Virus record (IMG/VR): IMGVR_UViG_3300032136_000005
Coordinates: 1 to 61,608 of that record
Strand: one strand, 5' to 3'
DNA length: 61,608 bases
Origin: a virus
Lineage: Duplodnaviria; Caudoviricetes
The notes under the pieces were generated by a model. It had not been told where the DNA came from and ran no database searches. It was given only the letters and a program-made list of their open reading frames with translations. This document shows, in pieces, positions 1-61,608 of the stretch; the first letter of the stretch is position 1; every line of letters starts with the position of its first letter. The position numbers and the translations under genes were made by a program.

Positions 1-126
1 CGGCTTTAGATAGGTGTACGCTGTCGGATCGACCACGGGGTCAGGATCGACCACGGGGTCAGGATCGACCACGGGGTCAGGATCGACCACGGGGTCAGGA
101 TCGACCACGGGGTCAGGATCGACCAC
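1..126. repeat. Terminal direct overlap with 61471-61596 (circular assembly junction)
   Basis: 1-126 is identical to 61471-61596; first mismatch is A127 vs G61597 inside the 18-bp tandem repeat. Confidence 0.95.
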
Positions 127-1707
127 AGGGTCAGGATCGACCACGGGGTCAGGGTCAACCACAGGGTCAGGGTCAACCACAGGGTCAGGATCGACCACGG
201 GGTCAGGGTCAACCACAGGGTCAGGGTCAACCACAGGGTCTGGATCAACCACAGGGTCAGGGTCAACTACTTGTCCACCGGCATGATCGTTATAGATCAC
301 CCACCCGTCATTCTCTGAAATTCCGATGAATACCCCCGGCATCGCAGGAACCCATTTCGAATAGACCTGCACTACTCCGCCAGAAAGATCGTCATCACCC
401 GAAGGCGCATTAAAAGAAGTCAGTTCCTCCGTCTCAATGTCATATCGAACAATTCCAGTAGTACCGTCCCACATAGTTACAACGCCATCGGATACCGCCA
501 ATCCATGAACTTTGAAAAGTTCTGGCAGCGCCTCTGCTGGCATGATGTTTTTCGATGAGTTAATTGTGCCGTCTAGTTCGATTCTCAATGTCGCTACGCC
601 GCGCCCGGTGGAAGAGTAATACAGGTCTCTTCCATCCATCGTCATAACGCCCTGACCCCCTGAGATATTCTGCATCTTGCGCTTCTCAAGGGTGTGAGGA
701 TCAAATTCCCAAAGGACACCAATAGAACCGATAAAGTAAATTTTGTCGCGTTCGGCATCGTAGACAGTGCGATGGTAGTCTCCGTATTGCTCAACGGGCA
801 GTTCCTCGTAATACCCTGAGTTATGCCAAGCAAACATATGCTTGTTCCATTTCTCCGGGAACCACTCACACCCCTTAAGCCCATTCACAGCATCGGGCTT
901 GTATGAACGGGTGCGAAACATAAACGTCGCTTCAACCGTCGGGACGTAAACAAGTGAGTCATAATGATGAACACCTAGAGGACCCTGTTCTAGTTCAACG
1001 CATTGTGGGAAACCGTTCCCATCCGGGTCAACCATGTCAGGAAAAGGAGCCTTTGGTTGTGCATAATCAAAGTCTCGCGTCCATGTCAGCGTACCTACGT
1101 CGAACCGATAAACAGAATTGGTCCCGAGGTCTGAGTGCCCACCAGGGGCAACGATTCTTGCGATACCTTTTTCCTCGTCAAAACTCATCCCTGTCCAAAC
1201 GCGAAGGGTATTAGCTTCTGCCCTCTGGCACTTCAGATACTTGCATGCCATCGTGCCATCATCCTGAATCAGAACAGGCGTAATCGCTGTCCCCGGTATG
1301 CGGCGAATCTCCCCAACCGGGGGGATATATGGGATTAACGCATCTGTCCAGTTTCCAGTAGGTTCTGGCGGGTCTACGATTACAGGACAGCCGTCAGGCG
1401 TATCTGCGAAGACATCCGGGCAAGCGTCTATCTCATCTGCAATGCCATCACCATCGCTATCCAGTGGCGGCAATGGACACCCGTCCGCAGTGTCTGCTGG
1501 CTCAGTAGGGCAAGCGTCCACGTCATCGGCCAGGCCATCGCCATCGGTGTCAACCGGATCAGGTTCTGGTGGTGTAACTTCTGGGATCGTAACGGTCACG
1601 ATTCCGGCAATACTTCCCTCGAGCACGTTTCCATGCTGATCTTGGAAGGTAATTGCAGCGGTTGCTATACCGCTCGCGAGTAACGCCGACCAAATCAAGT
1701 ATTTCAT
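1..1707 (-). CDS. N-terminal part of a junction-spanning ~1017-aa protein: signal peptide, two thrombospondin type-3-like repeats, probable beta-propeller, VVDPDP linker; continues at 61470-60124
   Basis: Hand translation from ATG 1707 (MKYLIWSALLASGIATAAITFQ...DTDGDGLADDVDACP...DSDGDGIADEIDACP...GGHSDLGTNSVYRFDVGTLTW...HHYDSLVYVP) has no stop to base 1 and joins in frame (LKP) with ORF 60124..61596. Confidence 0.85.
   Translation of the reverse strand, partial: MKYLIWSALLASGIATAAITFQDQHGNVLEGSIAGIVTVTIPEVTPPEPDPVDTDGDGLADDVDACPTEPADTADGCPLPPLDSDGDGIADEIDACPDVFADTPDGCPVIVDPPEPTGNWTDALIPYIPPVGEIRRIPGTAITPVLIQDDGTMACKYLKCQRAEANTLRVWTGMSFDEEKGIARIVAPGGHSDLGTNSVYRFDVGTLTWTRDFDYAQPKAPFPDMVDPDGNGFPQCVELEQGPLGVHHYDSLVYVPTVEATFMFRTRSYKPDAVNGLKGCEWFPEKWNKHMFAWHNSGYYEELPVEQYGDYHRTVYDAERDKIYFIGSIGVLWEFDPHTLEKRKMQNISGGQGVMTMDGRDLYYSSTGRGVATLRIELDGTINSSKNIMPAEALPELFKVHGLAVSDGVVTMWDGTTGIVRYDIETEELTSFNAPSGDDDLSGGVVQVYSKWVPAMPGVFIGISENDGWVIYNDHAGGQVVDPDPVVDPDPVVDPDPVVDPDPVVDPDPVVDPDPVVDPDPVVDPDPVVDPDPVVDPDPVVDPDPVVDPDPVVDPDPVVDPTAYTYLKP
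25..270 (-). repeat. 18-bp tandem repeat encoding (VVDPDP)13 + VVDP linker
   Basis: Plus-strand unit GGATCGACCACGGGGTCA; variants are synonymous in the minus frame. Confidence 0.95.
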
Positions 1708-1768
1708 TTTCAACCCGCCCCTATTCGTCACTATGTCCGTGCCATTTCTTTCTTCAGTGATCCCGACC

Positions 1769-2239
1769 TTATGGCGTCAACGTATCCACAAACAAACCGT
1801 TGGTGGGATCCCAGCCTGGGTCAAAATTGCCATTGGTCGAGCTCGCATTGCCTCCCTCGGTCTGCAAGTCCATGAACCCGACAATGAGATCGCCAGCGAC
1901 CAATGATGCCCCTGCTCGTTTGAGCAGGTAGAGATATTTAGCTGCGATAGTCACGGCATTGCCAAAGTCAAGGTCGTCGGCGTCGAGCTTGAAGTTTCGA
2001 GTAGATTGCAGTGTCCATGCGATATTGGTAATGACGTGGCCCTCTGCAAACGAGGCGATATAATCGGCGTCGTCGCACTCATTGGCGGAAATATCCGAAT
2101 ACACGTCGTCGTTGACCACTGACGGAGTATGCGCAGCGTCGACCAAGACTCCAACGATAGTGTCGTTCTCAAGGTCAATGATGTTTTTACGGCAGGCCAG
2201 GGAGCCAGCGTCGGTAAAAGTGAAAACGCCTACGGTCAT
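1769..2239 (-). CDS. Putative virion structural protein
   Basis: 156-aa ORF with RBS (GAGGA) in late operon. Confidence 0.6.
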   Translation of the reverse strand: MTVGVFTFTDAGSLACRKNIIDLENDTIVGVLVDAAHTPSVVNDDVYSDISANECDDADYIASFAEGHVITNIAWTLQSTRNFKLDADDLDFGNAVTIAAKYLYLLKRAGASLVAGDLIVGFMDLQTEGGNASSTNGNFDPGWDPTNGLFVDTLTP

Positions 2240-2271
2240 GTCTCTATCCTCAAAAGATGTGAAATATTAGA

Positions 2272-2649
2272 TTAGGGTATGGGTTGGCTTCTGGTGACTT
2301 CTGGGGAGATCGTTATGCCACCCTCGGCAATGCGGGTCGATTCTCCGGACGGAGATTCAATCTCGACATCGTAAACGGCCTCGGTTATTCCTGAATCCCA
2401 GGCCTCAGATATCGCGCTTGGAATAGTGATAACAACCAGGCCGGCGACCCCATCCGCAATCTCGATCATTCCCTTTGTATCTGTGTCGCCGTCGAGCAAG
2501 AGGGTATCCGATTCAACGGATGGCCTAATCTGCCATCTTGCCGAATATCCTGAAATATTGATTTCCGTCTCGGTTTGCTCATCAATCCAGGTGAATTCAT
2601 GGGTGTATGTCGATCCCTGGTCCACCCTTATGTTCACTTTGCTTGCCAT
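2272..2649 (-). CDS. Small beta-rich tail-associated protein (BppU-N/LtfC-like)
   Basis: NIRVDQGSTY..F.W, INISGYSARWQIR, AVYDVEI motifs typical of this phage family. Confidence 0.65.
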   Translation of the reverse strand: MASKVNIRVDQGSTYTHEFTWIDEQTETEINISGYSARWQIRPSVESDTLLLDGDTDTKGMIEIADGVAGLVVITIPSAISEAWDSGITEAVYDVEIESPSGESTRIAEGGITISPEVTRSQPIP

Positions 2650-2876
2650 TAGAACGCCCGCCTGGTTTCAGTGATCTGCGGCGGAATTACCGCCCACGCC
2701 CGGATTGGATCTGGTCCATGATGTTGCCAAGGCGTCGATCCTTCTTTTTCTTGGCACTGTAAATCTTGTCGCCGACAGTATTTTTCTCTGCGGCGGTCAT
2801 AGGGGCGGATGGGGCGGGCGCGCGTGACATGCGGGCGGGGTGCTTTAATCTCATGGATGGTGCTCCTGGTTGGATG

Positions 2877-3119
2877 TCAAAGACGGGCAACAGCCTCGTC
2901 GAGGGGGGCCATAAGCTCCTCGAGGACGATATCAGCCATACGGTCAGCCTCGGTGGGAGTGACGTCGCCATCCTCGATGCGCTGCTTGAGGGCTCGCAGC
3001 TCCAGAAGGCCTGGCTGCAGGTCGTCCTTGGCCTCGCGGGCGCTTTGCCAGGTGGTGACGCCAATGATAGCGATGTCGGCCAGCTTGATAAGCAGGGACG
3101 CGGTTACAGGGTCGATCAT
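2877..3119 (-). CDS. Small lysis-module protein with hydrophobic N-terminus
   Basis: MIDPVTASLLIKLADIAIIGV start overlaps the stop of the upstream lipoprotein gene. Confidence 0.55.
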   Translation of the reverse strand: MIDPVTASLLIKLADIAIIGVTTWQSAREAKDDLQPGLLELRALKQRIEDGDVTPTEADRMADIVLEELMAPLDEAVARL

Positions 3120-3586
3120 TGCGGCGGCTCCTTTGCGATCTCGGCCAGGGCTGGGCGGATTTGGCCATACAGCATGATAATCGCCTGGCGCCACTGCTCG
3201 GCCTCGTCCTGGTTACCGTCCAGGTAAGCGGCCCAAGCGAACCTGACCATTTGCGAAGCATCAATGATGGACTCCTTGAGCCCCCTGTAGGCCGCAGAAT
3301 CCCTTGAAATCACGCCGGCGTCTGCTGCATCGGCCAGTGTGTTCGCCGCGGTAATCACCAGCTCCTCGGCGGCGGTGATGGTGTCGGCATAGGTCAGGGG
3401 CTTGGTGTTCTGCGGGGCGCAGCCAAGCAAAAGTGACAAGCCAATCACCATGAGCAGCCAGCCCAGCACCAGGTAGATTGCCGACCTTACCTCCCTGGGT
3501 ATCTCTACGGTCTCTGGCCCTGATTTTGTTACTCGCACGTCACAGCCTCCCTTCGGTTTTGTCATCCTTGCGCGCCCAGGCGGCAT
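3116..3586 (-). CDS. Lipoprotein in lysis module (spanin-like candidate); true start probably downstream of 3586
   Basis: Hydrophobic stretch ending in lipobox LLLG-C, then helical domain; follows endolysin. Confidence 0.6.
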   Translation of the reverse strand: MPPGRARMTKPKGGCDVRVTKSGPETVEIPREVRSAIYLVLGWLLMVIGLSLLLGCAPQNTKPLTYADTITAAEELVITAANTLADAADAGVISRDSAAYRGLKESIIDASQMVRFAWAAYLDGNQDEAEQWRQAIIMLYGQIRPALAEIAKEPPQ

Positions 3587-4217
3587 ACAGATTTCCGGCG
3601 ACCGATATGCCGATCATCAACCATGCAAACTGCTGGGCGGTGAGGCCGTCGAGCGCGTCCGGCAGGAAAGCCACGATTTCTGGAGAAAGGCCCAACATTT
3701 GAGCCAAGAGGGCGGTTCCAGCGATCGACGCTGCGCCGCCGGCGACGGTGGTTCCCTTCATGGTCCTGGATTGAGCCAGCGGCTTGCTTGGGCTCAGGCC
3801 AGCCAGTCTTAGGCCCTTCTCCCAGGTGTCCAGCGGATACCAGCTTTCTGCGTCAGCTGGAGCTCGTCCGTTTTCCATACGGCACATGGCGCGAACCACG
3901 GCAAGAGTCGTCTCATAATTGGACAGATCAAGGTACTCATCTTTTGCGATCCCGGACCAGGTGGAAACGGCATCCAGGTAGGCGCCAGTGTCATTCTCTG
4001 CCGGCGGCGCCCAGCGGGCGATGATTCCACGCAAGGTATTAAGGTCGTGCTGCTCCTGGTACGACTGCAGGTTTCTGACACCCGCTCGAATCCCCCACTC
4101 CGGGGCTTGAAACGTCTCGAATTCAGGATCCGTCCCGGCTACCTTGCCCTTCCAGGCAATGTCTGTCCTGCGAATATTCAGGGGGTTGTTGTTTCGGATG
4201 CCACGCGATGCTGTCAT
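3540..4217 (-). CDS. Endolysin (lysozyme-like, RNNNPLNI family) with C-terminal hydrophobic segments
   Basis: RGIRNNNPLNIR, F.APEWGIRA, IIARWAPPAENDT.AY motifs. Confidence 0.75.
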   Translation of the reverse strand: MTASRGIRNNNPLNIRRTDIAWKGKVAGTDPEFETFQAPEWGIRAGVRNLQSYQEQHDLNTLRGIIARWAPPAENDTGAYLDAVSTWSGIAKDEYLDLSNYETTLAVVRAMCRMENGRAPADAESWYPLDTWEKGLRLAGLSPSKPLAQSRTMKGTTVAGGAASIAGTALLAQMLGLSPEIVAFLPDALDGLTAQQFAWLMIGISVAGNLYAAWARKDDKTEGRL

Positions 4218-4660
4218 TTTGGTGCCTTATCCATAATGTGTTGGATTACTACCATTCCAGCGGTGCCAAAAATCGACAGTAAAATTGTGACCAAGATGCG
4301 CATGGCGCCCTTAAAGTCCCTGCTCTGTTGGTCGGAATGCGCCTGCAGCCTAACTGCAACGGCGTTGACACTGCCGTTTACGGTATCGATCTTGTCGGTC
4401 AATCGAAGCGTCTCACTACTCATGACCTGCTCGAGCGCGCGCTGGGCTGACGTGTTCTCGATCACCTTGCGCTCGACGTCGGTTATCCGCTCCTCGCCGC
4501 GCTCGAACCGCCTTTCGAGACCGCGGACGTCCGATCGTATCTCATGCACCGACTCCTGAATGTCAGTCAGTCGGCGATCGTCGGATGCCCTGCTTGCATA
4601 CGGGCGCTCAGCGCAATCCTTATCGTGCGTAGCCATATCTTCAGACTTCAGCATCTTCAA
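4214..4660 (-). CDS. Coiled-coil protein with C-terminal TM helix (holin-like candidate)
   Basis: Heptad-rich middle and ILVTILLSIFGTAGMVVI; immediately upstream of endolysin. Confidence 0.55.
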   Translation of the reverse strand: MKMLKSEDMATHDKDCAERPYASRASDDRRLTDIQESVHEIRSDVRGLERRFERGEERITDVERKVIENTSAQRALEQVMSSETLRLTDKIDTVNGSVNAVAVRLQAHSDQQSRDFKGAMRILVTILLSIFGTAGMVVIQHIMDKAPK

Positions 4661-5156
4661 TGGCCGCCGCTTCCAACTGAATGAGTTCGCGCGTCATAAG
4701 TAGCGCCGTTTTTGACTTGTCCAGCTCCATTCCGAACGTGTTCATCGCGTAATCGGCGACTGCCGTTTTGCTACGATGGTTGAGTCCGCGGTTGTCGGCC
4801 CAGCGTTGAATCGCGCGGTTGCTTGCTGCGATCGGGTCTGCCAAGGCCTCGACCTCCAGGTCATCCGTCTCGTCTGGATCGGTGGCGTCAACAAGCTCGT
4901 CCTGTACATCGAAACCCTCATCGACAGGCTCTTCGATGGCTGGCTTTTTGATCTTGCCGGGCTTGGCGCCTGGCTCATAGAGCGCATACGCCTCGCGAAT
5001 TGAAAGAAGTCGCTGGGCGTGATCGCTGTCTTCGACCGCGCAAACGTGAGCTCCGTGCTCATTTGGCTGGAAGTGGTACTCGTTTTCATCCTCGCCCAAC
5101 GTCACAACAGTACCGTGTGGACGTCGAATAAGGCACTCAATCATCGTTTTCGCCAT
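4641..5156 (-). CDS. Hypothetical protein of Bcep22-like head region
   Basis: IECLIRR..GT.V.L...YHFQPN..GAHVC.V....H..RLL.I.EAY. Confidence 0.6.
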   Translation of the reverse strand: MAKTMIECLIRRPHGTVVTLGEDENEYHFQPNEHGAHVCAVEDSDHAQRLLSIREAYALYEPGAKPGKIKKPAIEEPVDEGFDVQDELVDATDPDETDDLEVEALADPIAASNRAIQRWADNRGLNHRSKTAVADYAMNTFGMELDKSKTALLMTRELIQLEAAAIEDAEV

Positions 5157-5176
5157 TCGGAGCTCCGGGTTTAATA

Positions 5177-5201
5177 CCCTGGAGCCAAGGCGGCTCCAGG
5201 G
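5177..5201 (-). terminator. GC-rich hairpin after capsid decoration gene (weak terminator or mRNA stabiliser)
   Basis: 10-bp stem CCCTGGAGCC/GGCTCCAGGG followed by TATTAAA on minus strand. Confidence 0.55.
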
Positions 5202-5219
5202 AAGGGCTACGCCCTCTGG

Positions 5220-5678
5220 TTATCGGTCAAGCACCTCGGCCCCTCGGTACATCAGGGTCGCGGCCAGCTTGCCGGTGGTGGCGCCAGTGGTTGGGCCGGT
5301 AGCAACAACAGCCCGCAGATAGCAGTCATTGTCGATTATCGGCATGCGCAGTGCCGCGAGCTCGTCCATCCGGTCGATGCCGCCAGCCCTGCCAACGATG
5401 GATCCGGTGTTGATTGCGTAGGAATCATCGCCTACCGGGTCGTAAATCTCAAAATTCAGCACGACAGCTGAACCGGTATCAACGGCGTCGGTATCGATAA
5501 TGCAATCGACGGGCAGATGCTTGGCCGGAAGTTTGGCCAGGTTGACGATATCGTTGATCGCCAGGGCGCCGGTAACGGCCAGGTCGATGAAACCCCGGTT
5601 CGCCTTCACGTCGCCCTGAACTGAAGCGGACGGAGCAGGAAACCGCACCTCCGCTTTTGCTGCGTCATAAGTAGACAT
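5220..5678 (-). CDS. Capsid decoration/cement protein
   Basis: 152 aa, beta-rich, directly downstream of major capsid. Confidence 0.65.
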   Translation of the reverse strand: MSTYDAAKAEVRFPAPSASVQGDVKANRGFIDLAVTGALAINDIVNLAKLPAKHLPVDCIIDTDAVDTGSAVVLNFEIYDPVGDDSYAINTGSIVGRAGGIDRMDELAALRMPIIDNDCYLRAVVATGPTTGATTGKLAATLMYRGAEVLDR

Positions 5679-5746
5679 TTCAAAAATCTCCTGAAAGTAA
5701 GGGTTGCCAGATAGGGGCGCCAGATGGCGTCCCTAATCAGGGACGA

Positions 5747-6853
5747 TCAAGTCGGATCAGCGGCAGCCGAATCAACGGAAATCAAACCGAAATCCTTGTT
5801 GTTGAAGCGGCACTTCTTGGTTCCGACGATCGTGGACGTGGTGATGACCGCCTGGTTGCCGTTGTCGCGGCTTTCCTCATGCCAGTCAAAGCGCAGGCCG
5901 GTGCCCGGGGAGCCGAATGCACAGACGAGGCCCTGGCGGCCAAGAAAGAGGTTGCGAGCCGCACCAACATCGCCGCCGGCGCCGTAATCGTCGAACCGGA
6001 CCACGGCTTTATGCGAGTGCAGGACAACATTGTTGTACATGCCAAGGCTGCCTTTGAAGATCGGATTCTTGCGCCCTTCGGCGCCAGTTGCCGCCTTCTG
6101 GATGTCCAGCCACTTACCTTCGCCGGTGGCGGTGCGCACGTCAAATTCCGACCAGGTGTGCATCAGGAACACATAATGCTCCTCGCCATCGATCAGAATC
6201 GGCTGGATCTGCGGGGTCTGCTGGATCCCGCCGCCCATAACCTCGGCGCGAACCTTCACCTTGTCGATCGTAGCCAGCTCCACTTTGTCGGTGGAAACCA
6301 GTGACGCCTTAGAGGTTGCAGCACCGGCATACATTTGATGCTGTGCATCCGGGGCCTCGAAAGCGTTATTGGCGCGTCCGGTGTAACCCAGGCGGAAAAT
6401 GTAGTCCGGGTTGATGCCCCTGGCGCCAGAGCCGTACATGAAGAACAGCTCGTCGAACACACGCGACCACCATTCCGCCTGACGCTTGCGCGCGATCTTG
6501 CGGAGATTGTGGATGGTGCGCTTGCGGGTCATACGCCCGCCGGTGTTCACGCCGCCGCGCATCTGGTCGATGTAGACGTTATCCGAATAAAACTTGAGGT
6601 CTTCTTCCTGACCCTCCAGCACGTCGTCGCCCTCGACGGGCTCCATTGCCAGCTGTACGGACAAGTCGTAGCTGATATTTTCGCCGGCGTCGTTCTCCAG
6701 CTTGGACAGCATCGTGATCGGCGCCATGCCGTCTTCGCCACGAGCCATGAATTTGCGCGACCAGTATCCGGTGCGCGCGGTGTCCACTGCCAGCATCGCG
6801 CTGTAGTGGTGTACTGCTTTCGGGTCGTTCAAACCCACGATAGTGCGAGCCAT
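5747..6853 (-). CDS. Major capsid protein, N4-gp56/DUF4043 family
   Basis: PVEGD..LEG.EE.L.FYSD.V.IDQ.R..V..GG.M..KRT.H.LR; NPIFKGSLGMYNNV.LH.H. Confidence 0.92.
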   Translation of the reverse strand: MARTIVGLNDPKAVHHYSAMLAVDTARTGYWSRKFMARGEDGMAPITMLSKLENDAGENISYDLSVQLAMEPVEGDDVLEGQEEDLKFYSDNVYIDQMRGGVNTGGRMTRKRTIHNLRKIARKRQAEWWSRVFDELFFMYGSGARGINPDYIFRLGYTGRANNAFEAPDAQHQMYAGAATSKASLVSTDKVELATIDKVKVRAEVMGGGIQQTPQIQPILIDGEEHYVFLMHTWSEFDVRTATGEGKWLDIQKAATGAEGRKNPIFKGSLGMYNNVVLHSHKAVVRFDDYGAGGDVGAARNLFLGRQGLVCAFGSPGTGLRFDWHEESRDNGNQAVITTSTIVGTKKCRFNNKDFGLISVDSAAADPT

Positions 6854-6932
6854 TTCGTAGTGCTCCTCAGTTGAATGTCAAACTTCAACTCGGTCGCACT
6901 CTTGCGCGAAAGGGCCGGGTTGGTGGGTAGCG

Positions 6933-7100
6933 TCAGCTGGTAACAGCTTTCGCCGGGGGGGTTGTCTGCGTCGCGAGCTTCACAGACTTGGGAGCGTCCA
7001 CCTTCAAGCGGACACGTCTCCCATGTTTTTTTACGAGCTCGATGCGGGTGTCTCCAACCAGGAGAGTCCCGCCGAGCTCGAGATCAACGAATGCCGACAT
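6933..7100 (-). CDS. 55-aa CsrA-fold protein (not in ORF track)
   Basis: MSAFVDLELGGTLLVGDTRIELVKKHGRRVRLKVDAPKSVKLATQTTPPAKAVTS; ATG abuts scaffold stop; VRL.VDAPKSV matches CsrA beta4-beta5. Confidence 0.7.
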   Translation of the reverse strand: MSAFVDLELGGTLLVGDTRIELVKKHGRRVRLKVDAPKSVKLATQTTPPAKAVTS

Positions 7101-8018
7101 TTAGCCCGCGCTCTCCAGCCAGGCGTCCACTTCGGAAGTGGGCATCTTGGCAAGCGCAGCCTCAAGGTCGTCACCTTCAAGCCCTTCCAGGTGTCGGAAC
7201 TTATCAGGCTCTATCATATTGTCATCCGCGGGCGGCACGTCGCCCAGGGTTTGCGGGATCTTGGGCTGGGCCTTTTTCGGCTTTGCCTGGACTTTTGGGG
7301 GCTGCGAGGCGGACTCTGCCCCGATATTCAAAGCTCCTTTAACCCGTTCTGCGGCCTTGAGAATCGCCGATCCGTAGTCGACGCCATTGAGTTCGCCGTC
7401 CTTGTACATTTTGTCCAGCGTGGCCTGCAGGAAGGTCTGGCGCATCGGGTCAAGAAACGCCGCGTTGGCCTCATCCTTAAAGAATGTCGACTGCGCGCGC
7501 TGCCAATTCAGGTCGTCCTCATAGGCCGAGCGCGTTGCCATCTTCGCGTCGTTGATCTCCTTCACGCGCTCGTGATACTGCGCGAAAGTCATGTCGCCGT
7601 CTTCGACCTTCTTACCCAGGCCTGCGTACTCTTCATCAAGGGCGCCCATGCTCTCCTGGTAGGCTCTGGAGAGCTCTGCTACGTCGTCCTGTTGAGTAGC
7701 GGTCCCAGCTTCTTCGCTCTTATCCTGGCCCTCGTCGCCGGCGGGCTGCTCCTCTTTGGCAGCTGCGGCGGGCTCAGGCTCCTGCTTGCCTGCCTCTTTG
7801 TCATCTTCAGCGGTCTCGACTTCCTGTTCCTCGCCATCGCCGGCGTCTTCCTCGTCTTTCGGCTTGTCGTCGGCATCGTCTCCTGGCTCGTCGTAATCCA
7901 GTGCGGCGCGCTCCTCATCGGAAAGGCCTTCCATTTCGTCGTCTGTCAGGCTATCCGGATTGACTGCTGCGGCTTCGTCGTCTACGTCTACTGCGGCTGC
8001 TGCTTGCTTCGGTGGCAT
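7101..8018 (-). CDS. Scaffolding protein
   Basis: Acidic helical 305 aa between portal and capsid; IPQTLGDVP...LE.ALA C-terminus. Confidence 0.75.
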   Translation of the reverse strand: MPPKQAAAAVDVDDEAAAVNPDSLTDDEMEGLSDEERAALDYDEPGDDADDKPKDEEDAGDGEEQEVETAEDDKEAGKQEPEPAAAAKEEQPAGDEGQDKSEEAGTATQQDDVAELSRAYQESMGALDEEYAGLGKKVEDGDMTFAQYHERVKEINDAKMATRSAYEDDLNWQRAQSTFFKDEANAAFLDPMRQTFLQATLDKMYKDGELNGVDYGSAILKAAERVKGALNIGAESASQPPKVQAKPKKAQPKIPQTLGDVPPADDNMIEPDKFRHLEGLEGDDLEAALAKMPTSEVDAWLESAG

Positions 8019-8033
8019 TTAGTAACTCCTCGA

Positions 8034-10217
8034 CTATTGGACCAGGGGAGGCGGCCCTGGCTGAACCAAGCCCGGCGCCGGCGGCACCGCTGGCTTGGGG
8101 GCCGAAGATTGCGCGGCCTCCTGCAGCAGTGTGTCGGCGGTAGGCGCAAGTGCTGGGGCCTGGAGACTTTCGAGTGCCGTCTGTAGTGAGGCGGAAAGGT
8201 TCTCCAGGGCAGCGCGCTGCGCCTCCTGCTGGGTCTTGGCGGTTTTCGCTTCCCGCTCCTCGATGGTAGATAGGGCGTCGCGCATGGCGAGCGCCGCCTG
8301 CTCCTGCTGCTGGCGCTCTTGCTCCATGCGCTTCTGAATCATCGCCGGGTCGTCTGGCTCGTCCGGGTCTGACTGGCCGTTGATCTGTCGAATCCTGGCA
8401 ACCATGGCGTCCTTGCCTGGCAGGTCGGACAACTCGAAAACCATGTCGAGCAACTGGATGGCGATCTCCGCGGGCTGCTTGGCCACCATATCGGACATCT
8501 GCTCGAACATTGCCTGGCGGACTGTCTCGTGGAATGGGGTCTCTTCGACGATGAAATCCGCCTGGCTGGCGGTGATAGGGTCTTCCAGCTCCCCGGTTTC
8601 TGGGTTGGCGCCGTTGATGTTTACGAATTCTGGTTTGCCGCGCTCGTTGGTGATCCGGATCACCTTTTCCCAGGAGTAAAACTGCTCGACATTGGAAAGC
8701 TGTAGCTCTCCGGATATCTGGATGGCGAGGCGCAGGTTGTCGAATAGGGTCGTCGTGACCACGGACCCCTGGTTTTGCCTGGCCATGATGGCCTTGCCGC
8801 TGGTTGCGTTGCTCTCAAGGCCCAGGTTCTCGCCAGTAACGCCGGACGTCTGGCGGATATACTCTGAGTCCTGGATCCCCATTTCGACATGCTCGCGCGC
8901 CAACCCGCGGTCGGTTTCCAGGGTGAAATCACTGCCACGTTTCTTGCGGATGACGCCAGAAGGATCCGCCACAATCTCCTCGACGTTGCCGTGTTCCTCT
9001 TCGTCCACAGCATCCTCGTCCATGATGACGCGGTTGCTGGACAGGATATACAGCGCCTTGCTGCGGCGCTTGTTAAGGTCTTCCTGCGGATCCCTGGCAT
9101 TGCGCAAAACGCCATACGGCTTTCCGTCTCTTGCCCTGCGGTAGCCCCAGACCGGCACAAATGGGTACCGCTGATGCCGATATGGGGTTGGAAGATCCTG
9201 GAGCAGCTGCCCGTCCTCGATGCCAACCGCGCAGCGCATCCGCATCCGGATGGCGTCGAATAGGATCAGGTCGCCCGTCTCGGTGGCCTCCTTCATTTCA
9301 CCGTTCGTTTCGTCGTACTCGAGACCATCGTAACGGTCCCATCCCCGCACGATCTGTACCTGGGCGGGTATCCGGTACCAGGTTTCAACCATGGGAATGA
9401 CGCGCCGCCGGCCCAGCTCCCGGGCAGACAAGGCATCGGCGACCACAACGGTATGGCTCGCATCGGCGTCGTAGTAAAGCTGGCTCTCGAAAAAGTCATC
9501 GGACGCATGCGAGGCGATCTGTTCGAGGGTGCCAGACGCTTTCAAGATCGTCTCTTTGGCCCATGGGAACATGGCGCCCGCTACATCTAGGTCCAGGATC
9601 CGCGCCCGGTGCAGGAACCTGGCATCGGATAGGTCAAACTCCCGCGAGATCGGGTCGTACCACATATTCCGCCAGCTCTCGGAGCGCACAAACAGCGGCT
9701 CGCGGTCTGCATTGCCGCGAATTCCGGTTTCGATCCATCCAAGGCCGGCGGTCGCGGCCTCGCGGAAAGCGCGGCTGCGGTGCCAGGGTGCGCGATTCAC
9801 GTCGCTGAGATACTTCAGCAGCTTGGTTTTACGCTCTGCCGGCACGCGATCCTCATCGGTGCGCGGGTGGACTTTCCAATCCACGCGGCTGCGGCGCTCG
9901 GTGCCGCAGATCCACTCGATTGCCGGCTTGCACTCGTTGAACACCAGCGGAGCCTGGCCCCGCTCCTGGAGCACCGCCTTGTCCTCCTCGGTCCATTGGA
10001 TTCCGTCCGCGAAATCCTCGTCGGTGGCCATTTCCTGCCGATTCTCGGCATGGTACACGCGAGACTGGTACCACCAATCACCCAGGCGGCCCTCGTGATC
10101 CTTGATGGCCTCCTGCATCTTCTGTTTCTTGCCGCCCTCGATGGCCTGGTAGCGCGCGTCCGCCTCAACGTCTCCCAGCACATCATCCAGGAGGATAGGC
10201 GCGTTCGATATCGGCAT
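8034..10217 (-). CDS. Portal protein (P22-like)
   Basis: DG.QW...D...L..RGQ.P...N, DPQ..LNKRRSK, LG..SNATSG.AI.ARQ.QG; Gln-rich barrel tail. Confidence 0.93.
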   Translation of the reverse strand: MPISNAPILLDDVLGDVEADARYQAIEGGKKQKMQEAIKDHEGRLGDWWYQSRVYHAENRQEMATDEDFADGIQWTEEDKAVLQERGQAPLVFNECKPAIEWICGTERRSRVDWKVHPRTDEDRVPAERKTKLLKYLSDVNRAPWHRSRAFREAATAGLGWIETGIRGNADREPLFVRSESWRNMWYDPISREFDLSDARFLHRARILDLDVAGAMFPWAKETILKASGTLEQIASHASDDFFESQLYYDADASHTVVVADALSARELGRRRVIPMVETWYRIPAQVQIVRGWDRYDGLEYDETNGEMKEATETGDLILFDAIRMRMRCAVGIEDGQLLQDLPTPYRHQRYPFVPVWGYRRARDGKPYGVLRNARDPQEDLNKRRSKALYILSSNRVIMDEDAVDEEEHGNVEEIVADPSGVIRKKRGSDFTLETDRGLAREHVEMGIQDSEYIRQTSGVTGENLGLESNATSGKAIMARQNQGSVVTTTLFDNLRLAIQISGELQLSNVEQFYSWEKVIRITNERGKPEFVNINGANPETGELEDPITASQADFIVEETPFHETVRQAMFEQMSDMVAKQPAEIAIQLLDMVFELSDLPGKDAMVARIRQINGQSDPDEPDDPAMIQKRMEQERQQQEQAALAMRDALSTIEEREAKTAKTQQEAQRAALENLSASLQTALESLQAPALAPTADTLLQEAAQSSAPKPAVPPAPGLVQPGPPPLVQ

Positions 10218-10468
10218 TTATGGCAGCTCCTCAAGGGTTGTGATGGTCAGCGGCTTACAGATCGCAATCGGCGGCGCTTGCTCGGCGCCCCGGTCAACAA
10301 ACACCAGGCGCAGATAGCCGCGATCATCGATATCGGCACTCACCAGGTCAGGCTCCTCTCCGAATTCGTGCGGCAGGCCATCCTCGATCTTGTGTCTTGA
10401 GCCGGTGCGAAGCATCTCTGCGACAGCTTCAGGTGTCATCACCAGCTCATAACGTGTGAGTATTTTGC

Positions 10469-10894
10469 TCATCGCGTAGTATCCAATAGCTCTTCGCCGT
10501 TCAGAGTGACCTTGAGTTGTTGGCGCTCGGCCTCTCGAACGATCTGGTCCATATCGAAGCCAGCCCATGGCGGCATCCGTATAAGGTCGGAAAGGTTGTC
10601 CACGATCACGCTCATGATCTTGAAACAAGTGTCTTTCGTAATACCCAAGCCAAGGTGTGAGGCAATCTCAACAGATTTGCCGATCAGGTACTTGGTGGGC
10701 TCTCCGGTCTGGCTGTCGGCATACATGTGGGCGGCGCTCAGCGGGATAACCCATGCGCTCCGCTTGATCCCCGCCCGGCCAAGGCACATACAGGGCTCAG
10801 TGTCATCGACCTTGTTCGTCGCCGAAACGTAACTGTAGAACAGCGTGAACTCGGGGTATTTCTTGGTCGGCGGTCGCTTGTTGTTCCTGGTCAC
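10469..10894 (-). CDS. Hypothetical protein between TerL and portal
   Basis: Tightly packed 141-aa ORF; next ORF MSKILTRYEL within 10218..10628 follows. Confidence 0.6.
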   Translation of the reverse strand: MTRNNKRPPTKKYPEFTLFYSYVSATNKVDDTEPCMCLGRAGIKRSAWVIPLSAAHMYADSQTGEPTKYLIGKSVEIASHLGLGITKDTCFKIMSVIVDNLSDLIRMPPWAGFDMDQIVREAERQQLKVTLNGEELLDTTR

Positions 10895-10896
10895 TG

Positions 10897-12426
10897 TTAC
10901 CTGGTTCTCCAGTTGCCGCGGCGTTGCGGTTTCTTGGCGGCCTTCTTGGCTTTGTAGCCCTGGGCGAACTGCCGGAAGGCGTCTGCCGGGTTACTGGCCC
11001 AATCGTGCAGCGGACGCTGCTTGAAGGTGCCCAGCTTCTCGTCCCATTCCTTTCTATAGTTGTCCAAGCCCTTGATTCCTGTCGCGCAGCGCGTCTCATC
11101 GATCCAGCACTCAGATAGGGATTGCCTGGTCATTTCGATGCCTTCGCCGATGTCCTGCACTCTGGGCACGATCTCGGTAGGCTTGATCTGCAAGCTGTTC
11201 AGCACTTGCTCGCGCGTCAGGTTGTCGCTGCGCGTGATGTCGGTCACCTCCGCGTCGTGCGGTAGGTAGTGCATGCCGTAGATATACGGCTTCTTCTTGA
11301 GCTCCTTGGCGTAGTGCTCAAGGGACTCGCCGCTGTTCTCGTAGTAGTCGATGAACCGGTAGACGCCACCAATGTGCTGCATGAACCAGATGGCATTCAC
11401 GTCGTTCCTGCCCAGATCCCAGAAGGTGTGCACCGGAAGTTTCGTGGCCACCGGGATCTTGAGGATCCGGCCCTCGCGGCGCATCGCGGCCATTTCCTTT
11501 GCGTAGTACGCGCCCTCGATGGCGACCTGAAAGGCCTCCTCGGGGGTAGACGGGTATTCCCGCAGGATGTCGTCGCCCAAGGCCCGCCACTTGGCGGCGT
11601 ACCAAGCGCGCTGCCCGAGATCCAGGGCAACGCCGTGCTCGTCCTCCAGTTTTGTGAAGTATTCGAGCTCGTAGTCGCGGAAAGTGAAGGCTTCTGCGAC
11701 CTCCGGCGAGAAGCGGTATTCCTTGCTATCCCACCATGGCTGGAAGTGAAACTTAAACTCCAGCGGGGTAAGCGGCCTGTGCTCCTTCTCGAGGTTCTGG
11801 GCCTCCTGGCACATATCGAAAAAGCGGCCCGCGTTGCCCTCGGCGGTGGACTCGAACACGGCGATCCCGTTCTGCGGGACAGCCTCGAGGGCGCCGGTCA
11901 TGATCTCCCGGGCTTTCTCTGGGTACTTGACCGCGATCTTGCCGAACTCAGATACGTGGAGCAGCTGCAGGGTGCCGGATCGGTAGCTCGTGCTGACCGA
12001 TATTGCCGATTCGGTGGTTTCTCCAGCCTCTTTGTGCTCGAAGATGAATTCTTTCGAGCGCGCCTGCTTGGCCGGGCTCATCATCTTGATGGCCTCGGGC
12101 AGGTTGTTGTACGGGACGCGGATCTTGGTCCGGAATATCTTTTCCGCGTCATCCAGGTTGTGAGCAATGATTCCGGCCTGGAAGCTGGCCTTCCACACAA
12201 CGCAGTCGAGGCCGTAGATACACATGGCCGTCGTGAATCCAAACTGCCGCGCTTTCAATATGACGTTGCGGGTATGCAGATTCAGCAGCAGGCGCATTTG
12301 CGCCTCGTTGGGTATGAACCGCACCAGGCGACCGCGCTTGTTCGCGATCATGTAGAGATTGGATAGGCGCCAGGCCTGGTCGGCGTATTGGCGCTGGTCT
12401 ATCTCAATCCTGACTGGCGCCTCCAT
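10897..12426 (-). CDS. terL: Terminase large subunit
   Basis: ILKARQFGFTT Walker A, LLHVSE Walker B, ESTAEG, WDLG..D and HDWASNPADAFR nuclease motifs. Confidence 0.95.
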   Translation of the reverse strand: MEAPVRIEIDQRQYADQAWRLSNLYMIANKRGRLVRFIPNEAQMRLLLNLHTRNVILKARQFGFTTAMCIYGLDCVVWKASFQAGIIAHNLDDAEKIFRTKIRVPYNNLPEAIKMMSPAKQARSKEFIFEHKEAGETTESAISVSTSYRSGTLQLLHVSEFGKIAVKYPEKAREIMTGALEAVPQNGIAVFESTAEGNAGRFFDMCQEAQNLEKEHRPLTPLEFKFHFQPWWDSKEYRFSPEVAEAFTFRDYELEYFTKLEDEHGVALDLGQRAWYAAKWRALGDDILREYPSTPEEAFQVAIEGAYYAKEMAAMRREGRILKIPVATKLPVHTFWDLGRNDVNAIWFMQHIGGVYRFIDYYENSGESLEHYAKELKKKPYIYGMHYLPHDAEVTDITRSDNLTREQVLNSLQIKPTEIVPRVQDIGEGIEMTRQSLSECWIDETRCATGIKGLDNYRKEWDEKLGTFKQRPLHDWASNPADAFRQFAQGYKAKKAAKKPQRRGNWRTR

Positions 12427-12429
12427 CCA

Positions 12430-13014
12430 TCATTCAGAATCAAATTGGCTGCGGGCGGCCAGCGAAAGGTCAAACTTCAATGTCCCCGGCTTGCCGGTGT
12501 CGCTGTTCTTCTGCACGAAGTTGAATAGGTCTCTCAGCACTGAGCTCTCATCTGCTTTGGCCTTATTCTTTGCCCCAAAGCCAAGCATTTCAGCTGTCCT
12601 GGCCAAGCATGACTCCCGATTAACAAAGGTTAGCTTGAACATTCCGCCCTGCATCGGGGTGATGGAGGCAATGGCCCTGCGCTCTGCTTCCGGAATCTCA
12701 TCCCATGGCCGCAAGTCACCGACATCATTCAGTATTTTCGAGATATCGAAATCCGCGAGCTGCCAAAGCCGCTGCACAATTTCATCCTCGGTGATGTGGT
12801 TACGCTCTGCAGTTGCCTCGGCTTTCGCGGCCAGGTACAACTTCGCCTCTTCGCGTCTCAGTAAGCGCGAAGCGGCGGCAGCGGCGGCTTTCCCGGTGGC
12901 GCGATAATGCCGCGCATAAACAGTGCCTTGAGCCTCATCTGGGTGGGCGTACAGATCATCCAGAAAGAATATCTGCAGCGGCGTGAGCTTCTTGGCCTTT
13001 GTCTTCTTCGGCAT
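12430..13014 (-). CDS. terS: Terminase small subunit
   Basis: LTP.Q..F, ASRLL, ITEDEIVQRLWQLADFDI; directly upstream of terL. Confidence 0.85.
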   Translation of the reverse strand: MPKKTKAKKLTPLQIFFLDDLYAHPDEAQGTVYARHYRATGKAAAAAASRLLRREEAKLYLAAKAEATAERNHITEDEIVQRLWQLADFDISKILNDVGDLRPWDEIPEAERRAIASITPMQGGMFKLTFVNRESCLARTAEMLGFGAKNKAKADESSVLRDLFNFVQKNSDTGKPGTLKFDLSLAARSQFDSE

Positions 13015-13016
13015 AA

Positions 13017-13044
13017 GAAAAAAGGCCCGCGTCGCGGCGGGCCA
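13017..13044 (-). terminator. Rho-independent terminator just upstream of terS
   Basis: Minus strand GGCCCGC-CGCGAC-GCGGGCC-TTTTTTCTT then ATG. Confidence 0.8.
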
Positions 13045-13105
13045 GTCCTTGAATCACCATTTCGGGGGTGGGTATCTTCACAGGCAGCTGTGGAGCATGG
13101 CGATA

Positions 13106-13134
13106 ACAGTAGTGAAAACGGCAGGGTTTGCCAA
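13106..13134 (-). promoter_or_regulatory. Putative sigma70 late promoter
   Basis: TTGGCA-17 bp-TACTGT on minus strand, pointing at terminator and terS. Confidence 0.65.
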
Positions 13135-13185
13135 CTATTTCAGTAACTTAACCGTGCACGGTATTAGGATATATGCCGCGTGCGA

Positions 13186-14208
13186 TCAGTCTGACGCATT
13201 TCCTGGGGCAAAGGGGGGATTTTCCCCTGTTTCATTGCTGAGCGCCGTCGCGATTGCGGCAAGGTCATTCCTCGCAGCGACCAGGTGCAATTCTGCGAAG
13301 GGTTCTTTGATGGCTGTCATCTTCACAACATCCGACACGAAACGGCGCCACAGCGAGTCAAAACCACGGTGCGAGTCTGTATCTGGGTCGTGGTATGGCT
13401 TTCCAAGGCGACTGACGATCAGGTATGGATCCCGGTGCGTCGGGGCCATCGATCGCAGGATATTGACTGCTGACCGCATAAATCCATCCGGATCCCAGGG
13501 CACTATGTCGTCGCCAATCAAGATTCCCCCGGACTTGATATGGCCCGGGCCTAATGTCAGGAGCTCGCGGCGGGTTGCTCCGGTTATCAGCTTGAGCGCG
13601 ACGTAGCACTTGCCGATCTGCAGGGTTCGGCGACGCCGGCGGTCGATATTCTCATCGATGCCCATGAACATAATCTCGCTGATCTCCCAGGGCTCAAGAT
13701 ATCTCCGGAGTATTGGGCGGTCCTTGCGTGGCGGCTCGAGTAGGGGATTTTCATCCACAAGGCCCCAGATAGCGGCCTGGCTCAGGCAGTTTGTAAGCAC
13801 GTCGATGTCGTTGGCGGCGCTGGTGATGCCATTGCCGACGCCGCGCCACTGCCGGCGAGCAGATAAATCAAGATATTTGCTGGCATGATCGTGAGTAACG
13901 CTTTCCATGCGCACATGCCCGAAAACCGGGCGCAGACGCCGAAAGCTGGTGATGTATATCTCTGCCCTGGCCCGCGGCATGTTGGGTATCTCGGATACCA
14001 GCATCCGGTCGAACAGGTCTCCGATCGTCACGGTGTCCGCCGGGTAGGTCTCCGCTAATTTTCTGGCCCACTCGTCCCAGGCCTCATCCAGTGTACGGCC
14101 CAGCTTGTACTCCTGGCAGTCGTCCCACAGCAGCTCCAAGCCAGGCGGAACCCTATACCAATAGAAACCCCTGCGGTGGCGCCAACGCGCGGGCAGCTGG
14201 TCACTCAT
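13186..14208 (-). CDS. Tyrosine-integrase-derived protein, apparently catalytically inactive
   Basis: Arm-binding N-terminus (RGFYWYRVP..KLG), core-binding (WGLVDENP), LITGATRRELL; HxxR, late His and Tyr region absent. Confidence 0.75.
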   Translation of the reverse strand: MSDQLPARWRHRRGFYWYRVPPGLELLWDDCQEYKLGRTLDEAWDEWARKLAETYPADTVTIGDLFDRMLVSEIPNMPRARAEIYITSFRRLRPVFGHVRMESVTHDHASKYLDLSARRQWRGVGNGITSAANDIDVLTNCLSQAAIWGLVDENPLLEPPRKDRPILRRYLEPWEISEIMFMGIDENIDRRRRRTLQIGKCYVALKLITGATRRELLTLGPGHIKSGGILIGDDIVPWDPDGFMRSAVNILRSMAPTHRDPYLIVSRLGKPYHDPDTDSHRGFDSLWRRFVSDVVKMTAIKEPFAELHLVAARNDLAAIATALSNETGENPPFAPGNASD

Positions 14209-14446
14209 TGGGGGCTAGTTCGGGCGCGAAGTAATAGACTTCGGCGACCGCCTGCTGCTGCATGGAGCAGATCAGATCATTGCCCTTGTAGACGTGGTAG
14301 AGCCCAATCCCGTAGGTGCCGAAATTTTGCAGCTCGTAGTCGATCCTGGTTATCTCCTCGAATCCGACCTGGAACTGGACCGGATACTCACCCTCCCGGT
14401 GGGGCTCCAGGCCCACCAGGGTCTTGATCTTGGGCTTGTCAGGCAT
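14201..14446 (-). CDS. Hypothetical protein
   Basis: MPDKPK start overlaps upstream stop; packed early operon. Confidence 0.55.
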   Translation of the reverse strand: MPDKPKIKTLVGLEPHREGEYPVQFQVGFEEITRIDYELQNFGTYGIGLYHVYKGNDLICSMQQQAVAEVYYFAPELAPNE

Positions 14447-14669
14447 CTTCGTCGTCCTCCAGGAATACAACAGCATGGGCCATGCCGATAAAAACGAGCC
14501 AGGTGGCCAGCAGCCGAGTGCGCCATCCGTACTCGTTAAGCACGGTGTTCGACGCGATAATTGGTCCCTGACCATGACCAAGGTCTATATCCACTCCCTT
14601 GATAATCATTGGCCCGTCCTTCTCCCAGGTCAGCAAGCTGCCTTTTTTGTAGCTGGCGCGGTCAGGCAT
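14439..14669 (-). CDS. Hypothetical protein
   Basis: Overlapping start/stop chain. Confidence 0.55.
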   Translation of the reverse strand: MPDRASYKKGSLLTWEKDGPMIIKGVDIDLGHGQGPIIASNTVLNEYGWRTRLLATWLVFIGMAHAVVFLEDDEDA

Positions 14670-14973
14670 TGGGGTCCACCTCGATGTCCTTCAGGTCCAG
14701 GCGCTTGCCCTCGCGGGGGAACTCGACTACCCCGTCTCGCTTCCTGGCGATCAGGTCGTCGTTCAGCTCCTTGGCCAGGTCTGGCATGGAGGTGGTCAAC
14801 AGGTGGTCGATCAGCGCCGCCTGGTACTCGATCATCGCCAGGAACGTGTCGCCCAGCAGCTCCGGGTGCTCCTCCTGGATCTTGTCGTAGATAGCGGTCC
14901 TGGCCTCCGGGCCTTGTGCATCGGTGAGCTGGCGCAGGTAATGCTCCACCTCGTCGTTCATGTCTTCATTCAT
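14662..14973 (-). CDS. Hypothetical protein
   Basis: Overlapping start/stop chain. Confidence 0.6.
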   Translation of the reverse strand: MNEDMNDEVEHYLRQLTDAQGPEARTAIYDKIQEEHPELLGDTFLAMIEYQAALIDHLLTTSMPDLAKELNDDLIARKRDGVVEFPREGKRLDLKDIEVDPNA

Positions 14974-15391
14974 TTTGCTTGGCCCTCTTAGGCATGATGG
15001 TTTTCACGATGGGGTAGCGCTCCCCCTTCTGGATGATGATCTGAAGGCCTTGGTATCGGTAGGCCTCGGTCTCGTTACCCGGGTCGGCGTCCATTGCCTC
15101 CTGGGCGATCCGCTCGATCCAGCTCAGGATCCCCTCTTCGTCGTCGAGCTTGGTGTTGTGCCAGATTTTCCGGCAGCGAATGCTGGCCCGGTCAATGGCG
15201 TGCCGGGATACCTCGATGTCCGGCAGCTTGGTCCCGCGGCGATCGAGCTCAGCCTGGGCAAAATGCCAGCCTTTCGCCGCCTCGTTGACCATCCAGCGCA
15301 GGTAGCTCGCGGGGATCCGCGTGTACAGCTCTCCCTTGTGCTTGCCGTGGCCGATCCTCAGGTGGTGGGTGTCGTGGGCTGGATTGCTCAT
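14966..15391 (-). CDS. DUF3820/QSregVF_b-like domain protein
   Basis: IGHGKHKGE....IPASYLRWM motif. Confidence 0.65.
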   Translation of the reverse strand: MSNPAHDTHHLRIGHGKHKGELYTRIPASYLRWMVNEAAKGWHFAQAELDRRGTKLPDIEVSRHAIDRASIRCRKIWHNTKLDDEEGILSWIERIAQEAMDADPGNETEAYRYQGLQIIIQKGERYPIVKTIMPKRAKQNE

Positions 15392-16731
15392 TTCAATACA
15401 TTCCCTGCGTAGCGGTCATGCAGCTTATTGGCCACCGCGCGCGACTCGTCGCTCATACGCGATATATGCACAACCTCGCCAGTGTGCGGGTTGGTTATCG
15501 TGTCATCGAATCGCTTCATCGCCTTATTGTTTCTGCGCTCCTCCCGGTCTGCCCAAACGCGGAACATTTTGGGGCTTATCCGAGCCCAAAACGGGGGGTT
15601 GCCGATGGTCTGGCAGACTTCCGGCCCCAGCTCGGTAATCATGTCGATGTGCTTACCTGGCAGGTAGATGGAGATATCCAGGTCGCGCCACTTGAAGTGT
15701 CTCTCGCCGCGCAGATGCGTCTTGACGTTCGATTGCTTGCCGCCTTTCAGGTGTCGATGATGGGCGGAAACCCAATGGATGATCTTCTTTCGCTTTCCGC
15801 TCGGCGTCAGCGCGGTCTGGCGGTCCTTAAACAGCTTCAGGGCCTCCTCCATTGTGAGCATGAAGTTTACCCGCCCTCGGCTGTCTGATGCCGACAGATA
15901 CCAGCTCGATTCGATCTGCTGGAACGTGTTTATCATCATGGCGGCGACGGTTGGGGCGGTCCATTTTTCACTCTTTCGGTCGGCTGGCGACATGAACATG
16001 TTGTACCCGCTTTTGATCCACCGCACCGTCTTGTAGCCATTCCCTCTGCCGTGGCTTCGGCCTTTGCGCCTGGGGATATACAGGTAGTGCTCGGTCAAAT
16101 ACTCCATAACGTCGATCTTTCCTGTTTCCGGGCAGATCGAGACCATCGCCCGAAAGCTGTCCTCCTTGCTGTCGTGTTTCCAGTGGTAGACCTCCTGCAG
16201 CTCATAGGCGTGCCCTGGAGTCCTGAATCGGTACAACGGCGGGGGGAAGGTCAGCTTTCGCAGGATGAAAAAAACATGCTTTGCCGCGTTCTTCTCTGAT
16301 CGGTCGGTACGAAGACCGACAAAGGCGAACGTCGGCAGGCCAAACTCAAGATTCACTCTTGGGTTCTTCTGCAGGCTATCGTTCCACACTTGTCCCTCGG
16401 CGGGGATCAATGGGCCAAGCAGGCGCATATCCGCCCACTCTTTGCGCTCGACGCACAGCGCGTCGTTCTCCTTCATCCTCGCTATTTGTGTATCGCTGGC
16501 CTTCGCAGCCAAGTGCGATAACGCGGCCTCGGCGTTCTGCACCACCTCGTCGACCGTCATAAACTCACGGTAGCCGTAAGCCAGGTCAATCCGGTTGATT
16601 TTCTTTTCCCGCCGCTTACCTCGGCGCTTGAGGGCTCCCTTCATCGCCCCCCAGGTTTTCGGGATCCGGTCGCGCCTCCCGTACAGGAATATTGCCACCG
16701 TCTCCTGGGCAGCTGTCATTACTGCGTTCAT
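15388..16731 (-). CDS. Hypothetical basic protein, 447 aa
   Basis: Long ORF; C-terminal HWVSAHHR...VKTHLRG motif. Confidence 0.7.
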   Translation of the reverse strand: MNAVMTAAQETVAIFLYGRRDRIPKTWGAMKGALKRRGKRREKKINRIDLAYGYREFMTVDEVVQNAEAALSHLAAKASDTQIARMKENDALCVERKEWADMRLLGPLIPAEGQVWNDSLQKNPRVNLEFGLPTFAFVGLRTDRSEKNAAKHVFFILRKLTFPPPLYRFRTPGHAYELQEVYHWKHDSKEDSFRAMVSICPETGKIDVMEYLTEHYLYIPRRKGRSHGRGNGYKTVRWIKSGYNMFMSPADRKSEKWTAPTVAAMMINTFQQIESSWYLSASDSRGRVNFMLTMEEALKLFKDRQTALTPSGKRKKIIHWVSAHHRHLKGGKQSNVKTHLRGERHFKWRDLDISIYLPGKHIDMITELGPEVCQTIGNPPFWARISPKMFRVWADREERRNNKAMKRFDDTITNPHTGEVVHISRMSDESRAVANKLHDRYAGNVLK

Positions 16732-16798
16732 GCGTTTCTTCCTCTTGTTGTCAGGTGTAAAACTCAGGCCTGGTTAAATCTTGTTTTTTTGGGCGGGT

Positions 16799-17098
16799 TC
16801 AGGAATCTGGTTTGACCTCCAGGCCGCAGACGTCGCAGGTAAGCGGGTTCTCGACACACGCCGAGCAAGGCGGCGAGATGTGGCAAGCGCAATTCTCTGG
16901 CGTCTGGTACTCCAGGTGGCCGGCGCACTCCTCGATCGGGCAGGGGCAACCCTCCTGGTGGCCTCCACCGAAGTCCTCATCGGGCCAGCCGCAATCCTCG
17001 CAATAGACGTCTACGCCCTCCTGGGTGCCGTTGGTGTTCACCACTTTGATGCCCTGGCGGCTCTGGCACTGCGGGCAGACCTCCGGCACGTCAGACAT
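16799..17098 (-). CDS. Cys-rich zinc-binding protein
   Basis: Multiple CxxC and CACHISPPCSAC. Confidence 0.6.
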   Translation of the reverse strand: MSDVPEVCPQCQSRQGIKVVNTNGTQEGVDVYCEDCGWPDEDFGGGHQEGCPCPIEECAGHLEYQTPENCACHISPPCSACVENPLTCDVCGLEVKPDS

Positions 17099-17375
17099 TG
17101 ATGAACCCCTCCCGGATCCAAAACAGCTGGGTGCGGACCATGCCCTCGAGGTGCATCAGCTTGAGCTCGTCGCGGGTGTAGTGGGTCTTGTGGTGGCCGT
17201 CGATGGCCTGGTGGCACTGGTAGCAGCAGAAGGCCCCGAGCAAGTCGGGGTGTTTCCGGCCCATTCCGGCCCCGCCCAGGTGGGCCAGGACGGTTGTGCC
17301 AACGCCGCCGCTACAGACGCCAGGGATCCGCACCAAGCACTCCTGGCCCTGGGCAGACTTGCGCAGCTTGCTCAC
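17091..17375 (-). CDS. DUF1364/YbcO-like protein
   Basis: KLRKSA.GQEC.VRIPGVC...TTVLAH...GMG.K..D..GAF.C..CH..IDG. Confidence 0.85.
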   Translation of the reverse strand: MSKLRKSAQGQECLVRIPGVCSGGVGTTVLAHLGGAGMGRKHPDLLGAFCCYQCHQAIDGHHKTHYTRDELKLMHLEGMVRTQLFWIREGFINV

Positions 17376-17563
17376 AGTAGCCTCGCCAGGCCGCAGACGT
17401 AGATTGTTACCTGGTGGTCGGCGCCCTGCTCGTCGAACCGGACGTCCTGGCCTACCTCCTTGAAGGCCATGCAGTTAGTGCTTTCACACCACCGATCGGC
17501 GTCGAAGTTGGCCAGCTTCATAGGGCACAGCATTTCCTTGGCCTCCTTCTCAGTCACTCGCAT
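17372..17563 (-). CDS. Small Cys-containing hypothetical protein
   Basis: VTEKEAKEMLCP...C...CMAF...YVCGLA. Confidence 0.55.
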   Translation of the reverse strand: MRVTEKEAKEMLCPMKLANFDADRWCESTNCMAFKEVGQDVRFDEQGADHQVTIYVCGLARLL

Positions 17564-17979
17564 GGCTCTTGCTCCTCCTCGGCCTCGTCCTCCAGGTATT
17601 CACAGTCGAACTCTACCTCGGGGCAGAAACGCGGGATAAAGGTAATCCGTCGCGTCATCTCCTCAACAGAGGAGGATACGTCGACGCTTTCTCCGGCTGA
17701 ATCACAGCCAACCACGACCGCATTTCCAATCAGCGGGATCGGATACCCTGTGAACGAGAAAATATCGTTGCAGTACAGTGGTTGACGGTACATACCCATA
17801 TCGTCCACATACATAATGTCGCCACCGCCATCCATGTCGCGGCTTGAGCGCACCGTGTTGAAAAGATCGCAATCAATACGCCGACAAATATCTGCGGCTC
17901 CACCGTCGCCAGCATCCTCCAGGTCGATTTCGGTTATCGACCTGGCTCGCGGTTCAATAAATAGCGCTTTCATCGTCAT
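17554..17979 (-). CDS. DUF3846-like protein
   Basis: MKALFIEP..., D.MYVDD.G, LIGNAVVVG.D..GE. Confidence 0.6.
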   Translation of the reverse strand: MTMKALFIEPRARSITEIDLEDAGDGGAADICRRIDCDLFNTVRSSRDMDGGGDIMYVDDMGMYRQPLYCNDIFSFTGYPIPLIGNAVVVGCDSAGESVDVSSSVEEMTRRITFIPRFCPEVEFDCEYLEDEAEEEQEPCE

Positions 17980-18281
17980 TTCTCCCCGGTCTCTAACTCG
18001 TGAAGGGCGCGGACATCAGCGCGCAGCTCACCCCAATACCAGCAAAATCCGCGCTCCAGGAGGGCCTGAGCAAGGTCTCCGCAGGCCTCGCAAACCTCCC
18101 GGATGTCGCGCACAAACTCATCACCATTTTCATCAACGCCCCAGGTCCACGCGCGGTAGTGCGGCTGGCCTTTGTGAATCAGTTTCCTGCACTCTGGACA
18201 GATTAAGGTGCCATTGCAGGGTGTCGTATCGTCCGGGAGCTCGACATAAAGCTCTCCTTCGCATCCGCATGCCAGCGTCAT
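17976..18281 (-). CDS. Zinc-binding hypothetical protein
   Basis: CPEC..IHKG..CEAC. Confidence 0.55.
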   Translation of the reverse strand: MTLACGCEGELYVELPDDTTPCNGTLICPECRKLIHKGQPHYRAWTWGVDENGDEFVRDIREVCEACGDLAQALLERGFCWYWGELRADVRALHELETGEK

Positions 18282-18715
18282 ACGACCCTCCCAAGCAACC
18301 CGATAGCGCCAATCAACACCAGCGCCAAGACTGACGGCTCCGGTATCTTGCCGGCCGGAAGATCATCAGGCTGGCTGCTACGCCCACCGCCAGAACCTCC
18401 AGGGGCGCCAGACACGAAAGGGGCAAATGGGAAATACCTCTCGGTGATGCCGGGCTGACAACACGAACCACTGGCGGAATCCGCCAGTGCCTCGCCTGGG
18501 GTTGGCAATGTGGGTGTTTTTTTGCCCACATTGCCAACCTTCTCTCCCGGCACTACGCACCACTGCTGTTGGCAGCAACAGCCGTTGTTGATCGAGATCA
18601 CCGTTGGCCCGCGAAACGCCAGAGCTAGGAACCCGACGACCAGGCCGCCGATACAGGCCCCGATGATGGCGTATTGCCAGCGCCGTGATCGCGGCTGCTT
18701 ATTGCGCTCTTCCAT
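18278..18715 (-). CDS. PEP-CTERM sorting-domain protein
   Basis: RBS AGGAG before ATG 18715; N-terminal TM; Cys clusters; C-terminus IPEPSVLALVLIGAIGLLGRVV. Confidence 0.75.
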   Translation of the reverse strand: MEERNKQPRSRRWQYAIIGACIGGLVVGFLALAFRGPTVISINNGCCCQQQWCVVPGEKVGNVGKKTPTLPTPGEALADSASGSCCQPGITERYFPFAPFVSGAPGGSGGGRSSQPDDLPAGKIPEPSVLALVLIGAIGLLGRVV

Positions 18716-18726
18716 TTCATGCTCTC

Positions 18727-18999
18727 CTATAAGGTGTTTTGTTGGGTAATCCCGCCGAACAGGGCGGCGAAAGTCGATCTCAGGTCTGCCATCTGCTGAT
18801 TGCGCCCCGCGCGGACACCGCGCATGTAGAGGCCATTGGCGAAGATGACGGCCTGGCTGATATGGTCGTCTGTCCAATCCGCCGGCAGCGTACCCAAACT
18901 ATCGCCGTCTGCGTCGTACAGCCGAGCGTGAAATCCCTCGCGCCGGATAACTAAATCCTCAATGTGGACCAGCCCTTCATACGGTGGAAAGTTAGGCAT
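18727..18999 (-). CDS. Hypothetical protein
   Basis: MPNFPPY start with GGAGGG-like RBS, overlapping upstream stop. Confidence 0.55.
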   Translation of the reverse strand: MPNFPPYEGLVHIEDLVIRREGFHARLYDADGDSLGTLPADWTDDHISQAVIFANGLYMRGVRAGRNQQMADLRSTFAALFGGITQQNTL

Positions 19000-19276
19000 A
19001 ATCACCACCCTCTTTTCTGGCCTCGATTTGCTCGCGGTAGAATCGCAGCACAACGGCACACAACCAATCGCCGACCGAAAACGCGCCCCGGATCCCCTTG
19101 ATGCGCGTGATCTTCTGCGGATCCCGGGGGCGGTTATCCTTGTCGACGGCCCTGCAGATGACAATCATTACGGCGCCACCACTTTTCGGTTCCTTGAACT
19201 GATAGCCGTTTGCGACCAGGTATTCGCGGAAAGCCGGAAGGTGAGCCCGCTTGATAGTGAAACCCACCTCAGCCAT
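18992..19276 (-). CDS. Hypothetical protein
   Basis: Packed early operon ORF with AGGAGG RBS. Confidence 0.6.
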   Translation of the reverse strand: MAEVGFTIKRAHLPAFREYLVANGYQFKEPKSGGAVMIVICRAVDKDNRPRDPQKITRIKGIRGAFSVGDWLCAVVLRFYREQIEARKEGGDYA

Positions 19277-19472
19277 TGGATCCTCCTATGCACTCTAGGC
19301 CGCGAGCGATCGCGTATCTAACCAAAGCCTGCATGACGTCAGGCTCCAGGGCGATGCGGTTGCTGGGATCGTCTGGCAGGCCATTTCGGGTTTCCAGAAT
19401 GATGTGGTACCCGTCGTATTCCACATAAACGGAATCGCCAAGGTAGTCGACGTCTGACGGCGCATCAGTCAT
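19269..19472 (-). CDS. Small hypothetical phage protein
   Basis: YLGDSVYVEYDGY.I.L...N.IALEP.V..AL..Y motif. Confidence 0.6.
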   Translation of the reverse strand: MTDAPSDVDYLGDSVYVEYDGYHIILETRNGLPDDPSNRIALEPDVMQALVRYAIARGLECIGGSNG

Positions 19473-20001
19473 TGCCACATACCCCGCCATCATCAACCGT
19501 TGAGCCATTCACGCTCCGAACGACTGCAGGGAGAATCTGGCGCAGATTATGCTGCCAGCGAACCGCCCACGGCTTGATGTCCTTTTCATTGGCAACCAAA
19601 TCGGTCAGCTCGCGCAGACCCTGGACTGCCGCCCCATGGCTAACCCAGCTGTTCTCCAAATGGTCGATGCGGGCAGCCATTGCGCGGACGGTTGCGCTCA
19701 ACTTCCCAACCGCAGCAGTCTGCTCCAGCGCCATTTCTTTGAACTCGTTGAGGCTTTCCAGCGCCTCATCCTTATTGGCTCTTGGGTGGATAACAGCAAG
19801 CTGTGGCAAGCCATCCGACGTGCATAGGTTGCGGACATTCGGCTCAGTAACACCAAATGGAAGCTGCGCGTTGGCGATCCCCGCAGCTGTAGCAAACCCT
19901 TTTCCCCGCACCTCCTCAATATTTTCAATAAGCCACAAGGTAAGCCGCGCCACCTCTCCGGCAGTCAATCGATTCACCGTCACTCTATTATCGGTAGACA
20001 T
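19465..20001 (-). CDS. Hypothetical protein
   Basis: Likely start MSTDNR with GAGG RBS. Confidence 0.55.
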   Translation of the reverse strand: MSTDNRVTVNRLTAGEVARLTLWLIENIEEVRGKGFATAAGIANAQLPFGVTEPNVRNLCTSDGLPQLAVIHPRANKDEALESLNEFKEMALEQTAAVGKLSATVRAMAARIDHLENSWVSHGAAVQGLRELTDLVANEKDIKPWAVRWQHNLRQILPAVVRSVNGSTVDDGGVCGND

Positions 20002-20093
20002 TGTTGTAGTCCTCTCTCGTTGCTTCTTCGCATTTCCAGCAGATATCGCTGAACTGTCTTGTGTGCTCTGCATGGCAATACAGGCACTTTTTC

Positions 20094-20327
20094 TCAATCG
20101 GTAAGCGCGGTGAAGTCCGGCTCTGATTCAGGTAATCCTGTATTTCCTTGTCGTTTGCCTTTTTGGCCATCCTTGTGATCCTCGTAGTCTTCGCGTTTCA
20201 GTAGAACCAGGCCATCTGCACGCCGATGGGGTCGAAACCCCCTGGCAGTAAGCCAGCGTATCTGTGCGCCAGCGCGCTCGCGGCCAGTAAACTCCCGCAG
20301 CTCGTCCTGGGTAAGGTAGAAGGTCAC
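20094..20327 (-). CDS. DUF4224 excisionase-like protein
   Basis: LT..EL.E.TG......QIRWL...G......R.DG, C-terminal EPDF.AL. Confidence 0.8.
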   Translation of the reverse strand: MTFYLTQDELREFTGRERAGAQIRWLTARGFRPHRRADGLVLLKREDYEDHKDGQKGKRQGNTGLPESEPDFTALTD

Positions 20328-20749
20328 ACCCGGCGCTCGACCAACCCGTAGCGGGACAGCATTTCCTGTTCTGATCGCTTCTCAGGATCATCATCTTCAT
20401 CGGCCGATAGTTGGGTCTTTGGGCCGCGCAACATGATCTCGTGACGCAACAGCTTTACCTCTTTAGGGGCCGTAAAGCCGAGGCGAACCTGCTCCTTGGT
20501 GACCTGCAGCACGGCCACATTGACAGGCCCAACCACCACGTCCTGTTCGAGCTGCACGGTCACAGTTACGGGAATTCCGCCCCAATGGTCGATGAAATCC
20601 TGATCTGCTCCGGAATGCAGAGAAATAGCTGACCGCTCCGGGGCGGTGATTTGCAGGCGTACCGAAAACCGCGATATTCCGACCACGGTAATCATCATGT
20701 CATCGCCCATTAGAACGCTCTCTCGGACTCTCCTCGTCAGTATCAACAT
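20324..20749 (-). CDS. csrA: Tandem two-domain CsrA/RsmA-family RNA-binding protein
   Basis: MLILTRRVRESVLMGDD..ITVV...VRLQITAP then VAVLQV..EQVRLGFTAPKEVKLLRHEI. Confidence 0.85.
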   Translation of the reverse strand: MLILTRRVRESVLMGDDMMITVVGISRFSVRLQITAPERSAISLHSGADQDFIDHWGGIPVTVTVQLEQDVVVGPVNVAVLQVTKEQVRLGFTAPKEVKLLRHEIMLRGPKTQLSADEDDDPEKRSEQEMLSRYGLVERRV

Positions 20750-21759
20750 TACTTTTCCCCATCTAAGTCAAAGCCACCCTGAGCCCAATACGGCGGCGGC
20801 TCTGAACCGGTCTGCAGTGGCGCCATTGCTGGCAAATCGTCGAGCGCCCCAGGTGGTGGCGGGTCATCTACCGGGATCTTGCTTTTCGGCTCCATGGTCG
20901 CCGGCGGCTTCTCCTTGCCCTTCTTTTTGGTCTCGGGATTTATCTTGGCCTCCCGGTCAATCGTCTTGCCGTCCATCGGCTTGTCACCAGGAACACCCTG
21001 GTCGGCCGTGACCGGCTGCAGCTTGGGCTTGGTTGCCTGCAAAATGTCGTCCAGGTCGCTGCCTTTCTGGTGCTCGATATGTTTCCTATCCTTGGTTTCA
21101 CCAAGTGTCGGTTTCTCTTCCTTGGCGTCAAAGTCGTGATCGAGCTCAACGATCGAATCAGCCACCTCGTCGTCGAATGGCATGTTTCCGACCTCTTCCG
21201 GAAACGCCCGGCGCAACGCCAAGGCCTCCGCCGCCTTTATCAGCATGCTGCGCGGGCGCTTCCGCCACATGCTGTTAAGCTGGCCGCTGTTCAGGATATT
21301 GGCCGACTCCATGAAGAAGGCCTCGCCAGTGAAGCTGGCTTTAATGACCTCGTGACCAACTACAATTGCCCGCTGCACCTCGACGATCGCGAACTCAGGA
21401 ACCTGCTGGCCATTAAAATCGAACTCCTTGCCAAGCACGGCGCGGGTCTGACCGATGTACTGCCCGGTGCGGTGGGCGGTCAAGCGAGCCTCATACACAC
21501 CCGGGAGGATCTGGGCGCGATCGCGCCATTTCTCGTAGCCCTCGATGGTGGTGTATTTCTCTTTGAAGGAGACGATCTCGACCGGTTTTTTGAGCGGGTC
21601 CAGTTTCCGCTCCTTGCAGTAGGCCAGGTAGATCAACAGCGTATTGACGTCATGGCCCGGGAACATGTTGCGGCTTAGGTAGTTCCAGGCTTCGTCACTA
21701 CAGCCCAGCTTGTTGAGTCGCGCGCGCAAAGACTCGCGCTCTTTGGCTTCAGTGTTCAT
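20749..21759 (-). CDS. bet: Bet/RecT-like single-strand annealing protein
   Basis: C...LDPLKK, A.RTGQY.G, W...PRSML.K.AEA.ALRRAFPE; ATG overlaps exonuclease stop. Confidence 0.85.
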   Translation of the reverse strand: MNTEAKERESLRARLNKLGCSDEAWNYLSRNMFPGHDVNTLLIYLAYCKERKLDPLKKPVEIVSFKEKYTTIEGYEKWRDRAQILPGVYEARLTAHRTGQYIGQTRAVLGKEFDFNGQQVPEFAIVEVQRAIVVGHEVIKASFTGEAFFMESANILNSGQLNSMWRKRPRSMLIKAAEALALRRAFPEEVGNMPFDDEVADSIVELDHDFDAKEEKPTLGETKDRKHIEHQKGSDLDDILQATKPKLQPVTADQGVPGDKPMDGKTIDREAKINPETKKKGKEKPPATMEPKSKIPVDDPPPPGALDDLPAMAPLQTGSEPPPYWAQGGFDLDGEK

Positions 21760-22808
21760 AACGTGATTTCCTCCGCAGTGAATTCCTCGACATCGATAGA
21801 GTTGATGTCCAGGCCCCGCTCTGCGGCGAACTCGGCTTTGCGCTTTAGCCAGCCGGGCATAGCAAGGCCCCAGGGCTCGGGGTCGTAGGCGGGCCACTCG
21901 TTCTTATCGAGGGCATTGGCCAGCAGACGCACGCCACGGCGGTACTCGTTGTAGCCGTGCTCCAGCAGCTCGGGCTCGCAATAGCAGGCACTCACGGCCC
22001 AGGGGTTTTCCTTCTCCTGGGCGATAAACCAGAAGTTGTCGCCCAGGTCGTCGTCGGCAGCGTGGCGGATCCCGTCCAGGTACATCGCCGACTGAACGTG
22101 GTACTGGAAGTCAATCGCGAGGCGCTGAAACTTCCATTGTGCGGCGCTGATTGTCGATTTCAGGTCTGCAGCCAGAACCTTCGGTCTGTATCGGTCGGCG
22201 CGACACTTGAGCAGCAGGCCCGTCTCCTTGTCCTCCCAGAAGAATGAGACCTCAGACTCGCCGCCGGCCAGGATCTCGGTTGCGGGCTTGTGGTCGCGGA
22301 TCGCCTTGCCCATGCCCAGCAGCGCCTTGCCCTGCTTGGCGTTGAGAATCGTGCGCTTGCCGGCGGTGACGTAGAACGCCTCCATGACCAGCGGCCAAAT
22401 CCGATTAGGATCCATCCCGCCCTCGTCGCGCAGGCGCCTGGCCAGCTCGATCTTGGTGCCGCCCACCTTCAGCTCCAGCGCCTTGCAGTGCGCTTTGAGA
22501 TTGTTCACGCCGTCGATGGCGCCCTCGGTGTCGGCCATGTCCGGCTCGATAATGAATCGCTCCTTGAAGTTTTCAGGCTCCAGAACGAGCGTGTGGTATG
22601 CGTGACCCATGTCGAGGTTCGCGTTCTCCTTTTCCTCGCGCTCGGGGTCGACATGCTTGGCGTAGGCGTGCGCCAGGGTTTGCTTACAGATTGTCTTGAT
22701 GGTCGAGGATCCCCAGGCTCCCAGCTCGCGGGCGTGGTAGTGGTCCTCTGGCATGTTGCGGTAAACACCAGGCGCCGGCGGCGCTGGCTTGACGTGGTCA
22801 TTCATCAT
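21756..22808 (-). CDS. RecE/ExoVIII-like PD-(D/E)XK exonuclease (DUF3799-like) with SAP-like insertion
   Basis: G.A.HTLVLEPE.F, EVSFFW.D..TG...KCR.D, DLKST, Y.VQ.A.Y.DG, F.FIA.EK. Confidence 0.85.
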   Translation of the reverse strand: MMNDHVKPAPPAPGVYRNMPEDHYHARELGAWGSSTIKTICKQTLAHAYAKHVDPEREEKENANLDMGHAYHTLVLEPENFKERFIIEPDMADTEGAIDGVNNLKAHCKALELKVGGTKIELARRLRDEGGMDPNRIWPLVMEAFYVTAGKRTILNAKQGKALLGMGKAIRDHKPATEILAGGESEVSFFWEDKETGLLLKCRADRYRPKVLAADLKSTISAAQWKFQRLAIDFQYHVQSAMYLDGIRHAADDDLGDNFWFIAQEKENPWAVSACYCEPELLEHGYNEYRRGVRLLANALDKNEWPAYDPEPWGLAMPGWLKRKAEFAAERGLDINSIDVEEFTAEEITL

Positions 22809-22858
22809 GCTCTCCCTGTTTGTCGTTTTTGAGAAGGCAATCTCTTGCCGTAGCTGGG

Positions 22859-22939
22859 ATAGTAGTTTGGGTGTACCCATATTGTCTACCCTTCCGGAAG
22901 ATTATTTTTTTTGCGCATCCCTATCGGCTGGTCTATTGT
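22859..22939. promoter_or_regulatory. Divergent early promoters with palindromic operator candidates
   Basis: Rightward TTGCGC-17-TATTGT (22911-22939); leftward TAGACA-18-TACTAT; palindromes TGGGT-GT-ACCCA (22868-22879) and CTTCCGGAAG (22891-22900). Confidence 0.65.
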
Positions 22940-22985
22940 GTGCGCATAACTAACAGGTATTGCGTAGGCATAGAGGAACTAAAAT

Positions 22986-23255
22986 ATGAGCGGTCGACCG
23001 CAGTCACTTTCGACAGAGACGCTGAACCAGGTTGTAAGCAGCCTGCAAGACAGATTCCGAAGACACCTCGGGAGATACCCGAAAATCGCTGAAATCGGCG
23101 ATATCCCGATCCAGACAATTTACAAGCTCACGCATAACCCACCGGAAACCTTCAACTGGAAGTTCGACACGCTGCGCAATTTGGAGCGTGGCCTAGACGC
23201 TTACGAGCGGCATATTGTCGAGGAGTTGACCAGTGGCGCGAATTCGAACCATTAA
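22986..23255 (+). CDS. Cro-like HTH regulator
   Basis: IAEIGDIPIQTIYKL...N.KFDTLRNL; first rightward gene; GAGG RBS. Confidence 0.7.
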   Translation: MSGRPQSLSTETLNQVVSSLQDRFRRHLGRYPKIAEIGDIPIQTIYKLTHNPPETFNWKFDTLRNLERGLDAYERHIVEELTSGANSNH

Positions 23256-23991
23256 GCCGGAATTCTGGCAGGACGAAGACCTGGCAGGCACTTCCTACGA
23301 GGCTCGGCTGATGGCCATCGCACTGCTGAATCATGCCGATGACGAGGGTTATTTCAGGGCGCATCCGTCCCTGGTAAAAGCCGCGTGCTTTGCGTTCGAC
23401 GATGATTCGTCGATCGTTCGACGAACAATCGACGAGCTCTCGAACATAGGGTATTTGGAGCTGTTTTTAGGGCTCGACGGTAAGCGGTACGGTCGTATTT
23501 CTGGATTCTCAAAACATCAGAGAGTTGACCGCAAAAAGGAAAGCACAATCAAGGGCTTATATGACTCGTCGAGCCCTCGACGATCAATCGACGATCAATC
23601 GACGCTGGAAGGGAAGGGAAAGGAAGTAAAAGAAAAGACTACTAACGTAGTCCAAAAGAAAAAACCGAAAACCGGCAAAACTCTGGTGCCTGCAGATTGG
23701 GTGCCAGACGAAAAGCTGTCGGACTGGTTCCACGATCAGCAGTTCGATTTCACACTGGCGAGCATGGTTGAGAGCTACATTGACGGGTGCCACTCGAAGC
23801 GCCTGATGTACGTCGACCACTGTGCCGCCTTCCGCAACTGGAGCAAAATGCGCCATGAGAGACAAGCCAAAGGTGGCGGGGGAGCTGGCGAAAGCCGTGC
23901 GAAACGCCATCACGACAAACTCCGGGAGATTGCCGAAAGAAGCATCGCCGAGGAGCGGGCTCGCGAGACGAGCGGAGGGGGCGCTACCTGA
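23233..23991 (+). CDS. Phage replication initiator (O-like)
   Basis: MARIRTIKPEFW.DE, ADDEG, F.KHQR; C-terminal P.DW.P...AAFRNW. Confidence 0.85.
   Translation: MARIRTIKPEFWQDEDLAGTSYEARLMAIALLNHADDEGYFRAHPSLVKAACFAFDDDSSIVRRTIDELSNIGYLELFLGLDGKRYGRISGFSKHQRVDRKKESTIKGLYDSSSPRRSIDDQSTLEGKGKEVKEKTTNVVQKKKPKTGKTLVPADWVPDEKLSDWFHDQQFDFTLASMVESYIDGCHSKRLMYVDHCAAFRNWSKMRHERQAKGGGGAGESRAKRHHDKLREIAERSIAEERARETSGGGAT
23401..23640. repeat. Iteron-like TCGACGA clusters plus A-rich tract (candidate replication origin)
   Basis: TTCGACGAACAATCGACGAG near 23417; TCGACGATCAATCGACGATCAATCGACG near 23577; A-rich 23608-23640. Confidence 0.55.
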
Positions 23992-24370
23992 GCACTGGAT
24001 CGCGGCCCTGTTCGCCAGGTTCCAGGCCAGATGGATGCACAAGTGGACGTCTGGAATTGACGGGATCGAGGCCGTCGCGGTGCGTGAGTGGAGCAATGAG
24101 CTCGCCGGCCTTTCGCCTGCTCAGATCGAGCGCGGCCTGAGCGCCTGGGACGAGGACTGGCCACCAAGCGCTCCAGAGTTCAAACATTGCTGCCTGGGCG
24201 GGCAACCGCTGCATCGAACCGGAGCTCACAAGTTATTCCCCAAGGCCCTCCCAAAGCCCAAGGCCAAGGCCTCGATCGTCGAGGGGGAGCTGGACAAGAT
24301 GCGCCGGCGGCAGAAGATGACGCCGGAGCAGATCGACCAAGAACGCGCAAAACTGATGGAGAGACCATGA
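23855..24370 (+). CDS. Lambda P-like helicase loader (start uncertain)
   Basis: LF.RF...W...W, EW...L.GL...QI.RGL, WPPS.PEF...C; follows O. Confidence 0.7.
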   Translation: MRDKPKVAGELAKAVRNAITTNSGRLPKEASPRSGLARRAEGALPEHWIAALFARFQARWMHKWTSGIDGIEAVAVREWSNELAGLSPAQIERGLSAWDEDWPPSAPEFKHCCLGGQPLHRTGAHKLFPKALPKPKAKASIVEGELDKMRRRQKMTPEQIDQERAKLMERP

Positions 24371-24657
24371 AACCTAAAAAACACCGCGGCCTCGTTGCAA
24401 TCAACCAGGAGCAGGACGCAATCCGTGAATCACTGAGCCGCCTTGAAACCGTGCACCGGGAAGACAGGTTCATCGACAACGCCGCTTACGAGCGGTCGGC
24501 GCATAGCATTGCCTACCTGCAAAATCGCCTCCTCGAGCTCACCCTGGAAAAGCATTCCAGGTTCAACACCAAGGATCCGGTGGCCGAGAAGGCGCTGGAC
24601 GCTTTATGGGTCGCATCTGAGGCTGGCCGGAAAATCACAGCGGCGCCAAGCCAATGA
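24367..24657 (+). CDS. Hypothetical protein
   Basis: ATGA overlap with upstream stop. Confidence 0.55.
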   Translation: MKPKKHRGLVAINQEQDAIRESLSRLETVHREDRFIDNAAYERSAHSIAYLQNRLLELTLEKHSRFNTKDPVAEKALDALWVASEAGRKITAAPSQ

Positions 24658-24773
24658 GCAACACCATCAAGCCCTGTGAATGAGTCCTTAATCGGGTCCG
24701 GTTGTCCATGTAAGGGCGCAGAGCAGGCGATCTCTGAAAATAAGGGGGACTATGTGTGGCGGGGTATAAATAA

Positions 24774-25217
24774 GTGACTGAGCTCGTTTTAGAGGTTCCA
24801 GACGCGCACCCCCTGTTGAACGTCTGGCAGCGCAAACACTGGCGCGCGAAAAAGGCCTACATCGAGGGGCTGTCTTGGCTTGTATCCATGTCTTTGAGGG
24901 AGAGCGGGTGGAAACGCTGGCAAACGGCGCCAATCGCTCGATGCTGCGTACTCATCGAGCGGCATGAGAAGCGGCCGCCGGCGCCAGATTGGGATGGACT
25001 GATATCCAAGGCGCTCCTGGATTGCCTGGTCGTGCGGTCAAAGCGCAACCCGAATGGCCTGGGGGTCATCGAGGATGATAACCCGACATGTATCGAGGCC
25101 TATGCGATGTTCCCGGGCCTCCATACCAAGCCGCGCATGATCGTGCGGATATTCACTGGCGAGGACCGGATAAACCGATTCCTGGCTGCATACGAGACCA
25201 AAATCCGAGGGGGATAG
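24774..25217 (+). CDS. RusA-like Holliday junction resolvase
   Basis: PDWDGL..K.LLD.L...GVIEDD acidic motif pattern. Confidence 0.7.
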   Translation: MTELVLEVPDAHPLLNVWQRKHWRAKKAYIEGLSWLVSMSLRESGWKRWQTAPIARCCVLIERHEKRPPAPDWDGLISKALLDCLVVRSKRNPNGLGVIEDDNPTCIEAYAMFPGLHTKPRMIVRIFTGEDRINRFLAAYETKIRGG

Positions 25218-25218
25218 G

Positions 25219-25761
25219 GTGGTAGAAAAGCATTTGCTGAAATTGAGTGGCAACGGGCCGCACCAAAAACCGGGGTCGAGCGCGGTCACGGTAGAGGACG
25301 TCCATGTGGCCGTGGCCTTCATCCAGGATAAATGCGTTGTGGCCCTGCTGCGCGCCCTGTACGGCGGCGACGAATCGGGTCTGGCCATCATCCATCACAC
25401 CCTTGCCACAAAGTTTTCTCACATACGGCGATGGAGGAAGGGAACCAGGGAAAGGCTTGCCAAGTTGGCCGTCGACGAGTTTTTGTATCCCATCACCTGC
25501 GGCCAGTGCGGAGGCGCCGGCAAGCTGCTGGCCAGGCGAGACGGCGAGGGTGTTCTGGAGATTCCTTGCGAGCTCTGCGAGGGTAAGGGATTTCGTCGAT
25601 GGTCAAACAGGCGCCGGGCAAAGTGTTTGGGGATCAGTCATCAGTCTTGGGGTGAGCTGTACTCAAACATCTACGACGACTACCTCATCCAGCTCACGAA
25701 CTGGAAGTCAGAAGGCCAGCGCGCAGTGCACAAGAGCCTACACCGGAGCACGCTGCTATGA
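25219..25761 (+). CDS. Q-like late antiterminator
   Basis: CxxCxGxG...CxxCxGxG zinc finger then WSNRRRAKCLGIS...W HTH-like region. Confidence 0.8.
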   Translation: MVEKHLLKLSGNGPHQKPGSSAVTVEDVHVAVAFIQDKCVVALLRALYGGDESGLAIIHHTLATKFSHIRRWRKGTRERLAKLAVDEFLYPITCGQCGGAGKLLARRDGEGVLEIPCELCEGKGFRRWSNRRRAKCLGISHQSWGELYSNIYDDYLIQLTNWKSEGQRAVHKSLHRSTLL

Positions 25762-25940
25762 CGGAAACGCGATACACGCCGAATCCTGACCCAAACTGCC
25801 CAAAATGCGGCCTGCATGCGCGTATCGACTGGACTCGTCTCGGGCGGTGGATCTGCGTTACCTGTGGGCATGTGTTCATGCAGGACGATGGCAGCGAGCT
25901 CGTCGACGAAGAACCAATCGACAAGTGGGGTGACGCATGA
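25758..25940 (+). CDS. Small zinc-ribbon protein
   Basis: CPKCG...WICVTCG. Confidence 0.6.
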   Translation: MTETRYTPNPDPNCPKCGLHARIDWTRLGRWICVTCGHVFMQDDGSELVDEEPIDKWGDA

Positions 25941-26299
25941 GGGAGATTTTAATAATTGGGCGCCTGGGAGCCAATGAACTGTGGGGTGAATACATCACGC
26001 GCCTGGAAATGGTGAACGATGAGACGGTCAGCCGGCTTGAGCATTTGATGCGGGTCGAGCGCCTACAATCCTGGCTTGCCGGGGTAAGTCAGGCGTCAGG
26101 AATCACATTCAACGGAGATCTGCACTATGCCCAGAGCAGCGACCCTAAAAAGCGGGCGATCTGGGAATCCAGGCCGCTGTGCTGCGGGGTGATTCTGGAT
26201 TGGGGAATCAATAGTGAAGTCGAGGAGCTGGTCGTCAATAACGAGATTGGGAAGTTTAACCGGGACGATTTTGGAAAGATGACAAACAACGAGAGTTGA
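25937..26299 (+). CDS. Hypothetical protein
   Basis: ATGA overlap. Confidence 0.5.
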   Translation: MREILIIGRLGANELWGEYITRLEMVNDETVSRLEHLMRVERLQSWLAGVSQASGITFNGDLHYAQSSDPKKRAIWESRPLCCGVILDWGINSEVEELVVNNEIGKFNRDDFGKMTNNES

Positions 26300-26327
26300 T
26301 CCGAATAAATATAAATAGGGGCACAGC

Positions 26328-26600
26328 ATGAAAAACCGAAAGTTAGTAGATATTTTGAATGAGCGCATCGCTGATCTTGAGGCAGAACTTGCCATGCGCG
26401 CTAAGCAGCTCGGTGTCGCCTGCGAAAAGCATGATCTAACCCATGCACTTGCTTGCGGACGGTGCTTGCACGAGGTTGCCGCCGAGAACGAGCAATTGCG
26501 CAAGGATATAGCGCGCCGTGATGCTCAAATCGAAACCTTGTCGCGGTGGCTTGCAGAGTATCAGGCAGAGGTAGCCGCACTGCGCGGCGAGGGGGAGTGA
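26328..26600 (+). CDS. Ead/Ea22-like coiled-coil protein
   Basis: RIADLEAE, AENEQL motifs. Confidence 0.55.
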   Translation: MKNRKLVDILNERIADLEAELAMRAKQLGVACEKHDLTHALACGRCLHEVAAENEQLRKDIARRDAQIETLSRWLAEYQAEVAALRGEGE

Positions 26601-27013
26601 TGAGCACAAACGACTATTTGAAATTTGATGGGAGATTCTCGGAGCCGCCGTATGACGACGACAAAGATAAGCGCATCGCTGAACTTGAGAATGAAGCAGA
26701 GAACTGCAAAAACTATTGCTTGAAACTCTCCAAAACCGTCACCGAACAAACAGCAGAGAACGAGTGGCTTCAAGCACAGATTGATGAATCAATCGTGCGA
26801 GGTCAGAAGCAACGGGCAGAGATCGAGCGGCTAAAGAAAGGTGAAAAAGCCGCAGATAAGGAAATCGAACGGCTACGTCTAGTTCTGGATGCCGCATCTT
26901 GCATTAAGCACTGGCACGACTCTGGAGAAGACGGAATGGTTGTTAGTGCGGAACATGTGAGGAAACTATGGTCTGCGCTCAACGCCGCTATTGGAGACAC
27001 CAATGAACCATGA
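26600..27013 (+). CDS. Ead/Ea22-like coiled-coil protein
   Basis: TGATG overlap; KRIAELENE, AEIERL. Confidence 0.55.
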   Translation: MSTNDYLKFDGRFSEPPYDDDKDKRIAELENEAENCKNYCLKLSKTVTEQTAENEWLQAQIDESIVRGQKQRAEIERLKKGEKAADKEIERLRLVLDAASCIKHWHDSGEDGMVVSAEHVRKLWSALNAAIGDTNEP

Positions 27014-27233
27014 AAACACGTGGGTAAGTGTCAACGACAAAGAGAAGATGGAACAGCTTACTCCTGGTGTATGGGTCTATTGCCGTTTAATTGATGGTCA
27101 CAGATGCTTAAGCACTATCTCGCCTGATGGGAATTGGCTTAAGACTCGATCAAATGTGACCCATTGGATGTACCCAGAAGACCCAACACCTTATGAGATA
27201 ATCGACGCCGCTATGGGAGACACCAATGGCTAA
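27003..27233 (+). CDS. DUF551-like protein
   Basis: WVSVNDK...VTHWM.P..P. Confidence 0.65.
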   Translation: MNHENTWVSVNDKEKMEQLTPGVWVYCRLIDGHRCLSTISPDGNWLKTRSNVTHWMYPEDPTPYEIIDAAMGDTNG

Positions 27234-27363
27234 TGATATGTATGCGCTTCCTGATAGGTCTTTAACCTCTGATCCGGCAATTGCTGCCGAGCAGTGGGCG
27301 AAAGCGTTTTACCAAGCAAAAGACGCCATCAACAGGATGATCGAGTTTGAGTCGTGGCAGTAA
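27226..27363 (+). CDS. 45-aa hypothetical protein (not in ORF track)
   Basis: GGAG RBS and ATG inside junction repeat; MANDMYALPDRSLTSDPAIAAEQWAKAFYQAKDAINRMIEFESWQ. Confidence 0.55.
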   Translation: MANDMYALPDRSLTSDPAIAAEQWAKAFYQAKDAINRMIEFESWQ

Positions 27364-27385
27364 TAGAACTGAAGAGCATCGTGAA

Positions 27386-27616
27386 ATGATATTTGAACAA
27401 GTTATAGCATTTTTTCTGATGACAATAGTGGTTGCCAATTTTTTCACCGGGTGGCGTCTAGTACGGGCAGTTTTATGGCTGGCATTGTGGCAAGTGCTTA
27501 CTCCAATCAGACCTTGGTATATAGACATCCCTCTGTTATTTCTATGCTTTGCAGGAACAGAAATAGCTTTTCACTACCTGAGAATCTTACTTTTTAGAAA
27601 GGCGCAAAAGGTATGA
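27386..27616 (+). CDS. Small AT-rich multi-TM membrane protein
   Basis: About three hydrophobic segments. Confidence 0.55.
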   Translation: MIFEQVIAFFLMTIVVANFFTGWRLVRAVLWLALWQVLTPIRPWYIDIPLLFLCFAGTEIAFHYLRILLFRKAQKV

Positions 27617-27861
27617 CAGATAACCAGAAGATCGCGGAGCTTGAGGCGGCATTAGAAAAGTCTTTAACGGATTGCCAAAATTGCATTGCTGAGCAAGACA
27701 AGCGAATAGCTGAGTTACAGGAAGTGAACGAACAGCTTCTGAAAGCAATTATTGGTCTTCGTGAAGATGGTAGCTGGATTTCAGGCATATGGGTTCCGTC
27801 AGATTCAGCATATGAAGCAGCAGACGCAGCAATCGACGCAGCTATGGAGGGAGAGGAATGA
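27613..27861 (+). CDS. Ead/Ea22-like coiled-coil protein
   Basis: KIAELEA, KRIAELQE. Confidence 0.55.
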   Translation: MTDNQKIAELEAALEKSLTDCQNCIAEQDKRIAELQEVNEQLLKAIIGLREDGSWISGIWVPSDSAYEAADAAIDAAMEGEE

Positions 27862-28202
27862 GCGGAGAGACAATGGAAAAGTGGTTAGCTGATGCAAACC
27901 AGCGCATAGCTAAGCTTGAGAATGAATTGGCTACGTACACCTCGGCTGAAGCAAACGATCCGAAAACATGGCCGACTGTACTAAAGCAGATGAAACTCAT
28001 TGGCGAGCTTGAGGCCTACATCGCAGAAAAGAGCGTACCGCTCGACTGGTATGAGAAGGCGCAGGCAGAGAACGAGCGCCTGCGAAATAAGTTTACCAAT
28101 GCAGTGACTCGCATGGATCGAGCGAGACACATACTGACAGATGGAAAACCGACCCCAGGGAATAACTGGGGGATGCTTGATACTTCAGACTTGGTTGATT
28201 AA
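27858..28202 (+). CDS. Ead/Ea22-like coiled-coil protein
   Basis: RIAKLENE, AENERL. Confidence 0.55.
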   Translation: MSGETMEKWLADANQRIAKLENELATYTSAEANDPKTWPTVLKQMKLIGELEAYIAEKSVPLDWYEKAQAENERLRNKFTNAVTRMDRARHILTDGKPTPGNNWGMLDTSDLVD

Positions 28203-28517
28203 AAGAGGGCGGCAGGAGAAGAAGGGCGGATCGAATTTGAATCGCGGCAATGAAAGTCCTGGATCTTTTCAGCGTACTAGAGAGCAACCATGGGCAGATA
28301 ATCAAATCACCATTGCGCAACTGAGGATGATAACTGTCGAGGCACTCCGAGAAGCTACGGGTTGCCCTGACATTATTGGTCGCGATGGCTGTTCGCTGGT
28401 CGATAAGATTGAACAGCTAGCGCGGAAACTATGACTGCATAATGGGGATGACTAAAGAAGAATGTTTAAGCAGATACCGTGCCAACACAGACAGGAGCCG
28501 CTATGGAGAGGGAAAGA

Positions 28518-28546
28518 TTGAACACGCTGGAGTAGTGGGATAGGAT
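28518..28546 (+). promoter_or_regulatory. Putative sigma70 promoter for small RNA
   Basis: TTGAAC-17 bp-TAGGAT. Confidence 0.55.
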
Positions 28547-28551
28547 TGCCA

Positions 28552-28641
28552 GGTCGATAGCTCCGGCAAGTTTTCGACTTTCATGCGTACCCTCTCTCCT
28601 AGTGCAATTAGGCCCCGACCCCCCAGCCGGGGTATTTTTTT
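28552..28641 (+). ncRNA. Candidate ~90-nt small RNA
   Basis: 5' hairpin GTCGATAGCT/AGTTTTCGAC, CU-rich CCCTCTCTCCT tract, terminator hairpin with T-run; no ORF. Confidence 0.5.
28613..28641 (+). terminator. Rho-independent terminator at convergence of rightward and late transcription
   Basis: ACCCC-CCAGCC-GGGGT followed by ATTTTTTT. Confidence 0.7.
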
Positions 28642-28674
28642 GCGCGTGATGAGGGTGATTGTTGCATCAGCACA

Positions 28675-28983
28675 TCATGTGCTGGTCGGCTCACCATCCC
28701 GGCTCCACCAGGATTTTCCGGGCTCTGGCTCGATCCGGTCGTAGGGAATGGGCGGCCCTTCATGCTTCTGTTTCAAATTGGTTGAGACCTCTTCACTGGC
28801 CACGCCAAATCTGGCCTCATCCTGGTCGCATAATGCTTCCCAGCTGACCGGATCCTTCTTGGCGCGCTCCAGAGCCTCCTCGTACTCATCCTTGGCGTAC
28901 TCCCAGCGTTTCGCCATTGCGCGGATGCGGGTCTGCAAAGTCCGCCGCCGGCAGATATCGGCGGCACTCTCTTGCTTAGCCAT
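28675..28983 (-). CDS. Hypothetical protein, last gene of late operon
   Basis: 102 aa, overlaps upstream stop. Confidence 0.6.
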   Translation of the reverse strand: MAKQESAADICRRRTLQTRIRAMAKRWEYAKDEYEEALERAKKDPVSWEALCDQDEARFGVASEEVSTNLKQKHEGPPIPYDRIEPEPGKSWWSRDGEPTST

Positions 28984-29119
28984 GCTTTTTCCTCGTCACC
29001 GGCGCCTGGCCTGGCTTGCGCAGGGAGTTGTAGATTTTTGCTGCCTTGGTCTTGCAGGCCGCGGTTTTCCCGCCCTTGGCGATGCAATTATCCCGAATCT
29101 TCTCGTACTTCTTTGGCAT
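28976..29119 (-). CDS. 47-aa very basic hypothetical protein
   Basis: MPKKYEKIRD...KAAKIYNS; ATG coupled to Acb2 stop (TGATG). Confidence 0.6.
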   Translation of the reverse strand: MPKKYEKIRDNCIAKGGKTAACKTKAAKIYNSLRKPGQAPVTRKKHG

Positions 29120-29343
29120 CAAAAAAACGTCGGCTTGGCGACGGAGCGAACCGCCGACATGAATCCTTTTTGAAGATCCGTTCTGGCAATGGCCAGCCAA
29201 CGCTGGTCGACGCTGGGATTGTTCGCCAGGTCGTCGATCATGCCGCCGACCAGTTTGGCAGTGTTCTTGACCTGGTTCATGGTGCCGATCTCGTCCTCGT
29301 CGAGCTCGCGGTAGCCCTCGATCTTGCGGTGCTGGTTGTCCAT
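29119..29343 (-). CDS. acb2: Anti-CBASS protein Acb2 (cyclic-oligonucleotide sponge) homologue
   Basis: MDNQHRKIEGYREL...I..MN.VK...RWLAIARTDLQKGFMSAVRSVAKP..F matches my recollection of Acb2. Confidence 0.85.
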   Translation of the reverse strand: MDNQHRKIEGYRELDEDEIGTMNQVKNTAKLVGGMIDDLANNPSVDQRWLAIARTDLQKGFMSAVRSVAKPTFF

Positions 29344-29358
29344 GCGCTTGCCCTCTTG

Positions 29359-32300
29359 TTATTGCAAATTGGGATGGACCTTTGATTGTAGCGCGTATTG
29401 CCGAAGATCTTCGACTCTGCGCTTTATGCGCTCATTCCAGTCCGCTACCAGCTCTTTACGGTCCTCCATGGTCAGGTTTTTATCCCTGGCCTGCTTGTTG
29501 CGGCGCTGGATCATTTCCGTGATCTCGAACCTTGCCCGCTTGATATTCAGCGTTCTGGAGTGGACTGGATCCACTGCGTAGGTGTTCACGCCGAACAGCC
29601 GCAGCGCCGCCTGGGGAACCGTGCTCTTGGGCTGGCCATAGCGGTCAACCGTGTTGTTGAGAGCCCGGTACATGTGCCCGGCAACGCCATACTCGGTAAG
29701 CCAGGTCGGGGCCGACAGCTTGTACAGGTAGTTCATCAGATCCGCGGCCTGCTTGGCCGGGTCGTCGTACTTATTGACGATCTCGCGGCCAGTGAACGGG
29801 TCGACGTTGGTCTTTACGGCGGCGATCATATCGGGAATGGGGCCGCCCAGGACGCCGGTCGATTTCACTGCATCGCCAATCTCGCCCCTGCCGACTTGCT
29901 TGGCCATTTCACTCCACATAGTCCAGGGGAGGAAGTATCCGAAGTCAGCAGCAAACCACCGGCCGCCAGAGTCCTTCCATGGCAAGAAGTAAGCATGGCC
30001 TCGATCCTGCAGCCATTTCGGAAGCGCCAGGCGCAGGGCCTCCACGTCGTCGTCGTCGACGTCTGCGGCCTGCTCCAACAATGCGGACATCGCGTAAGGT
30101 ATGGCAAGATATGGGGCGAAGCGCCAAGGCGCCGTGACCATAGTCTCCAACAACCTCGGGGCGACTTTCATGTAAAACGTCAAGAACGGCACGCCCACCG
30201 GTGCGTTGCGCAGGTAGCGCATCGATGGCGTGACCAGGGAATAGTCGAAAAGCCATTTCTGGGCCTGCAATGCAGCGTCCGCAGGATCCGCGCCCTTCTC
30301 CAGCTCGTCGATGATCTTGGCGGTCTTGAATATCTGCTCCGAGAATTGGTACGCATCGCTGGCGACGTCCATGATTTTCGACCACAGCAGCTTGAGCTGG
30401 ACCCATGTGTATTGGCCCTTGGTCTTGGCCTCGAGTTCGAGCATATCCCGCTCCATGCGGAATAACTCTTGGGCGGCGAAGGTCGATTCGGTGACGCCGT
30501 ACTTCTTTGCCACATAAAAGCCCTTCCACTCGCTCTTTGGCTTGCCCTGGCCGGCGGCGATAATCTGGCGGATCGCCTGGATCACACGCTTTGGTACCCG
30601 GTGGAAAGGCACGCCAGACAAGTGCAGCAGCACCCCGTTGGACACGAAGTTTCGCACCTGGGCCGGCGGGTTGGCGGCGACCTTCATCCATTTCCACAGC
30701 TGCGTAAACTTGGTCGCATAGCCACCGGTGCCAAGGATCTGCTCGGCAATTGACTGGTCGCCGGATACCACGTTCATCGAACCAACAATGTCGTCGTGGA
30801 TCTCCTTGCGCACCACCAGGCCGCGCATGACGCCAAAGCGGGGTTTGTTGGGGATCTGCTTGAAGCCATCCGGAACGCTGGTCAGCTGCTCGTCGGAAAG
30901 CGCATCCGCGACTGCCTGTTTCATGCCCTGCATGATCTCGGTGGCCTTGCCCTGGTCCTCGACTGGCATGTGGGGTATCTGGGCGTCGAGCCGCTTGGCC
31001 TCATTTGCAAGCCAGAAAGGTGTCACTTTGCGGGTATGCGTCTCGCCCTCGCGATCGGTCCAGCTCCACTCCATGATGGATTGCTGCAGGATCCAATCGG
31101 GGTTGTTGGCGATATCGGCAAGCCAATCCAGGATGGCCATATCGCGCTCCTGCTGGCCGTAGCCCCTCGAGGCCAGAAACGCCGGGTCGCGGATTTCCCC
31201 CAGAATCAGCTTGCGGATCTCCTCGGGGATATCCTTGCGCTGCTTAAGGTACCCCATGTCGCTTGGCATCTTGCCGGTGCTCATGCGGACAATATCCTGG
31301 TCCCTCAGTAGGTGCATGAGGTACAAGCGCGGCAGGTAGCTTCCCTTGTTCTGCTCGTAGACCTCCTCGGACAGTAGGCCTCTATCAACCAGGCGCCGGC
31401 CTGTATTCATCATCTGCAGCTTGGCCTGGACCGCAGCCTTTCGGGCGGCTTTGTTCTCGATGATCTCTGGCGAAACCTCCGCATTGGTCAGGTACTCAAA
31501 CACCTTTGGCGCTTCTTCGCCGGCAATAGCCAGGGCTGCGTGCAGCTCCTTGGCGCGATCGCTGATGCTGGCGATCTGGCCCAGGGTTTTGTAGCGGCGC
31601 TTCAGGTAGTCCTCGCGGCCTGGCAGGGTGCCGATCGAGCCGAACGAATCCAGCTTTTCGTGCATCTTGCTCATTACCTTGGACATTTGGTTGACCTTGG
31701 CGCGCGTGCCCAGGTCGGAGGATTGCTTCTTGAACCTGATATCTTGGTTCGAGGAATCGAAGGTGCCGCGGTTGCTGGTCGATTTGATCTGCTCTGGCTT
31801 GAACGCGATTACCTCCTCGATGCGATCGCGCCAGTCTGGCCTATCGCTGTCGCTTGCGACAATCACTACGCCGTCATGTCCCTGGGCTTTAGCCTGACCA
31901 ACCAGGAACGGGTCGGTGATTCCTTCATACTGATAAATCAACGGATTTTTGATGCTCAGGTAGACCGGGTAGACATAGCCGCGCTGCGCCTTCCTGAGCT
32001 GGTCGCGGTGGTCTTGCCATTTCTGCGAAAACTTCTTCAGCTCTCTGTATTTGGGGCTGTCATAACCAAGGTCGATAGCCTCCATCATTGGCGAAGTGCC
32101 GAGCTCCTTTGCCTTCTTCTCGTAGGCCTCATACAGTTTGTCGCCAACAGGGTCCGTATTGATTGCTGCATCGTTGGCGTAGCCCTCAGCCATCCAGCTT
32201 GAGGGTGTAAAGTGGACGCCTGGCCCCCAATCGACATTTTGTACATCGCCGGCGCGGTTGGTATCGAATACCCGAATGTCGCCGCGCGCTGTGCCGTGGT

Positions 32301-35300
32301 ACATGACGATCGGCTTGCTATCCTTGTCGGCAATCTTGCTGCCCTCGAACCAGGCCTTAAACGCTTCAGTCTCGGTGACATCAGCGGGGCCGTAGTTGTT
32401 GGTGGCGGTCTTCTGGAACATCGGGAAGCCGTGCTTGCGGGCGGTCTCGTTCATCGAGTCGGTGATCTCCATCGTCCAGACTTCGACCGTCTCGTTCTCG
32501 TAGTACGGGGCGCCGCCCTGCACCTGGATACTGCCAGGCTTCACCTGGGCGCCGAACTTCTTGGCGAACTTCTTGGCGTAGTTCACCAGCATCCGGTCGT
32601 AGAACATCATCATGCCGTGCCCGCCCACCTTCAGGTTTTCGCCCTCGATGGTCATCACATCATAGCCGGCGTCGATCGTGTTGATCCGGTTCGTAAAGGT
32701 CATGCCAGGCGGGTTCCCTTTGCGGTTCTCCTGGGTCAGGCGGGCCTGGGCGTCGATGAGCCTGGAATAGTTGCCCATGTTCTGCTCGTTGCCGTCCTGG
32801 TCGACCGAAATCACCTGGTATTCCTTTGCCCGCTCGAAGCCTTCGCGAGCGGCGTACTTCTTGGCTATCTCGGCGCCGACATACTCCTCCAGCTTCGCCT
32901 CCTCGATGCTCTCCTCCTTCACCACGCTGCCCTCGTTCCAGGCCTGGATCTCAACCATGCCGGCCTGGTCCGGGATCAGCATGATCTTGTCGGCCACGCG
33001 TGACAGGCTGTAACGCTCTGCCTGCTGCTCGCCGGTTGTCCAGGCAACCAGCTGGGTGCCGTTCCTTGCGGCCTCCCAGACTGCCCAGCGGAACGCGGCC
33101 TCGTGCCAGGTCTTTTTCAGCGGCGCATCTGGCACGCCCTTATTCATGGCGCGCTCTCGACCGCTTACCTCTTGGACCTTGAGCTTAAAGTCGACCACTT
33201 GCTTAGTCAGATCCAGCAGCTCGTCGCGGATTGGGTCCAGCCTGCCCAGGAATGGCGCCATCGCAGGGTAGTCATCCGCGACCCTGTTAATCTCCTCAGC
33301 CATCGACCGCGTAATTTCTCCCGCCGGCTTGGCTACACCGCCGGCGTTCTGCGACTGGCGGAAGCGGTGCCACTTGTCGTAGATGCCGAATATCTTGGTG
33401 CCAAGCACATTGTTGAGGCGGTGCTTGTCATTGACCGCATAGATTTCCTCCATGATGTCGTTCGCCAGGTCGGCCTGCTGCGCGGCCTCACCCTCCAGGG
33501 CCTCGACCTCCTTCTGGAAAGCGGCCTTGGCCTTGGCCAGCTTTTCCAGCTGGGCAGTGTCGGCTACCTTCTCGTAACCATGCTTGCGGCCTTCCTGGTG
33601 CCAGTCGGATTGGATCTCCTCGATCAATGTGGTTGATCGGCTGCTGCCGTCCAGGCGATCGGTCAGGCGAACGTGCATCATCACGTCCTCATCGCCCCAA
33701 TGCCCGCCGCTGAAGTGCTTGGTCCGGGTCGCGGGCATGTTCTGCAGCTGCAGCAGGATCTCCCGGTAGTTGGACTTCTCGGCACCTGGCAGGGCGTAGT
33801 CCTTGTACTCAGCCTCGCGCAGCTGGTCGTTGGTGACGTCGGCGGGGATCGATGGTTTGCCGGTCTGCTGCAGCTTCTCTTGGGCTGCTTCCTTGGTCTC
33901 CCGGACAGTGATATCGCGCAGCTCCTCGATCAGGTCTTCGCGGTCGCTGTTGCTGCCCTCAAGGCCTCCCACACTGTTAAGGGCCTCCCAGCCATCGCCC
34001 TCGCCTCCGCTCTGCAGGGTGTACTCGTTGGATACCAGGGTCTCGCCCGCGTAGTTGCCGTCGATCGTGATCGACTGCTCGTATTCGGGGAATTCGTAGT
34101 ATTGTGCATTGGCATAGTTCATCGCCAACGGCATCAGATCCTCGTCGGTCGGCTCGTAGTCCTCGGGGTACTCGAATAGCTCGGGATCGTCGCCGATCTC
34201 CATGTCGTTCTCTCTCAGCCATTCACGCACCAGATCGTCGCGGTTGTCGGCCAGGTAGTCCTCTGCGTTGGACTCCAGGAACTCGTCGGACGGGTCGACC
34301 TCCCTGACGTCGCCTTCCTGCGTGTCGGTCTCAACGTCGTACTCGTCGAATTCCTCCTGGATGACGCCGTACAGCGGGCGGATCTCTGGGGCCTGGGCGT
34401 AGGCGATCGCACTGAGCTCGTCGCGGGCGACAGACTGATTGGACCGCTCGGCCAGGTACTCGTCGACGCCGGTCCATGCCAGCTCGGCCTCTTTCACGCC
34501 GCGCTTGCGCAGCATCCCCAGCCATTGCTGGCCGGTGGCCTTCGCCTGGGGGGTGTCCTCGATGGCACGCGCCAGGTAGGAATACAGGGCGGTGGTCGAC
34601 TGGCGCTCCTGGCTGAAGCGACCGGGGCCGCTCCTGGTCGGGGTCGTGCGGCGGGCCTTCCCGGTGCGGATCCCCTCAGCGATCGAGGCGACCAGCTCGC
34701 GGAGCTCGGCCTTGGTAACGACGCCTTTCAGTAGGCCCAGCTTGCGCAAAGCCTTGTTTACCAGGGTAACGATCTCGTCCCAGACCTTCGCCATGCCCTC
34801 GCGGGGCTTCTCGGCCAGGCTGGCGAACACCTCCTCGGCTTGGGCCAGGGCATCGCCGGCCAGGTTGGGGTTGTCCTTGCGCACCTCGGCGAACACTGCG
34901 GCCATTCCGGGCATGTTCTCAGACGCGGCGATCTTCTCCAGAATGGCCCGCTTCGTCTTGGGGTCGAACAGATTGAGGCCATAGTGGGCCAGGATTTCGT
35001 GGCGCATGGCCTCGATGGCCTGCTTCTTGTTGGCGATGTTCTCAGCGACCAGGACCAGCTCGCCGGTCTTGGCGTAGTAGGCGGCGCGCACGGCCTCCTT
35101 GATATCGGGGAATCGCTCGGCCTGGGTGGCGATCGTGGTGATCCTGACGTCAACGCGGTTGTTCAGGCCCTCCAGGAACGTGCCCGCCGCTTGCTCGACG
35201 TCTGCTACGGGCATGCTATTGGCAGGCTTGCGGCCCAGCTTGTTCTGCTTGCTGAACCACTGCTCGCCGCCACCAGACATTTGCCCCGACTGGCTCAGGG

Positions 35301-38300
35301 ACTTGAGGATCCCGGTTACTTCATCCCGGACCAGGATATCGAGCACGGTCGAGTCGATTTGCTTGGCCATGTTCTCGACGTTGTAGCCAGCTTCGCGGTT
35401 GCTGGTGACGACAATGATCGAGTAGGCATTGCTCTCATGCCATTCGCGGAACAGCAGCGAGCTCCCGGACTCCCGGTTGTCTGTGCGTAGGCGCTTCATC
35501 ATTTCGTCTGGCATTTCCTGCCAACCGACAACGGCGTGCCGGTTGTTCAGGAACATGACGCCAGTCTTGCCTGTGAAATACTCGTCGGCAATCCTGGTTG
35601 CGTCGGTGGGGCTCTCGATCAGCGGCAGATCGCCGGTGCTGTTGCGCGGCAGGATGCGCTCGAACTCCGGGATCTTAATGATCTTGACCGGACGCCCGAT
35701 AGGCTGCTGCCACTGCGCCATGTAATCCTGCTGTGGCGATTCGGCCTGCCCGTTCCAGTAACTCGCGAAGCCCTCCGGGGTGATCGCCAGGATCCCCTTG
35801 CCCTCGATGCCTGATCCCCTCAACAGCTGGTGGAGGCGCTTGGTCAGGTTCCTGTCGGCGCCGGATAGCTCCGCACGGCCTGATGGGTGGTTGTGGCCAA
35901 ACCAGACCTTAGCGGCCCCTTTGACGCCAGCGATGGCGCCCAGGGTATAGCGGGGGTCAACGCTGGCGCCGTCGACGGTCCCGACATGGTGCCGGATGAC
36001 GGCCAGGGGGCGATCGTACTTGTCTGTCACCAGGCTGACGAAATTCTCCTGGGCGTACTGGCCCAGGTGATCCAGGACATAGGCTGCTGTCTCAGGATTT
36101 GAGACATGGGTAGGCCCGCGCAGCTGGCCGGTGGTCTTGAAGAACACGCGGTTGCGGCTCTTGAACTCCTTGCCAGGTTTGATCCCGGAGGCCTCGGTTA
36201 CGAACATGTCGATCTGGTCGTCCTTGCCCTCGTTCACGACATACTCGACGCCCTGCTCGCGCACGCTGTCGAAGTTGCTGACGATCTCGGCGTAGCTGGC
36301 CAGCATAGCCCTGGCCTGCTCTTCCTCCTCGAAGACAAAGCCCGGGATCGCGCCCTGGCCCTTGTAGGCCGAGTAATACCCGCCGTGATCCTTGGCGGCG
36401 GCGCGCAGCTCAAGGTATGTTTCCCGTGGAACACGCTTGCCGGTCATCTTGACCACGAAAATGTCGATCTGCTTCTTGGCGTGGTAGTTCTTCACCAGCT
36501 CGGCGCCGTGCTCACCGATCTGGACGGAATCGCCCTCGATGGTCATCTGGCGCTCGTCGCCGGCGATGGCTGTCACTTCGCCGCGATCAGGCATCTGCAT
36601 GTCTTTGATGCGATCGAAGAATTCGGAGATTTCTGTGGCCTCGATGTCGACGCGACCGCGCTGATAAGGGACTTCCTCGGGGTTGCTGTAGCGATCCAGA
36701 ATCAGGATCCTGGTCTTCACCGCGGTACCGGCGCGCTCAAACGTGACGCGCGGCAACCCGATCTCGCCCATGACAAAGAACTCCTCCAGCTGCCGGAGAC
36801 GCTGGCGAGTCTCGGCTAGGTCGGCTCCCTTCTTGGCCTTCTTGATCTTCTCGCGCAACGCCTCGGCCTCGCCTTCCTTGCCGTAGATCAGCTCTTCAAA
36901 CTTCTTGTCGGCTGCGCCACCATCCGGGATCAGGGCCACGATGCGCCCGCCGTTGGTGAGGTGGTTCATGGCCTTCTGGACATGATCGCGGGCCTTGGGT
37001 CCACCCTTGCCGTAGGGCGGGTTCATCACGATGAAGTCGAACTTGGAGTCGACCGGGATATCCTCGAAATGCTTATTTTCGAAGTTTCCACTGCCAAGCA
37101 AGGAAATCTCGGCGCCGAGTTTCTGGCTTGGCTCGACGAACACATTGCGGGTATCTTCTGGGAAGAAGCGGGCAATGGCGCCATGGCCGGCGGACGGCTC
37201 CATGCCGCGCTCGCCAGGCTTTGGGTCTGCCCACTCGGCCATCTTGAGGCCCAAAGGCTCCGGGGTGGCGTAGTAGTCCTGGCCTTCGCGCTGGTCGCGG
37301 CGCTTTTTATTCTTCGCCCTAGCGTAGAAATAGGTGATTGCCTGGTCGAAGGCGTCGATCTCCTGCACGCGGCGGTCGGCCTCCTGGCCTCCGGTGCCCT
37401 GGTCTGGATTCGGCTCAATCACTGAGGCGTTCAGGTAGCCCTCTCGGAAGGCGACCTCAATATTCCTGGCGGCGTTGCCCATGGCCAGGTTTTCGGCCGT
37501 GCGGCTGCGCTCCGCTGCGCGCTGGGCGAACAGGAATTGCTCGAAGCTCACGCCTAAAACCGGATATTCGAACACTGCATTGGTCTGCACGCCAAATCGG
37601 TAGGTGCGGCCCTCGGTCTGCAGAGCATCGGTCGGGTGGGTTGGAAGGCCCATATCGATGAGTACGCGCTGATGGGTTCCGGTGATGTCGTGGGCGTCGA
37701 TACCCTCCTTGCCAGACTGGCGCTGGACAACGAGGATATTCACGCCACTGTCGTCCTTGCGGAACATCGCCAGGGCGTTCTTCTTGGCGTTGTCAGTCAC
37801 GGATCCGTTGATGAATGCCGCCTGATCGTTGAATTCCGCCTCGATGTAGTCGACCACGGACTTCATATTCGCCAGGGGGAGCTCGCGCAGATCGCTGTAG
37901 TGCTCGTTGAACAGGGCAATCTCGGCCCGCAGCTCCTCAAATGCAGCAATTTGCATGGCATCTGTGGGCATCGGGGGCGGCACCAGGTTCTCCAGGCGAA
38001 ATGGGTGCCCGCTGTGTAGCTTGCGGTAATCGTGAAACACGACAATCTTGCGCCCCAGGGCCAGGTGCTTGCGCACGCGCTCATTGAGCTCGCGGGCTTT
38101 GATGGCCTCCATCATCTGGCGCAGGGGAATGTAGCCGAACCTCCCGTCCCGCTGGATGGCCTGTGGCAGGATCTGGAAATAGGGCAAACCCTGGGCCTCG
38201 GCCTTGGCCTTGGTCAGATACTCGCCATCGCGGTTCCAGCCGCGCAGGACCATGATGCCCTGGTCGAGGCCTTCGCCAAGCTCGGGGTTTACCATGGGGA

Positions 38301-41300
38301 ACTGGCGACTGTAGTCAAAGCCGAAGTCGGCAGTGCGGCCTGACATGGACCCATCGGCCTTCAGACGCTCGTGTAGGTTGCGCTCCAGGAGGTCCACATT
38401 CACGCCGGGCTCTGGCTTGTTCAGCCGCCCGGTTTTCATGTGATAACCCAGGTTGGCCATCAGGAAGGCATCGCGCCCGCTGTTGGGGTCGTTGTAGGCG
38501 TTCTGGTCCTTAGTGTCCGGATAGTCAAAAAGGTAGTGGTTCGCGTAGTGCAGGGTCGTGTGGTACGGGAACGGGGTAGCGGACAGGAACACAGCAAACG
38601 TGCTGTCGGCGAGTTGCTGGAACTCTGGCGACACCTCAAGGGCCTTTGCCTGCTGCCAGCCGTCGGTGTACTGGCTCTGATTCTCGGTGCGCCAGCGGGT
38701 ATTGAGATTGTCCTTGGCCTGCTCTTTCAAAATGTCATCAGCTGGTACCGCAGATGGGCTTTCGTATTCGGCAGCGATCCGCTCCATTTCTTCAGCGGTG
38801 TAGTCGCGCAGGAATTGCCGGCGGCCGTACTCGAGCTCGCGCAGCAGCGGGATCCTGAAAGCGGCCTTGCTCCAGAGATAATCAGGGTGGGAGCCCATTG
38901 CGAAGTGCGCGGCAAGCGCCTTGGCCTCGTCGCTGGTCTGGCCCTCCATGAGCTTGTGCGACTCGTCGTAGACGATCAGGGTGAAATCGCGATCGTGCAG
39001 CTCCAGATTTTCCCGGAAATTGGCGTAGGTGGTGACATGGATTCCATCGCCGGCGGTTTTCGTGTCCTCCAGCTTGGTCGCGTCCAGGCCCATTGCCTGC
39101 GCGTCGTTGACCCAATCGGCCACTTTCGTCTGGTTGGTGGTGACGATCAGGATGTCGCTGGATCCAGTGAGGCGCTGGTGCCTATTCACGATACCCAGGC
39201 CGGTATACGTCTTCCCGGTCCCGGTCGCGTTGGTAAACATCATCCCGGTCTTTCCCTGCTCGACGCGGCGCTCCTGTTTGAGCACGTCGCTCTGCTGGGC
39301 CGGGGTAAGGTGGGGTAGGGTCTTGGCGATATTCTCGGCGTCGCCGAGTTTGACGGGCAGCTTATTGGCTTTGGCCTGGGCCTCGGCGAGCGCTTTGCGG
39401 TCTAGCTTTCCAGTTTCCGCACCAGCATCTTGCGGAGTGAACTTACGTCCGCCGGCTCCAGGCTGTACTCCGCTATCGCGATCTCTTCCAGGGACTTCTG
39501 ATTCGGGATATCCGGTATCGACTGCAGCAGATCCGGATTGTTCAGGCTCCGCAAATAGTCCTGTATCACCGTATTCGCCTGCAGGATCGGGAACAGTTCC
39601 AGATAGGCCACGATCGCCTTGGGCGTCGCCCCGTTGCGTGCCAGCTGCCTCGATCTCAGGTCCGACTCGCTCTCCAGCCGGCTCTGGCCGGCCTTCCACA
39701 GTGTCGCCAGCTGCGGCGGCATCGCGGGGTGGTTGGCGATCTCCTGTCTCATTTCCTGCGGGAACATCGACAACATTCTCGAACTCCTCTGCTTCTGCCG
39801 ACGCCAGGGCGCCGTCGATTTCCGGGTGATCCAGGTACTCGAGCGGGGTCATGCCCTCGCGCTCTACGCCTGGTACATGATAGGCCGAACGGTAAACGTC
39901 TTTCAGGTACGGTCTGACGTTCTCGCCCAGGGCAGCAAGCATTTCGAGAGACCATTCAACGAATTCGCGGGATCCCGCCTCCAAGTGGTAGATCCCAACC
40001 TGGACGACCTTGAACATGGTCTGCGGATCCACGCCGCTGTTCAGCTTGCCCAGATCCTTCTTGAGATCGTCCAGCAGGCCCTCGTATTGGTCCTTCGTGA
40101 CCAGCTTGTTCTTCTCGCCATAGCCCTTCTTGGGCTTGGACCGGCGGCGCCGGGGCTGGTTGGACTCGCGCGGCTTCAGGGCTTTGAGCGGGACAAACAC
40201 CTGGCCCAGGCGCCCGAAGTCGACATACGCGGCCTCCAGGCCGTCGATATCCTCGTCAAACTCGGTGATGCGGCCCTCGGTGTGCGCGGGGATCTGCACG
40301 GCGTCGGCGTACTCGCCTGGCTGCAGCACCACGTTGTCGCCCTTGGCGTACTGGTGGCCACTGCCAGGTTCCAGGCCAGGGACGTACACCGCGTTATCCG
40401 GTGGCAGATCCTCGGCGCCCTGGAAGTGGAAGTATTTGTCGATGAACCCGGTATGCTCTGCGCTCAGCGGCTCGATCGGGCGACGGCCCTCGGCGAACTC
40501 GATGAAGTTGGCCAGATCCTCCCAGCGGGAGAAAACCCAACCAGCCTCCTGCATGTCTGCCTGGCCCTCGAACGACTTGGGCTTTTTCCACGCTTGGCCT
40601 TGAAAGTGCCGGATCGTGCCAGCCAGGCTTTCCTTGATGCCCTGGTCGGTTAGGCCTGCCTGGCCGCGAACGGTCTCCGGGCGGGTGACATTGAAGCCGA
40701 GAATGTAGCGCATACCGCTGTCGGTATGCGTGAAGCGGCCGAACCGGAAGCTGACCTCCTTGGGTGGGCGCACCAACTGACTCTCGCGGTACTCCAGGAC
40801 GTACTGCTCGATCGCGGCGGCCGCGTCGGCCTTGGTGGTGGCGTTTGATCCGATCTTCTTGGCCGCGGCTACCAGGTTCTTCGACGCCATCTTGCGCCAG
40901 GCGGTGCGCCACTTGGCCGGGGTGTAGGGCCTGGGCACCAGCTTGTCGAGCTCGCCGGCGAGCTCCGGGTCGATCTCCTGCCCGGCCTGGGCGAATCCCT
41001 GCTGGATCAGATTGCGGGTGAAGGTGATCGCAAATCCGCTATCGCGCGCCCTGTGCTCGCCGGCCAGGCTGCGCACGGCAGTTTCCATCAGGCGCAGCTG
41101 TCCCTCGTCGACCTCGAACACGGCCTCGGTGTCGAGCACCTGGTCGCCGCCCTCCTCGATGTAGTGGGTAAGGTAGAGCATTTCGCCCTGGCCGTCGTTG
41201 TGGCGCTCGATCACCAGGTCCAGGTATGGCTTGTTTGGGATCCGCTTGTGGAAGTCTTCGCCCTCCAGCACCTTCTTGTGCAGGCCCATCGCGTGCAACA

Positions 41301-43389
41301 GCTGGGCGACGTTCTTGGCGGCGCCGCCGATCTGCTCGTCGCGCGGGGCAATACGGCCCTCGGGCAGGGGTGGCACGATCTCGTCCACGGTGACGTCGGT
41401 AATGCCCAGGCGCTCGATGACGTCCTCGGCCCAGCGGCGTGCACGCTCGCGCTTGAAGGTCTTGCCGGCGCGCATCTTGGCGAGCTCGGCGCCGATGTAG
41501 ATCAGGTTGCGCATGGGGTCCATGCCGCGGGATTTGATCTGCTCGGCCTCGATGTCGCGCGTGTTGATGGCCTCGCGCGGATCCCAGCCTTTCGCGGCCA
41601 CCTGGGTCCAGGCGTCGTTCATGTAATTCAGCGCCGCGGTGACTACGGTGGGCGGGATGCCTTCGACGGTGTTGATCTTGTCCGGGCCGTACTCCAGCGC
41701 CAAGGCCTCCACCTGGTTCAGTGGCTTGAAGGCCACCGGCTTGCCGGCGCCGTGCTTCTTGGCGTACTGCTGCTCGGCGACATCGAGGGCGCGCCCGATC
41801 CCGGCCAGGTCCGGCTTGGCGACCTCTGAGCCGACAAAGTGCCCGTCTTTCTCTGACCAGAATCCCAGGGTCGGTCCGCTGGCGATCCACTTTTCCATCA
41901 CGCCGGCCTGGCGATCGTCCGATATCGCGCGATACCGCTCGGCATAGCCGCGGAGCGTGTCGTTCCAGGCCTTCAGGTCTGCAGGCGGCGAGGCCCGTAG
42001 ATTGTCCTGGCCGTCTCTTTGTACAATCCACTCGTCCGGGACGTCCTGGCGGCGAGGCCCAACAGGGGCGCCGCTTTCGTCTCGGGATATCAGGTCTTCC
42101 GGCCTGGTTGCCTTAACCACGGACTCGGGCACCAGGTCGGGAGCACTGTTTTCTCCCAGCCAGGCCTTGATCTGGCCGCGCTGCTCTCCGATCCCGCCGC
42201 TGACCTCGGTCACGTTCTCCGCGACCAGGTAATCGTCTGCAAACTGGTTGATGACGTCGCGGTACTCCTTGCCGGCGGCAATCAGCACGTTGCGCAAGTC
42301 ACGCCCGGCCAGGGCCGTTTCCAGCTGCGCTCCAACCATGGCCTCGTTCTGGAGCTCGACCGAACGCGCGCTGGTCATCTTCTGGTCGTAGTCCGGGATC
42401 TCCGTGCCCTCGGTGATGAAGCCGTAGCGCGCGGAAAGAATCAGTATCGGGGGGCGGCGATCAGGCGGCACCTGGTCGAGCATCTGGTAGTAGGCGCCTT
42501 TGTAGCGGTCGATCGCGGCGATCTTGCCAGGCACTCCGGATTTCTTATCGCAGCAGGCAACGATAATCAGGTCCGGGCCGTCCTTCAGGGGCGGCGTGTC
42601 CCCCAACTCCTCGGCATACAGGTTGGCCGGGCTCTCGGGATCTTGCCACTGGCCGGTGAATTCCTCGATGGGGGTCAGGCGGGAGACGTAGACGTTCTGT
42701 TGCCCGGTAGCTGGGCCTTTCTTCCAGCCAATTGTGGCCATCTGGCGCGGGGTGCCGCCCGGTCCCTGGCTGTCGTACAGCTCCAGGACGCGGCCCTCGA
42801 TGGTGGTCTCGTTGCCGCTGGTGCCTTTGCCGGCTGACTGGTAGCGCACCATGTCGCCCGGGGCCAGGAATGACCCCTCGGTTACTTTTAAGTCTCCGAT
42901 ATTGCCGTCAGGCCGATCGAACAGGTAAAGATTTACGCCGTCGCCGTCTGCAGGACTCCAGTTTTTCGGGTCAAGGCCCTTGGCTAACGTCATGTTGAAA
43001 TCATCGCCACGACTTTCTGCTTCAGCCGTGTACTCGGCCTTCAGCCATGCGCGGATCTTTTCTTCGCCAAGACTGGCGCGCTTGTAATCGTGTTTCGGGA
43101 ATGGTGCTGTGATTCGCCCTGTAATCGTGCGGAACCTATCCCCCTCAAGCAGGGGAACGCGCTTCGCGGGTTTTGCCAGGCCGGCCAGCTCCTCAATCAG
43201 ACCTTTGTGCTCTGCCTGGGCGTAGGCGGCGACCTCGTTGAACGCCTCGATTGCGGCCTCCTGGGGTGACATACCGCCGGCAGTGAGCTCCGCGAAAGCG
43301 TCTTCCAGTGTGTTGAGATCGTTTTCAAGATCGAAGTCGAGCTCGCCAAGCTGGTCGCGCGCTTTCTTCAGGCACGTTGCAAAGGTCAT
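29359..43389 (-). CDS. Giant polyvalent/DarB-like internal virion protein, 4676 aa
   Basis: SF2 helicase (ATGTGKT, DESH, QTEGRTYR), N6-MTase (YYATP, EPSAGHG, NPPY), JAB (HNHPSG..LSGAD), HEILAH zincin-like, ART (YHGT, FTPS, EEVIAF), LPD38-like C-terminus. Confidence 0.92.
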   Translation of the reverse strand: MTFATCLKKARDQLGELDFDLENDLNTLEDAFAELTAGGMSPQEAAIEAFNEVAAYAQAEHKGLIEELAGLAKPAKRVPLLEGDRFRTITGRITAPFPKHDYKRASLGEEKIRAWLKAEYTAEAESRGDDFNMTLAKGLDPKNWSPADGDGVNLYLFDRPDGNIGDLKVTEGSFLAPGDMVRYQSAGKGTSGNETTIEGRVLELYDSQGPGGTPRQMATIGWKKGPATGQQNVYVSRLTPIEEFTGQWQDPESPANLYAEELGDTPPLKDGPDLIIVACCDKKSGVPGKIAAIDRYKGAYYQMLDQVPPDRRPPILILSARYGFITEGTEIPDYDQKMTSARSVELQNEAMVGAQLETALAGRDLRNVLIAAGKEYRDVINQFADDYLVAENVTEVSGGIGEQRGQIKAWLGENSAPDLVPESVVKATRPEDLISRDESGAPVGPRRQDVPDEWIVQRDGQDNLRASPPADLKAWNDTLRGYAERYRAISDDRQAGVMEKWIASGPTLGFWSEKDGHFVGSEVAKPDLAGIGRALDVAEQQYAKKHGAGKPVAFKPLNQVEALALEYGPDKINTVEGIPPTVVTAALNYMNDAWTQVAAKGWDPREAINTRDIEAEQIKSRGMDPMRNLIYIGAELAKMRAGKTFKRERARRWAEDVIERLGITDVTVDEIVPPLPEGRIAPRDEQIGGAAKNVAQLLHAMGLHKKVLEGEDFHKRIPNKPYLDLVIERHNDGQGEMLYLTHYIEEGGDQVLDTEAVFEVDEGQLRLMETAVRSLAGEHRARDSGFAITFTRNLIQQGFAQAGQEIDPELAGELDKLVPRPYTPAKWRTAWRKMASKNLVAAAKKIGSNATTKADAAAAIEQYVLEYRESQLVRPPKEVSFRFGRFTHTDSGMRYILGFNVTRPETVRGQAGLTDQGIKESLAGTIRHFQGQAWKKPKSFEGQADMQEAGWVFSRWEDLANFIEFAEGRRPIEPLSAEHTGFIDKYFHFQGAEDLPPDNAVYVPGLEPGSGHQYAKGDNVVLQPGEYADAVQIPAHTEGRITEFDEDIDGLEAAYVDFGRLGQVFVPLKALKPRESNQPRRRRSKPKKGYGEKNKLVTKDQYEGLLDDLKKDLGKLNSGVDPQTMFKVVQVGIYHLEAGSREFVEWSLEMLAALGENVRPYLKDVYRSAYHVPGVEREGMTPLEYLDHPEIDGALASAEAEEFENVVDVPAGNETGDRQPPRDAAAAGDTVEGRPEPAGERVGPEIEAAGTQRGDAQGDRGLSGTVPDPAGEYGDTGLFAEPEQSGSAAVDTGYPESEVPGRDRDSGVQPGAGGRKFTPQDAGAETGKLDRKALAEAQAKANKLPVKLGDAENIAKTLPHLTPAQQSDVLKQERRVEQGKTGMMFTNATGTGKTYTGLGIVNRHQRLTGSSDILIVTTNQTKVADWVNDAQAMGLDATKLEDTKTAGDGIHVTTYANFRENLELHDRDFTLIVYDESHKLMEGQTSDEAKALAAHFAMGSHPDYLWSKAAFRIPLLRELEYGRRQFLRDYTAEEMERIAAEYESPSAVPADDILKEQAKDNLNTRWRTENQSQYTDGWQQAKALEVSPEFQQLADSTFAVFLSATPFPYHTTLHYANHYLFDYPDTKDQNAYNDPNSGRDAFLMANLGYHMKTGRLNKPEPGVNVDLLERNLHERLKADGSMSGRTADFGFDYSRQFPMVNPELGEGLDQGIMVLRGWNRDGEYLTKAKAEAQGLPYFQILPQAIQRDGRFGYIPLRQMMEAIKARELNERVRKHLALGRKIVVFHDYRKLHSGHPFRLENLVPPPMPTDAMQIAAFEELRAEIALFNEHYSDLRELPLANMKSVVDYIEAEFNDQAAFINGSVTDNAKKNALAMFRKDDSGVNILVVQRQSGKEGIDAHDITGTHQRVLIDMGLPTHPTDALQTEGRTYRFGVQTNAVFEYPVLGVSFEQFLFAQRAAERSRTAENLAMGNAARNIEVAFREGYLNASVIEPNPDQGTGGQEADRRVQEIDAFDQAITYFYARAKNKKRRDQREGQDYYATPEPLGLKMAEWADPKPGERGMEPSAGHGAIARFFPEDTRNVFVEPSQKLGAEISLLGSGNFENKHFEDIPVDSKFDFIVMNPPYGKGGPKARDHVQKAMNHLTNGGRIVALIPDGGAADKKFEELIYGKEGEAEALREKIKKAKKGADLAETRQRLRQLEEFFVMGEIGLPRVTFERAGTAVKTRILILDRYSNPEEVPYQRGRVDIEATEISEFFDRIKDMQMPDRGEVTAIAGDERQMTIEGDSVQIGEHGAELVKNYHAKKQIDIFVVKMTGKRVPRETYLELRAAAKDHGGYYSAYKGQGAIPGFVFEEEEQARAMLASYAEIVSNFDSVREQGVEYVVNEGKDDQIDMFVTEASGIKPGKEFKSRNRVFFKTTGQLRGPTHVSNPETAAYVLDHLGQYAQENFVSLVTDKYDRPLAVIRHHVGTVDGASVDPRYTLGAIAGVKGAAKVWFGHNHPSGRAELSGADRNLTKRLHQLLRGSGIEGKGILAITPEGFASYWNGQAESPQQDYMAQWQQPIGRPVKIIKIPEFERILPRNSTGDLPLIESPTDATRIADEYFTGKTGVMFLNNRHAVVGWQEMPDEMMKRLRTDNRESGSSLLFREWHESNAYSIIVVTSNREAGYNVENMAKQIDSTVLDILVRDEVTGILKSLSQSGQMSGGGEQWFSKQNKLGRKPANSMPVADVEQAAGTFLEGLNNRVDVRITTIATQAERFPDIKEAVRAAYYAKTGELVLVAENIANKKQAIEAMRHEILAHYGLNLFDPKTKRAILEKIAASENMPGMAAVFAEVRKDNPNLAGDALAQAEEVFASLAEKPREGMAKVWDEIVTLVNKALRKLGLLKGVVTKAELRELVASIAEGIRTGKARRTTPTRSGPGRFSQERQSTTALYSYLARAIEDTPQAKATGQQWLGMLRKRGVKEAELAWTGVDEYLAERSNQSVARDELSAIAYAQAPEIRPLYGVIQEEFDEYDVETDTQEGDVREVDPSDEFLESNAEDYLADNRDDLVREWLRENDMEIGDDPELFEYPEDYEPTDEDLMPLAMNYANAQYYEFPEYEQSITIDGNYAGETLVSNEYTLQSGGEGDGWEALNSVGGLEGSNSDREDLIEELRDITVRETKEAAQEKLQQTGKPSIPADVTNDQLREAEYKDYALPGAEKSNYREILLQLQNMPATRTKHFSGGHWGDEDVMMHVRLTDRLDGSSRSTTLIEEIQSDWHQEGRKHGYEKVADTAQLEKLAKAKAAFQKEVEALEGEAAQQADLANDIMEEIYAVNDKHRLNNVLGTKIFGIYDKWHRFRQSQNAGGVAKPAGEITRSMAEEINRVADDYPAMAPFLGRLDPIRDELLDLTKQVVDFKLKVQEVSGRERAMNKGVPDAPLKKTWHEAAFRWAVWEAARNGTQLVAWTTGEQQAERYSLSRVADKIMLIPDQAGMVEIQAWNEGSVVKEESIEEAKLEEYVGAEIAKKYAAREGFERAKEYQVISVDQDGNEQNMGNYSRLIDAQARLTQENRKGNPPGMTFTNRINTIDAGYDVMTIEGENLKVGGHGMMMFYDRMLVNYAKKFAKKFGAQVKPGSIQVQGGAPYYENETVEVWTMEITDSMNETARKHGFPMFQKTATNNYGPADVTETEAFKAWFEGSKIADKDSKPIVMYHGTARGDIRVFDTNRAGDVQNVDWGPGVHFTPSSWMAEGYANDAAINTDPVGDKLYEAYEKKAKELGTSPMMEAIDLGYDSPKYRELKKFSQKWQDHRDQLRKAQRGYVYPVYLSIKNPLIYQYEGITDPFLVGQAKAQGHDGVVIVASDSDRPDWRDRIEEVIAFKPEQIKSTSNRGTFDSSNQDIRFKKQSSDLGTRAKVNQMSKVMSKMHEKLDSFGSIGTLPGREDYLKRRYKTLGQIASISDRAKELHAALAIAGEEAPKVFEYLTNAEVSPEIIENKAARKAAVQAKLQMMNTGRRLVDRGLLSEEVYEQNKGSYLPRLYLMHLLRDQDIVRMSTGKMPSDMGYLKQRKDIPEEIRKLILGEIRDPAFLASRGYGQQERDMAILDWLADIANNPDWILQQSIMEWSWTDREGETHTRKVTPFWLANEAKRLDAQIPHMPVEDQGKATEIMQGMKQAVADALSDEQLTSVPDGFKQIPNKPRFGVMRGLVVRKEIHDDIVGSMNVVSGDQSIAEQILGTGGYATKFTQLWKWMKVAANPPAQVRNFVSNGVLLHLSGVPFHRVPKRVIQAIRQIIAAGQGKPKSEWKGFYVAKKYGVTESTFAAQELFRMERDMLELEAKTKGQYTWVQLKLLWSKIMDVASDAYQFSEQIFKTAKIIDELEKGADPADAALQAQKWLFDYSLVTPSMRYLRNAPVGVPFLTFYMKVAPRLLETMVTAPWRFAPYLAIPYAMSALLEQAADVDDDDVEALRLALPKWLQDRGHAYFLPWKDSGGRWFAADFGYFLPWTMWSEMAKQVGRGEIGDAVKSTGVLGGPIPDMIAAVKTNVDPFTGREIVNKYDDPAKQAADLMNYLYKLSAPTWLTEYGVAGHMYRALNNTVDRYGQPKSTVPQAALRLFGVNTYAVDPVHSRTLNIKRARFEITEMIQRRNKQARDKNLTMEDRKELVADWNERIKRRVEDLRQYALQSKVHPNLQ

Positions 43390-43393
43390 TCAA

Positions 43394-43630
43394 TCACTCC
43401 TGGCTTGGGGTCAATGGCATAATGTCGAGCTCGCTGATGCGCCCATCGCTGTCTCTTCGGATTGTCACACGAACCGGACCCGCAAGGCTTATCGGGAGTT
43501 GATCCAATCCTGGCCCTTCTGGCGCTCCGGTTCTCGGAACGCCTGGCGCGATCGGATCGATAATACCCTGGCTGCGCATCCTGCCAAGCTGCCGCTGGCT
43601 TAGGCGAACCTTCTTCATTTCACCAGGCAC
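43394..43630 (-). CDS. Small hypothetical protein
   Basis: Fills gap between ejection genes; VTIRRDSDGRISE motif. Confidence 0.5.
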   Translation of the reverse strand: MPGEMKKVRLSQRQLGRMRSQGIIDPIAPGVPRTGAPEGPGLDQLPISLAGPVRVTIRRDSDGRISELDIMPLTPSQE

Positions 43631-46600
43631 TCCCCTAGTTTATTCAGCATGTCCAGCCGCCGCTCGCTCTGGGAGAGCAGCCAAGATGCCTGGAAGTCGT
43701 CCCTTCCCATGTCGTTCTCGGTCTCCCATTCGACGAACATGGTTACGCCTTCCAGCTGCTCGGGCTTGAATGGAAGTTCTGGTAGCGTGATCTTCGTCGG
43801 CTTGGTAACAGTTTCCGGTTCGGTAACGGTTTCCGGTTTGGCCGCTGCTTCTGGCTGGTCAGTGATGTCGAGTAGGCTCGTTTGCCCTGCCGCCGCGGCC
43901 TCGTCTGCCGGCCTGTTGCTGCCAGTAAGGGTGAACCCGCCCAGGTTGGCGTCCGCTTCGGCTTTCTGCGCCTCCTGGCGCTGGGCGTCTGCCCTGGCCT
44001 CCTCCTCCTGCTGTAGGCGCTCCAGGTCTTCGATGGTCTGTGGCTGCAGTTCAAGTGCCGGCGCGGCTTGATCTACATCAAGTTCATCCGTGATTGCGAT
44101 GGGGCGAGGACCTGCAGCCCGATCTATCTCCTCCTGTTCCAGTGCCGGAATTCCACCAGCATCATCAATTGGCGGAATGGGGCGCGGGGATGTGGCGGTG
44201 TCGGCTTCCGTTTGCGGCTCGCCCGGAAACTCGCCCTCTCTTTCCGCCTTTCTGGCGGCAACCTGTTCGTCGGTCTCTCCCTTGATCCCGCTGGTTGTCG
44301 GCTCGTAATCGTCTCGCAAGAAAGGAGGAATCCCTTTCTTTGCCTGGCCTGATTCGTGCTTGATGTACTTGGCCAGCTCGGCGGGCGCCTCGTCGGTTTG
44401 GGCGCCCTGCTCAAGCAGGTAATCAATGCGCTTCTGCGACACGCCAAGGCGCTGCGCTTCGGAGATAGCATCGTCCAGCAACTTGATGCCAGGATCCTGT
44501 TCGGCGCCAGGAAGTTGCGGCGCCTCGGCGCGCTTGCCGCCGAATCCCTCTTTGCGGGTCTCTCGCTGCTGATCGCGCTCAGCCTTGGCGGCCTCCATGC
44601 TTGGGGGTTCGGTGCGCTCGCCCTCGATGTTGTCCAGCAGGCCGCGGATGATGCGCTCCTGGGGCTTGCCCAGCTTCTCGCCGGCCAGGGCCTTCTCGAC
44701 GGCGGTGCGGACCTCCTTGACGGTCGGCTTCTTGCCCACCTCGATGTCCCACCGCTTGAACCAGTCGGGGTTGATCGACGGGGTGCGGGTGATTTCCTGG
44801 TTGCCGTAGTCGTAGATGACATCACCAGTATCACTGGTTGGCTTGGCGCCATCCTTAGGGACTATGGCGATGCCGCCGCCCTCGGTCAGCTCGCTGACCA
44901 TCTGCTTCAAGGCGCCGCGGTAGGTCTCGCGCTTCATGCGCGGATCCTCGGCCACCGGGCCGGGCGGGGTCTCGTCGATCGTCACGCCCTGGGCCGGGGT
45001 CATCTGTACCGCCGGAGCGGCAGGCTCCGGGGCTGGGCGGCGCTTTTTCTCGTCGATGAGGCGCTGGCGCTTTTGCTCGGCTGTCTCGGTTTTTGTCTCA
45101 GTTTCCGGCGCCGGTACCGGCGCGAGCTCTTCCAGGATGCCCCGCTTCTGTTCAGGCTTTTCCTGGGCAGCGGCCTCGGCTTCCTGCTGGCGGATGCTCT
45201 TGGTGGCTGGGCGATCGAGTCCGGTTTTCGGGGTTTCGTCTGTTTTTCCGGGTTCTGCTTGTTTTTCGGGCTTTTGCTCGGTTGCGTTGCCGGTGAGCTC
45301 CAGAACGCGCTTGTCGATTTCCTCGATCCGCTTGGCCGCGGCGGCCTGCTGGCCCTTGGTCTTGATGCCGGCCAGGTCGCTCCGCTCCTTCCTCAAAGCC
45401 TTGAGCTCGCTGTCGGCCTCCTGGGTAGCCGTGGCCTGCATATCCGCCTGGGCTTGCTGAGCAGCTTCCTGGTCGCCGATTCCCCGGTAGTCAGCGGCGG
45501 GGGACGCCGGCGCCTGCCCGCCGGCGGCTACCGCGCGGGTCAGTGGGCCAGCATTCGGCAGCAAGCCAGCCTCCATCGGGCTGATAGGCATCGGGGTTCC
45601 GACCGCTTGCTTGACCGCCTGGGCCTTCTCCTCCTCTGGCGCGTCCGGCTCTACGCCCAGATTGCGATAATACTCATCCTCGTTGGCGACGATTGCCTCG
45701 CCCTTCGCCAGTTGGGCGGTGGCGCTCTCCATCCACAGCTTGCCCAACTCGGGATCCTGCTGGCCTACCGCCTGGCCAACGGCTTCGACCGCGGCCTGGC
45801 GCTGGGCTGGGTCTGCCTCGGGGTTTGCCAGTACCTTGTTCAGTGCCCGTCGCTGCATGGCGCCAACCGGTTCAGCGGCGCCGAATGTCATGGCGGACAG
45901 GATAATGGTCGGCAGGATGACGCCCTTTGTGCTCTCCCAGCTCGCGCCCTCGCCGACGCCATAGGCTTGCTCGACCTCCTGCTGTCCTGCGCCCTGGGCC
46001 AATTCAGTCCCGGTCTCTGCGGCGACGATCTTGGCAAAGTCCTTGGCCAGCTCCCCGGGCCCGCGGAGCCCTTTGGTGGCAGACCGGACCAGATCCGACT
46101 TGATTTTGCGAGGCAGCAGACGGAAAAGGCCGAAGGTCACGCGGTCAGCGATCGCCTCGCCACCGGCCTCGATGCCGCCGGTCAGTACGCCGGCCTTCCA
46201 AGCCTCATCGTGCGCAAACTCGTCTGCAGCCTGGCCGGTAAGCCCCGCCTGGGCAGCTTTTTTCAGCTGCTCGGGCTTGACACGCTCGTAGGTGTCTTGG
46301 GCTTGTGATCCAAAGTACAACGGCAGAGAGGCGAGAAAACCGCCAGCGGCGCCAATGGCCGCACCAGGCGGCCCGCCAAGCGCGAAGCCGATACCGGCGC
46401 CAGCCAGGGGAGCGCCCATCGAAGGCGCAAGCATTTCGCCACCCTCGCCAGCCTTGCCGCGCAGACTGAACGCACTATCCTCGCTCTTGACGTCGGCCAG
46501 GGCCGACTGCTGCAGGCTGGGGTTATCCTTCAGGCGTTGCTCGGCGCTTTTGACCATCGAACGGCCATAGTCGCTGACCGCAGTATCCCCGCCCTCCGGG

Positions 46601-46902
46601 TCGAACCACTCCAGGGCCTTTCCTGCCATTTCCGGAACCGTGACGGCAGCACCGCGCGCAATACCCTTGCCCAGCTCTTTGACGCCCCCGACAAAGCCCG
46701 GTTCACCGACGGGCTGATTGGTGCCCTCGGTTCGCATCTGCGCCTGGGCCATCTGCACCTTTTCACTGTCGACGGCAAGATTGTCCTCTGGCGCCCCCAT
46801 GCCGGCAGGCCGCCTATACTTGGCGAAGGGATTTCCCTCGCTCACCTCCTGGGGCTTATTGGGCTCTGTCTTGTACTTGGCGAATGGGTTTGTAAGTGCC
46901 AT
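43615..46902 (-). CDS. Internal virion/ejection protein
   Basis: NPFAKY repeats, Gly/Ala-rich hydrophobic segments, E.GTE..Q motifs; precedes giant protein. Confidence 0.7.
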   Translation of the reverse strand: MALTNPFAKYKTEPNKPQEVSEGNPFAKYRRPAGMGAPEDNLAVDSEKVQMAQAQMRTEGTNQPVGEPGFVGGVKELGKGIARGAAVTVPEMAGKALEWFDPEGGDTAVSDYGRSMVKSAEQRLKDNPSLQQSALADVKSEDSAFSLRGKAGEGGEMLAPSMGAPLAGAGIGFALGGPPGAAIGAAGGFLASLPLYFGSQAQDTYERVKPEQLKKAAQAGLTGQAADEFAHDEAWKAGVLTGGIEAGGEAIADRVTFGLFRLLPRKIKSDLVRSATKGLRGPGELAKDFAKIVAAETGTELAQGAGQQEVEQAYGVGEGASWESTKGVILPTIILSAMTFGAAEPVGAMQRRALNKVLANPEADPAQRQAAVEAVGQAVGQQDPELGKLWMESATAQLAKGEAIVANEDEYYRNLGVEPDAPEEEKAQAVKQAVGTPMPISPMEAGLLPNAGPLTRAVAAGGQAPASPAADYRGIGDQEAAQQAQADMQATATQEADSELKALRKERSDLAGIKTKGQQAAAAKRIEEIDKRVLELTGNATEQKPEKQAEPGKTDETPKTGLDRPATKSIRQQEAEAAAQEKPEQKRGILEELAPVPAPETETKTETAEQKRQRLIDEKKRRPAPEPAAPAVQMTPAQGVTIDETPPGPVAEDPRMKRETYRGALKQMVSELTEGGGIAIVPKDGAKPTSDTGDVIYDYGNQEITRTPSINPDWFKRWDIEVGKKPTVKEVRTAVEKALAGEKLGKPQERIIRGLLDNIEGERTEPPSMEAAKAERDQQRETRKEGFGGKRAEAPQLPGAEQDPGIKLLDDAISEAQRLGVSQKRIDYLLEQGAQTDEAPAELAKYIKHESGQAKKGIPPFLRDDYEPTTSGIKGETDEQVAARKAEREGEFPGEPQTEADTATSPRPIPPIDDAGGIPALEQEEIDRAAGPRPIAITDELDVDQAAPALELQPQTIEDLERLQQEEEARADAQRQEAQKAEADANLGGFTLTGSNRPADEAAAAGQTSLLDITDQPEAAAKPETVTEPETVTKPTKITLPELPFKPEQLEGVTMFVEWETENDMGRDDFQASWLLSQSERRLDMLNKLGECLVK

Positions 46903-48041
46903 CAGGCGCCCTCTGGCAGGTCAAACAATTCCGTAAACTGCTCCTTGATGCGAGCCTGCTCCTCGGGGGATCCTGCTTTCTTCAGGCTCTCCTTGAGTGC
47001 AGCAATTGCCTCTGGGGTTGGGGAGCGGCTTGCGCCGACATCAATCGCCCCGCCCTGCATTGCCATCGGGTCTACCTGTTGCCCGGTGTTGGGGTCCATC
47101 AGAATGTCCCGGGTGGGTTGCTTGCCTGTAATCGGATCCACGTCGCCATAGGGAATAGACACGCGCTGGAAATCTGGCTTGGTCAGTTTGGCGTAATCCA
47201 GGGCTCGGTCGGCCATAGCGCCTTGCTGGTCAGCCATGACCTTGCCGGCAGAGACATCGTTCTGCTCTACTTCTGATAGGCGCTTGCGCGCATAGTTGCG
47301 GTTCGCCGACTGCTGCAGAAAGCCGCCAAGCCCCTGATCCAGACTGACATCACCGAACGCCCTGCCCTCAAGGCGCTTGCGCCGCGCGTCGTCATTCATG
47401 CCGCGGTAGATCGAGGCGGCACGCCCAAAAGCAGCTACGTTCTGGTCGATCTGCGCCTGATTCTCCAGGGTGCGGCCAAACGGACCTTTGCCTGGGTTCA
47501 GTAGACGCATGAAGCCGCCACTGCCTTCACCCTGGGGCATGGCCCGCGCGCCCTCCTTTGAGTCGGAGTAGATCACCTGGCCGGAGCCAGCCGGCGGCGT
47601 TGGGTTGGCATACAGGGTGCCGCTCATGCCGTAAGGACTCCCTACGGTCAACACATCTTCTGGGAGGTTTTCGCCGACACGCGGCGCCTGGCTCTGCGGC
47701 TGCGCGGTCTCCTCGGCAATGCCGTCGTTCGCGCCGGCGCCAGGCTTGGTCAGCGGGGCATTGATGCCTGGCACCTGTGGGACGCTTGGGCCGCCTTGCA
47801 CATCCATGACGTTTGCTGCCGTGTTGCCAATGCCGAGAAGTGTAGCCCCAACGCCCAATGGTGAAGTTTTGGCCCCCTCCAAAAGGGCTGGACCGATCTT
47901 TTTCGCCTCGTCCATCATGCCGCCAGCACTTGCGCTGCTGTACATGTCAGGCCGAGAGTTGGCCGCGGCGGGGTAGTCGGGCCGGGGCTTGCCGGCCCAA
48001 GGAGACACCCATTCGTCTTTCTTCGGTTTATCAAGGGCCAT
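46902..48041 (-). CDS. Putative ejection protein
   Basis: Low-complexity 379 aa, translationally coupled. Confidence 0.6.
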   Translation of the reverse strand: MALDKPKKDEWVSPWAGKPRPDYPAAANSRPDMYSSASAGGMMDEAKKIGPALLEGAKTSPLGVGATLLGIGNTAANVMDVQGGPSVPQVPGINAPLTKPGAGANDGIAEETAQPQSQAPRVGENLPEDVLTVGSPYGMSGTLYANPTPPAGSGQVIYSDSKEGARAMPQGEGSGGFMRLLNPGKGPFGRTLENQAQIDQNVAAFGRAASIYRGMNDDARRKRLEGRAFGDVSLDQGLGGFLQQSANRNYARKRLSEVEQNDVSAGKVMADQQGAMADRALDYAKLTKPDFQRVSIPYGDVDPITGKQPTRDILMDPNTGQQVDPMAMQGGAIDVGASRSPTPEAIAALKESLKKAGSPEEQARIKEQFTELFDLPEGA

Positions 48042-48043
48042 CG

Positions 48044-49969
48044 TTATGCTCCGTTCAGGGTCTCGTTGACCAGGTTGACCATAGTATTCTGGGCAGACAT
48101 CGCGCTGCTCGCCATTGCTCCATAAGCCTCCGCGGCAGACATGCCGGTATTGGCCACTAGGTTGATGCGCTGCTGTAGCAGATTGGCCTGAGCCAGCAGG
48201 GTTTGGACGTCGGCCCGCGTCTGCTCTGTTCTGCCGGCGAGATCGAGGCGCGCGCCGTCATAGACGCTGCGCTGCTGCTCGAGCTGAGCATTGATTCTGG
48301 TCTTGTACAGCTCCAGACGGGTGCGGTAGGCGCTGGCGCTGCCGTCGAACCGCTTTCCTTCGCCGTCAAGCTCCGCCTCCCAGGCACTCAGGTCGGACTT
48401 GAATATGTCGATCAGCCCCCGGTTGTACTGCACTCCGGCGTCGGTGATTGCCGATTCCGCCTGCACCTTTACCTTGGCCGCGTCTACCTGCTGTCCGTAG
48501 GCCCTGACCTGCTCGCTGTATGCCTTCACCAGGGCCTCGTCGCCGGAGATCGCGGCGCGGTAGGCGTTGAATTCTGCCTCCTTGCTGCGCACCAGCTGGG
48601 CGTAGGCCTGCACCTGCTCGCCGTAAATGTCGACCTTCAGGCGCTCAACGCCCACCTGCTCCGAGATCCCCTTGAGCTGAGCCAGGTACAGGTTGATCTT
48701 CGCGTTTTCGGCATCGATCTTCTTGGCCCAGACCTCGACGTCTGCGAGCTCTGCGTCCTTGCGCGTCTTGGCGACGTCTGCCTCGATCTTGAATATCTCC
48801 AGATCGACCAGGCTGGATTTCAGCTGCGTCTCGAATATCTGGGTCAGGGTGCGCAAGTGCTCTTGGTCATTGCGCGATTTCTCCAGCAGTAGGCGATACA
48901 CCTCGACCAGGTACCCGCCGATCGTGCGGGAATCCTCAAGGGCTTGGCCATTGATGTTCAGCAGGACGCCTGAGTAGCTGATGACCTGGTTGCGCATAGC
49001 GTCGCGCATGGTGCTGGATATCTGCATGACGAACTGGATGTGCTGGTGCTCAAGTCTGGCACGCTCGATGGCGACCTCGCGGGCCACATCGGCAACACTC
49101 CTGGCCACTTGGCGTTGATTGGCCGCAAGCTGGGAATTCAGGGCGATCGGGGGCAAGGCGTAGCCGCGACGGGACCATCGCTCGATCGTCTCGTTATCAA
49201 GGTTTCCGCGCTCGCGCTCTGCCCGGGATACCCCGCGGTCGAATATCTGCTGTTCAACGGTATCTGGCATGGCAGTGCCGCCGGCGTAACTGGCGGCTAG
49301 GCGCTCCTCGAGCTGCGCCATGGCGTTGTGGTATTCGGGAGCGTAGCGGTCAATCCAGGCGTCGGCGTAGGTTTCCACCCAATCGCGGAACTGCGGGGTC
49401 ATTTCTTCCAGGCGAGCCTTATACGCGGCAACCACGTCCGGGGCCTCTCCCGGGCTGGAAACGTCAAATCCGGGGTCAAAGGTGGGAAATCCGTCGACTG
49501 ATGGAGTTGGTCGCAGATCCAGGGGGCTCGTCTCTGGGGCCTCGTACTGCTGCAGCTCTGGAGCATCTGGCAGGGTGATGTTGGTATCTACAACCGGGGC
49601 CGGCTCCGTAAATGCACCGATATTGAATTGCGGGCGGTCGATGTCAAACAGGCCGCCAGTATCCAGATCAGGCGGCGGATCCGGGAATACCGGCAACTCT
49701 GGAATATGCAGGCCGACCAAATCTCCAGATGGAGACGTAGGGCGCCCACCAGGCAGATTGAAGCCATCCTCAAATGCACCGGGATCTCCCGGGTCATCAA
49801 ACTCGATGGGGTCAGGAGCATCGAAGTTGAGCGAACGCGGCGTCAGATAGACCGTCGACCCTGCTGCACTCTGGGCGCCAGAGATCGCGCCCTCGGCATT
49901 CGCATAGGATTCTGTTGCGAAGGTGCGCGCGTCATTGATGATATCGGTGACTGTCTGTTCTGCGGACAC
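48044..49969 (-). CDS. Virion structural protein (Pro-rich N-terminus, long helical C-terminus)
   Basis: WSRRGY.LPP..L motif; Bcep22-like synteny. Confidence 0.65.
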   Translation of the reverse strand: MSAEQTVTDIINDARTFATESYANAEGAISGAQSAAGSTVYLTPRSLNFDAPDPIEFDDPGDPGAFEDGFNLPGGRPTSPSGDLVGLHIPELPVFPDPPPDLDTGGLFDIDRPQFNIGAFTEPAPVVDTNITLPDAPELQQYEAPETSPLDLRPTPSVDGFPTFDPGFDVSSPGEAPDVVAAYKARLEEMTPQFRDWVETYADAWIDRYAPEYHNAMAQLEERLAASYAGGTAMPDTVEQQIFDRGVSRAERERGNLDNETIERWSRRGYALPPIALNSQLAANQRQVARSVADVAREVAIERARLEHQHIQFVMQISSTMRDAMRNQVISYSGVLLNINGQALEDSRTIGGYLVEVYRLLLEKSRNDQEHLRTLTQIFETQLKSSLVDLEIFKIEADVAKTRKDAELADVEVWAKKIDAENAKINLYLAQLKGISEQVGVERLKVDIYGEQVQAYAQLVRSKEAEFNAYRAAISGDEALVKAYSEQVRAYGQQVDAAKVKVQAESAITDAGVQYNRGLIDIFKSDLSAWEAELDGEGKRFDGSASAYRTRLELYKTRINAQLEQQRSVYDGARLDLAGRTEQTRADVQTLLAQANLLQQRINLVANTGMSAAEAYGAMASSAMSAQNTMVNLVNETLNGA

Positions 49970-52188
49970 TAGATTTTCCTCCCGGTTATCTGAATCAGCG
50001 CATCGACCTGCTCAATCTCAAAGTCGGCGCCGGCCACATTTTCGACAGCCACCGCGAAGTGGTGCCCTTTAAGGCCTCGTGGCAATTTTGCCCGCCACTT
50101 GTCTACGCCCGGGCTCCCCTCTACCCTCGAAGACCGCTCTGTGTCGTCATCGTAAGCGATTCCGGCCCGCATTTGCCCTGCCAGCTCTCCCTGTAGATAC
50201 ACGCGCGGGACGCGCTTCTCTCCGGTTTCGCCATAGTCAGATGGCGGCAAGGCAAACCTAGCCGCAATCGGCGCTGGGACATCCTCCTCGCGGTCATACT
50301 CGAACAGGCCATCGGGCGAGGCCAGGAATTGCTTACCCTGCCAGCGCAACGCAAAGGAGAAGTCGTAGTCCGGGTAGCGGGTGACGGCGCCGGTAGACTT
50401 GTTCATCACATAGGCGATATTGGTCGTAGCCTCGACCACGCTCATGTACATGCGCCCAACCAGGGCGGGTAGCTCGCCCTCGAGGACCACAAACGCCGCC
50501 TCCAGCGGAGCGAGCTCGCCATCGAGGAACGCGCGGCCAGGGGTCTCTGCATCCATGCTGCCCAACAGCGGCGGCAGGTAGCCGCGGATCCCCATGGTAA
50601 GAGGCACGCTCCCGGTGCCGGTGCCGATCAGCGCACCCAGCTCACCATTGATTGAGGCGCCGCCGTACATGATGCCATCCAGGGCGCCAAGCTGGCCGGA
50701 CAGGGATCCAACCACGCTGACGACACCTGACATCGAGCCTTCCAGCGGGGCGAGCACGCCACTTATCCGCATGGTGGTCTCGTTGTACAGAGTCATCGAG
50801 CCTTCCAGCGGGGCTAGGTCGCCGAATAGGGAAAAGCCTCCATTCATGCTGCCGGTCAGCGCACCCAGGGTTCCACTGAGAGTGGGCACAATATCGAACG
50901 ATGCCGAGAAACTGATTACATCGAGGGCCGCCAACTCGCCGTCGATGGACAGCTCGCACACTTGGCCCGGATACATGGCAAAAGCGGGAAGTGAAATATT
51001 GACGTCCAATGGCTCTGTATCTCCTCCTAATGCGGTAAATGGTGGCAGATCAATAAATTGCGTTTCTGACCACCTGCCTCGGATTATGAAGGCGTAGGGG
51101 TACCCAAATTCGAACCTGGTCATTCCCAGGACAGTGAAGCCATGAGTTGGCTCGTAGGTGATTGTCGAAAATTCAGAGCTTGGCGTTGTCAGGTCCGGGA
51201 AAGGCTCTTCTGCATCTCCCAGCCTTATATCGTTGCCTACAATTCGGCCAGGCTTCCATCTATCGTTTAATCCGGTTCGACTGTAAAACAGCTGAATATC
51301 CTTGGTGACCGGGTGCTCGCCAACGCACAAAGTCCCAACGTCGTCAGCTACCGAGTAGTCCAGAATTTTCGGCGTCATCGGCTGCGTGATCGCGCCGGCG
51401 CCATCCATCACCAGCATGGTGAGCTCAAGCCGCTCGTCATCGACGTGATACAGCAGCACATGCTTTCCGCTGGCTTCGTGATAATGAATAGACTTCAGGG
51501 CTCCGCGCGTCGTCGTTGAGATCAATGCGGGGGCAGTTTGATTGACAACGTCATTGCTGACGTTCAGTTGGCAGGTTGCGCAGTAGATTCCCGATACAGC
51601 ACTGATTGTTGCTTCCCAGACAATCAAGTATCTGTCGTTCGCTATGTCATACGAGATATCGTGGAAATTTCCAAATGCAAGGAAACTACCCACGCCAAAC
51701 GAATAGGCGACGCTATCCTCGTTCGTCCAGACCGATCCAGAAATACTCCACGCTAGGAGTTTGTTGCTGCTTCTTGACCAACACAATCCACGATTGTTGG
51801 CATAATCGAACGCAGACCTTGGTTGTCCGGTGAAACTGACTGAGGTTTGCTGCTCAATAGTGACAATGGTGCCAGAAATACTGAGTACCCTTACCTCAAG
51901 TCGCGTTCCTTCAGCCCCGAGCACAACGACCTGGTTAGGGGCATAACAAAACATGTCCGTTTTGTAGAATTGCCAGGTAGCATTGTCGATGGCGTAATAT
52001 CCGCCCTGGCTTTTTACCCCATTAGCATCGAGAGTTAGAACAACTACCTGCGGTAGGTCGGATCCGTAATTCTGGTTGGACAGACACAGAACCTTCCCCG
52101 AATCGTTTAAGGCGACCTGGGCAATGCTTTTGGCTGTTGATGCGTCTACCTTGTTGTCATAAGCCCCTGCGCCGATAATCCAGCCCAT
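49969..52188 (-). CDS. Tail-associated protein: variable N-terminal domain, G.L..L.G repeats, conserved-type C-terminus
   Basis: C-terminal AYVMN..TGAVTRY..Y.F, KRV..VY, R.KL.RGL.G. Confidence 0.65.
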   Translation of the reverse strand: MGWIIGAGAYDNKVDASTAKSIAQVALNDSGKVLCLSNQNYGSDLPQVVVLTLDANGVKSQGGYYAIDNATWQFYKTDMFCYAPNQVVVLGAEGTRLEVRVLSISGTIVTIEQQTSVSFTGQPRSAFDYANNRGLCWSRSSNKLLAWSISGSVWTNEDSVAYSFGVGSFLAFGNFHDISYDIANDRYLIVWEATISAVSGIYCATCQLNVSNDVVNQTAPALISTTTRGALKSIHYHEASGKHVLLYHVDDERLELTMLVMDGAGAITQPMTPKILDYSVADDVGTLCVGEHPVTKDIQLFYSRTGLNDRWKPGRIVGNDIRLGDAEEPFPDLTTPSSEFSTITYEPTHGFTVLGMTRFEFGYPYAFIIRGRWSETQFIDLPPFTALGGDTEPLDVNISLPAFAMYPGQVCELSIDGELAALDVISFSASFDIVPTLSGTLGALTGSMNGGFSLFGDLAPLEGSMTLYNETTMRISGVLAPLEGSMSGVVSVVGSLSGQLGALDGIMYGGASINGELGALIGTGTGSVPLTMGIRGYLPPLLGSMDAETPGRAFLDGELAPLEAAFVVLEGELPALVGRMYMSVVEATTNIAYVMNKSTGAVTRYPDYDFSFALRWQGKQFLASPDGLFEYDREEDVPAPIAARFALPPSDYGETGEKRVPRVYLQGELAGQMRAGIAYDDDTERSSRVEGSPGVDKWRAKLPRGLKGHHFAVAVENVAGADFEIEQVDALIQITGRKI

Positions 52189-52200
52189 GTCGGCCTCCTA

Positions 52201-52647
52201 TCAGACCGCAGGTAATGTCACATTGAATGAGTCGACCGGGTTGGGATCTGATGTGACAAGGTTTGGATCAACGAGGTTGATGTCTGCCCCGGTTGTGCTG
52301 ATCGTTCCTTGAAACCGCTTGGCTGTCGTAGATGCTGCCAGCGGGTCATCCCCTGCCTCAACAAAACGAAAGAAAGCCGCGAGGCCATCGGCGACCACCG
52401 TTCCCGTCCATGTCTGGCTTGCCAGCTTTGCCAGGACGCCGGCAGCAGCGGCGGCCGCAAAAGTCAGTCCGCCGGCGCCGCCATTGTCTGAGATCGTAAC
52501 CAGCAATACCTGAGCTCCGTCGATGGCCGCATCTGCATCCGCTGGCTTTGCGCCCGAGTACCAGTACATTTTTCCGCCATCGAGCGCCGCCTTGAACGAG
52601 CCAGTCGATAGGCAATGGTTGCGGAGCCCTGTTGATAGCTCGATCAT
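52201..52647 (-). CDS. Small virion protein (paralog of 52659..53123)
   Basis: STGLR..L....K.AL..G....YSGA.PA.ADAA. Confidence 0.7.
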   Translation of the reverse strand: MIELSTGLRNHCLSTGSFKAALDGGKMYWYSGAKPADADAAIDGAQVLLVTISDNGGAGGLTFAAAAAAGVLAKLASQTWTGTVVADGLAAFFRFVEAGDDPLAASTTAKRFQGTISTTGADINLVDPNLVTSDPNPVDSFNVTLPAV

Positions 52648-52658
52648 TGGTTACTCCC

Positions 52659-53123
52659 TTACTTGGAGATAGGCAGCTGCATCGATGCGTCGTTGACCGT
52701 TACCGGGTCGCTCACGTCGATGTTGATGTTCGGCAGGCGGATATCGCCAGACGTCTTACCCACGCTGTAGTCGACGCGGGCCAGGGTGGTCGAACTGCCG
52801 TCGTTGTCGGCTGGGTTGCCCTTGAAGCGCGCCCAGCCTGCGGTGCCCAGCGCCAGGCCAAGGCCCTGCCAGTTGTCGCCGCTGGGTTTTTGGATCGCGG
52901 CATTGGCTGGCGTGTCCCAATTCAGGCCATTGGTCGGAGACCCGTGGGAGAAGGCTCCTCCGTCCAAGGTGATCCTGGCCAGCAGGGTGCCGGTTGGAGC
53001 CGCGTCCGCAGTAGCCGGCTGAGCGCCGGAGTAAATCTCAAGCACGCCGTTTGCAAGGGCGCCCTTAAATCCGACAGTGCCGAGCATTGCGTCTCGCAGT
53101 CCGGTCGATGCTTTGATGGTCAT
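52659..53123 (-). CDS. Small virion protein (paralog of 52201..52647)
   Basis: Same motif set. Confidence 0.7.
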   Translation of the reverse strand: MTIKASTGLRDAMLGTVGFKGALANGVLEIYSGAQPATADAAPTGTLLARITLDGGAFSHGSPTNGLNWDTPANAAIQKPSGDNWQGLGLALGTAGWARFKGNPADNDGSSTTLARVDYSVGKTSGDIRLPNINIDVSDPVTVNDASMQLPISK

Positions 53124-53167
53124 GTTTTTTATCTCCAGAAGAATGCCGCAATTGCGGCGGTTGCGGG

Positions 53168-55219
53168 TTATTTGTCTCGCCAGATACCGAAAGTCTTAAA
53201 CGTTCCTAGTGGCGCATTTGCTCCGGCCGGGTTTCCGAGGTCGATGTAATATTGGATGTCACGATTATCGCCATAGGCCGCGTTGTATAGATCCTGGTGT
53301 GTCGTCCTAATGTCTTGGCCACCACTTGATCTCACGTTCACGATGTCGACCATATAGCCATTGAAGACATTGGTTGCGATAGCCCAATGCCCTTTCGGGT
53401 GAGGGGATATCGAAAGAGTCGGAGCCGTGTCGAGTATCTCGTGATACCCACTGCTCCAGAGCTCCAGCTTTGCCCTGTCTGCAACCACGAAGCCAGTGGT
53501 ATTCCACAGTGGAATATCCAGGCCTGCCTCTAGGCTCTGGTCGACTAACTCTCCGTAGGCATACAGAGAGTGCCCAAAGTAGGTCTCTGTAAGCAGATCA
53601 TTTGACCCCTGATGGGTTTGCAGCCAAGACAAGCTCCGGAGGTTCATCGCGGCGACACTGGCAACGTAATATTTCTGGTTTCCAGCATAGGTGCGAAACG
53701 TGTCTGGGTAGCCGCTAAAGTCGGCAATGGCGTCCCCGGTCACATCAACTCCCTGAAGCGCCCCCGTTGAAAATTCCATTTCTGCTGGCGCGTGCGTAAT
53801 GATTCGGTTCGTTTCCACCCAAACTGGCGGTATGTTCGGATCGGGATCGTCGTACCATGCCTCGATTACCAGCGCGGACTTCACAACCCCATTGAAATCG
53901 TCCGGCCAATAGGTGCCTGTCGTATACCTGAAGTAGTCTCCTCCTTCGATCCACATATCCATCGATAGCGCAACAAGGGTGTCTTCCCCATAGGGGAGAC
54001 GCGCATCATTGAACAGATAGTCAGCGTCTACGAAATAACGACCAGTGTCGCTGAACTGCTCATCCCGGATAACTGTGACCGATGGAGTCCAGACTCCAGT
54101 AATCTCGTTTACCGTGATGCTTATCTCGACCTCGATTAGGCCCGGAGAATCCTCATAGCATGCTTGTATCCACCCTGGGGCTGATGCTGCTGTCACCCTC
54201 CAAAATCCGAATGCCGAATCCTTGAAAACGGTTTCACCGCTCCTTGTGAGAGGCGGCGTGAACTGCTCATAAGGACAGCAGGCGGCGCGTGTACCCTTGC
54301 TGTTGAAGTTCCAGAGCGCCAGGCCGTTACCTGGAGAGACCCAGCTTGGATAGGTTGGCGATACAGTTTTGACCAACCCTGACGGAACATAGATGTCGCC
54401 ATAATTTCCGGCCGGCCAGAAATGAAAATTCCCGGAGGCGTCCGTCATTATGAAATAGTCGACGCCATTGACCGTCTGGACGCAGGCCCGGCGCCACCAG
54501 TCGGGACTCGACAGCAACGGGGCGCCATGAGCAAGGGCATTGCTTCCCTTGGCGCTATAGAGGGACGGCCTCAGATCCCACCCGGTATCCTCAACCAGAT
54601 TCTTTGAAATGAACCCGGCTGCATAGTTCATGCGCGACAGTTTGCCGACGCTGCTGTACCCAGGAACCGCACCAGCCGCAGAAGTAACGAAACGCTCACC
54701 GTTATTGTTTGGCCACCACACATACTCCCAAGCACGTTGGTTTTGCCACGCATAGGGAGTGCGCATCAAATCTTCGCCGTCAATGTCATCGCAGGGAAAG
54801 ACAGGCCAGGGAGCTTCAGGCGGTGTTGAGCACGTTCCGCAAAGCTCAACGAGGGCGCGATTGCTGTGCGACCTACCGATTTTCGTAAATTTGTGGTTTG
54901 ACCCTCGCCCACAAACAAACACGTCTCCAGATCCATCGAATGGCGGACTCCCAAGAAACGCGGTATAGATTCCCTCGGACGTGAAGAATTCGTATTCTGG
55001 GCCACCAGATTCCGTATAGATGATGATCTTGTGCCGATTCTTCGCAATCTTCAGGACTGCCCACCCATCCCGAAAGATCAGCTTGTAGGACATCGTGGCT
55101 AAATTCGGGACGCGCTTGCGGAAATCTTCGACCTTGGCACGACATTCCCGGACATGCCTGGCCGATAGCCCCTGATCCCCCAAGAGGATCAGGTTCTCTT
55201 GGTGAGGAATCCTGCTCAT
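53168..55219 (-). CDS. Putative tail protein
   Basis: 683-aa aromatic/beta-rich ORF in tail block. Confidence 0.6.
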   Translation of the reverse strand: MSRIPHQENLILLGDQGLSARHVRECRAKVEDFRKRVPNLATMSYKLIFRDGWAVLKIAKNRHKIIIYTESGGPEYEFFTSEGIYTAFLGSPPFDGSGDVFVCGRGSNHKFTKIGRSHSNRALVELCGTCSTPPEAPWPVFPCDDIDGEDLMRTPYAWQNQRAWEYVWWPNNNGERFVTSAAGAVPGYSSVGKLSRMNYAAGFISKNLVEDTGWDLRPSLYSAKGSNALAHGAPLLSSPDWWRRACVQTVNGVDYFIMTDASGNFHFWPAGNYGDIYVPSGLVKTVSPTYPSWVSPGNGLALWNFNSKGTRAACCPYEQFTPPLTRSGETVFKDSAFGFWRVTAASAPGWIQACYEDSPGLIEVEISITVNEITGVWTPSVTVIRDEQFSDTGRYFVDADYLFNDARLPYGEDTLVALSMDMWIEGGDYFRYTTGTYWPDDFNGVVKSALVIEAWYDDPDPNIPPVWVETNRIITHAPAEMEFSTGALQGVDVTGDAIADFSGYPDTFRTYAGNQKYYVASVAAMNLRSLSWLQTHQGSNDLLTETYFGHSLYAYGELVDQSLEAGLDIPLWNTTGFVVADRAKLELWSSGYHEILDTAPTLSISPHPKGHWAIATNVFNGYMVDIVNVRSSGGQDIRTTHQDLYNAAYGDNRDIQYYIDLGNPAGANAPLGTFKTFGIWRDK

Positions 55220-56442
55220 ATCTGGCCGTGCTGGTACCTGTATGGGTTGTCCGCCTCGTTTGCCTTGCTCGCGCGGACCCTGGTGAGTGTCACGACACGC
55301 TCAAACCCGCAGCTACGCACAATGCCAACGGCGCATCGGTCTCCAGGGGGAACAGATACGCGGCTGTCCGTCAGGTTCTCGAACGGAAGAGCTCGACACA
55401 GGCCTCGGGTAGTCCAGAAATAAACCACTCCATTGTCATCAAAGGCGAGTGACTGGCCGGGGATCACGCCATAGTCGGCAAGCTCATTCAGGCCCTCGTC
55501 CAAGCTGTTGACCAGAATTCGGCGATCAGTTCCAACCAGTAGCCCAGCGCGCTCCATGTCGGCCAGTGCCGTGACCTTCCCGGGCGTGATGAAGTCGTAG
55601 GTTCCGAAGTGGAATATGTGCGGCCAGTAAGGGTCTGATGCGACGACCATGCCCGTCCCGTCACTCATCCCGTCGATGCCTTTCCACAGCCGGCCGCCAC
55701 TCCAGGCGATCGGACCACCCGCCGGCGGCACCTGGCCGTCGTACTGCTGCTCTTCCATGACCGCGCCAAGCTGGTCAATGTCGTGCACCACCTGGGCGGC
55801 ATGGCGCAGCGCATCGTCGTTCATGCGCGACACGAAATACCGCGGCGTATAGCCCGCCGGGATATCGGGTAGGTAAAACTGCAGGCCGGCCCCATCTGAA
55901 AGGGCGGTTATGGCTACGATTTCACAGGCCGGCCCCTGGCGCCCGCGAGGATCCTCAAGAGCCATCGTTGCCAGGTAGCGGCCCGCCGGAAGGTTCCCGG
56001 ACACGATAGAGATCAGCGGCGGGATCGGGATCGGGATCGCCATCGAGTAGGCTTCACCGCCATCAATTACCAGGTCGCCGCTCTCGTTCGAGACGTATAC
56101 CCGCTCTCCATCAGTTGCCCAATGGGTCTCATTGTCAGACAGGTTGTTGGCCAGTGCGATCAAGCCCAGGGCGGATCCAGACACCTCATACAGGGTGCCT
56201 GATATCACCAGGAACAGACGCGACTCGTCTGGGGTTGCCCAGGCTGCCGTGAGGCCTGGCATATCGATAACCTTGCGCGAATCTCGGCGCCGGCGGATCC
56301 GCTGGCGATCGTCGATGTCGATATTATCGGCTTGGGTAAGCTCTCCCGGGCGCATTGCCCTGGGCTCCGCTTTGTTGTTCAAGCCCATAAACTGGTTGAT
56401 TGGGAGGCGGGGTTCGCTGTACTTGTCGTTGCGGCTTGCCAT
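55216..56442 (-). CDS. Tail nozzle/stabilisation-like protein
   Basis: F.GLNN...P..M....L.QA.NIDID; beta-propeller-like composition. Confidence 0.6.
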   Translation of the reverse strand: MASRNDKYSEPRLPINQFMGLNNKAEPRAMRPGELTQADNIDIDDRQRIRRRRDSRKVIDMPGLTAAWATPDESRLFLVISGTLYEVSGSALGLIALANNLSDNETHWATDGERVYVSNESGDLVIDGGEAYSMAIPIPIPPLISIVSGNLPAGRYLATMALEDPRGRQGPACEIVAITALSDGAGLQFYLPDIPAGYTPRYFVSRMNDDALRHAAQVVHDIDQLGAVMEEQQYDGQVPPAGGPIAWSGGRLWKGIDGMSDGTGMVVASDPYWPHIFHFGTYDFITPGKVTALADMERAGLLVGTDRRILVNSLDEGLNELADYGVIPGQSLAFDDNGVVYFWTTRGLCRALPFENLTDSRVSVPPGDRCAVGIVRSCGFERVVTLTRVRASKANEADNPYRYQHGQI

Positions 56443-56445
56443 CGA

Positions 56446-57141
56446 TCAGAACCAGTGCGCGCGGCTTCGAGAGGCCCTGGATGCGCGCCGCTTGTGATTG
56501 AGACGCTGCGCTGTTGGGCGCTGCCCAAAAAACGCAGTGAATTTCTGGGCGTGTTCGTTTGCCCTGCCCTCGTTATAGGTGTCTTCATCGTGGCGGTTGT
56601 AGGCCAAGTGGTACACCCAATCCAGCATCGGGAAGTGGTCGTGAGGCGGTATCTCCAGAGAGCTCTCACCATCGTCAACAGTAATAGTGGCCTTTGGCTC
56701 CCGCTGAACCGTCAGGGCAAGCGTGGTGTCCTCGATGGGTTCGCGGCTCAGGGTAAGCACGTATTCCTGCTCATCGGTGGTAAAGCTGGTCGACACGCCC
56801 TGGCGCTGATGCCAATTCGGATCTCGCTCGAACAATTCGGCGCTGGTTTTATGGTCGAGCGGGTATCTCTGGCCAGCAAGCCTGGCTGACTTTATCCATA
56901 GGATCCTCTTGTCGAGTGGATAATCGCGCTGGCCGGCTTTGACATTTATGGTGCAGATCGATGCGGTAGTCTTATCGATCAGCAGTTCAGAGCGGATGCA
57001 GGCTTCGCGCTGGGCGCGATCCATATAATCGATCAGGGTTGCTGTTTTCCAGCGGCAGTCCGCATCGCTGCCAAGCTCGTCAAGCGGATCATCCAAGTCG
57101 GACCGAACCACGGCCAGCAGCTCGTTGATGGTTTTCGCCAT
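56446..57141 (-). CDS. Head-tail adaptor (DUF6682-like)
   Basis: R.DL.D, A.REAC.R..L, H...L.W....AY...D.DT....RA......F..FG. Confidence 0.7.
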   Translation of the reverse strand: MAKTINELLAVVRSDLDDPLDELGSDADCRWKTATLIDYMDRAQREACIRSELLIDKTTASICTINVKAGQRDYPLDKRILWIKSARLAGQRYPLDHKTSAELFERDPNWHQRQGVSTSFTTDEQEYVLTLSREPIEDTTLALTVQREPKATITVDDGESSLEIPPHDHFPMLDWVYHLAYNRHDEDTYNEGRANEHAQKFTAFFGQRPTAQRLNHKRRASRASRSRAHWF

Positions 57142-57173
57142 GATTGGTCCTCGTTACCTTGGGTTGATCGTGT

Positions 57174-58463
57174 TTACGGGACGCATGACCCCGCCTTGCT
57201 GTTGGGAGAAATTACGGAGGAGTGCACAGGACGAACAACGATCGATGAGTTCGTTTTCCTGCAGACGGTCGATGATGGATTGGTCCATCCTGCTGCAGCA
57301 ACATTGAAGCTACCGGCCTGGCCGACTCCGGACCCAGCTCCAGAATACCCGGTAGCGATGAAATCAGTTGCCAGGCTGCCTGGATATCCAACCCCATCGC
57401 CAATTGATGCCTCGCCAGGACCGCTGAAGGACGTTCCAGCAAGGAGCGTTCCATCCTGCCCAGATCCAGATCCCGCGCCAGGCTGGCCAGATCCAGAAAA
57501 ATCGATACTGGTCGATGTGGACAAGGTGCCAACATGCCCGGTCCCAGCTCCAGCTCCGCCAACTCCCTGATCCGCAAAGTCAGCAGCCAATGACCCAGAC
57601 TGCCCGGCACCCAATCCAGCCCCAGCGTCTCCGAGGCCAGAAAATCCTCCTGCCGTGTCCAGTGTTCCTGTCTGCCCAACTCCGGAGCCGACGCCAGCGG
57701 TTCCTGAGCCAGAAAAGTCTATGCTCGATGTGACCTGAAGCGTTCCGACTTTTCCGGATCCAGAGCCGGCGCCAGCGGTTCCTGAGACAATGAAATCGGC
57801 AGCCAGCGACCCGGTATATCCAACCCCTGCGCCAACCCCAGCAAGCCCTGATCCTGAGAAGTGCACGGCATCGGTAAGCTCAAGGGTGCCTACCTGGCCT
57901 GCGCCAGATCCCGCTCCTGCCGCGCCTGCTCCAAGGAAGTCAGTAACGATGGACCCGGAATAACCTGCTCCAGACCCATTGCTATTGACACCCGCATCGA
58001 TGAAGTCGGCTGCAAGGGTGCCCTGGTGCCCAACCCCTCCTCCAAGCTCGTGCGAGCCCTCACCGACAAAGGCAGCGGTCAGCGTACCGCCGTAGCCAAT
58101 GCCGTCGCCTACCTCAGCAGTTCCTACGCCGACAAAATCCGCGGTCAGCGTACCAGTCTGGCCAGCTCCCGCGCCTACCCCCGCCGCTCCAACCCCGCTG
58201 AAATCAACCGACGCTGAAAGCGTGCTCCACGCCCCGCTGACTATGACATTAGACGTATCAACCCCGTCATCCCAAACCGCTGCAAGTTTGTAACTCGTGC
58301 TCGCGGTCAGCCCGGTGATCGCAGTGCCGTCGAAATCTACCGTCGTACTGGCTGGCGCTGTATCGCTGCCGAAAATGCCGTTGCTGACAGTCCCGTTGAT
58401 GATCTCCGAAGCGGTTGGATCGCCCTGCGCAGACGGGTAGACGGCCCAATAGATCGTAGCCAT
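57174..58463 (-). CDS. Gly-rich repeat virion protein
   Basis: About 13 repeats of DF.G.G.AG.G.G.G..G.L. Confidence 0.7.
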   Translation of the reverse strand: MATIYWAVYPSAQGDPTASEIINGTVSNGIFGSDTAPASTTVDFDGTAITGLTASTSYKLAAVWDDGVDTSNVIVSGAWSTLSASVDFSGVGAAGVGAGAGQTGTLTADFVGVGTAEVGDGIGYGGTLTAAFVGEGSHELGGGVGHQGTLAADFIDAGVNSNGSGAGYSGSIVTDFLGAGAAGAGSGAGQVGTLELTDAVHFSGSGLAGVGAGVGYTGSLAADFIVSGTAGAGSGSGKVGTLQVTSSIDFSGSGTAGVGSGVGQTGTLDTAGGFSGLGDAGAGLGAGQSGSLAADFADQGVGGAGAGTGHVGTLSTSTSIDFSGSGQPGAGSGSGQDGTLLAGTSFSGPGEASIGDGVGYPGSLATDFIATGYSGAGSGVGQAGSFNVAAAGWTNPSSTVCRKTNSSIVVRPVHSSVISPNSKAGSCVP

Positions 58464-59302
58464 TAGAAAGTCACCGTGATGCGCGGAGTGACGCTATTCT
58501 GGGTTATCGACTCAGCGGATATGGCGCTGAGCGTTGGAACACCACCAGCCGCTTCAACACCAACAATATGTGCTGACTTTCTTGTATCAACAAACAGCCT
58601 GCTTACATCACCTGTCTGAATAATGTCCCGCATCTCAACCGCGCGGACCGCCTTTCGAGTGAAGATCAGGCCGTATATTTCAATGGGATCACCGGCATTG
58701 CCTACAGTGATAGCACCCACGTTTGCAGCATTAGGGGATGCGGATCTTTGAAAGGTTTCGAAATATCCGGTTGAGACGTTCTTGATGAAAAAGTCTACGG
58801 TAGCACCATCAAACACTGCACCGACGAGGATTCTGTCCCCCTCTGTAAATTTGGCTGATGTCTGGATAGTGGTCATCCCACTACCAGCAAAATCAAACGT
58901 TAAATATTTCGCATTTGTCAGAAAATACAGATTAACATTTTCACCACTACCCCCATACCGCACAATGTTGTACGCACCTGCGGCGGCAGGATCGGACTGA
59001 TAATCACAGACAAACGTAAACTCGTTCGATGGCAATCGAGCCACTTCTGAGGCATAGCCAGCCGAGCCGCTATAGCGAGTCTTGTCTCCCTTCAGCGAAG
59101 CATCGCTATCAGATGTTGTCGAGATATCAGGGTCAATGGCAGAAATGAACTTTTCACTTCCGCCAATATGATAAAACCACGCACCTTCAGTAGCCTTATC
59201 TACCAGCCTAACGGAACCCCTGGGCCAGACATACCGATTGATCGGTCGTCCATACCCACCGGGGTTGAACCGAGATCGAGGAAGGTGGAACTTTTTTGCC
59301 AT
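58463..59302 (-). CDS. LamG/concanavalin-like domain protein
   Basis: FTFVC, GAVFDGATVDFFI, ITVGN, IYG.IFT.KA. Confidence 0.6.
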   Translation of the reverse strand: MAKKFHLPRSRFNPGGYGRPINRYVWPRGSVRLVDKATEGAWFYHIGGSEKFISAIDPDISTTSDSDASLKGDKTRYSGSAGYASEVARLPSNEFTFVCDYQSDPAAAGAYNIVRYGGSGENVNLYFLTNAKYLTFDFAGSGMTTIQTSAKFTEGDRILVGAVFDGATVDFFIKNVSTGYFETFQRSASPNAANVGAITVGNAGDPIEIYGLIFTRKAVRAVEMRDIIQTGDVSRLFVDTRKSAHIVGVEAAGGVPTLSAISAESITQNSVTPRITVTF

Positions 59303-59769
59303 TACGCTTTTGAGTTGCTATAGATCGGGGTTGCGCGCAATGCCCATCCAGACGATATGCCAACAGTTCCAGCACCACCGTCTTTCCAGTACAGAAAATA
59401 ATCCCCACCGCTGAAGTTCACTCGGCAAACCGTTGTCAGTTTCTGAGCAGCCGCATTATCCGGTTTGATCGAGAATCCCCCGATCTGATCGAACAGGTAA
59501 GTTGTCGTTGGAGTTGGCGCGCTCGCCGAGTCGCTGTTGATCTTCCGCTCAAGGATCGTGATAAACGCGCCAGCTGTAGGTGTGCCGGTAAACGGCGTTG
59601 CTGCTAAGTCTATTTCAAATACAGCGAACTCTGCACCGTCAACATCAGCAAGCAGGAGATTGTCGTCATCCGCTTGTGACACTGCACCATTGGAGATCGC
59701 AGCACCGGATGCCTCCAGGACGATTTCTGTCCCGAGATTTAGTATGGTTGAACCTGATGGAGCGGCCAT
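59302..59769 (-). CDS. Putative virion structural protein
   Basis: Coupled beta-rich ORF. Confidence 0.6.
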   Translation of the reverse strand: MAAPSGSTILNLGTEIVLEASGAAISNGAVSQADDDNLLLADVDGAEFAVFEIDLAATPFTGTPTAGAFITILERKINSDSASAPTPTTTYLFDQIGGFSIKPDNAAAQKLTTVCRVNFSGGDYFLYWKDGGAGTVGISSGWALRATPIYSNSKA

Positions 59770-59771
59770 GA

Positions 59772-60086
59772 TTATACTCCGTACAGCTTATCGACTGCTG
59801 TGCTGACGTAGGTGGTGATGTCTGCTTCGTCTGCACCCAAGATTGCTGATACTGGTGCGTTTTCAAAAGCATTATCCACCAGACCAATCACCGCGAACAC
59901 GATCTGATTTGCCACAGATTGCGGTCCTGCCAGTGTTGACTTAGCCCATTCTTTCGCCCCATCACCTGGGGAAGCAGAAGTAATGATCGCGGCTGCTTTC
60001 TTCACACAGGCTGATTCTATCTGCCCGACAAACGCTCCCCACCCAGGGTTCGAAGGTAACGCTCGGATCTCTAACAATGTTGCCAT
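59772..60086 (-). CDS. Hypothetical protein
   Basis: AGGAG RBS, 104 aa. Confidence 0.6.
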   Translation of the reverse strand: MATLLEIRALPSNPGWGAFVGQIESACVKKAAAIITSASPGDGAKEWAKSTLAGPQSVANQIVFAVIGLVDNAFENAPVSAILGADEADITTYVSTAVDKLYGV

Positions 60087-60123
60087 CTAATTTTCTCCTA
60101 AATCCAAAACCACCCTGAAGTTG

Positions 60124-61470
60124 TTAGCGCCAGGCGTCTGTAGGCGTAACATCTACACCATCTACGATAATTTGCGGATGGCTATAGTAATTCTCGTTGA
60201 TGCACGAGACGCCATCCGTCTCGCCCTTGCACCAGCTCTGCGCCAACCCTGTACGCTGTAGAACCTCAAAATCGCCAGTCACGTTTTCGAAAACAATGCG
60301 CGCCTTCTGTTTCCAACCTTGAGGAACGGCAAGCGGAAATCCCTGAACGATGCCAGATCCTGTTGTATTCAGCTTCTTTGCTTTGTACTCATCGGTCATC
60401 AGGTTTAGCGTAGGAGCCCATGTCGGACCGGCATATTCAAGAAGGGTATCCCAATCCTGAAACGCATTAGCTTTCCACCATTTATACAATGCTTCTGACT
60501 GACCCAGAGTGCCGTAGGGATAGCTGCTCCGCACCATCCAGCCATAGCAAGGCGGCTCTCCGTAGCATTTCAGGGTCATGTCCTTGACCACCGTTTCTAT
60601 CATCGGGAAATCCCAAGATTTCGGGTCGTTGTACTCTTCCGTACCCCACACAAGCGGCTTATAGTGGTCGCCATCCAGCCTACGCTGCAATGTCTGAATC
60701 GCTGGCCTCGCACGGAAAGTGGCAGCGTGATATGCGGAATTGGCATTCCTACGTGTGTAAACAACTCGGTTGCCCTCAAATAGAGTCTCCCCGTTCACGT
60801 AGATATCTATCGGCGGCGAACCTCCAATGGTCTGCCCCTTATCATTCTGCACCACCGTGCCGTCGCACTGAGCATTACAGATCAAGTTGTCTTTGATGAT
60901 GGCGCGTTGCGCAATCGACCGGAGAGCATGACCAGAGCCAGCGGATTCGATCCGATTGCGCTGGATATTGGCGTATGCCGCGTTGTCGATATAAAGGCCA
61001 TGCTGGCTATTACCACGCCATAAGGTGGAGTCGAGGACCTCAACGTACAGATGGACAGCCGACGGCGAAGTAATCAGCGCATGTCCTGTCCACCCTTCAA
61101 GCTCTACATTATGAGCAATAATGAAGTGCTTATTGTTGGGGGAGCCAATGCCACGCATACGGACATTTTCAACGAAGACGCCACCTGGCTGAAGGTCGCC
61201 ATGATAGGCAACTGTTGACCCCATACTGATAAATGGCTTTGTACCGTCTGGTTTGGTAACGCCCTGCACATGCACACAGCCTGAAAGATTTTTCAGGTTC
61301 ATGTTCTCGCCAGACTCAGCCATATCTTCGGTGATTACAAGTTCATGATCCCAGGAACCCACCTCGCCGCACATGTCGATAAAGCGACTCCAAGCATCTT
61401 CCGGTGACTCATAGGCAGGTTGCGGGTATGCCGCATACTTACCATTGCTTCCCGCGACCATGTCGGTAAG
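60124..61470 (-). CDS. C-terminal part of junction-spanning protein; right-handed beta-helix (pectin-lyase-like) candidate
   Basis: HGLYIDN, IQRNRIE, GHALRSIA....IKDN.I, FEGNRV; in frame with 1..1707. Confidence 0.8.
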   Translation of the reverse strand, partial: LTDMVAGSNGKYAAYPQPAYESPEDAWSRFIDMCGEVGSWDHELVITEDMAESGENMNLKNLSGCVHVQGVTKPDGTKPFISMGSTVAYHGDLQPGGVFVENVRMRGIGSPNNKHFIIAHNVELEGWTGHALITSPSAVHLYVEVLDSTLWRGNSQHGLYIDNAAYANIQRNRIESAGSGHALRSIAQRAIIKDNLICNAQCDGTVVQNDKGQTIGGSPPIDIYVNGETLFEGNRVVYTRRNANSAYHAATFRARPAIQTLQRRLDGDHYKPLVWGTEEYNDPKSWDFPMIETVVKDMTLKCYGEPPCYGWMVRSSYPYGTLGQSEALYKWWKANAFQDWDTLLEYAGPTWAPTLNLMTDEYKAKKLNTTGSGIVQGFPLAVPQGWKQKARIVFENVTGDFEVLQRTGLAQSWCKGETDGVSCINENYYSHPQIIVDGVDVTPTDAWR

Positions 61471-61608
61471 CGGCTTTAGATAGGTGTACGCTGTCGGATC
61501 GACCACGGGGTCAGGATCGACCACGGGGTCAGGATCGACCACGGGGTCAGGATCGACCACGGGGTCAGGATCGACCACGGGGTCAGGATCGACCACGGGG
61601 TCAGGATC

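Follow-up and report, generated by a model that had tools for sequence, protein, structure and literature searches.

In CsrA, each RNA-binding site pairs β1 of one monomer with the parallel β5 of the other, L4 and R44 being critical residues (PMC7652899), and can be described as a β1'/β4/β5 patch (PMC5864733). Bridging is needed for full repression of glgC (Mercante 2009, as summarized in PMC7652899), and heterodimers of wild-type and R44A CsrA keep binding but lose bridging and full repression (Mercante et al. 2009, as summarized in the same review). At native level, these monovalent heterodimers are not recruited to RNA-driven CsrA foci (PMC12019536). They are monovalent by design, and they are laboratory mixtures of two chains rather than a gene product, as is the phage protein described here.

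The closest known counterpart of that protein is the engineered Re-CsrA (Ye et al. 2018; PDB 5Z38), in which residues 1 to 44 of CsrA are followed by the linker GGGGSGGGGS and by full-length CsrA. Re-CsrA (PMC5864733) was made from two identical Escherichia coli sequences, and its 10-residue linker sufficed for intramolecular folding. The crystal structure is a compact barrel resembling the native swapped dimer, with one intact β1'/β4/β5/helix site, and the protein binds RNA and takes one ligand per chain (PMC5864733). Re-CsrA is thus a precedent for a folded, working protein of this architecture. As described there, the first moiety is ordered in the crystal only up to P37, and its β5 and the linker are therefore dispensable. 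CesT binds the same β1'/β4/β5/helix patch as RNA does, and Re-CsrA binds CesT 1:1 per site (PMC5864733).

Mobile elements are known to carry CsrA genes. Single-domain homologs from phages and plasmids are the subject of Sobrero and Valverde 2020 (PMC7366521) and of Campa et al. 2021 (PMC8450108), and phages have been proposed to use RsmA homologs for host manipulation (PMC8450108). The word "tandem" is absent from the available text of both articles, whose supplementary phage CsrA tables may list longer homologs. In the literature outside subscription journals and supplements, we found no description of a natural tandem CsrA. Here we analyzed such a protein, encoded in a 61,608-nucleotide stretch of viral DNA (IMG/VR record IMGVR_UViG_3300032136_000005, positions 1 to 61,608), referred to below as the window.

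The tandem CsrA gene lies in an early phage operon

The gene and its two immediate neighbors are arranged as follows.

20324 to 20749, minus strand: single-chain tandem CsrA, whole open reading frame of 141 amino acids, ATG start, stop codon at 20324 to 20326
20749 to 21897, minus strand: RecT-family recombinase, upstream neighbor (Pfam RecT, E 9.7e-14), whose stop codon overlaps the CsrA start codon
20094 to 20327, minus strand: DUF4224/excisionase-like gene, downstream neighbor (Pfam DUF4224, E 4.8e-12; PHROG excisionase families, E 6.7e-8)

Read from the sequence, the ATG of tandem CsrA overlaps the RecT stop as TAATG, and at its other end the TGA shares the letters GTGA with the GTG start of the downstream gene. 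Tandem CsrA is a tightly packed member of an operon, with translational coupling to the genes on either side. The operon runs from an exonuclease gene through RecT, tandem CsrA and the excisionase-like gene to further genes down to the integrase, and it is the early-left operon of a temperate Bcep22/Itty13-like podophage. No close relative of this early region was found among deposited phages, since blastn returned only 2 records covering 2%; tblastn with the exonuclease gave 47 records, all below 60% identity.

Two CsrA repeats with complementary losses

That two CsrA repeats share one polypeptide, as the earlier note on this DNA had proposed, was borne out by the open reading frame and by separate profile scores. 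The 141-residue protein matched the Pfam CsrA family (PF02599) in two stretches with 78.2 bits (E 4.5e-22; cut-off 27). Scored separately on the DNA, repeat 1 (20624 to 20749) reached 46.3 bits and repeat 2 (20429 to 20560) 37.5 bits, so that each exceeded the cut-off individually within a single open frame and with no stop between them. A phmmer search of PDB sequences gave 13 matches at E≤10, among them 9 chains of the CsrA/RsmA family, 6 of which matched the query twice (for example, 7yr6_E against query residues 1 to 42 and 80 to 110). Aligned to each other by BLASTP, the repeats shared 7 of 22 residues (32%; E 0.003), and judging from this they are old copies of one another that were anciently duplicated. 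Over about 40 residues, repeat 1 shares 52 to 55% identity with CsrA proteins from gammaproteobacteria and metagenomes. The elements of the protein, from N to C terminus, are the following.

20612 to 20749, minus strand: repeat 1, residues 1 to 46; β1 to β4 canonical, β5 degenerate, no C-terminal helix; 46.3 bits
20729 to 20746, minus strand: intact β1 of repeat 1, LILTRR, residues 2 to 7; gives L2, L4, R6 and R7 to the intact RNA site
20612 to 20629, minus strand: degenerate β5 of repeat 1, AISLHS, residues 41 to 46; Leu at 44, K38 changed to E38, H43 changed to S43
20570 to 20611, minus strand: crossover linker GADQDFIDHWGGIP, 14 residues, 47 to 60; joins β5 of repeat 1 to β1 of repeat 2
20414 to 20569, minus strand: repeat 2, residues 61 to 112; full CsrA protomer fold with β5 and the start of the helix; 37.5 bits
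20552 to 20569, minus strand: degenerate β1 of repeat 2, VTVTVQ, residues 61 to 66; hydrophobic, R6 changed to V65, R7/K7 changed to Q66
20435 to 20458, minus strand: intact β5 of repeat 2, VKLLRHEI, residues 98 to 105; R102 (codon 20444 to 20446) corresponds to CsrA R44 and E104 to E46
20327 to 20413, minus strand: C-terminal tail, residues 113 to 141; acidic low-confidence stretch, then a predicted helix (122 to 133) and a motif (Q128, L131, R133, Y134, G135)

All of the strand motifs that the earlier note had quoted are present at these positions, including Leu 44 in AISLHS and R102 in VKLLRHEI, and the match of our own HMM to repeat 1 stops at position 40. The residue at position 44 differs among the orthologs. 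Two identical RNA-binding surfaces, each with L4/R6 on β1 and R44 on β5, were not found: one CsrA-type surface keeps L4, R6 and R7 together with R102 and E104, whereas the other presents V63, V65 and Q66 with L44, E38 and S43 and has lost the canonical residues. The intact site itself departs from the canon in having L101 in place of H43 and in a one-residue deletion between β2 and β3 of repeat 2.

Predicted fold and comparison with described CsrA proteins

The AlphaFold2 model of the 141-residue chain had a mean pLDDT of 88.4 and a pTM of 0.72. Residues 1 to 110 were predicted to form one compact β domain (block-mean pLDDT 87 to 97), with strands of repeat 1 at residues 2-6, 11-14, 18-25, 29-35 and 42-46 and an extra strand in the linker at residues 49-53, while the C-terminal tail was modeled at a block-mean pLDDT of 44 to 79. 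By DSSP, the only helices of the model are 103-107 and 122-133. Prediction of a complex of two copies of the protein gave scores of 0.00, 0.33 and 0.00, which speak neither for nor against self-association.

Superposition with VIA-align placed repeat 2 of the predicted model on 1vpz_B (Z 5.3, 1.7 Å, 55 residues), 2bti_B (Z 5.2, 1.5 Å, 55 residues) and 5z38_H (Z 5.2, 1.4 Å, 54 residues). In these alignments of model residues 57 to 112, the degenerate β1 of repeat 2 occupies the place of β1 in RsmA/CsrA, and the protomer fold of five β strands and a C-terminal helix was found in repeat 2 of the model. Of the claim in the earlier note, the model supports the part on the fold: repeat 2 is predicted to take the CsrA fold, at 1.4 to 1.7 Å over 54 to 55 residues, in a single compact domain. 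The highest VIA-align rows, with Z up to 8.2, were generic β sandwiches (viral fusion-protein domains and FHA domains), which are matches of a common arrangement; such matches cover residues 1 to 104-108 as a single domain. A Foldseek search of the model against the PDB returned nothing at E≤1e-3, as is expected because one CsrA chain represents only half of the domain. The model thus supports the view that both repeats adopt the CsrA fold within one chain, and the equivalence to a CsrA dimer would rest on the protomer-like conformation of repeat 2 and on the single compact domain.

RsmN/RsmF is a homodimer in which a helix is inserted between β2 and β3. Its structures (4KJI, 4K59 and 4KRW) also have a rearranged CsrA fold and matched model residues 1 to 106, across both repeats, at Z 4.2 to 4.6, but neither repeat of the phage model has a β2-β3 helix. 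With the canonical CsrA/RsmA/RsmE homodimers (1Y00, 1VPZ, 2BTI and 2JPP), the phage protein shares the family, the strand order and, on one face, the L2/L4/R6 and R44/E46 chemistry. It differs from them in being one chain instead of two and in having a single canonical site where they have two identical sites, and it would therefore be unable to bridge two GGA sites.

The features of Re-CsrA are a helix-less first moiety, a linker, a complete second moiety and one intact site, and all of these are seen in the model of the phage protein; the dispensable β5 of the first Re-CsrA moiety is mirrored by the degenerate β5 of repeat 1. Re-CsrA, however, is man-made from identical halves, whereas the phage repeats are natural and about 32% identical locally. 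In addition, the second face of the phage protein lacks basic residues, and the protein has a structured 14-residue linker and a 29-residue tail with a conserved helix.

The single-domain CsrA proteins of phages and plasmids resemble tandem CsrA in being encoded by mobile elements and in their proposed manipulation of host posttranscriptional control, but they correspond to only part of it. All 56 matching phage records covered at most 40% of the query and all 12 matching plasmid records at most 32%, and none in either set covered at least 80%; the best phage tblastn matches were single-domain CsrA homologs (RsmM-type in Pseudomonas aeruginosa phages).

Residues of the intact site are conserved among tandem relatives

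In an alignment of 17 tandem sequences (A1), the invariant residues were R6, P95, R102 and E104, and in a larger one of 36 tandem relatives (A2), R6, P95 and R102 were invariant and E104 nearly so. The same held for the equivalents of these residues among 22 sequences that share the loss pattern of the query (A5), and L2 was nearly invariant in all three alignments. Judged from these alignments, the residues conserved across tandem relatives are those of the one intact site. The earlier suggestion that the complementary losses leave one canonical β1/β5 site is thereby upheld, its residues being conserved in A1, A2 and A5.

A syntenic ortholog was present on a second phage fragment (L004), which came from the metagenome scan only. 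There, the gene lies between RecT and a DUF4224 gene; the encoded protein is 36% identical to tandem CsrA, and the neighboring genes are 38 to 81% identical. The L004 protein keeps 35 invariant columns, site residues included. Pattern scans of viral contigs yielded no relative of the tandem proteins P0011 or P0012, and those of genome contigs no relative of P0011 or P0001.

Among the closest phage-type relatives (three orthologs, alignment A3), Q128, L131, R133, Y134 and G135 of the tail were invariant, and this motif is common to the closest phage-type relatives only. Through its conserved C-terminal helix, the protein could self-associate or bind a partner, by which multivalency would be restored.

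The loss pattern recurs and is directional

Tandem CsrA proteins are, by their sequences, numerous in metagenomes, and the phage protein is not unique. Of the proteins of at least 115 amino acids gathered in all searches, 159 of 177 (90%) had two or more CsrA repeats. A profile search matched 3993 proteins of at least 115 amino acids at E≤1e-6, and repeated matches to the CsrA profile were seen in 6,247 of 8,000 scored candidates. Some tandems have three or even four repeats (P0014, P0016 and P0032). For a compact relative of 88 amino acids, a confident fold in which one strand bridges the repeats was predicted (pLDDT 87.4). An Atlas cluster of 88-residue proteins, 53% viral, has a TM of 0.92 to the Atlas's own model of tandem CsrA.

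The loss pattern of the query was found in 27 of 159 two-repeat CsrA proteins and the reverse pattern in none, in two samples that are both biased. The first, retrieved by similarity to this query and biased accordingly, held 71 two-repeat proteins, 42 of them fully intact, 23 with the query pattern and 0 with the reverse. The second held the 88 two-repeat proteins among the best 120 matches to a canonical single-domain profile, a choice that favors intact duplicates; 75 were intact, 4 had the query pattern and 0 the reverse, and single-element losses in this sample fell on linker-side elements in 6 cases versus outer elements in 3. These sequence counts support the view that the loss pattern recurs and that it is directional.

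Searches of the window yielded no sRNA partner

The earlier note had linked tandem CsrA, a second CsrA-fold gene and a candidate sRNA into an undescribed phage posttranscriptional control system. The second gene is the following.

6933 to 7100, minus strand: second CsrA-fold gene (phrog_8397, E 1.3e-8)

This gene lacks both R6 and R44, and in related phages it is conserved as a small member of the capsid module. Rfam gave no match over the whole window at the gathering score or at E≤1, and hence no Csr/Rsm sponge RNA, and no tRNA was found in the window. When we searched for hairpins with GGA in the loop and a stem of 4 bp or more, the plus strand had 156 and the minus strand 199; after block-shuffling of the plus strand, the mean of 20 rounds was 151 against the 156 observed. 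One cluster exceeded the shuffles, with 7 GGA hairpins within 150 nt at position 44 where shuffles reached 3 to 6. It was rejected as an sRNA, because it is an 18-nt tandem repeat, located where the contig ends, that is coding and specifies a run of DPVVDP-type units on the minus strand. Rfam and the hairpin scan of the window thus yielded no GGA-rich RNA partner in the phage. Since no sRNA partner was found, and with the second gene belonging to the capsid module in related phages, the three-part system is not supported.

Discussion

We consider it probable that tandem CsrA is a natural single-chain CsrA, an interlocked β-sandwich with one RNA site, monovalent and uncoupled from the titration of host Csr. 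The two repeats would fold onto each other in one chain, giving the interlocked β-sandwich that two CsrA subunits normally build. The fusion joins β5 of repeat 1 to β1 of repeat 2, which places the linker at just one of the two sites. At this linker-side site, the basic residues are gone (L44, E38, V65 and Q66), and the other site, built from β1 of repeat 1 and β4/β5 of repeat 2, keeps L2, L4, R6, R7, R89, K96, R102 and E104. With one site degenerate and the other kept, tandem CsrA most likely binds GGA-type RNA motifs in a monovalent manner. The monomeric state, the binding of one RNA, the absence of mixing with host CsrA and the resistance to CsrB/RsmZ sponging put forward in the earlier note are what we, too, would infer.

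The 1:1 RNA binding, targets and physiological role that we propose for tandem CsrA would be as follows. It could bind individual GGA sites, whether at a ribosome-binding site or in a hairpin, without bridging two of them, it would not exchange subunits with host CsrA, and multisite sponge RNAs would capture it less avidly. This would give the phage a Csr-type means of acting on host or phage translation that is uncoupled from host titration.

A different reading, which we regard as unlikely, is that the protein is still multivalent, either because the degenerate face has acquired a new RNA or protein specificity or because chains associate through the C-terminal helix or by swapping repeats between chains, giving at least two intact sites in a new geometry per functional unit. 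The predicted helix 122-133, with its motif invariant in the three closest relatives, and the existence of three- and four-repeat tandems are consistent with it. So is the β5 arginine of repeat 1, which is kept as R44 in P0011 and the L004 protein and as R43 in P0012, and the second face may therefore retain some function in relatives. On the degenerate face, however, conservation is slight, with G47 and L67 alone invariant across residues 41 to 67 of the three orthologs. The 14-residue linker, moreover, is longer than the 10 residues that sufficed for the folding of Re-CsrA, and AlphaFold2 confidently folds the single chain as one domain, both of which speak against this reading.

Quite improbable, in our view, is that the protein is a CsrA-shaped decoy, which would bind a host antagonist of the FliW or CesT type or soak up the GGA sites of sponge RNAs and so free host CsrA. 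CesT does use the RNA patch of CsrA and binds one-site Re-CsrA 1:1 per site (PMC5864733), and the host manipulation proposed for phage RsmA homologs (Campa et al., PMC8450108) would fit such a role. The residues kept are nevertheless exactly those that contact RNA (the equivalents of L4, R6 and R44), and no gene resembling FliW or CesT stood out among the neighbors scanned. That the gene is a decaying duplication without function is hardly credible, for although the protein has lost one half of the canonical binding elements and its repeats share just 32% of 22 aligned residues, the reading frame is uninterrupted and has translational coupling to the genes before and after it, the syntenic ortholog retains 35 invariant columns including the site residues at 36% identity, the predicted fold is of high confidence, and the same pattern occurs in 27 other proteins.

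The single-chain, one-site reading that we favor might extend further. Natural monovalent single-chain CsrAs may form a widespread class, hitherto undescribed and overrepresented among phages and uncultivated bacteria, that arose because fusion of the dimer sacrifices the linker-side site; its members would be sponge-insensitive, nonexchanging effectors that override or antagonize host Csr/Rsm, and in this phage lineage the C-terminal helix would also bring a host factor to the RNA that is bound. We hold this wider proposal to be possible but doubtful.

The regulatory logic of CsrA has been explained by its two identical sites, which account for tethering and bridging on mRNAs, for cooperative capture by CsrB/RsmZ-type RNAs and for RNA-driven condensates, and monovalent CsrA has until now existed only as laboratory constructs. 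A natural one-site CsrA that is conserved in a phage lineage and recurs in metagenomes would provide a ready-made test of what bivalency is for. As a presumed monomer, it would also offer a compact GGA-binding module for structural work and engineering. Finally, it points to a way in which mobile elements can reach Csr-regulated targets and yet evade the titration circuit of the host.

Two CsrA repeats in one open reading frame

Translation of the minus-strand ORF 20324..20749 gave a 141-aa protein, here called the tandem CsrA, in which a Pfam search matched CsrA (PF02599) over two stretches (E 4.5e-22). The same model run on the DNA located each repeat:

20624-20749 (-), within repeat 1 (residues 1-46), 46.3 bits
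20429-20560 (-), within repeat 2 (residues 61-112), 37.5 bits

Each repeat alone exceeds the curated cutoff of 27 bits and a single open frame spans both, bearing out the claim of an earlier note that one polypeptide carries two CsrA repeats. Every motif quoted there was also present on re-translation, namely, LILTRR (residues 2-7) and AISLHS (residues 41-46, with Leu at position 44) in repeat 1 and VTVTVQ (residues 61-66) and VKLLRHEI (residues 98-105, containing R102) in repeat 2. Searching PDB sequences matched nine CsrA/RsmA-type chains, six of which match the protein twice, for example, 7yr6_E at residues 1-42 and 80-110. BLASTP aligned the repeats with 7/22 identities, marking them as ancient copies of one another.

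The tandem CsrA gene overlaps both of its neighbors: the upstream RecT gene, whose stop shares bases with the CsrA ATG (TAATG), and the downstream DUF4224/excisionase-like gene, whose GTG shares bases with the CsrA TGA (GTGA). This layout indicates a translationally coupled operon member. This leftward early operon runs from a PDDEXK exonuclease through RecT, the tandem CsrA, the DUF4224 gene and small ORFs down to the integrase (13186..14208). No close relatives of the early region were found among deposited phages. The window also encodes a large terminase, a portal protein, a major head protein and a 4676-aa ORF (29359..43389, -); Bcep22-like podophages typically encode a giant virion-associated protein of about this size. 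The head protein shares ~50 to 51% identity with its equivalents in Pseudomonas phage Itty13, Burkholderia phages DC1, Bcep22, and BcepIL02, and Ralstonia GP4-like phages; the genome is that of a temperate Bcep22/Itty13-like podophage. The window comprises an entire IMG/VR virus record, ~90% complete by CheckV. It is classed as linear, yet the genome is probably closed or terminally redundant: positions 1..126 are identical to 61471..61596, and this shared stretch extends into an 18-nt tandem repeat present as 13.1 copies at 26..261 and as 6.3 copies at 61496..61608. On the minus strand the repeat encodes a run of DPVVDP-type units within an ORF spanning the end junction. Separately, 11-nt tandem repeats at 23393..23435 (3.9 copies) and 23577..23604 (2.5 copies), candidate iterons or origin, lie inside a replication-initiator-like gene (23233..23991; phrog_1408, E 3.4e-37).

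Predicted fold

The AlphaFold2 model, computed from a 36-sequence alignment of tandem relatives, had a mean pLDDT of 88.4 and a pTM of 0.72, with ten-residue block means of 87 to 97 across residues 1-110. It contained the following elements:

repeat 1 strands, 2-6, 11-14, 18-25, 29-35, 42-46
linker strand, 49-53
repeat 2 strands, 61-66, 70-73, 76-83, 88-93, 100-102
helices, 103-107, 122-133

Foldseek returned no significant match to this model, as expected when a single CsrA chain makes up just half of the domain. VIA-align superposed repeat 2 on the solved protomers 1vpz_B (Z 5.3, 1.7 Å, 55 residues), 2bti_B (Z 5.2, 1.5 Å, 55 residues) and 5z38_H (Z 5.2, 1.4 Å, 54 residues), and a wide VIA-align search gave a similar repeat-2 match to solved protomers. 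The CsrA fold claimed for repeat 2 is thus reproduced by the predicted model (1.4 to 1.7 Å over 54 to 55 residues), which places VTVTVQ at beta1. CsrA protomers are extended chains, each completed by its partner. The protomer-like, extended repeat 2 and generic beta-sandwich matches that cover model residues 1 to 104-108 as a single domain indicate that the protein is an intramolecular pseudo-dimer, and we consider a single-chain CsrA fold highly probable on the basis of this model.

One predicted RNA site

In CsrA, according to a review (PMC7652899), each sheet combines central strands of one subunit with peripheral beta1 and beta5 of the other, and parallel beta1/beta5 strands of opposing monomers form two RNA surfaces in which L4 and R44 are critical; Ye et al. 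place each site in a beta1'/beta4/beta5 patch (PMC5864733). When canonical CsrA residues were mapped onto the tandem protein, the face built from repeat-1 beta1 and repeat-2 beta4/beta5 held L2, L4, R6, R7, R89 (=R31), G91 (=G33), K96 (=K38), R102 (=R44), and E104 (=E46), and the face built from repeat-2 beta1 and repeat-1 beta4/beta5 held V61, V63, V65, Q66, Q33, E38, S43, L44, and S46. The fusion joins exactly the two degenerate strands, repeat-1 beta5 and repeat-2 beta1; as these strands lie parallel, a linker of 14 residues (47-60) would have to run back across the degenerate face.

Conservation followed the intact face. An exhaustive phmmer search gave 848 proteins at E<=1e-3, many matching end to end as tandems. 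Invariant columns were R6, P95, R102, and E104 among 17 tandem relatives, R6, P95, and R102 among 36, and the equivalents of the latter three among 22. The tandem CsrA (P0001) and its closest phmmer relatives, P0011 (161 aa, E 1.3e-18) and P0012 (162 aa, E 1.2e-15), share 35 invariant columns, including L2, L4, T5, R6, R31, P37, R89, G91, A94, P95, R102, and E104. The conserved residues thus define one canonical RNA site, in agreement with the proposal that complementary losses leave one intact site, and a single functional canonical site is likely.

Also invariant in these three proteins is a C-terminal motif (Q128, L131, R133, Y134, G135), carried by the acidic tail and predicted helix 122-133 of residues 113-141 (20327..20413, -), which may be a partner-binding or self-association peptide. 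Alignments of tandem relatives did not reveal this motif in other tandem CsrAs; by reading of the sequence it is present in a protein encoded on L004, a 4.8-kb metagenome fragment with the gene order of the window:

exonuclease, 81% identity to the window gene
RecT, 49%
tandem CsrA (161 aa), 36%
DUF4224 gene, 51%
zinc-finger ORF, 64%
three further ORFs, 38 to 76%

L004 represents a second phage with a tandem CsrA ortholog. The repeat-1 beta5 arginine is variable: P0011 and the L004 protein have R44, P0012 has R43, and the tandem CsrA lacks it. This fits relaxed constraint; since the arginine is present in these relatives, they may keep a partial second face.

Direction of loss among tandem CsrAs

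Using an HMM from 91 single-domain hits, we scored the beta1 and beta5 strands of both repeats, four elements per protein. Of 274 proteins in the first set, which was biased by its retrieval through similarity to the tandem CsrA, 71 had two repeats: 42 of the 71 kept all four elements, 23 had lost repeat-1 beta5 and repeat-2 beta1 as here, 3 had lost repeat-2 beta1 alone, and three further patterns occurred once each. The second set, obtained with a canonical single-domain profile from proteins of >=115 aa (89 new, 88 with two repeats), was a top-120 list that favors intact duplicates; 75 of the 88 were intact and 4 had the pattern seen here. Single losses in this set affected the linker side (repeat-2 beta1 only in 4, repeat-1 beta5 only in 2) and the outer strands (repeat-1 beta1 only in 2, repeat-2 beta5 only in 1). 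The reverse pattern, loss of repeat-1 beta1 and repeat-2 beta5, was found in 0/71 and 0/88 two-repeat proteins, respectively. In these two samples, both biased, losses run in a direction that would fit a cost arising from the linker. Among the tandem forms, the most compact have one strand in place of both linker-side strands; the 88-aa P0132 was modeled with nine strands (pLDDT 87.4), and an 88-aa Atlas cluster (56 members, 53% viral) matched the Atlas's own model of the tandem CsrA with a TM of 0.92.

Other architectures were observed. P0014, P0016, P0032, and P0342 carry three or four repeats; P0014 resembles two one-site units in tandem, and in P0016 and P0032 two intact repeats accompany one pair showing element losses in permuted order. 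On L005, a 234-kb metagenome contig, a two-repeat CsrA segment shares one 4603-aa ORF (84..13895, +) with unrelated enzyme-like modules. Ahead of each module a recurring R-[S/A]-E-V-R peptide directly precedes a Met, giving the look of separate genes that run together with no stops between them; possible explanations are a polyprotein, recoding of a stop, or a Shine-Dalgarno-like spacer that is read through.

A second CsrA-fold gene

The earlier note had combined the tandem CsrA with a second CsrA-fold gene and an sRNA into a three-part system, which we did not recover, as neither RNA family matches nor a GGA-hairpin array was found in the window. The second gene does exist:

6933..7100 (-), 55 aa, flanked by a scaffold-like gene (7101..8018) and by the gene for the major head protein (5747..6853)

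Its product matches phrog_8397, "CsrA-like regulator" (E 1.3e-8), and reaches only 17.3 bits against Pfam CsrA; Klebsiella phages LASTA, SJM3, SopranoGao, and ZX1 carry counterparts under the annotation CsrA-like regulator. However, it lies beside the head gene, and the alignment places Leu at the R6 and Thr at the R44 position, leaving it without both canonical RNA-site arginines. Speculatively, were this protein able to dimerize with host CsrA, neither of the hybrid sites would be intact.

Discussion

The nearest known counterpart of the tandem CsrA is man-made. Re-CsrA (PDB 5Z38) joins CsrA 1-44 through a ten-residue Gly/Ser linker to full-length CsrA and was designed for one binding site. 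[quoted passage not shown] Both proteins are single chain, but Re-CsrA is engineered, whereas the tandem CsrA is natural. Phage and plasmid CsrA homologs are known, but solely as single-domain proteins (PMC7366521, PMC8450108), and the main text of neither of these two surveys uses the word "tandem". All 56 matching phage records and all 12 matching plasmid records cover <=40% of the protein. We found no description of a natural tandem CsrA in the main texts of openly available papers.

As for what one site might mean, R44A heterodimers are reported to have shown that both pockets are needed for full glgC repression, while hfq has a single site (review PMC7652899), and a monovalent CsrA heterodimer is reported not to be recruited to CsrA foci at native level (PMC12019536). 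The physiological consequences proposed for a one-site CsrA are tentative, with at best an even chance of holding; our overall reading of the protein is somewhat better than even. The gene itself is real and encodes a natural single-chain CsrA, a new variant within the known CsrA family.
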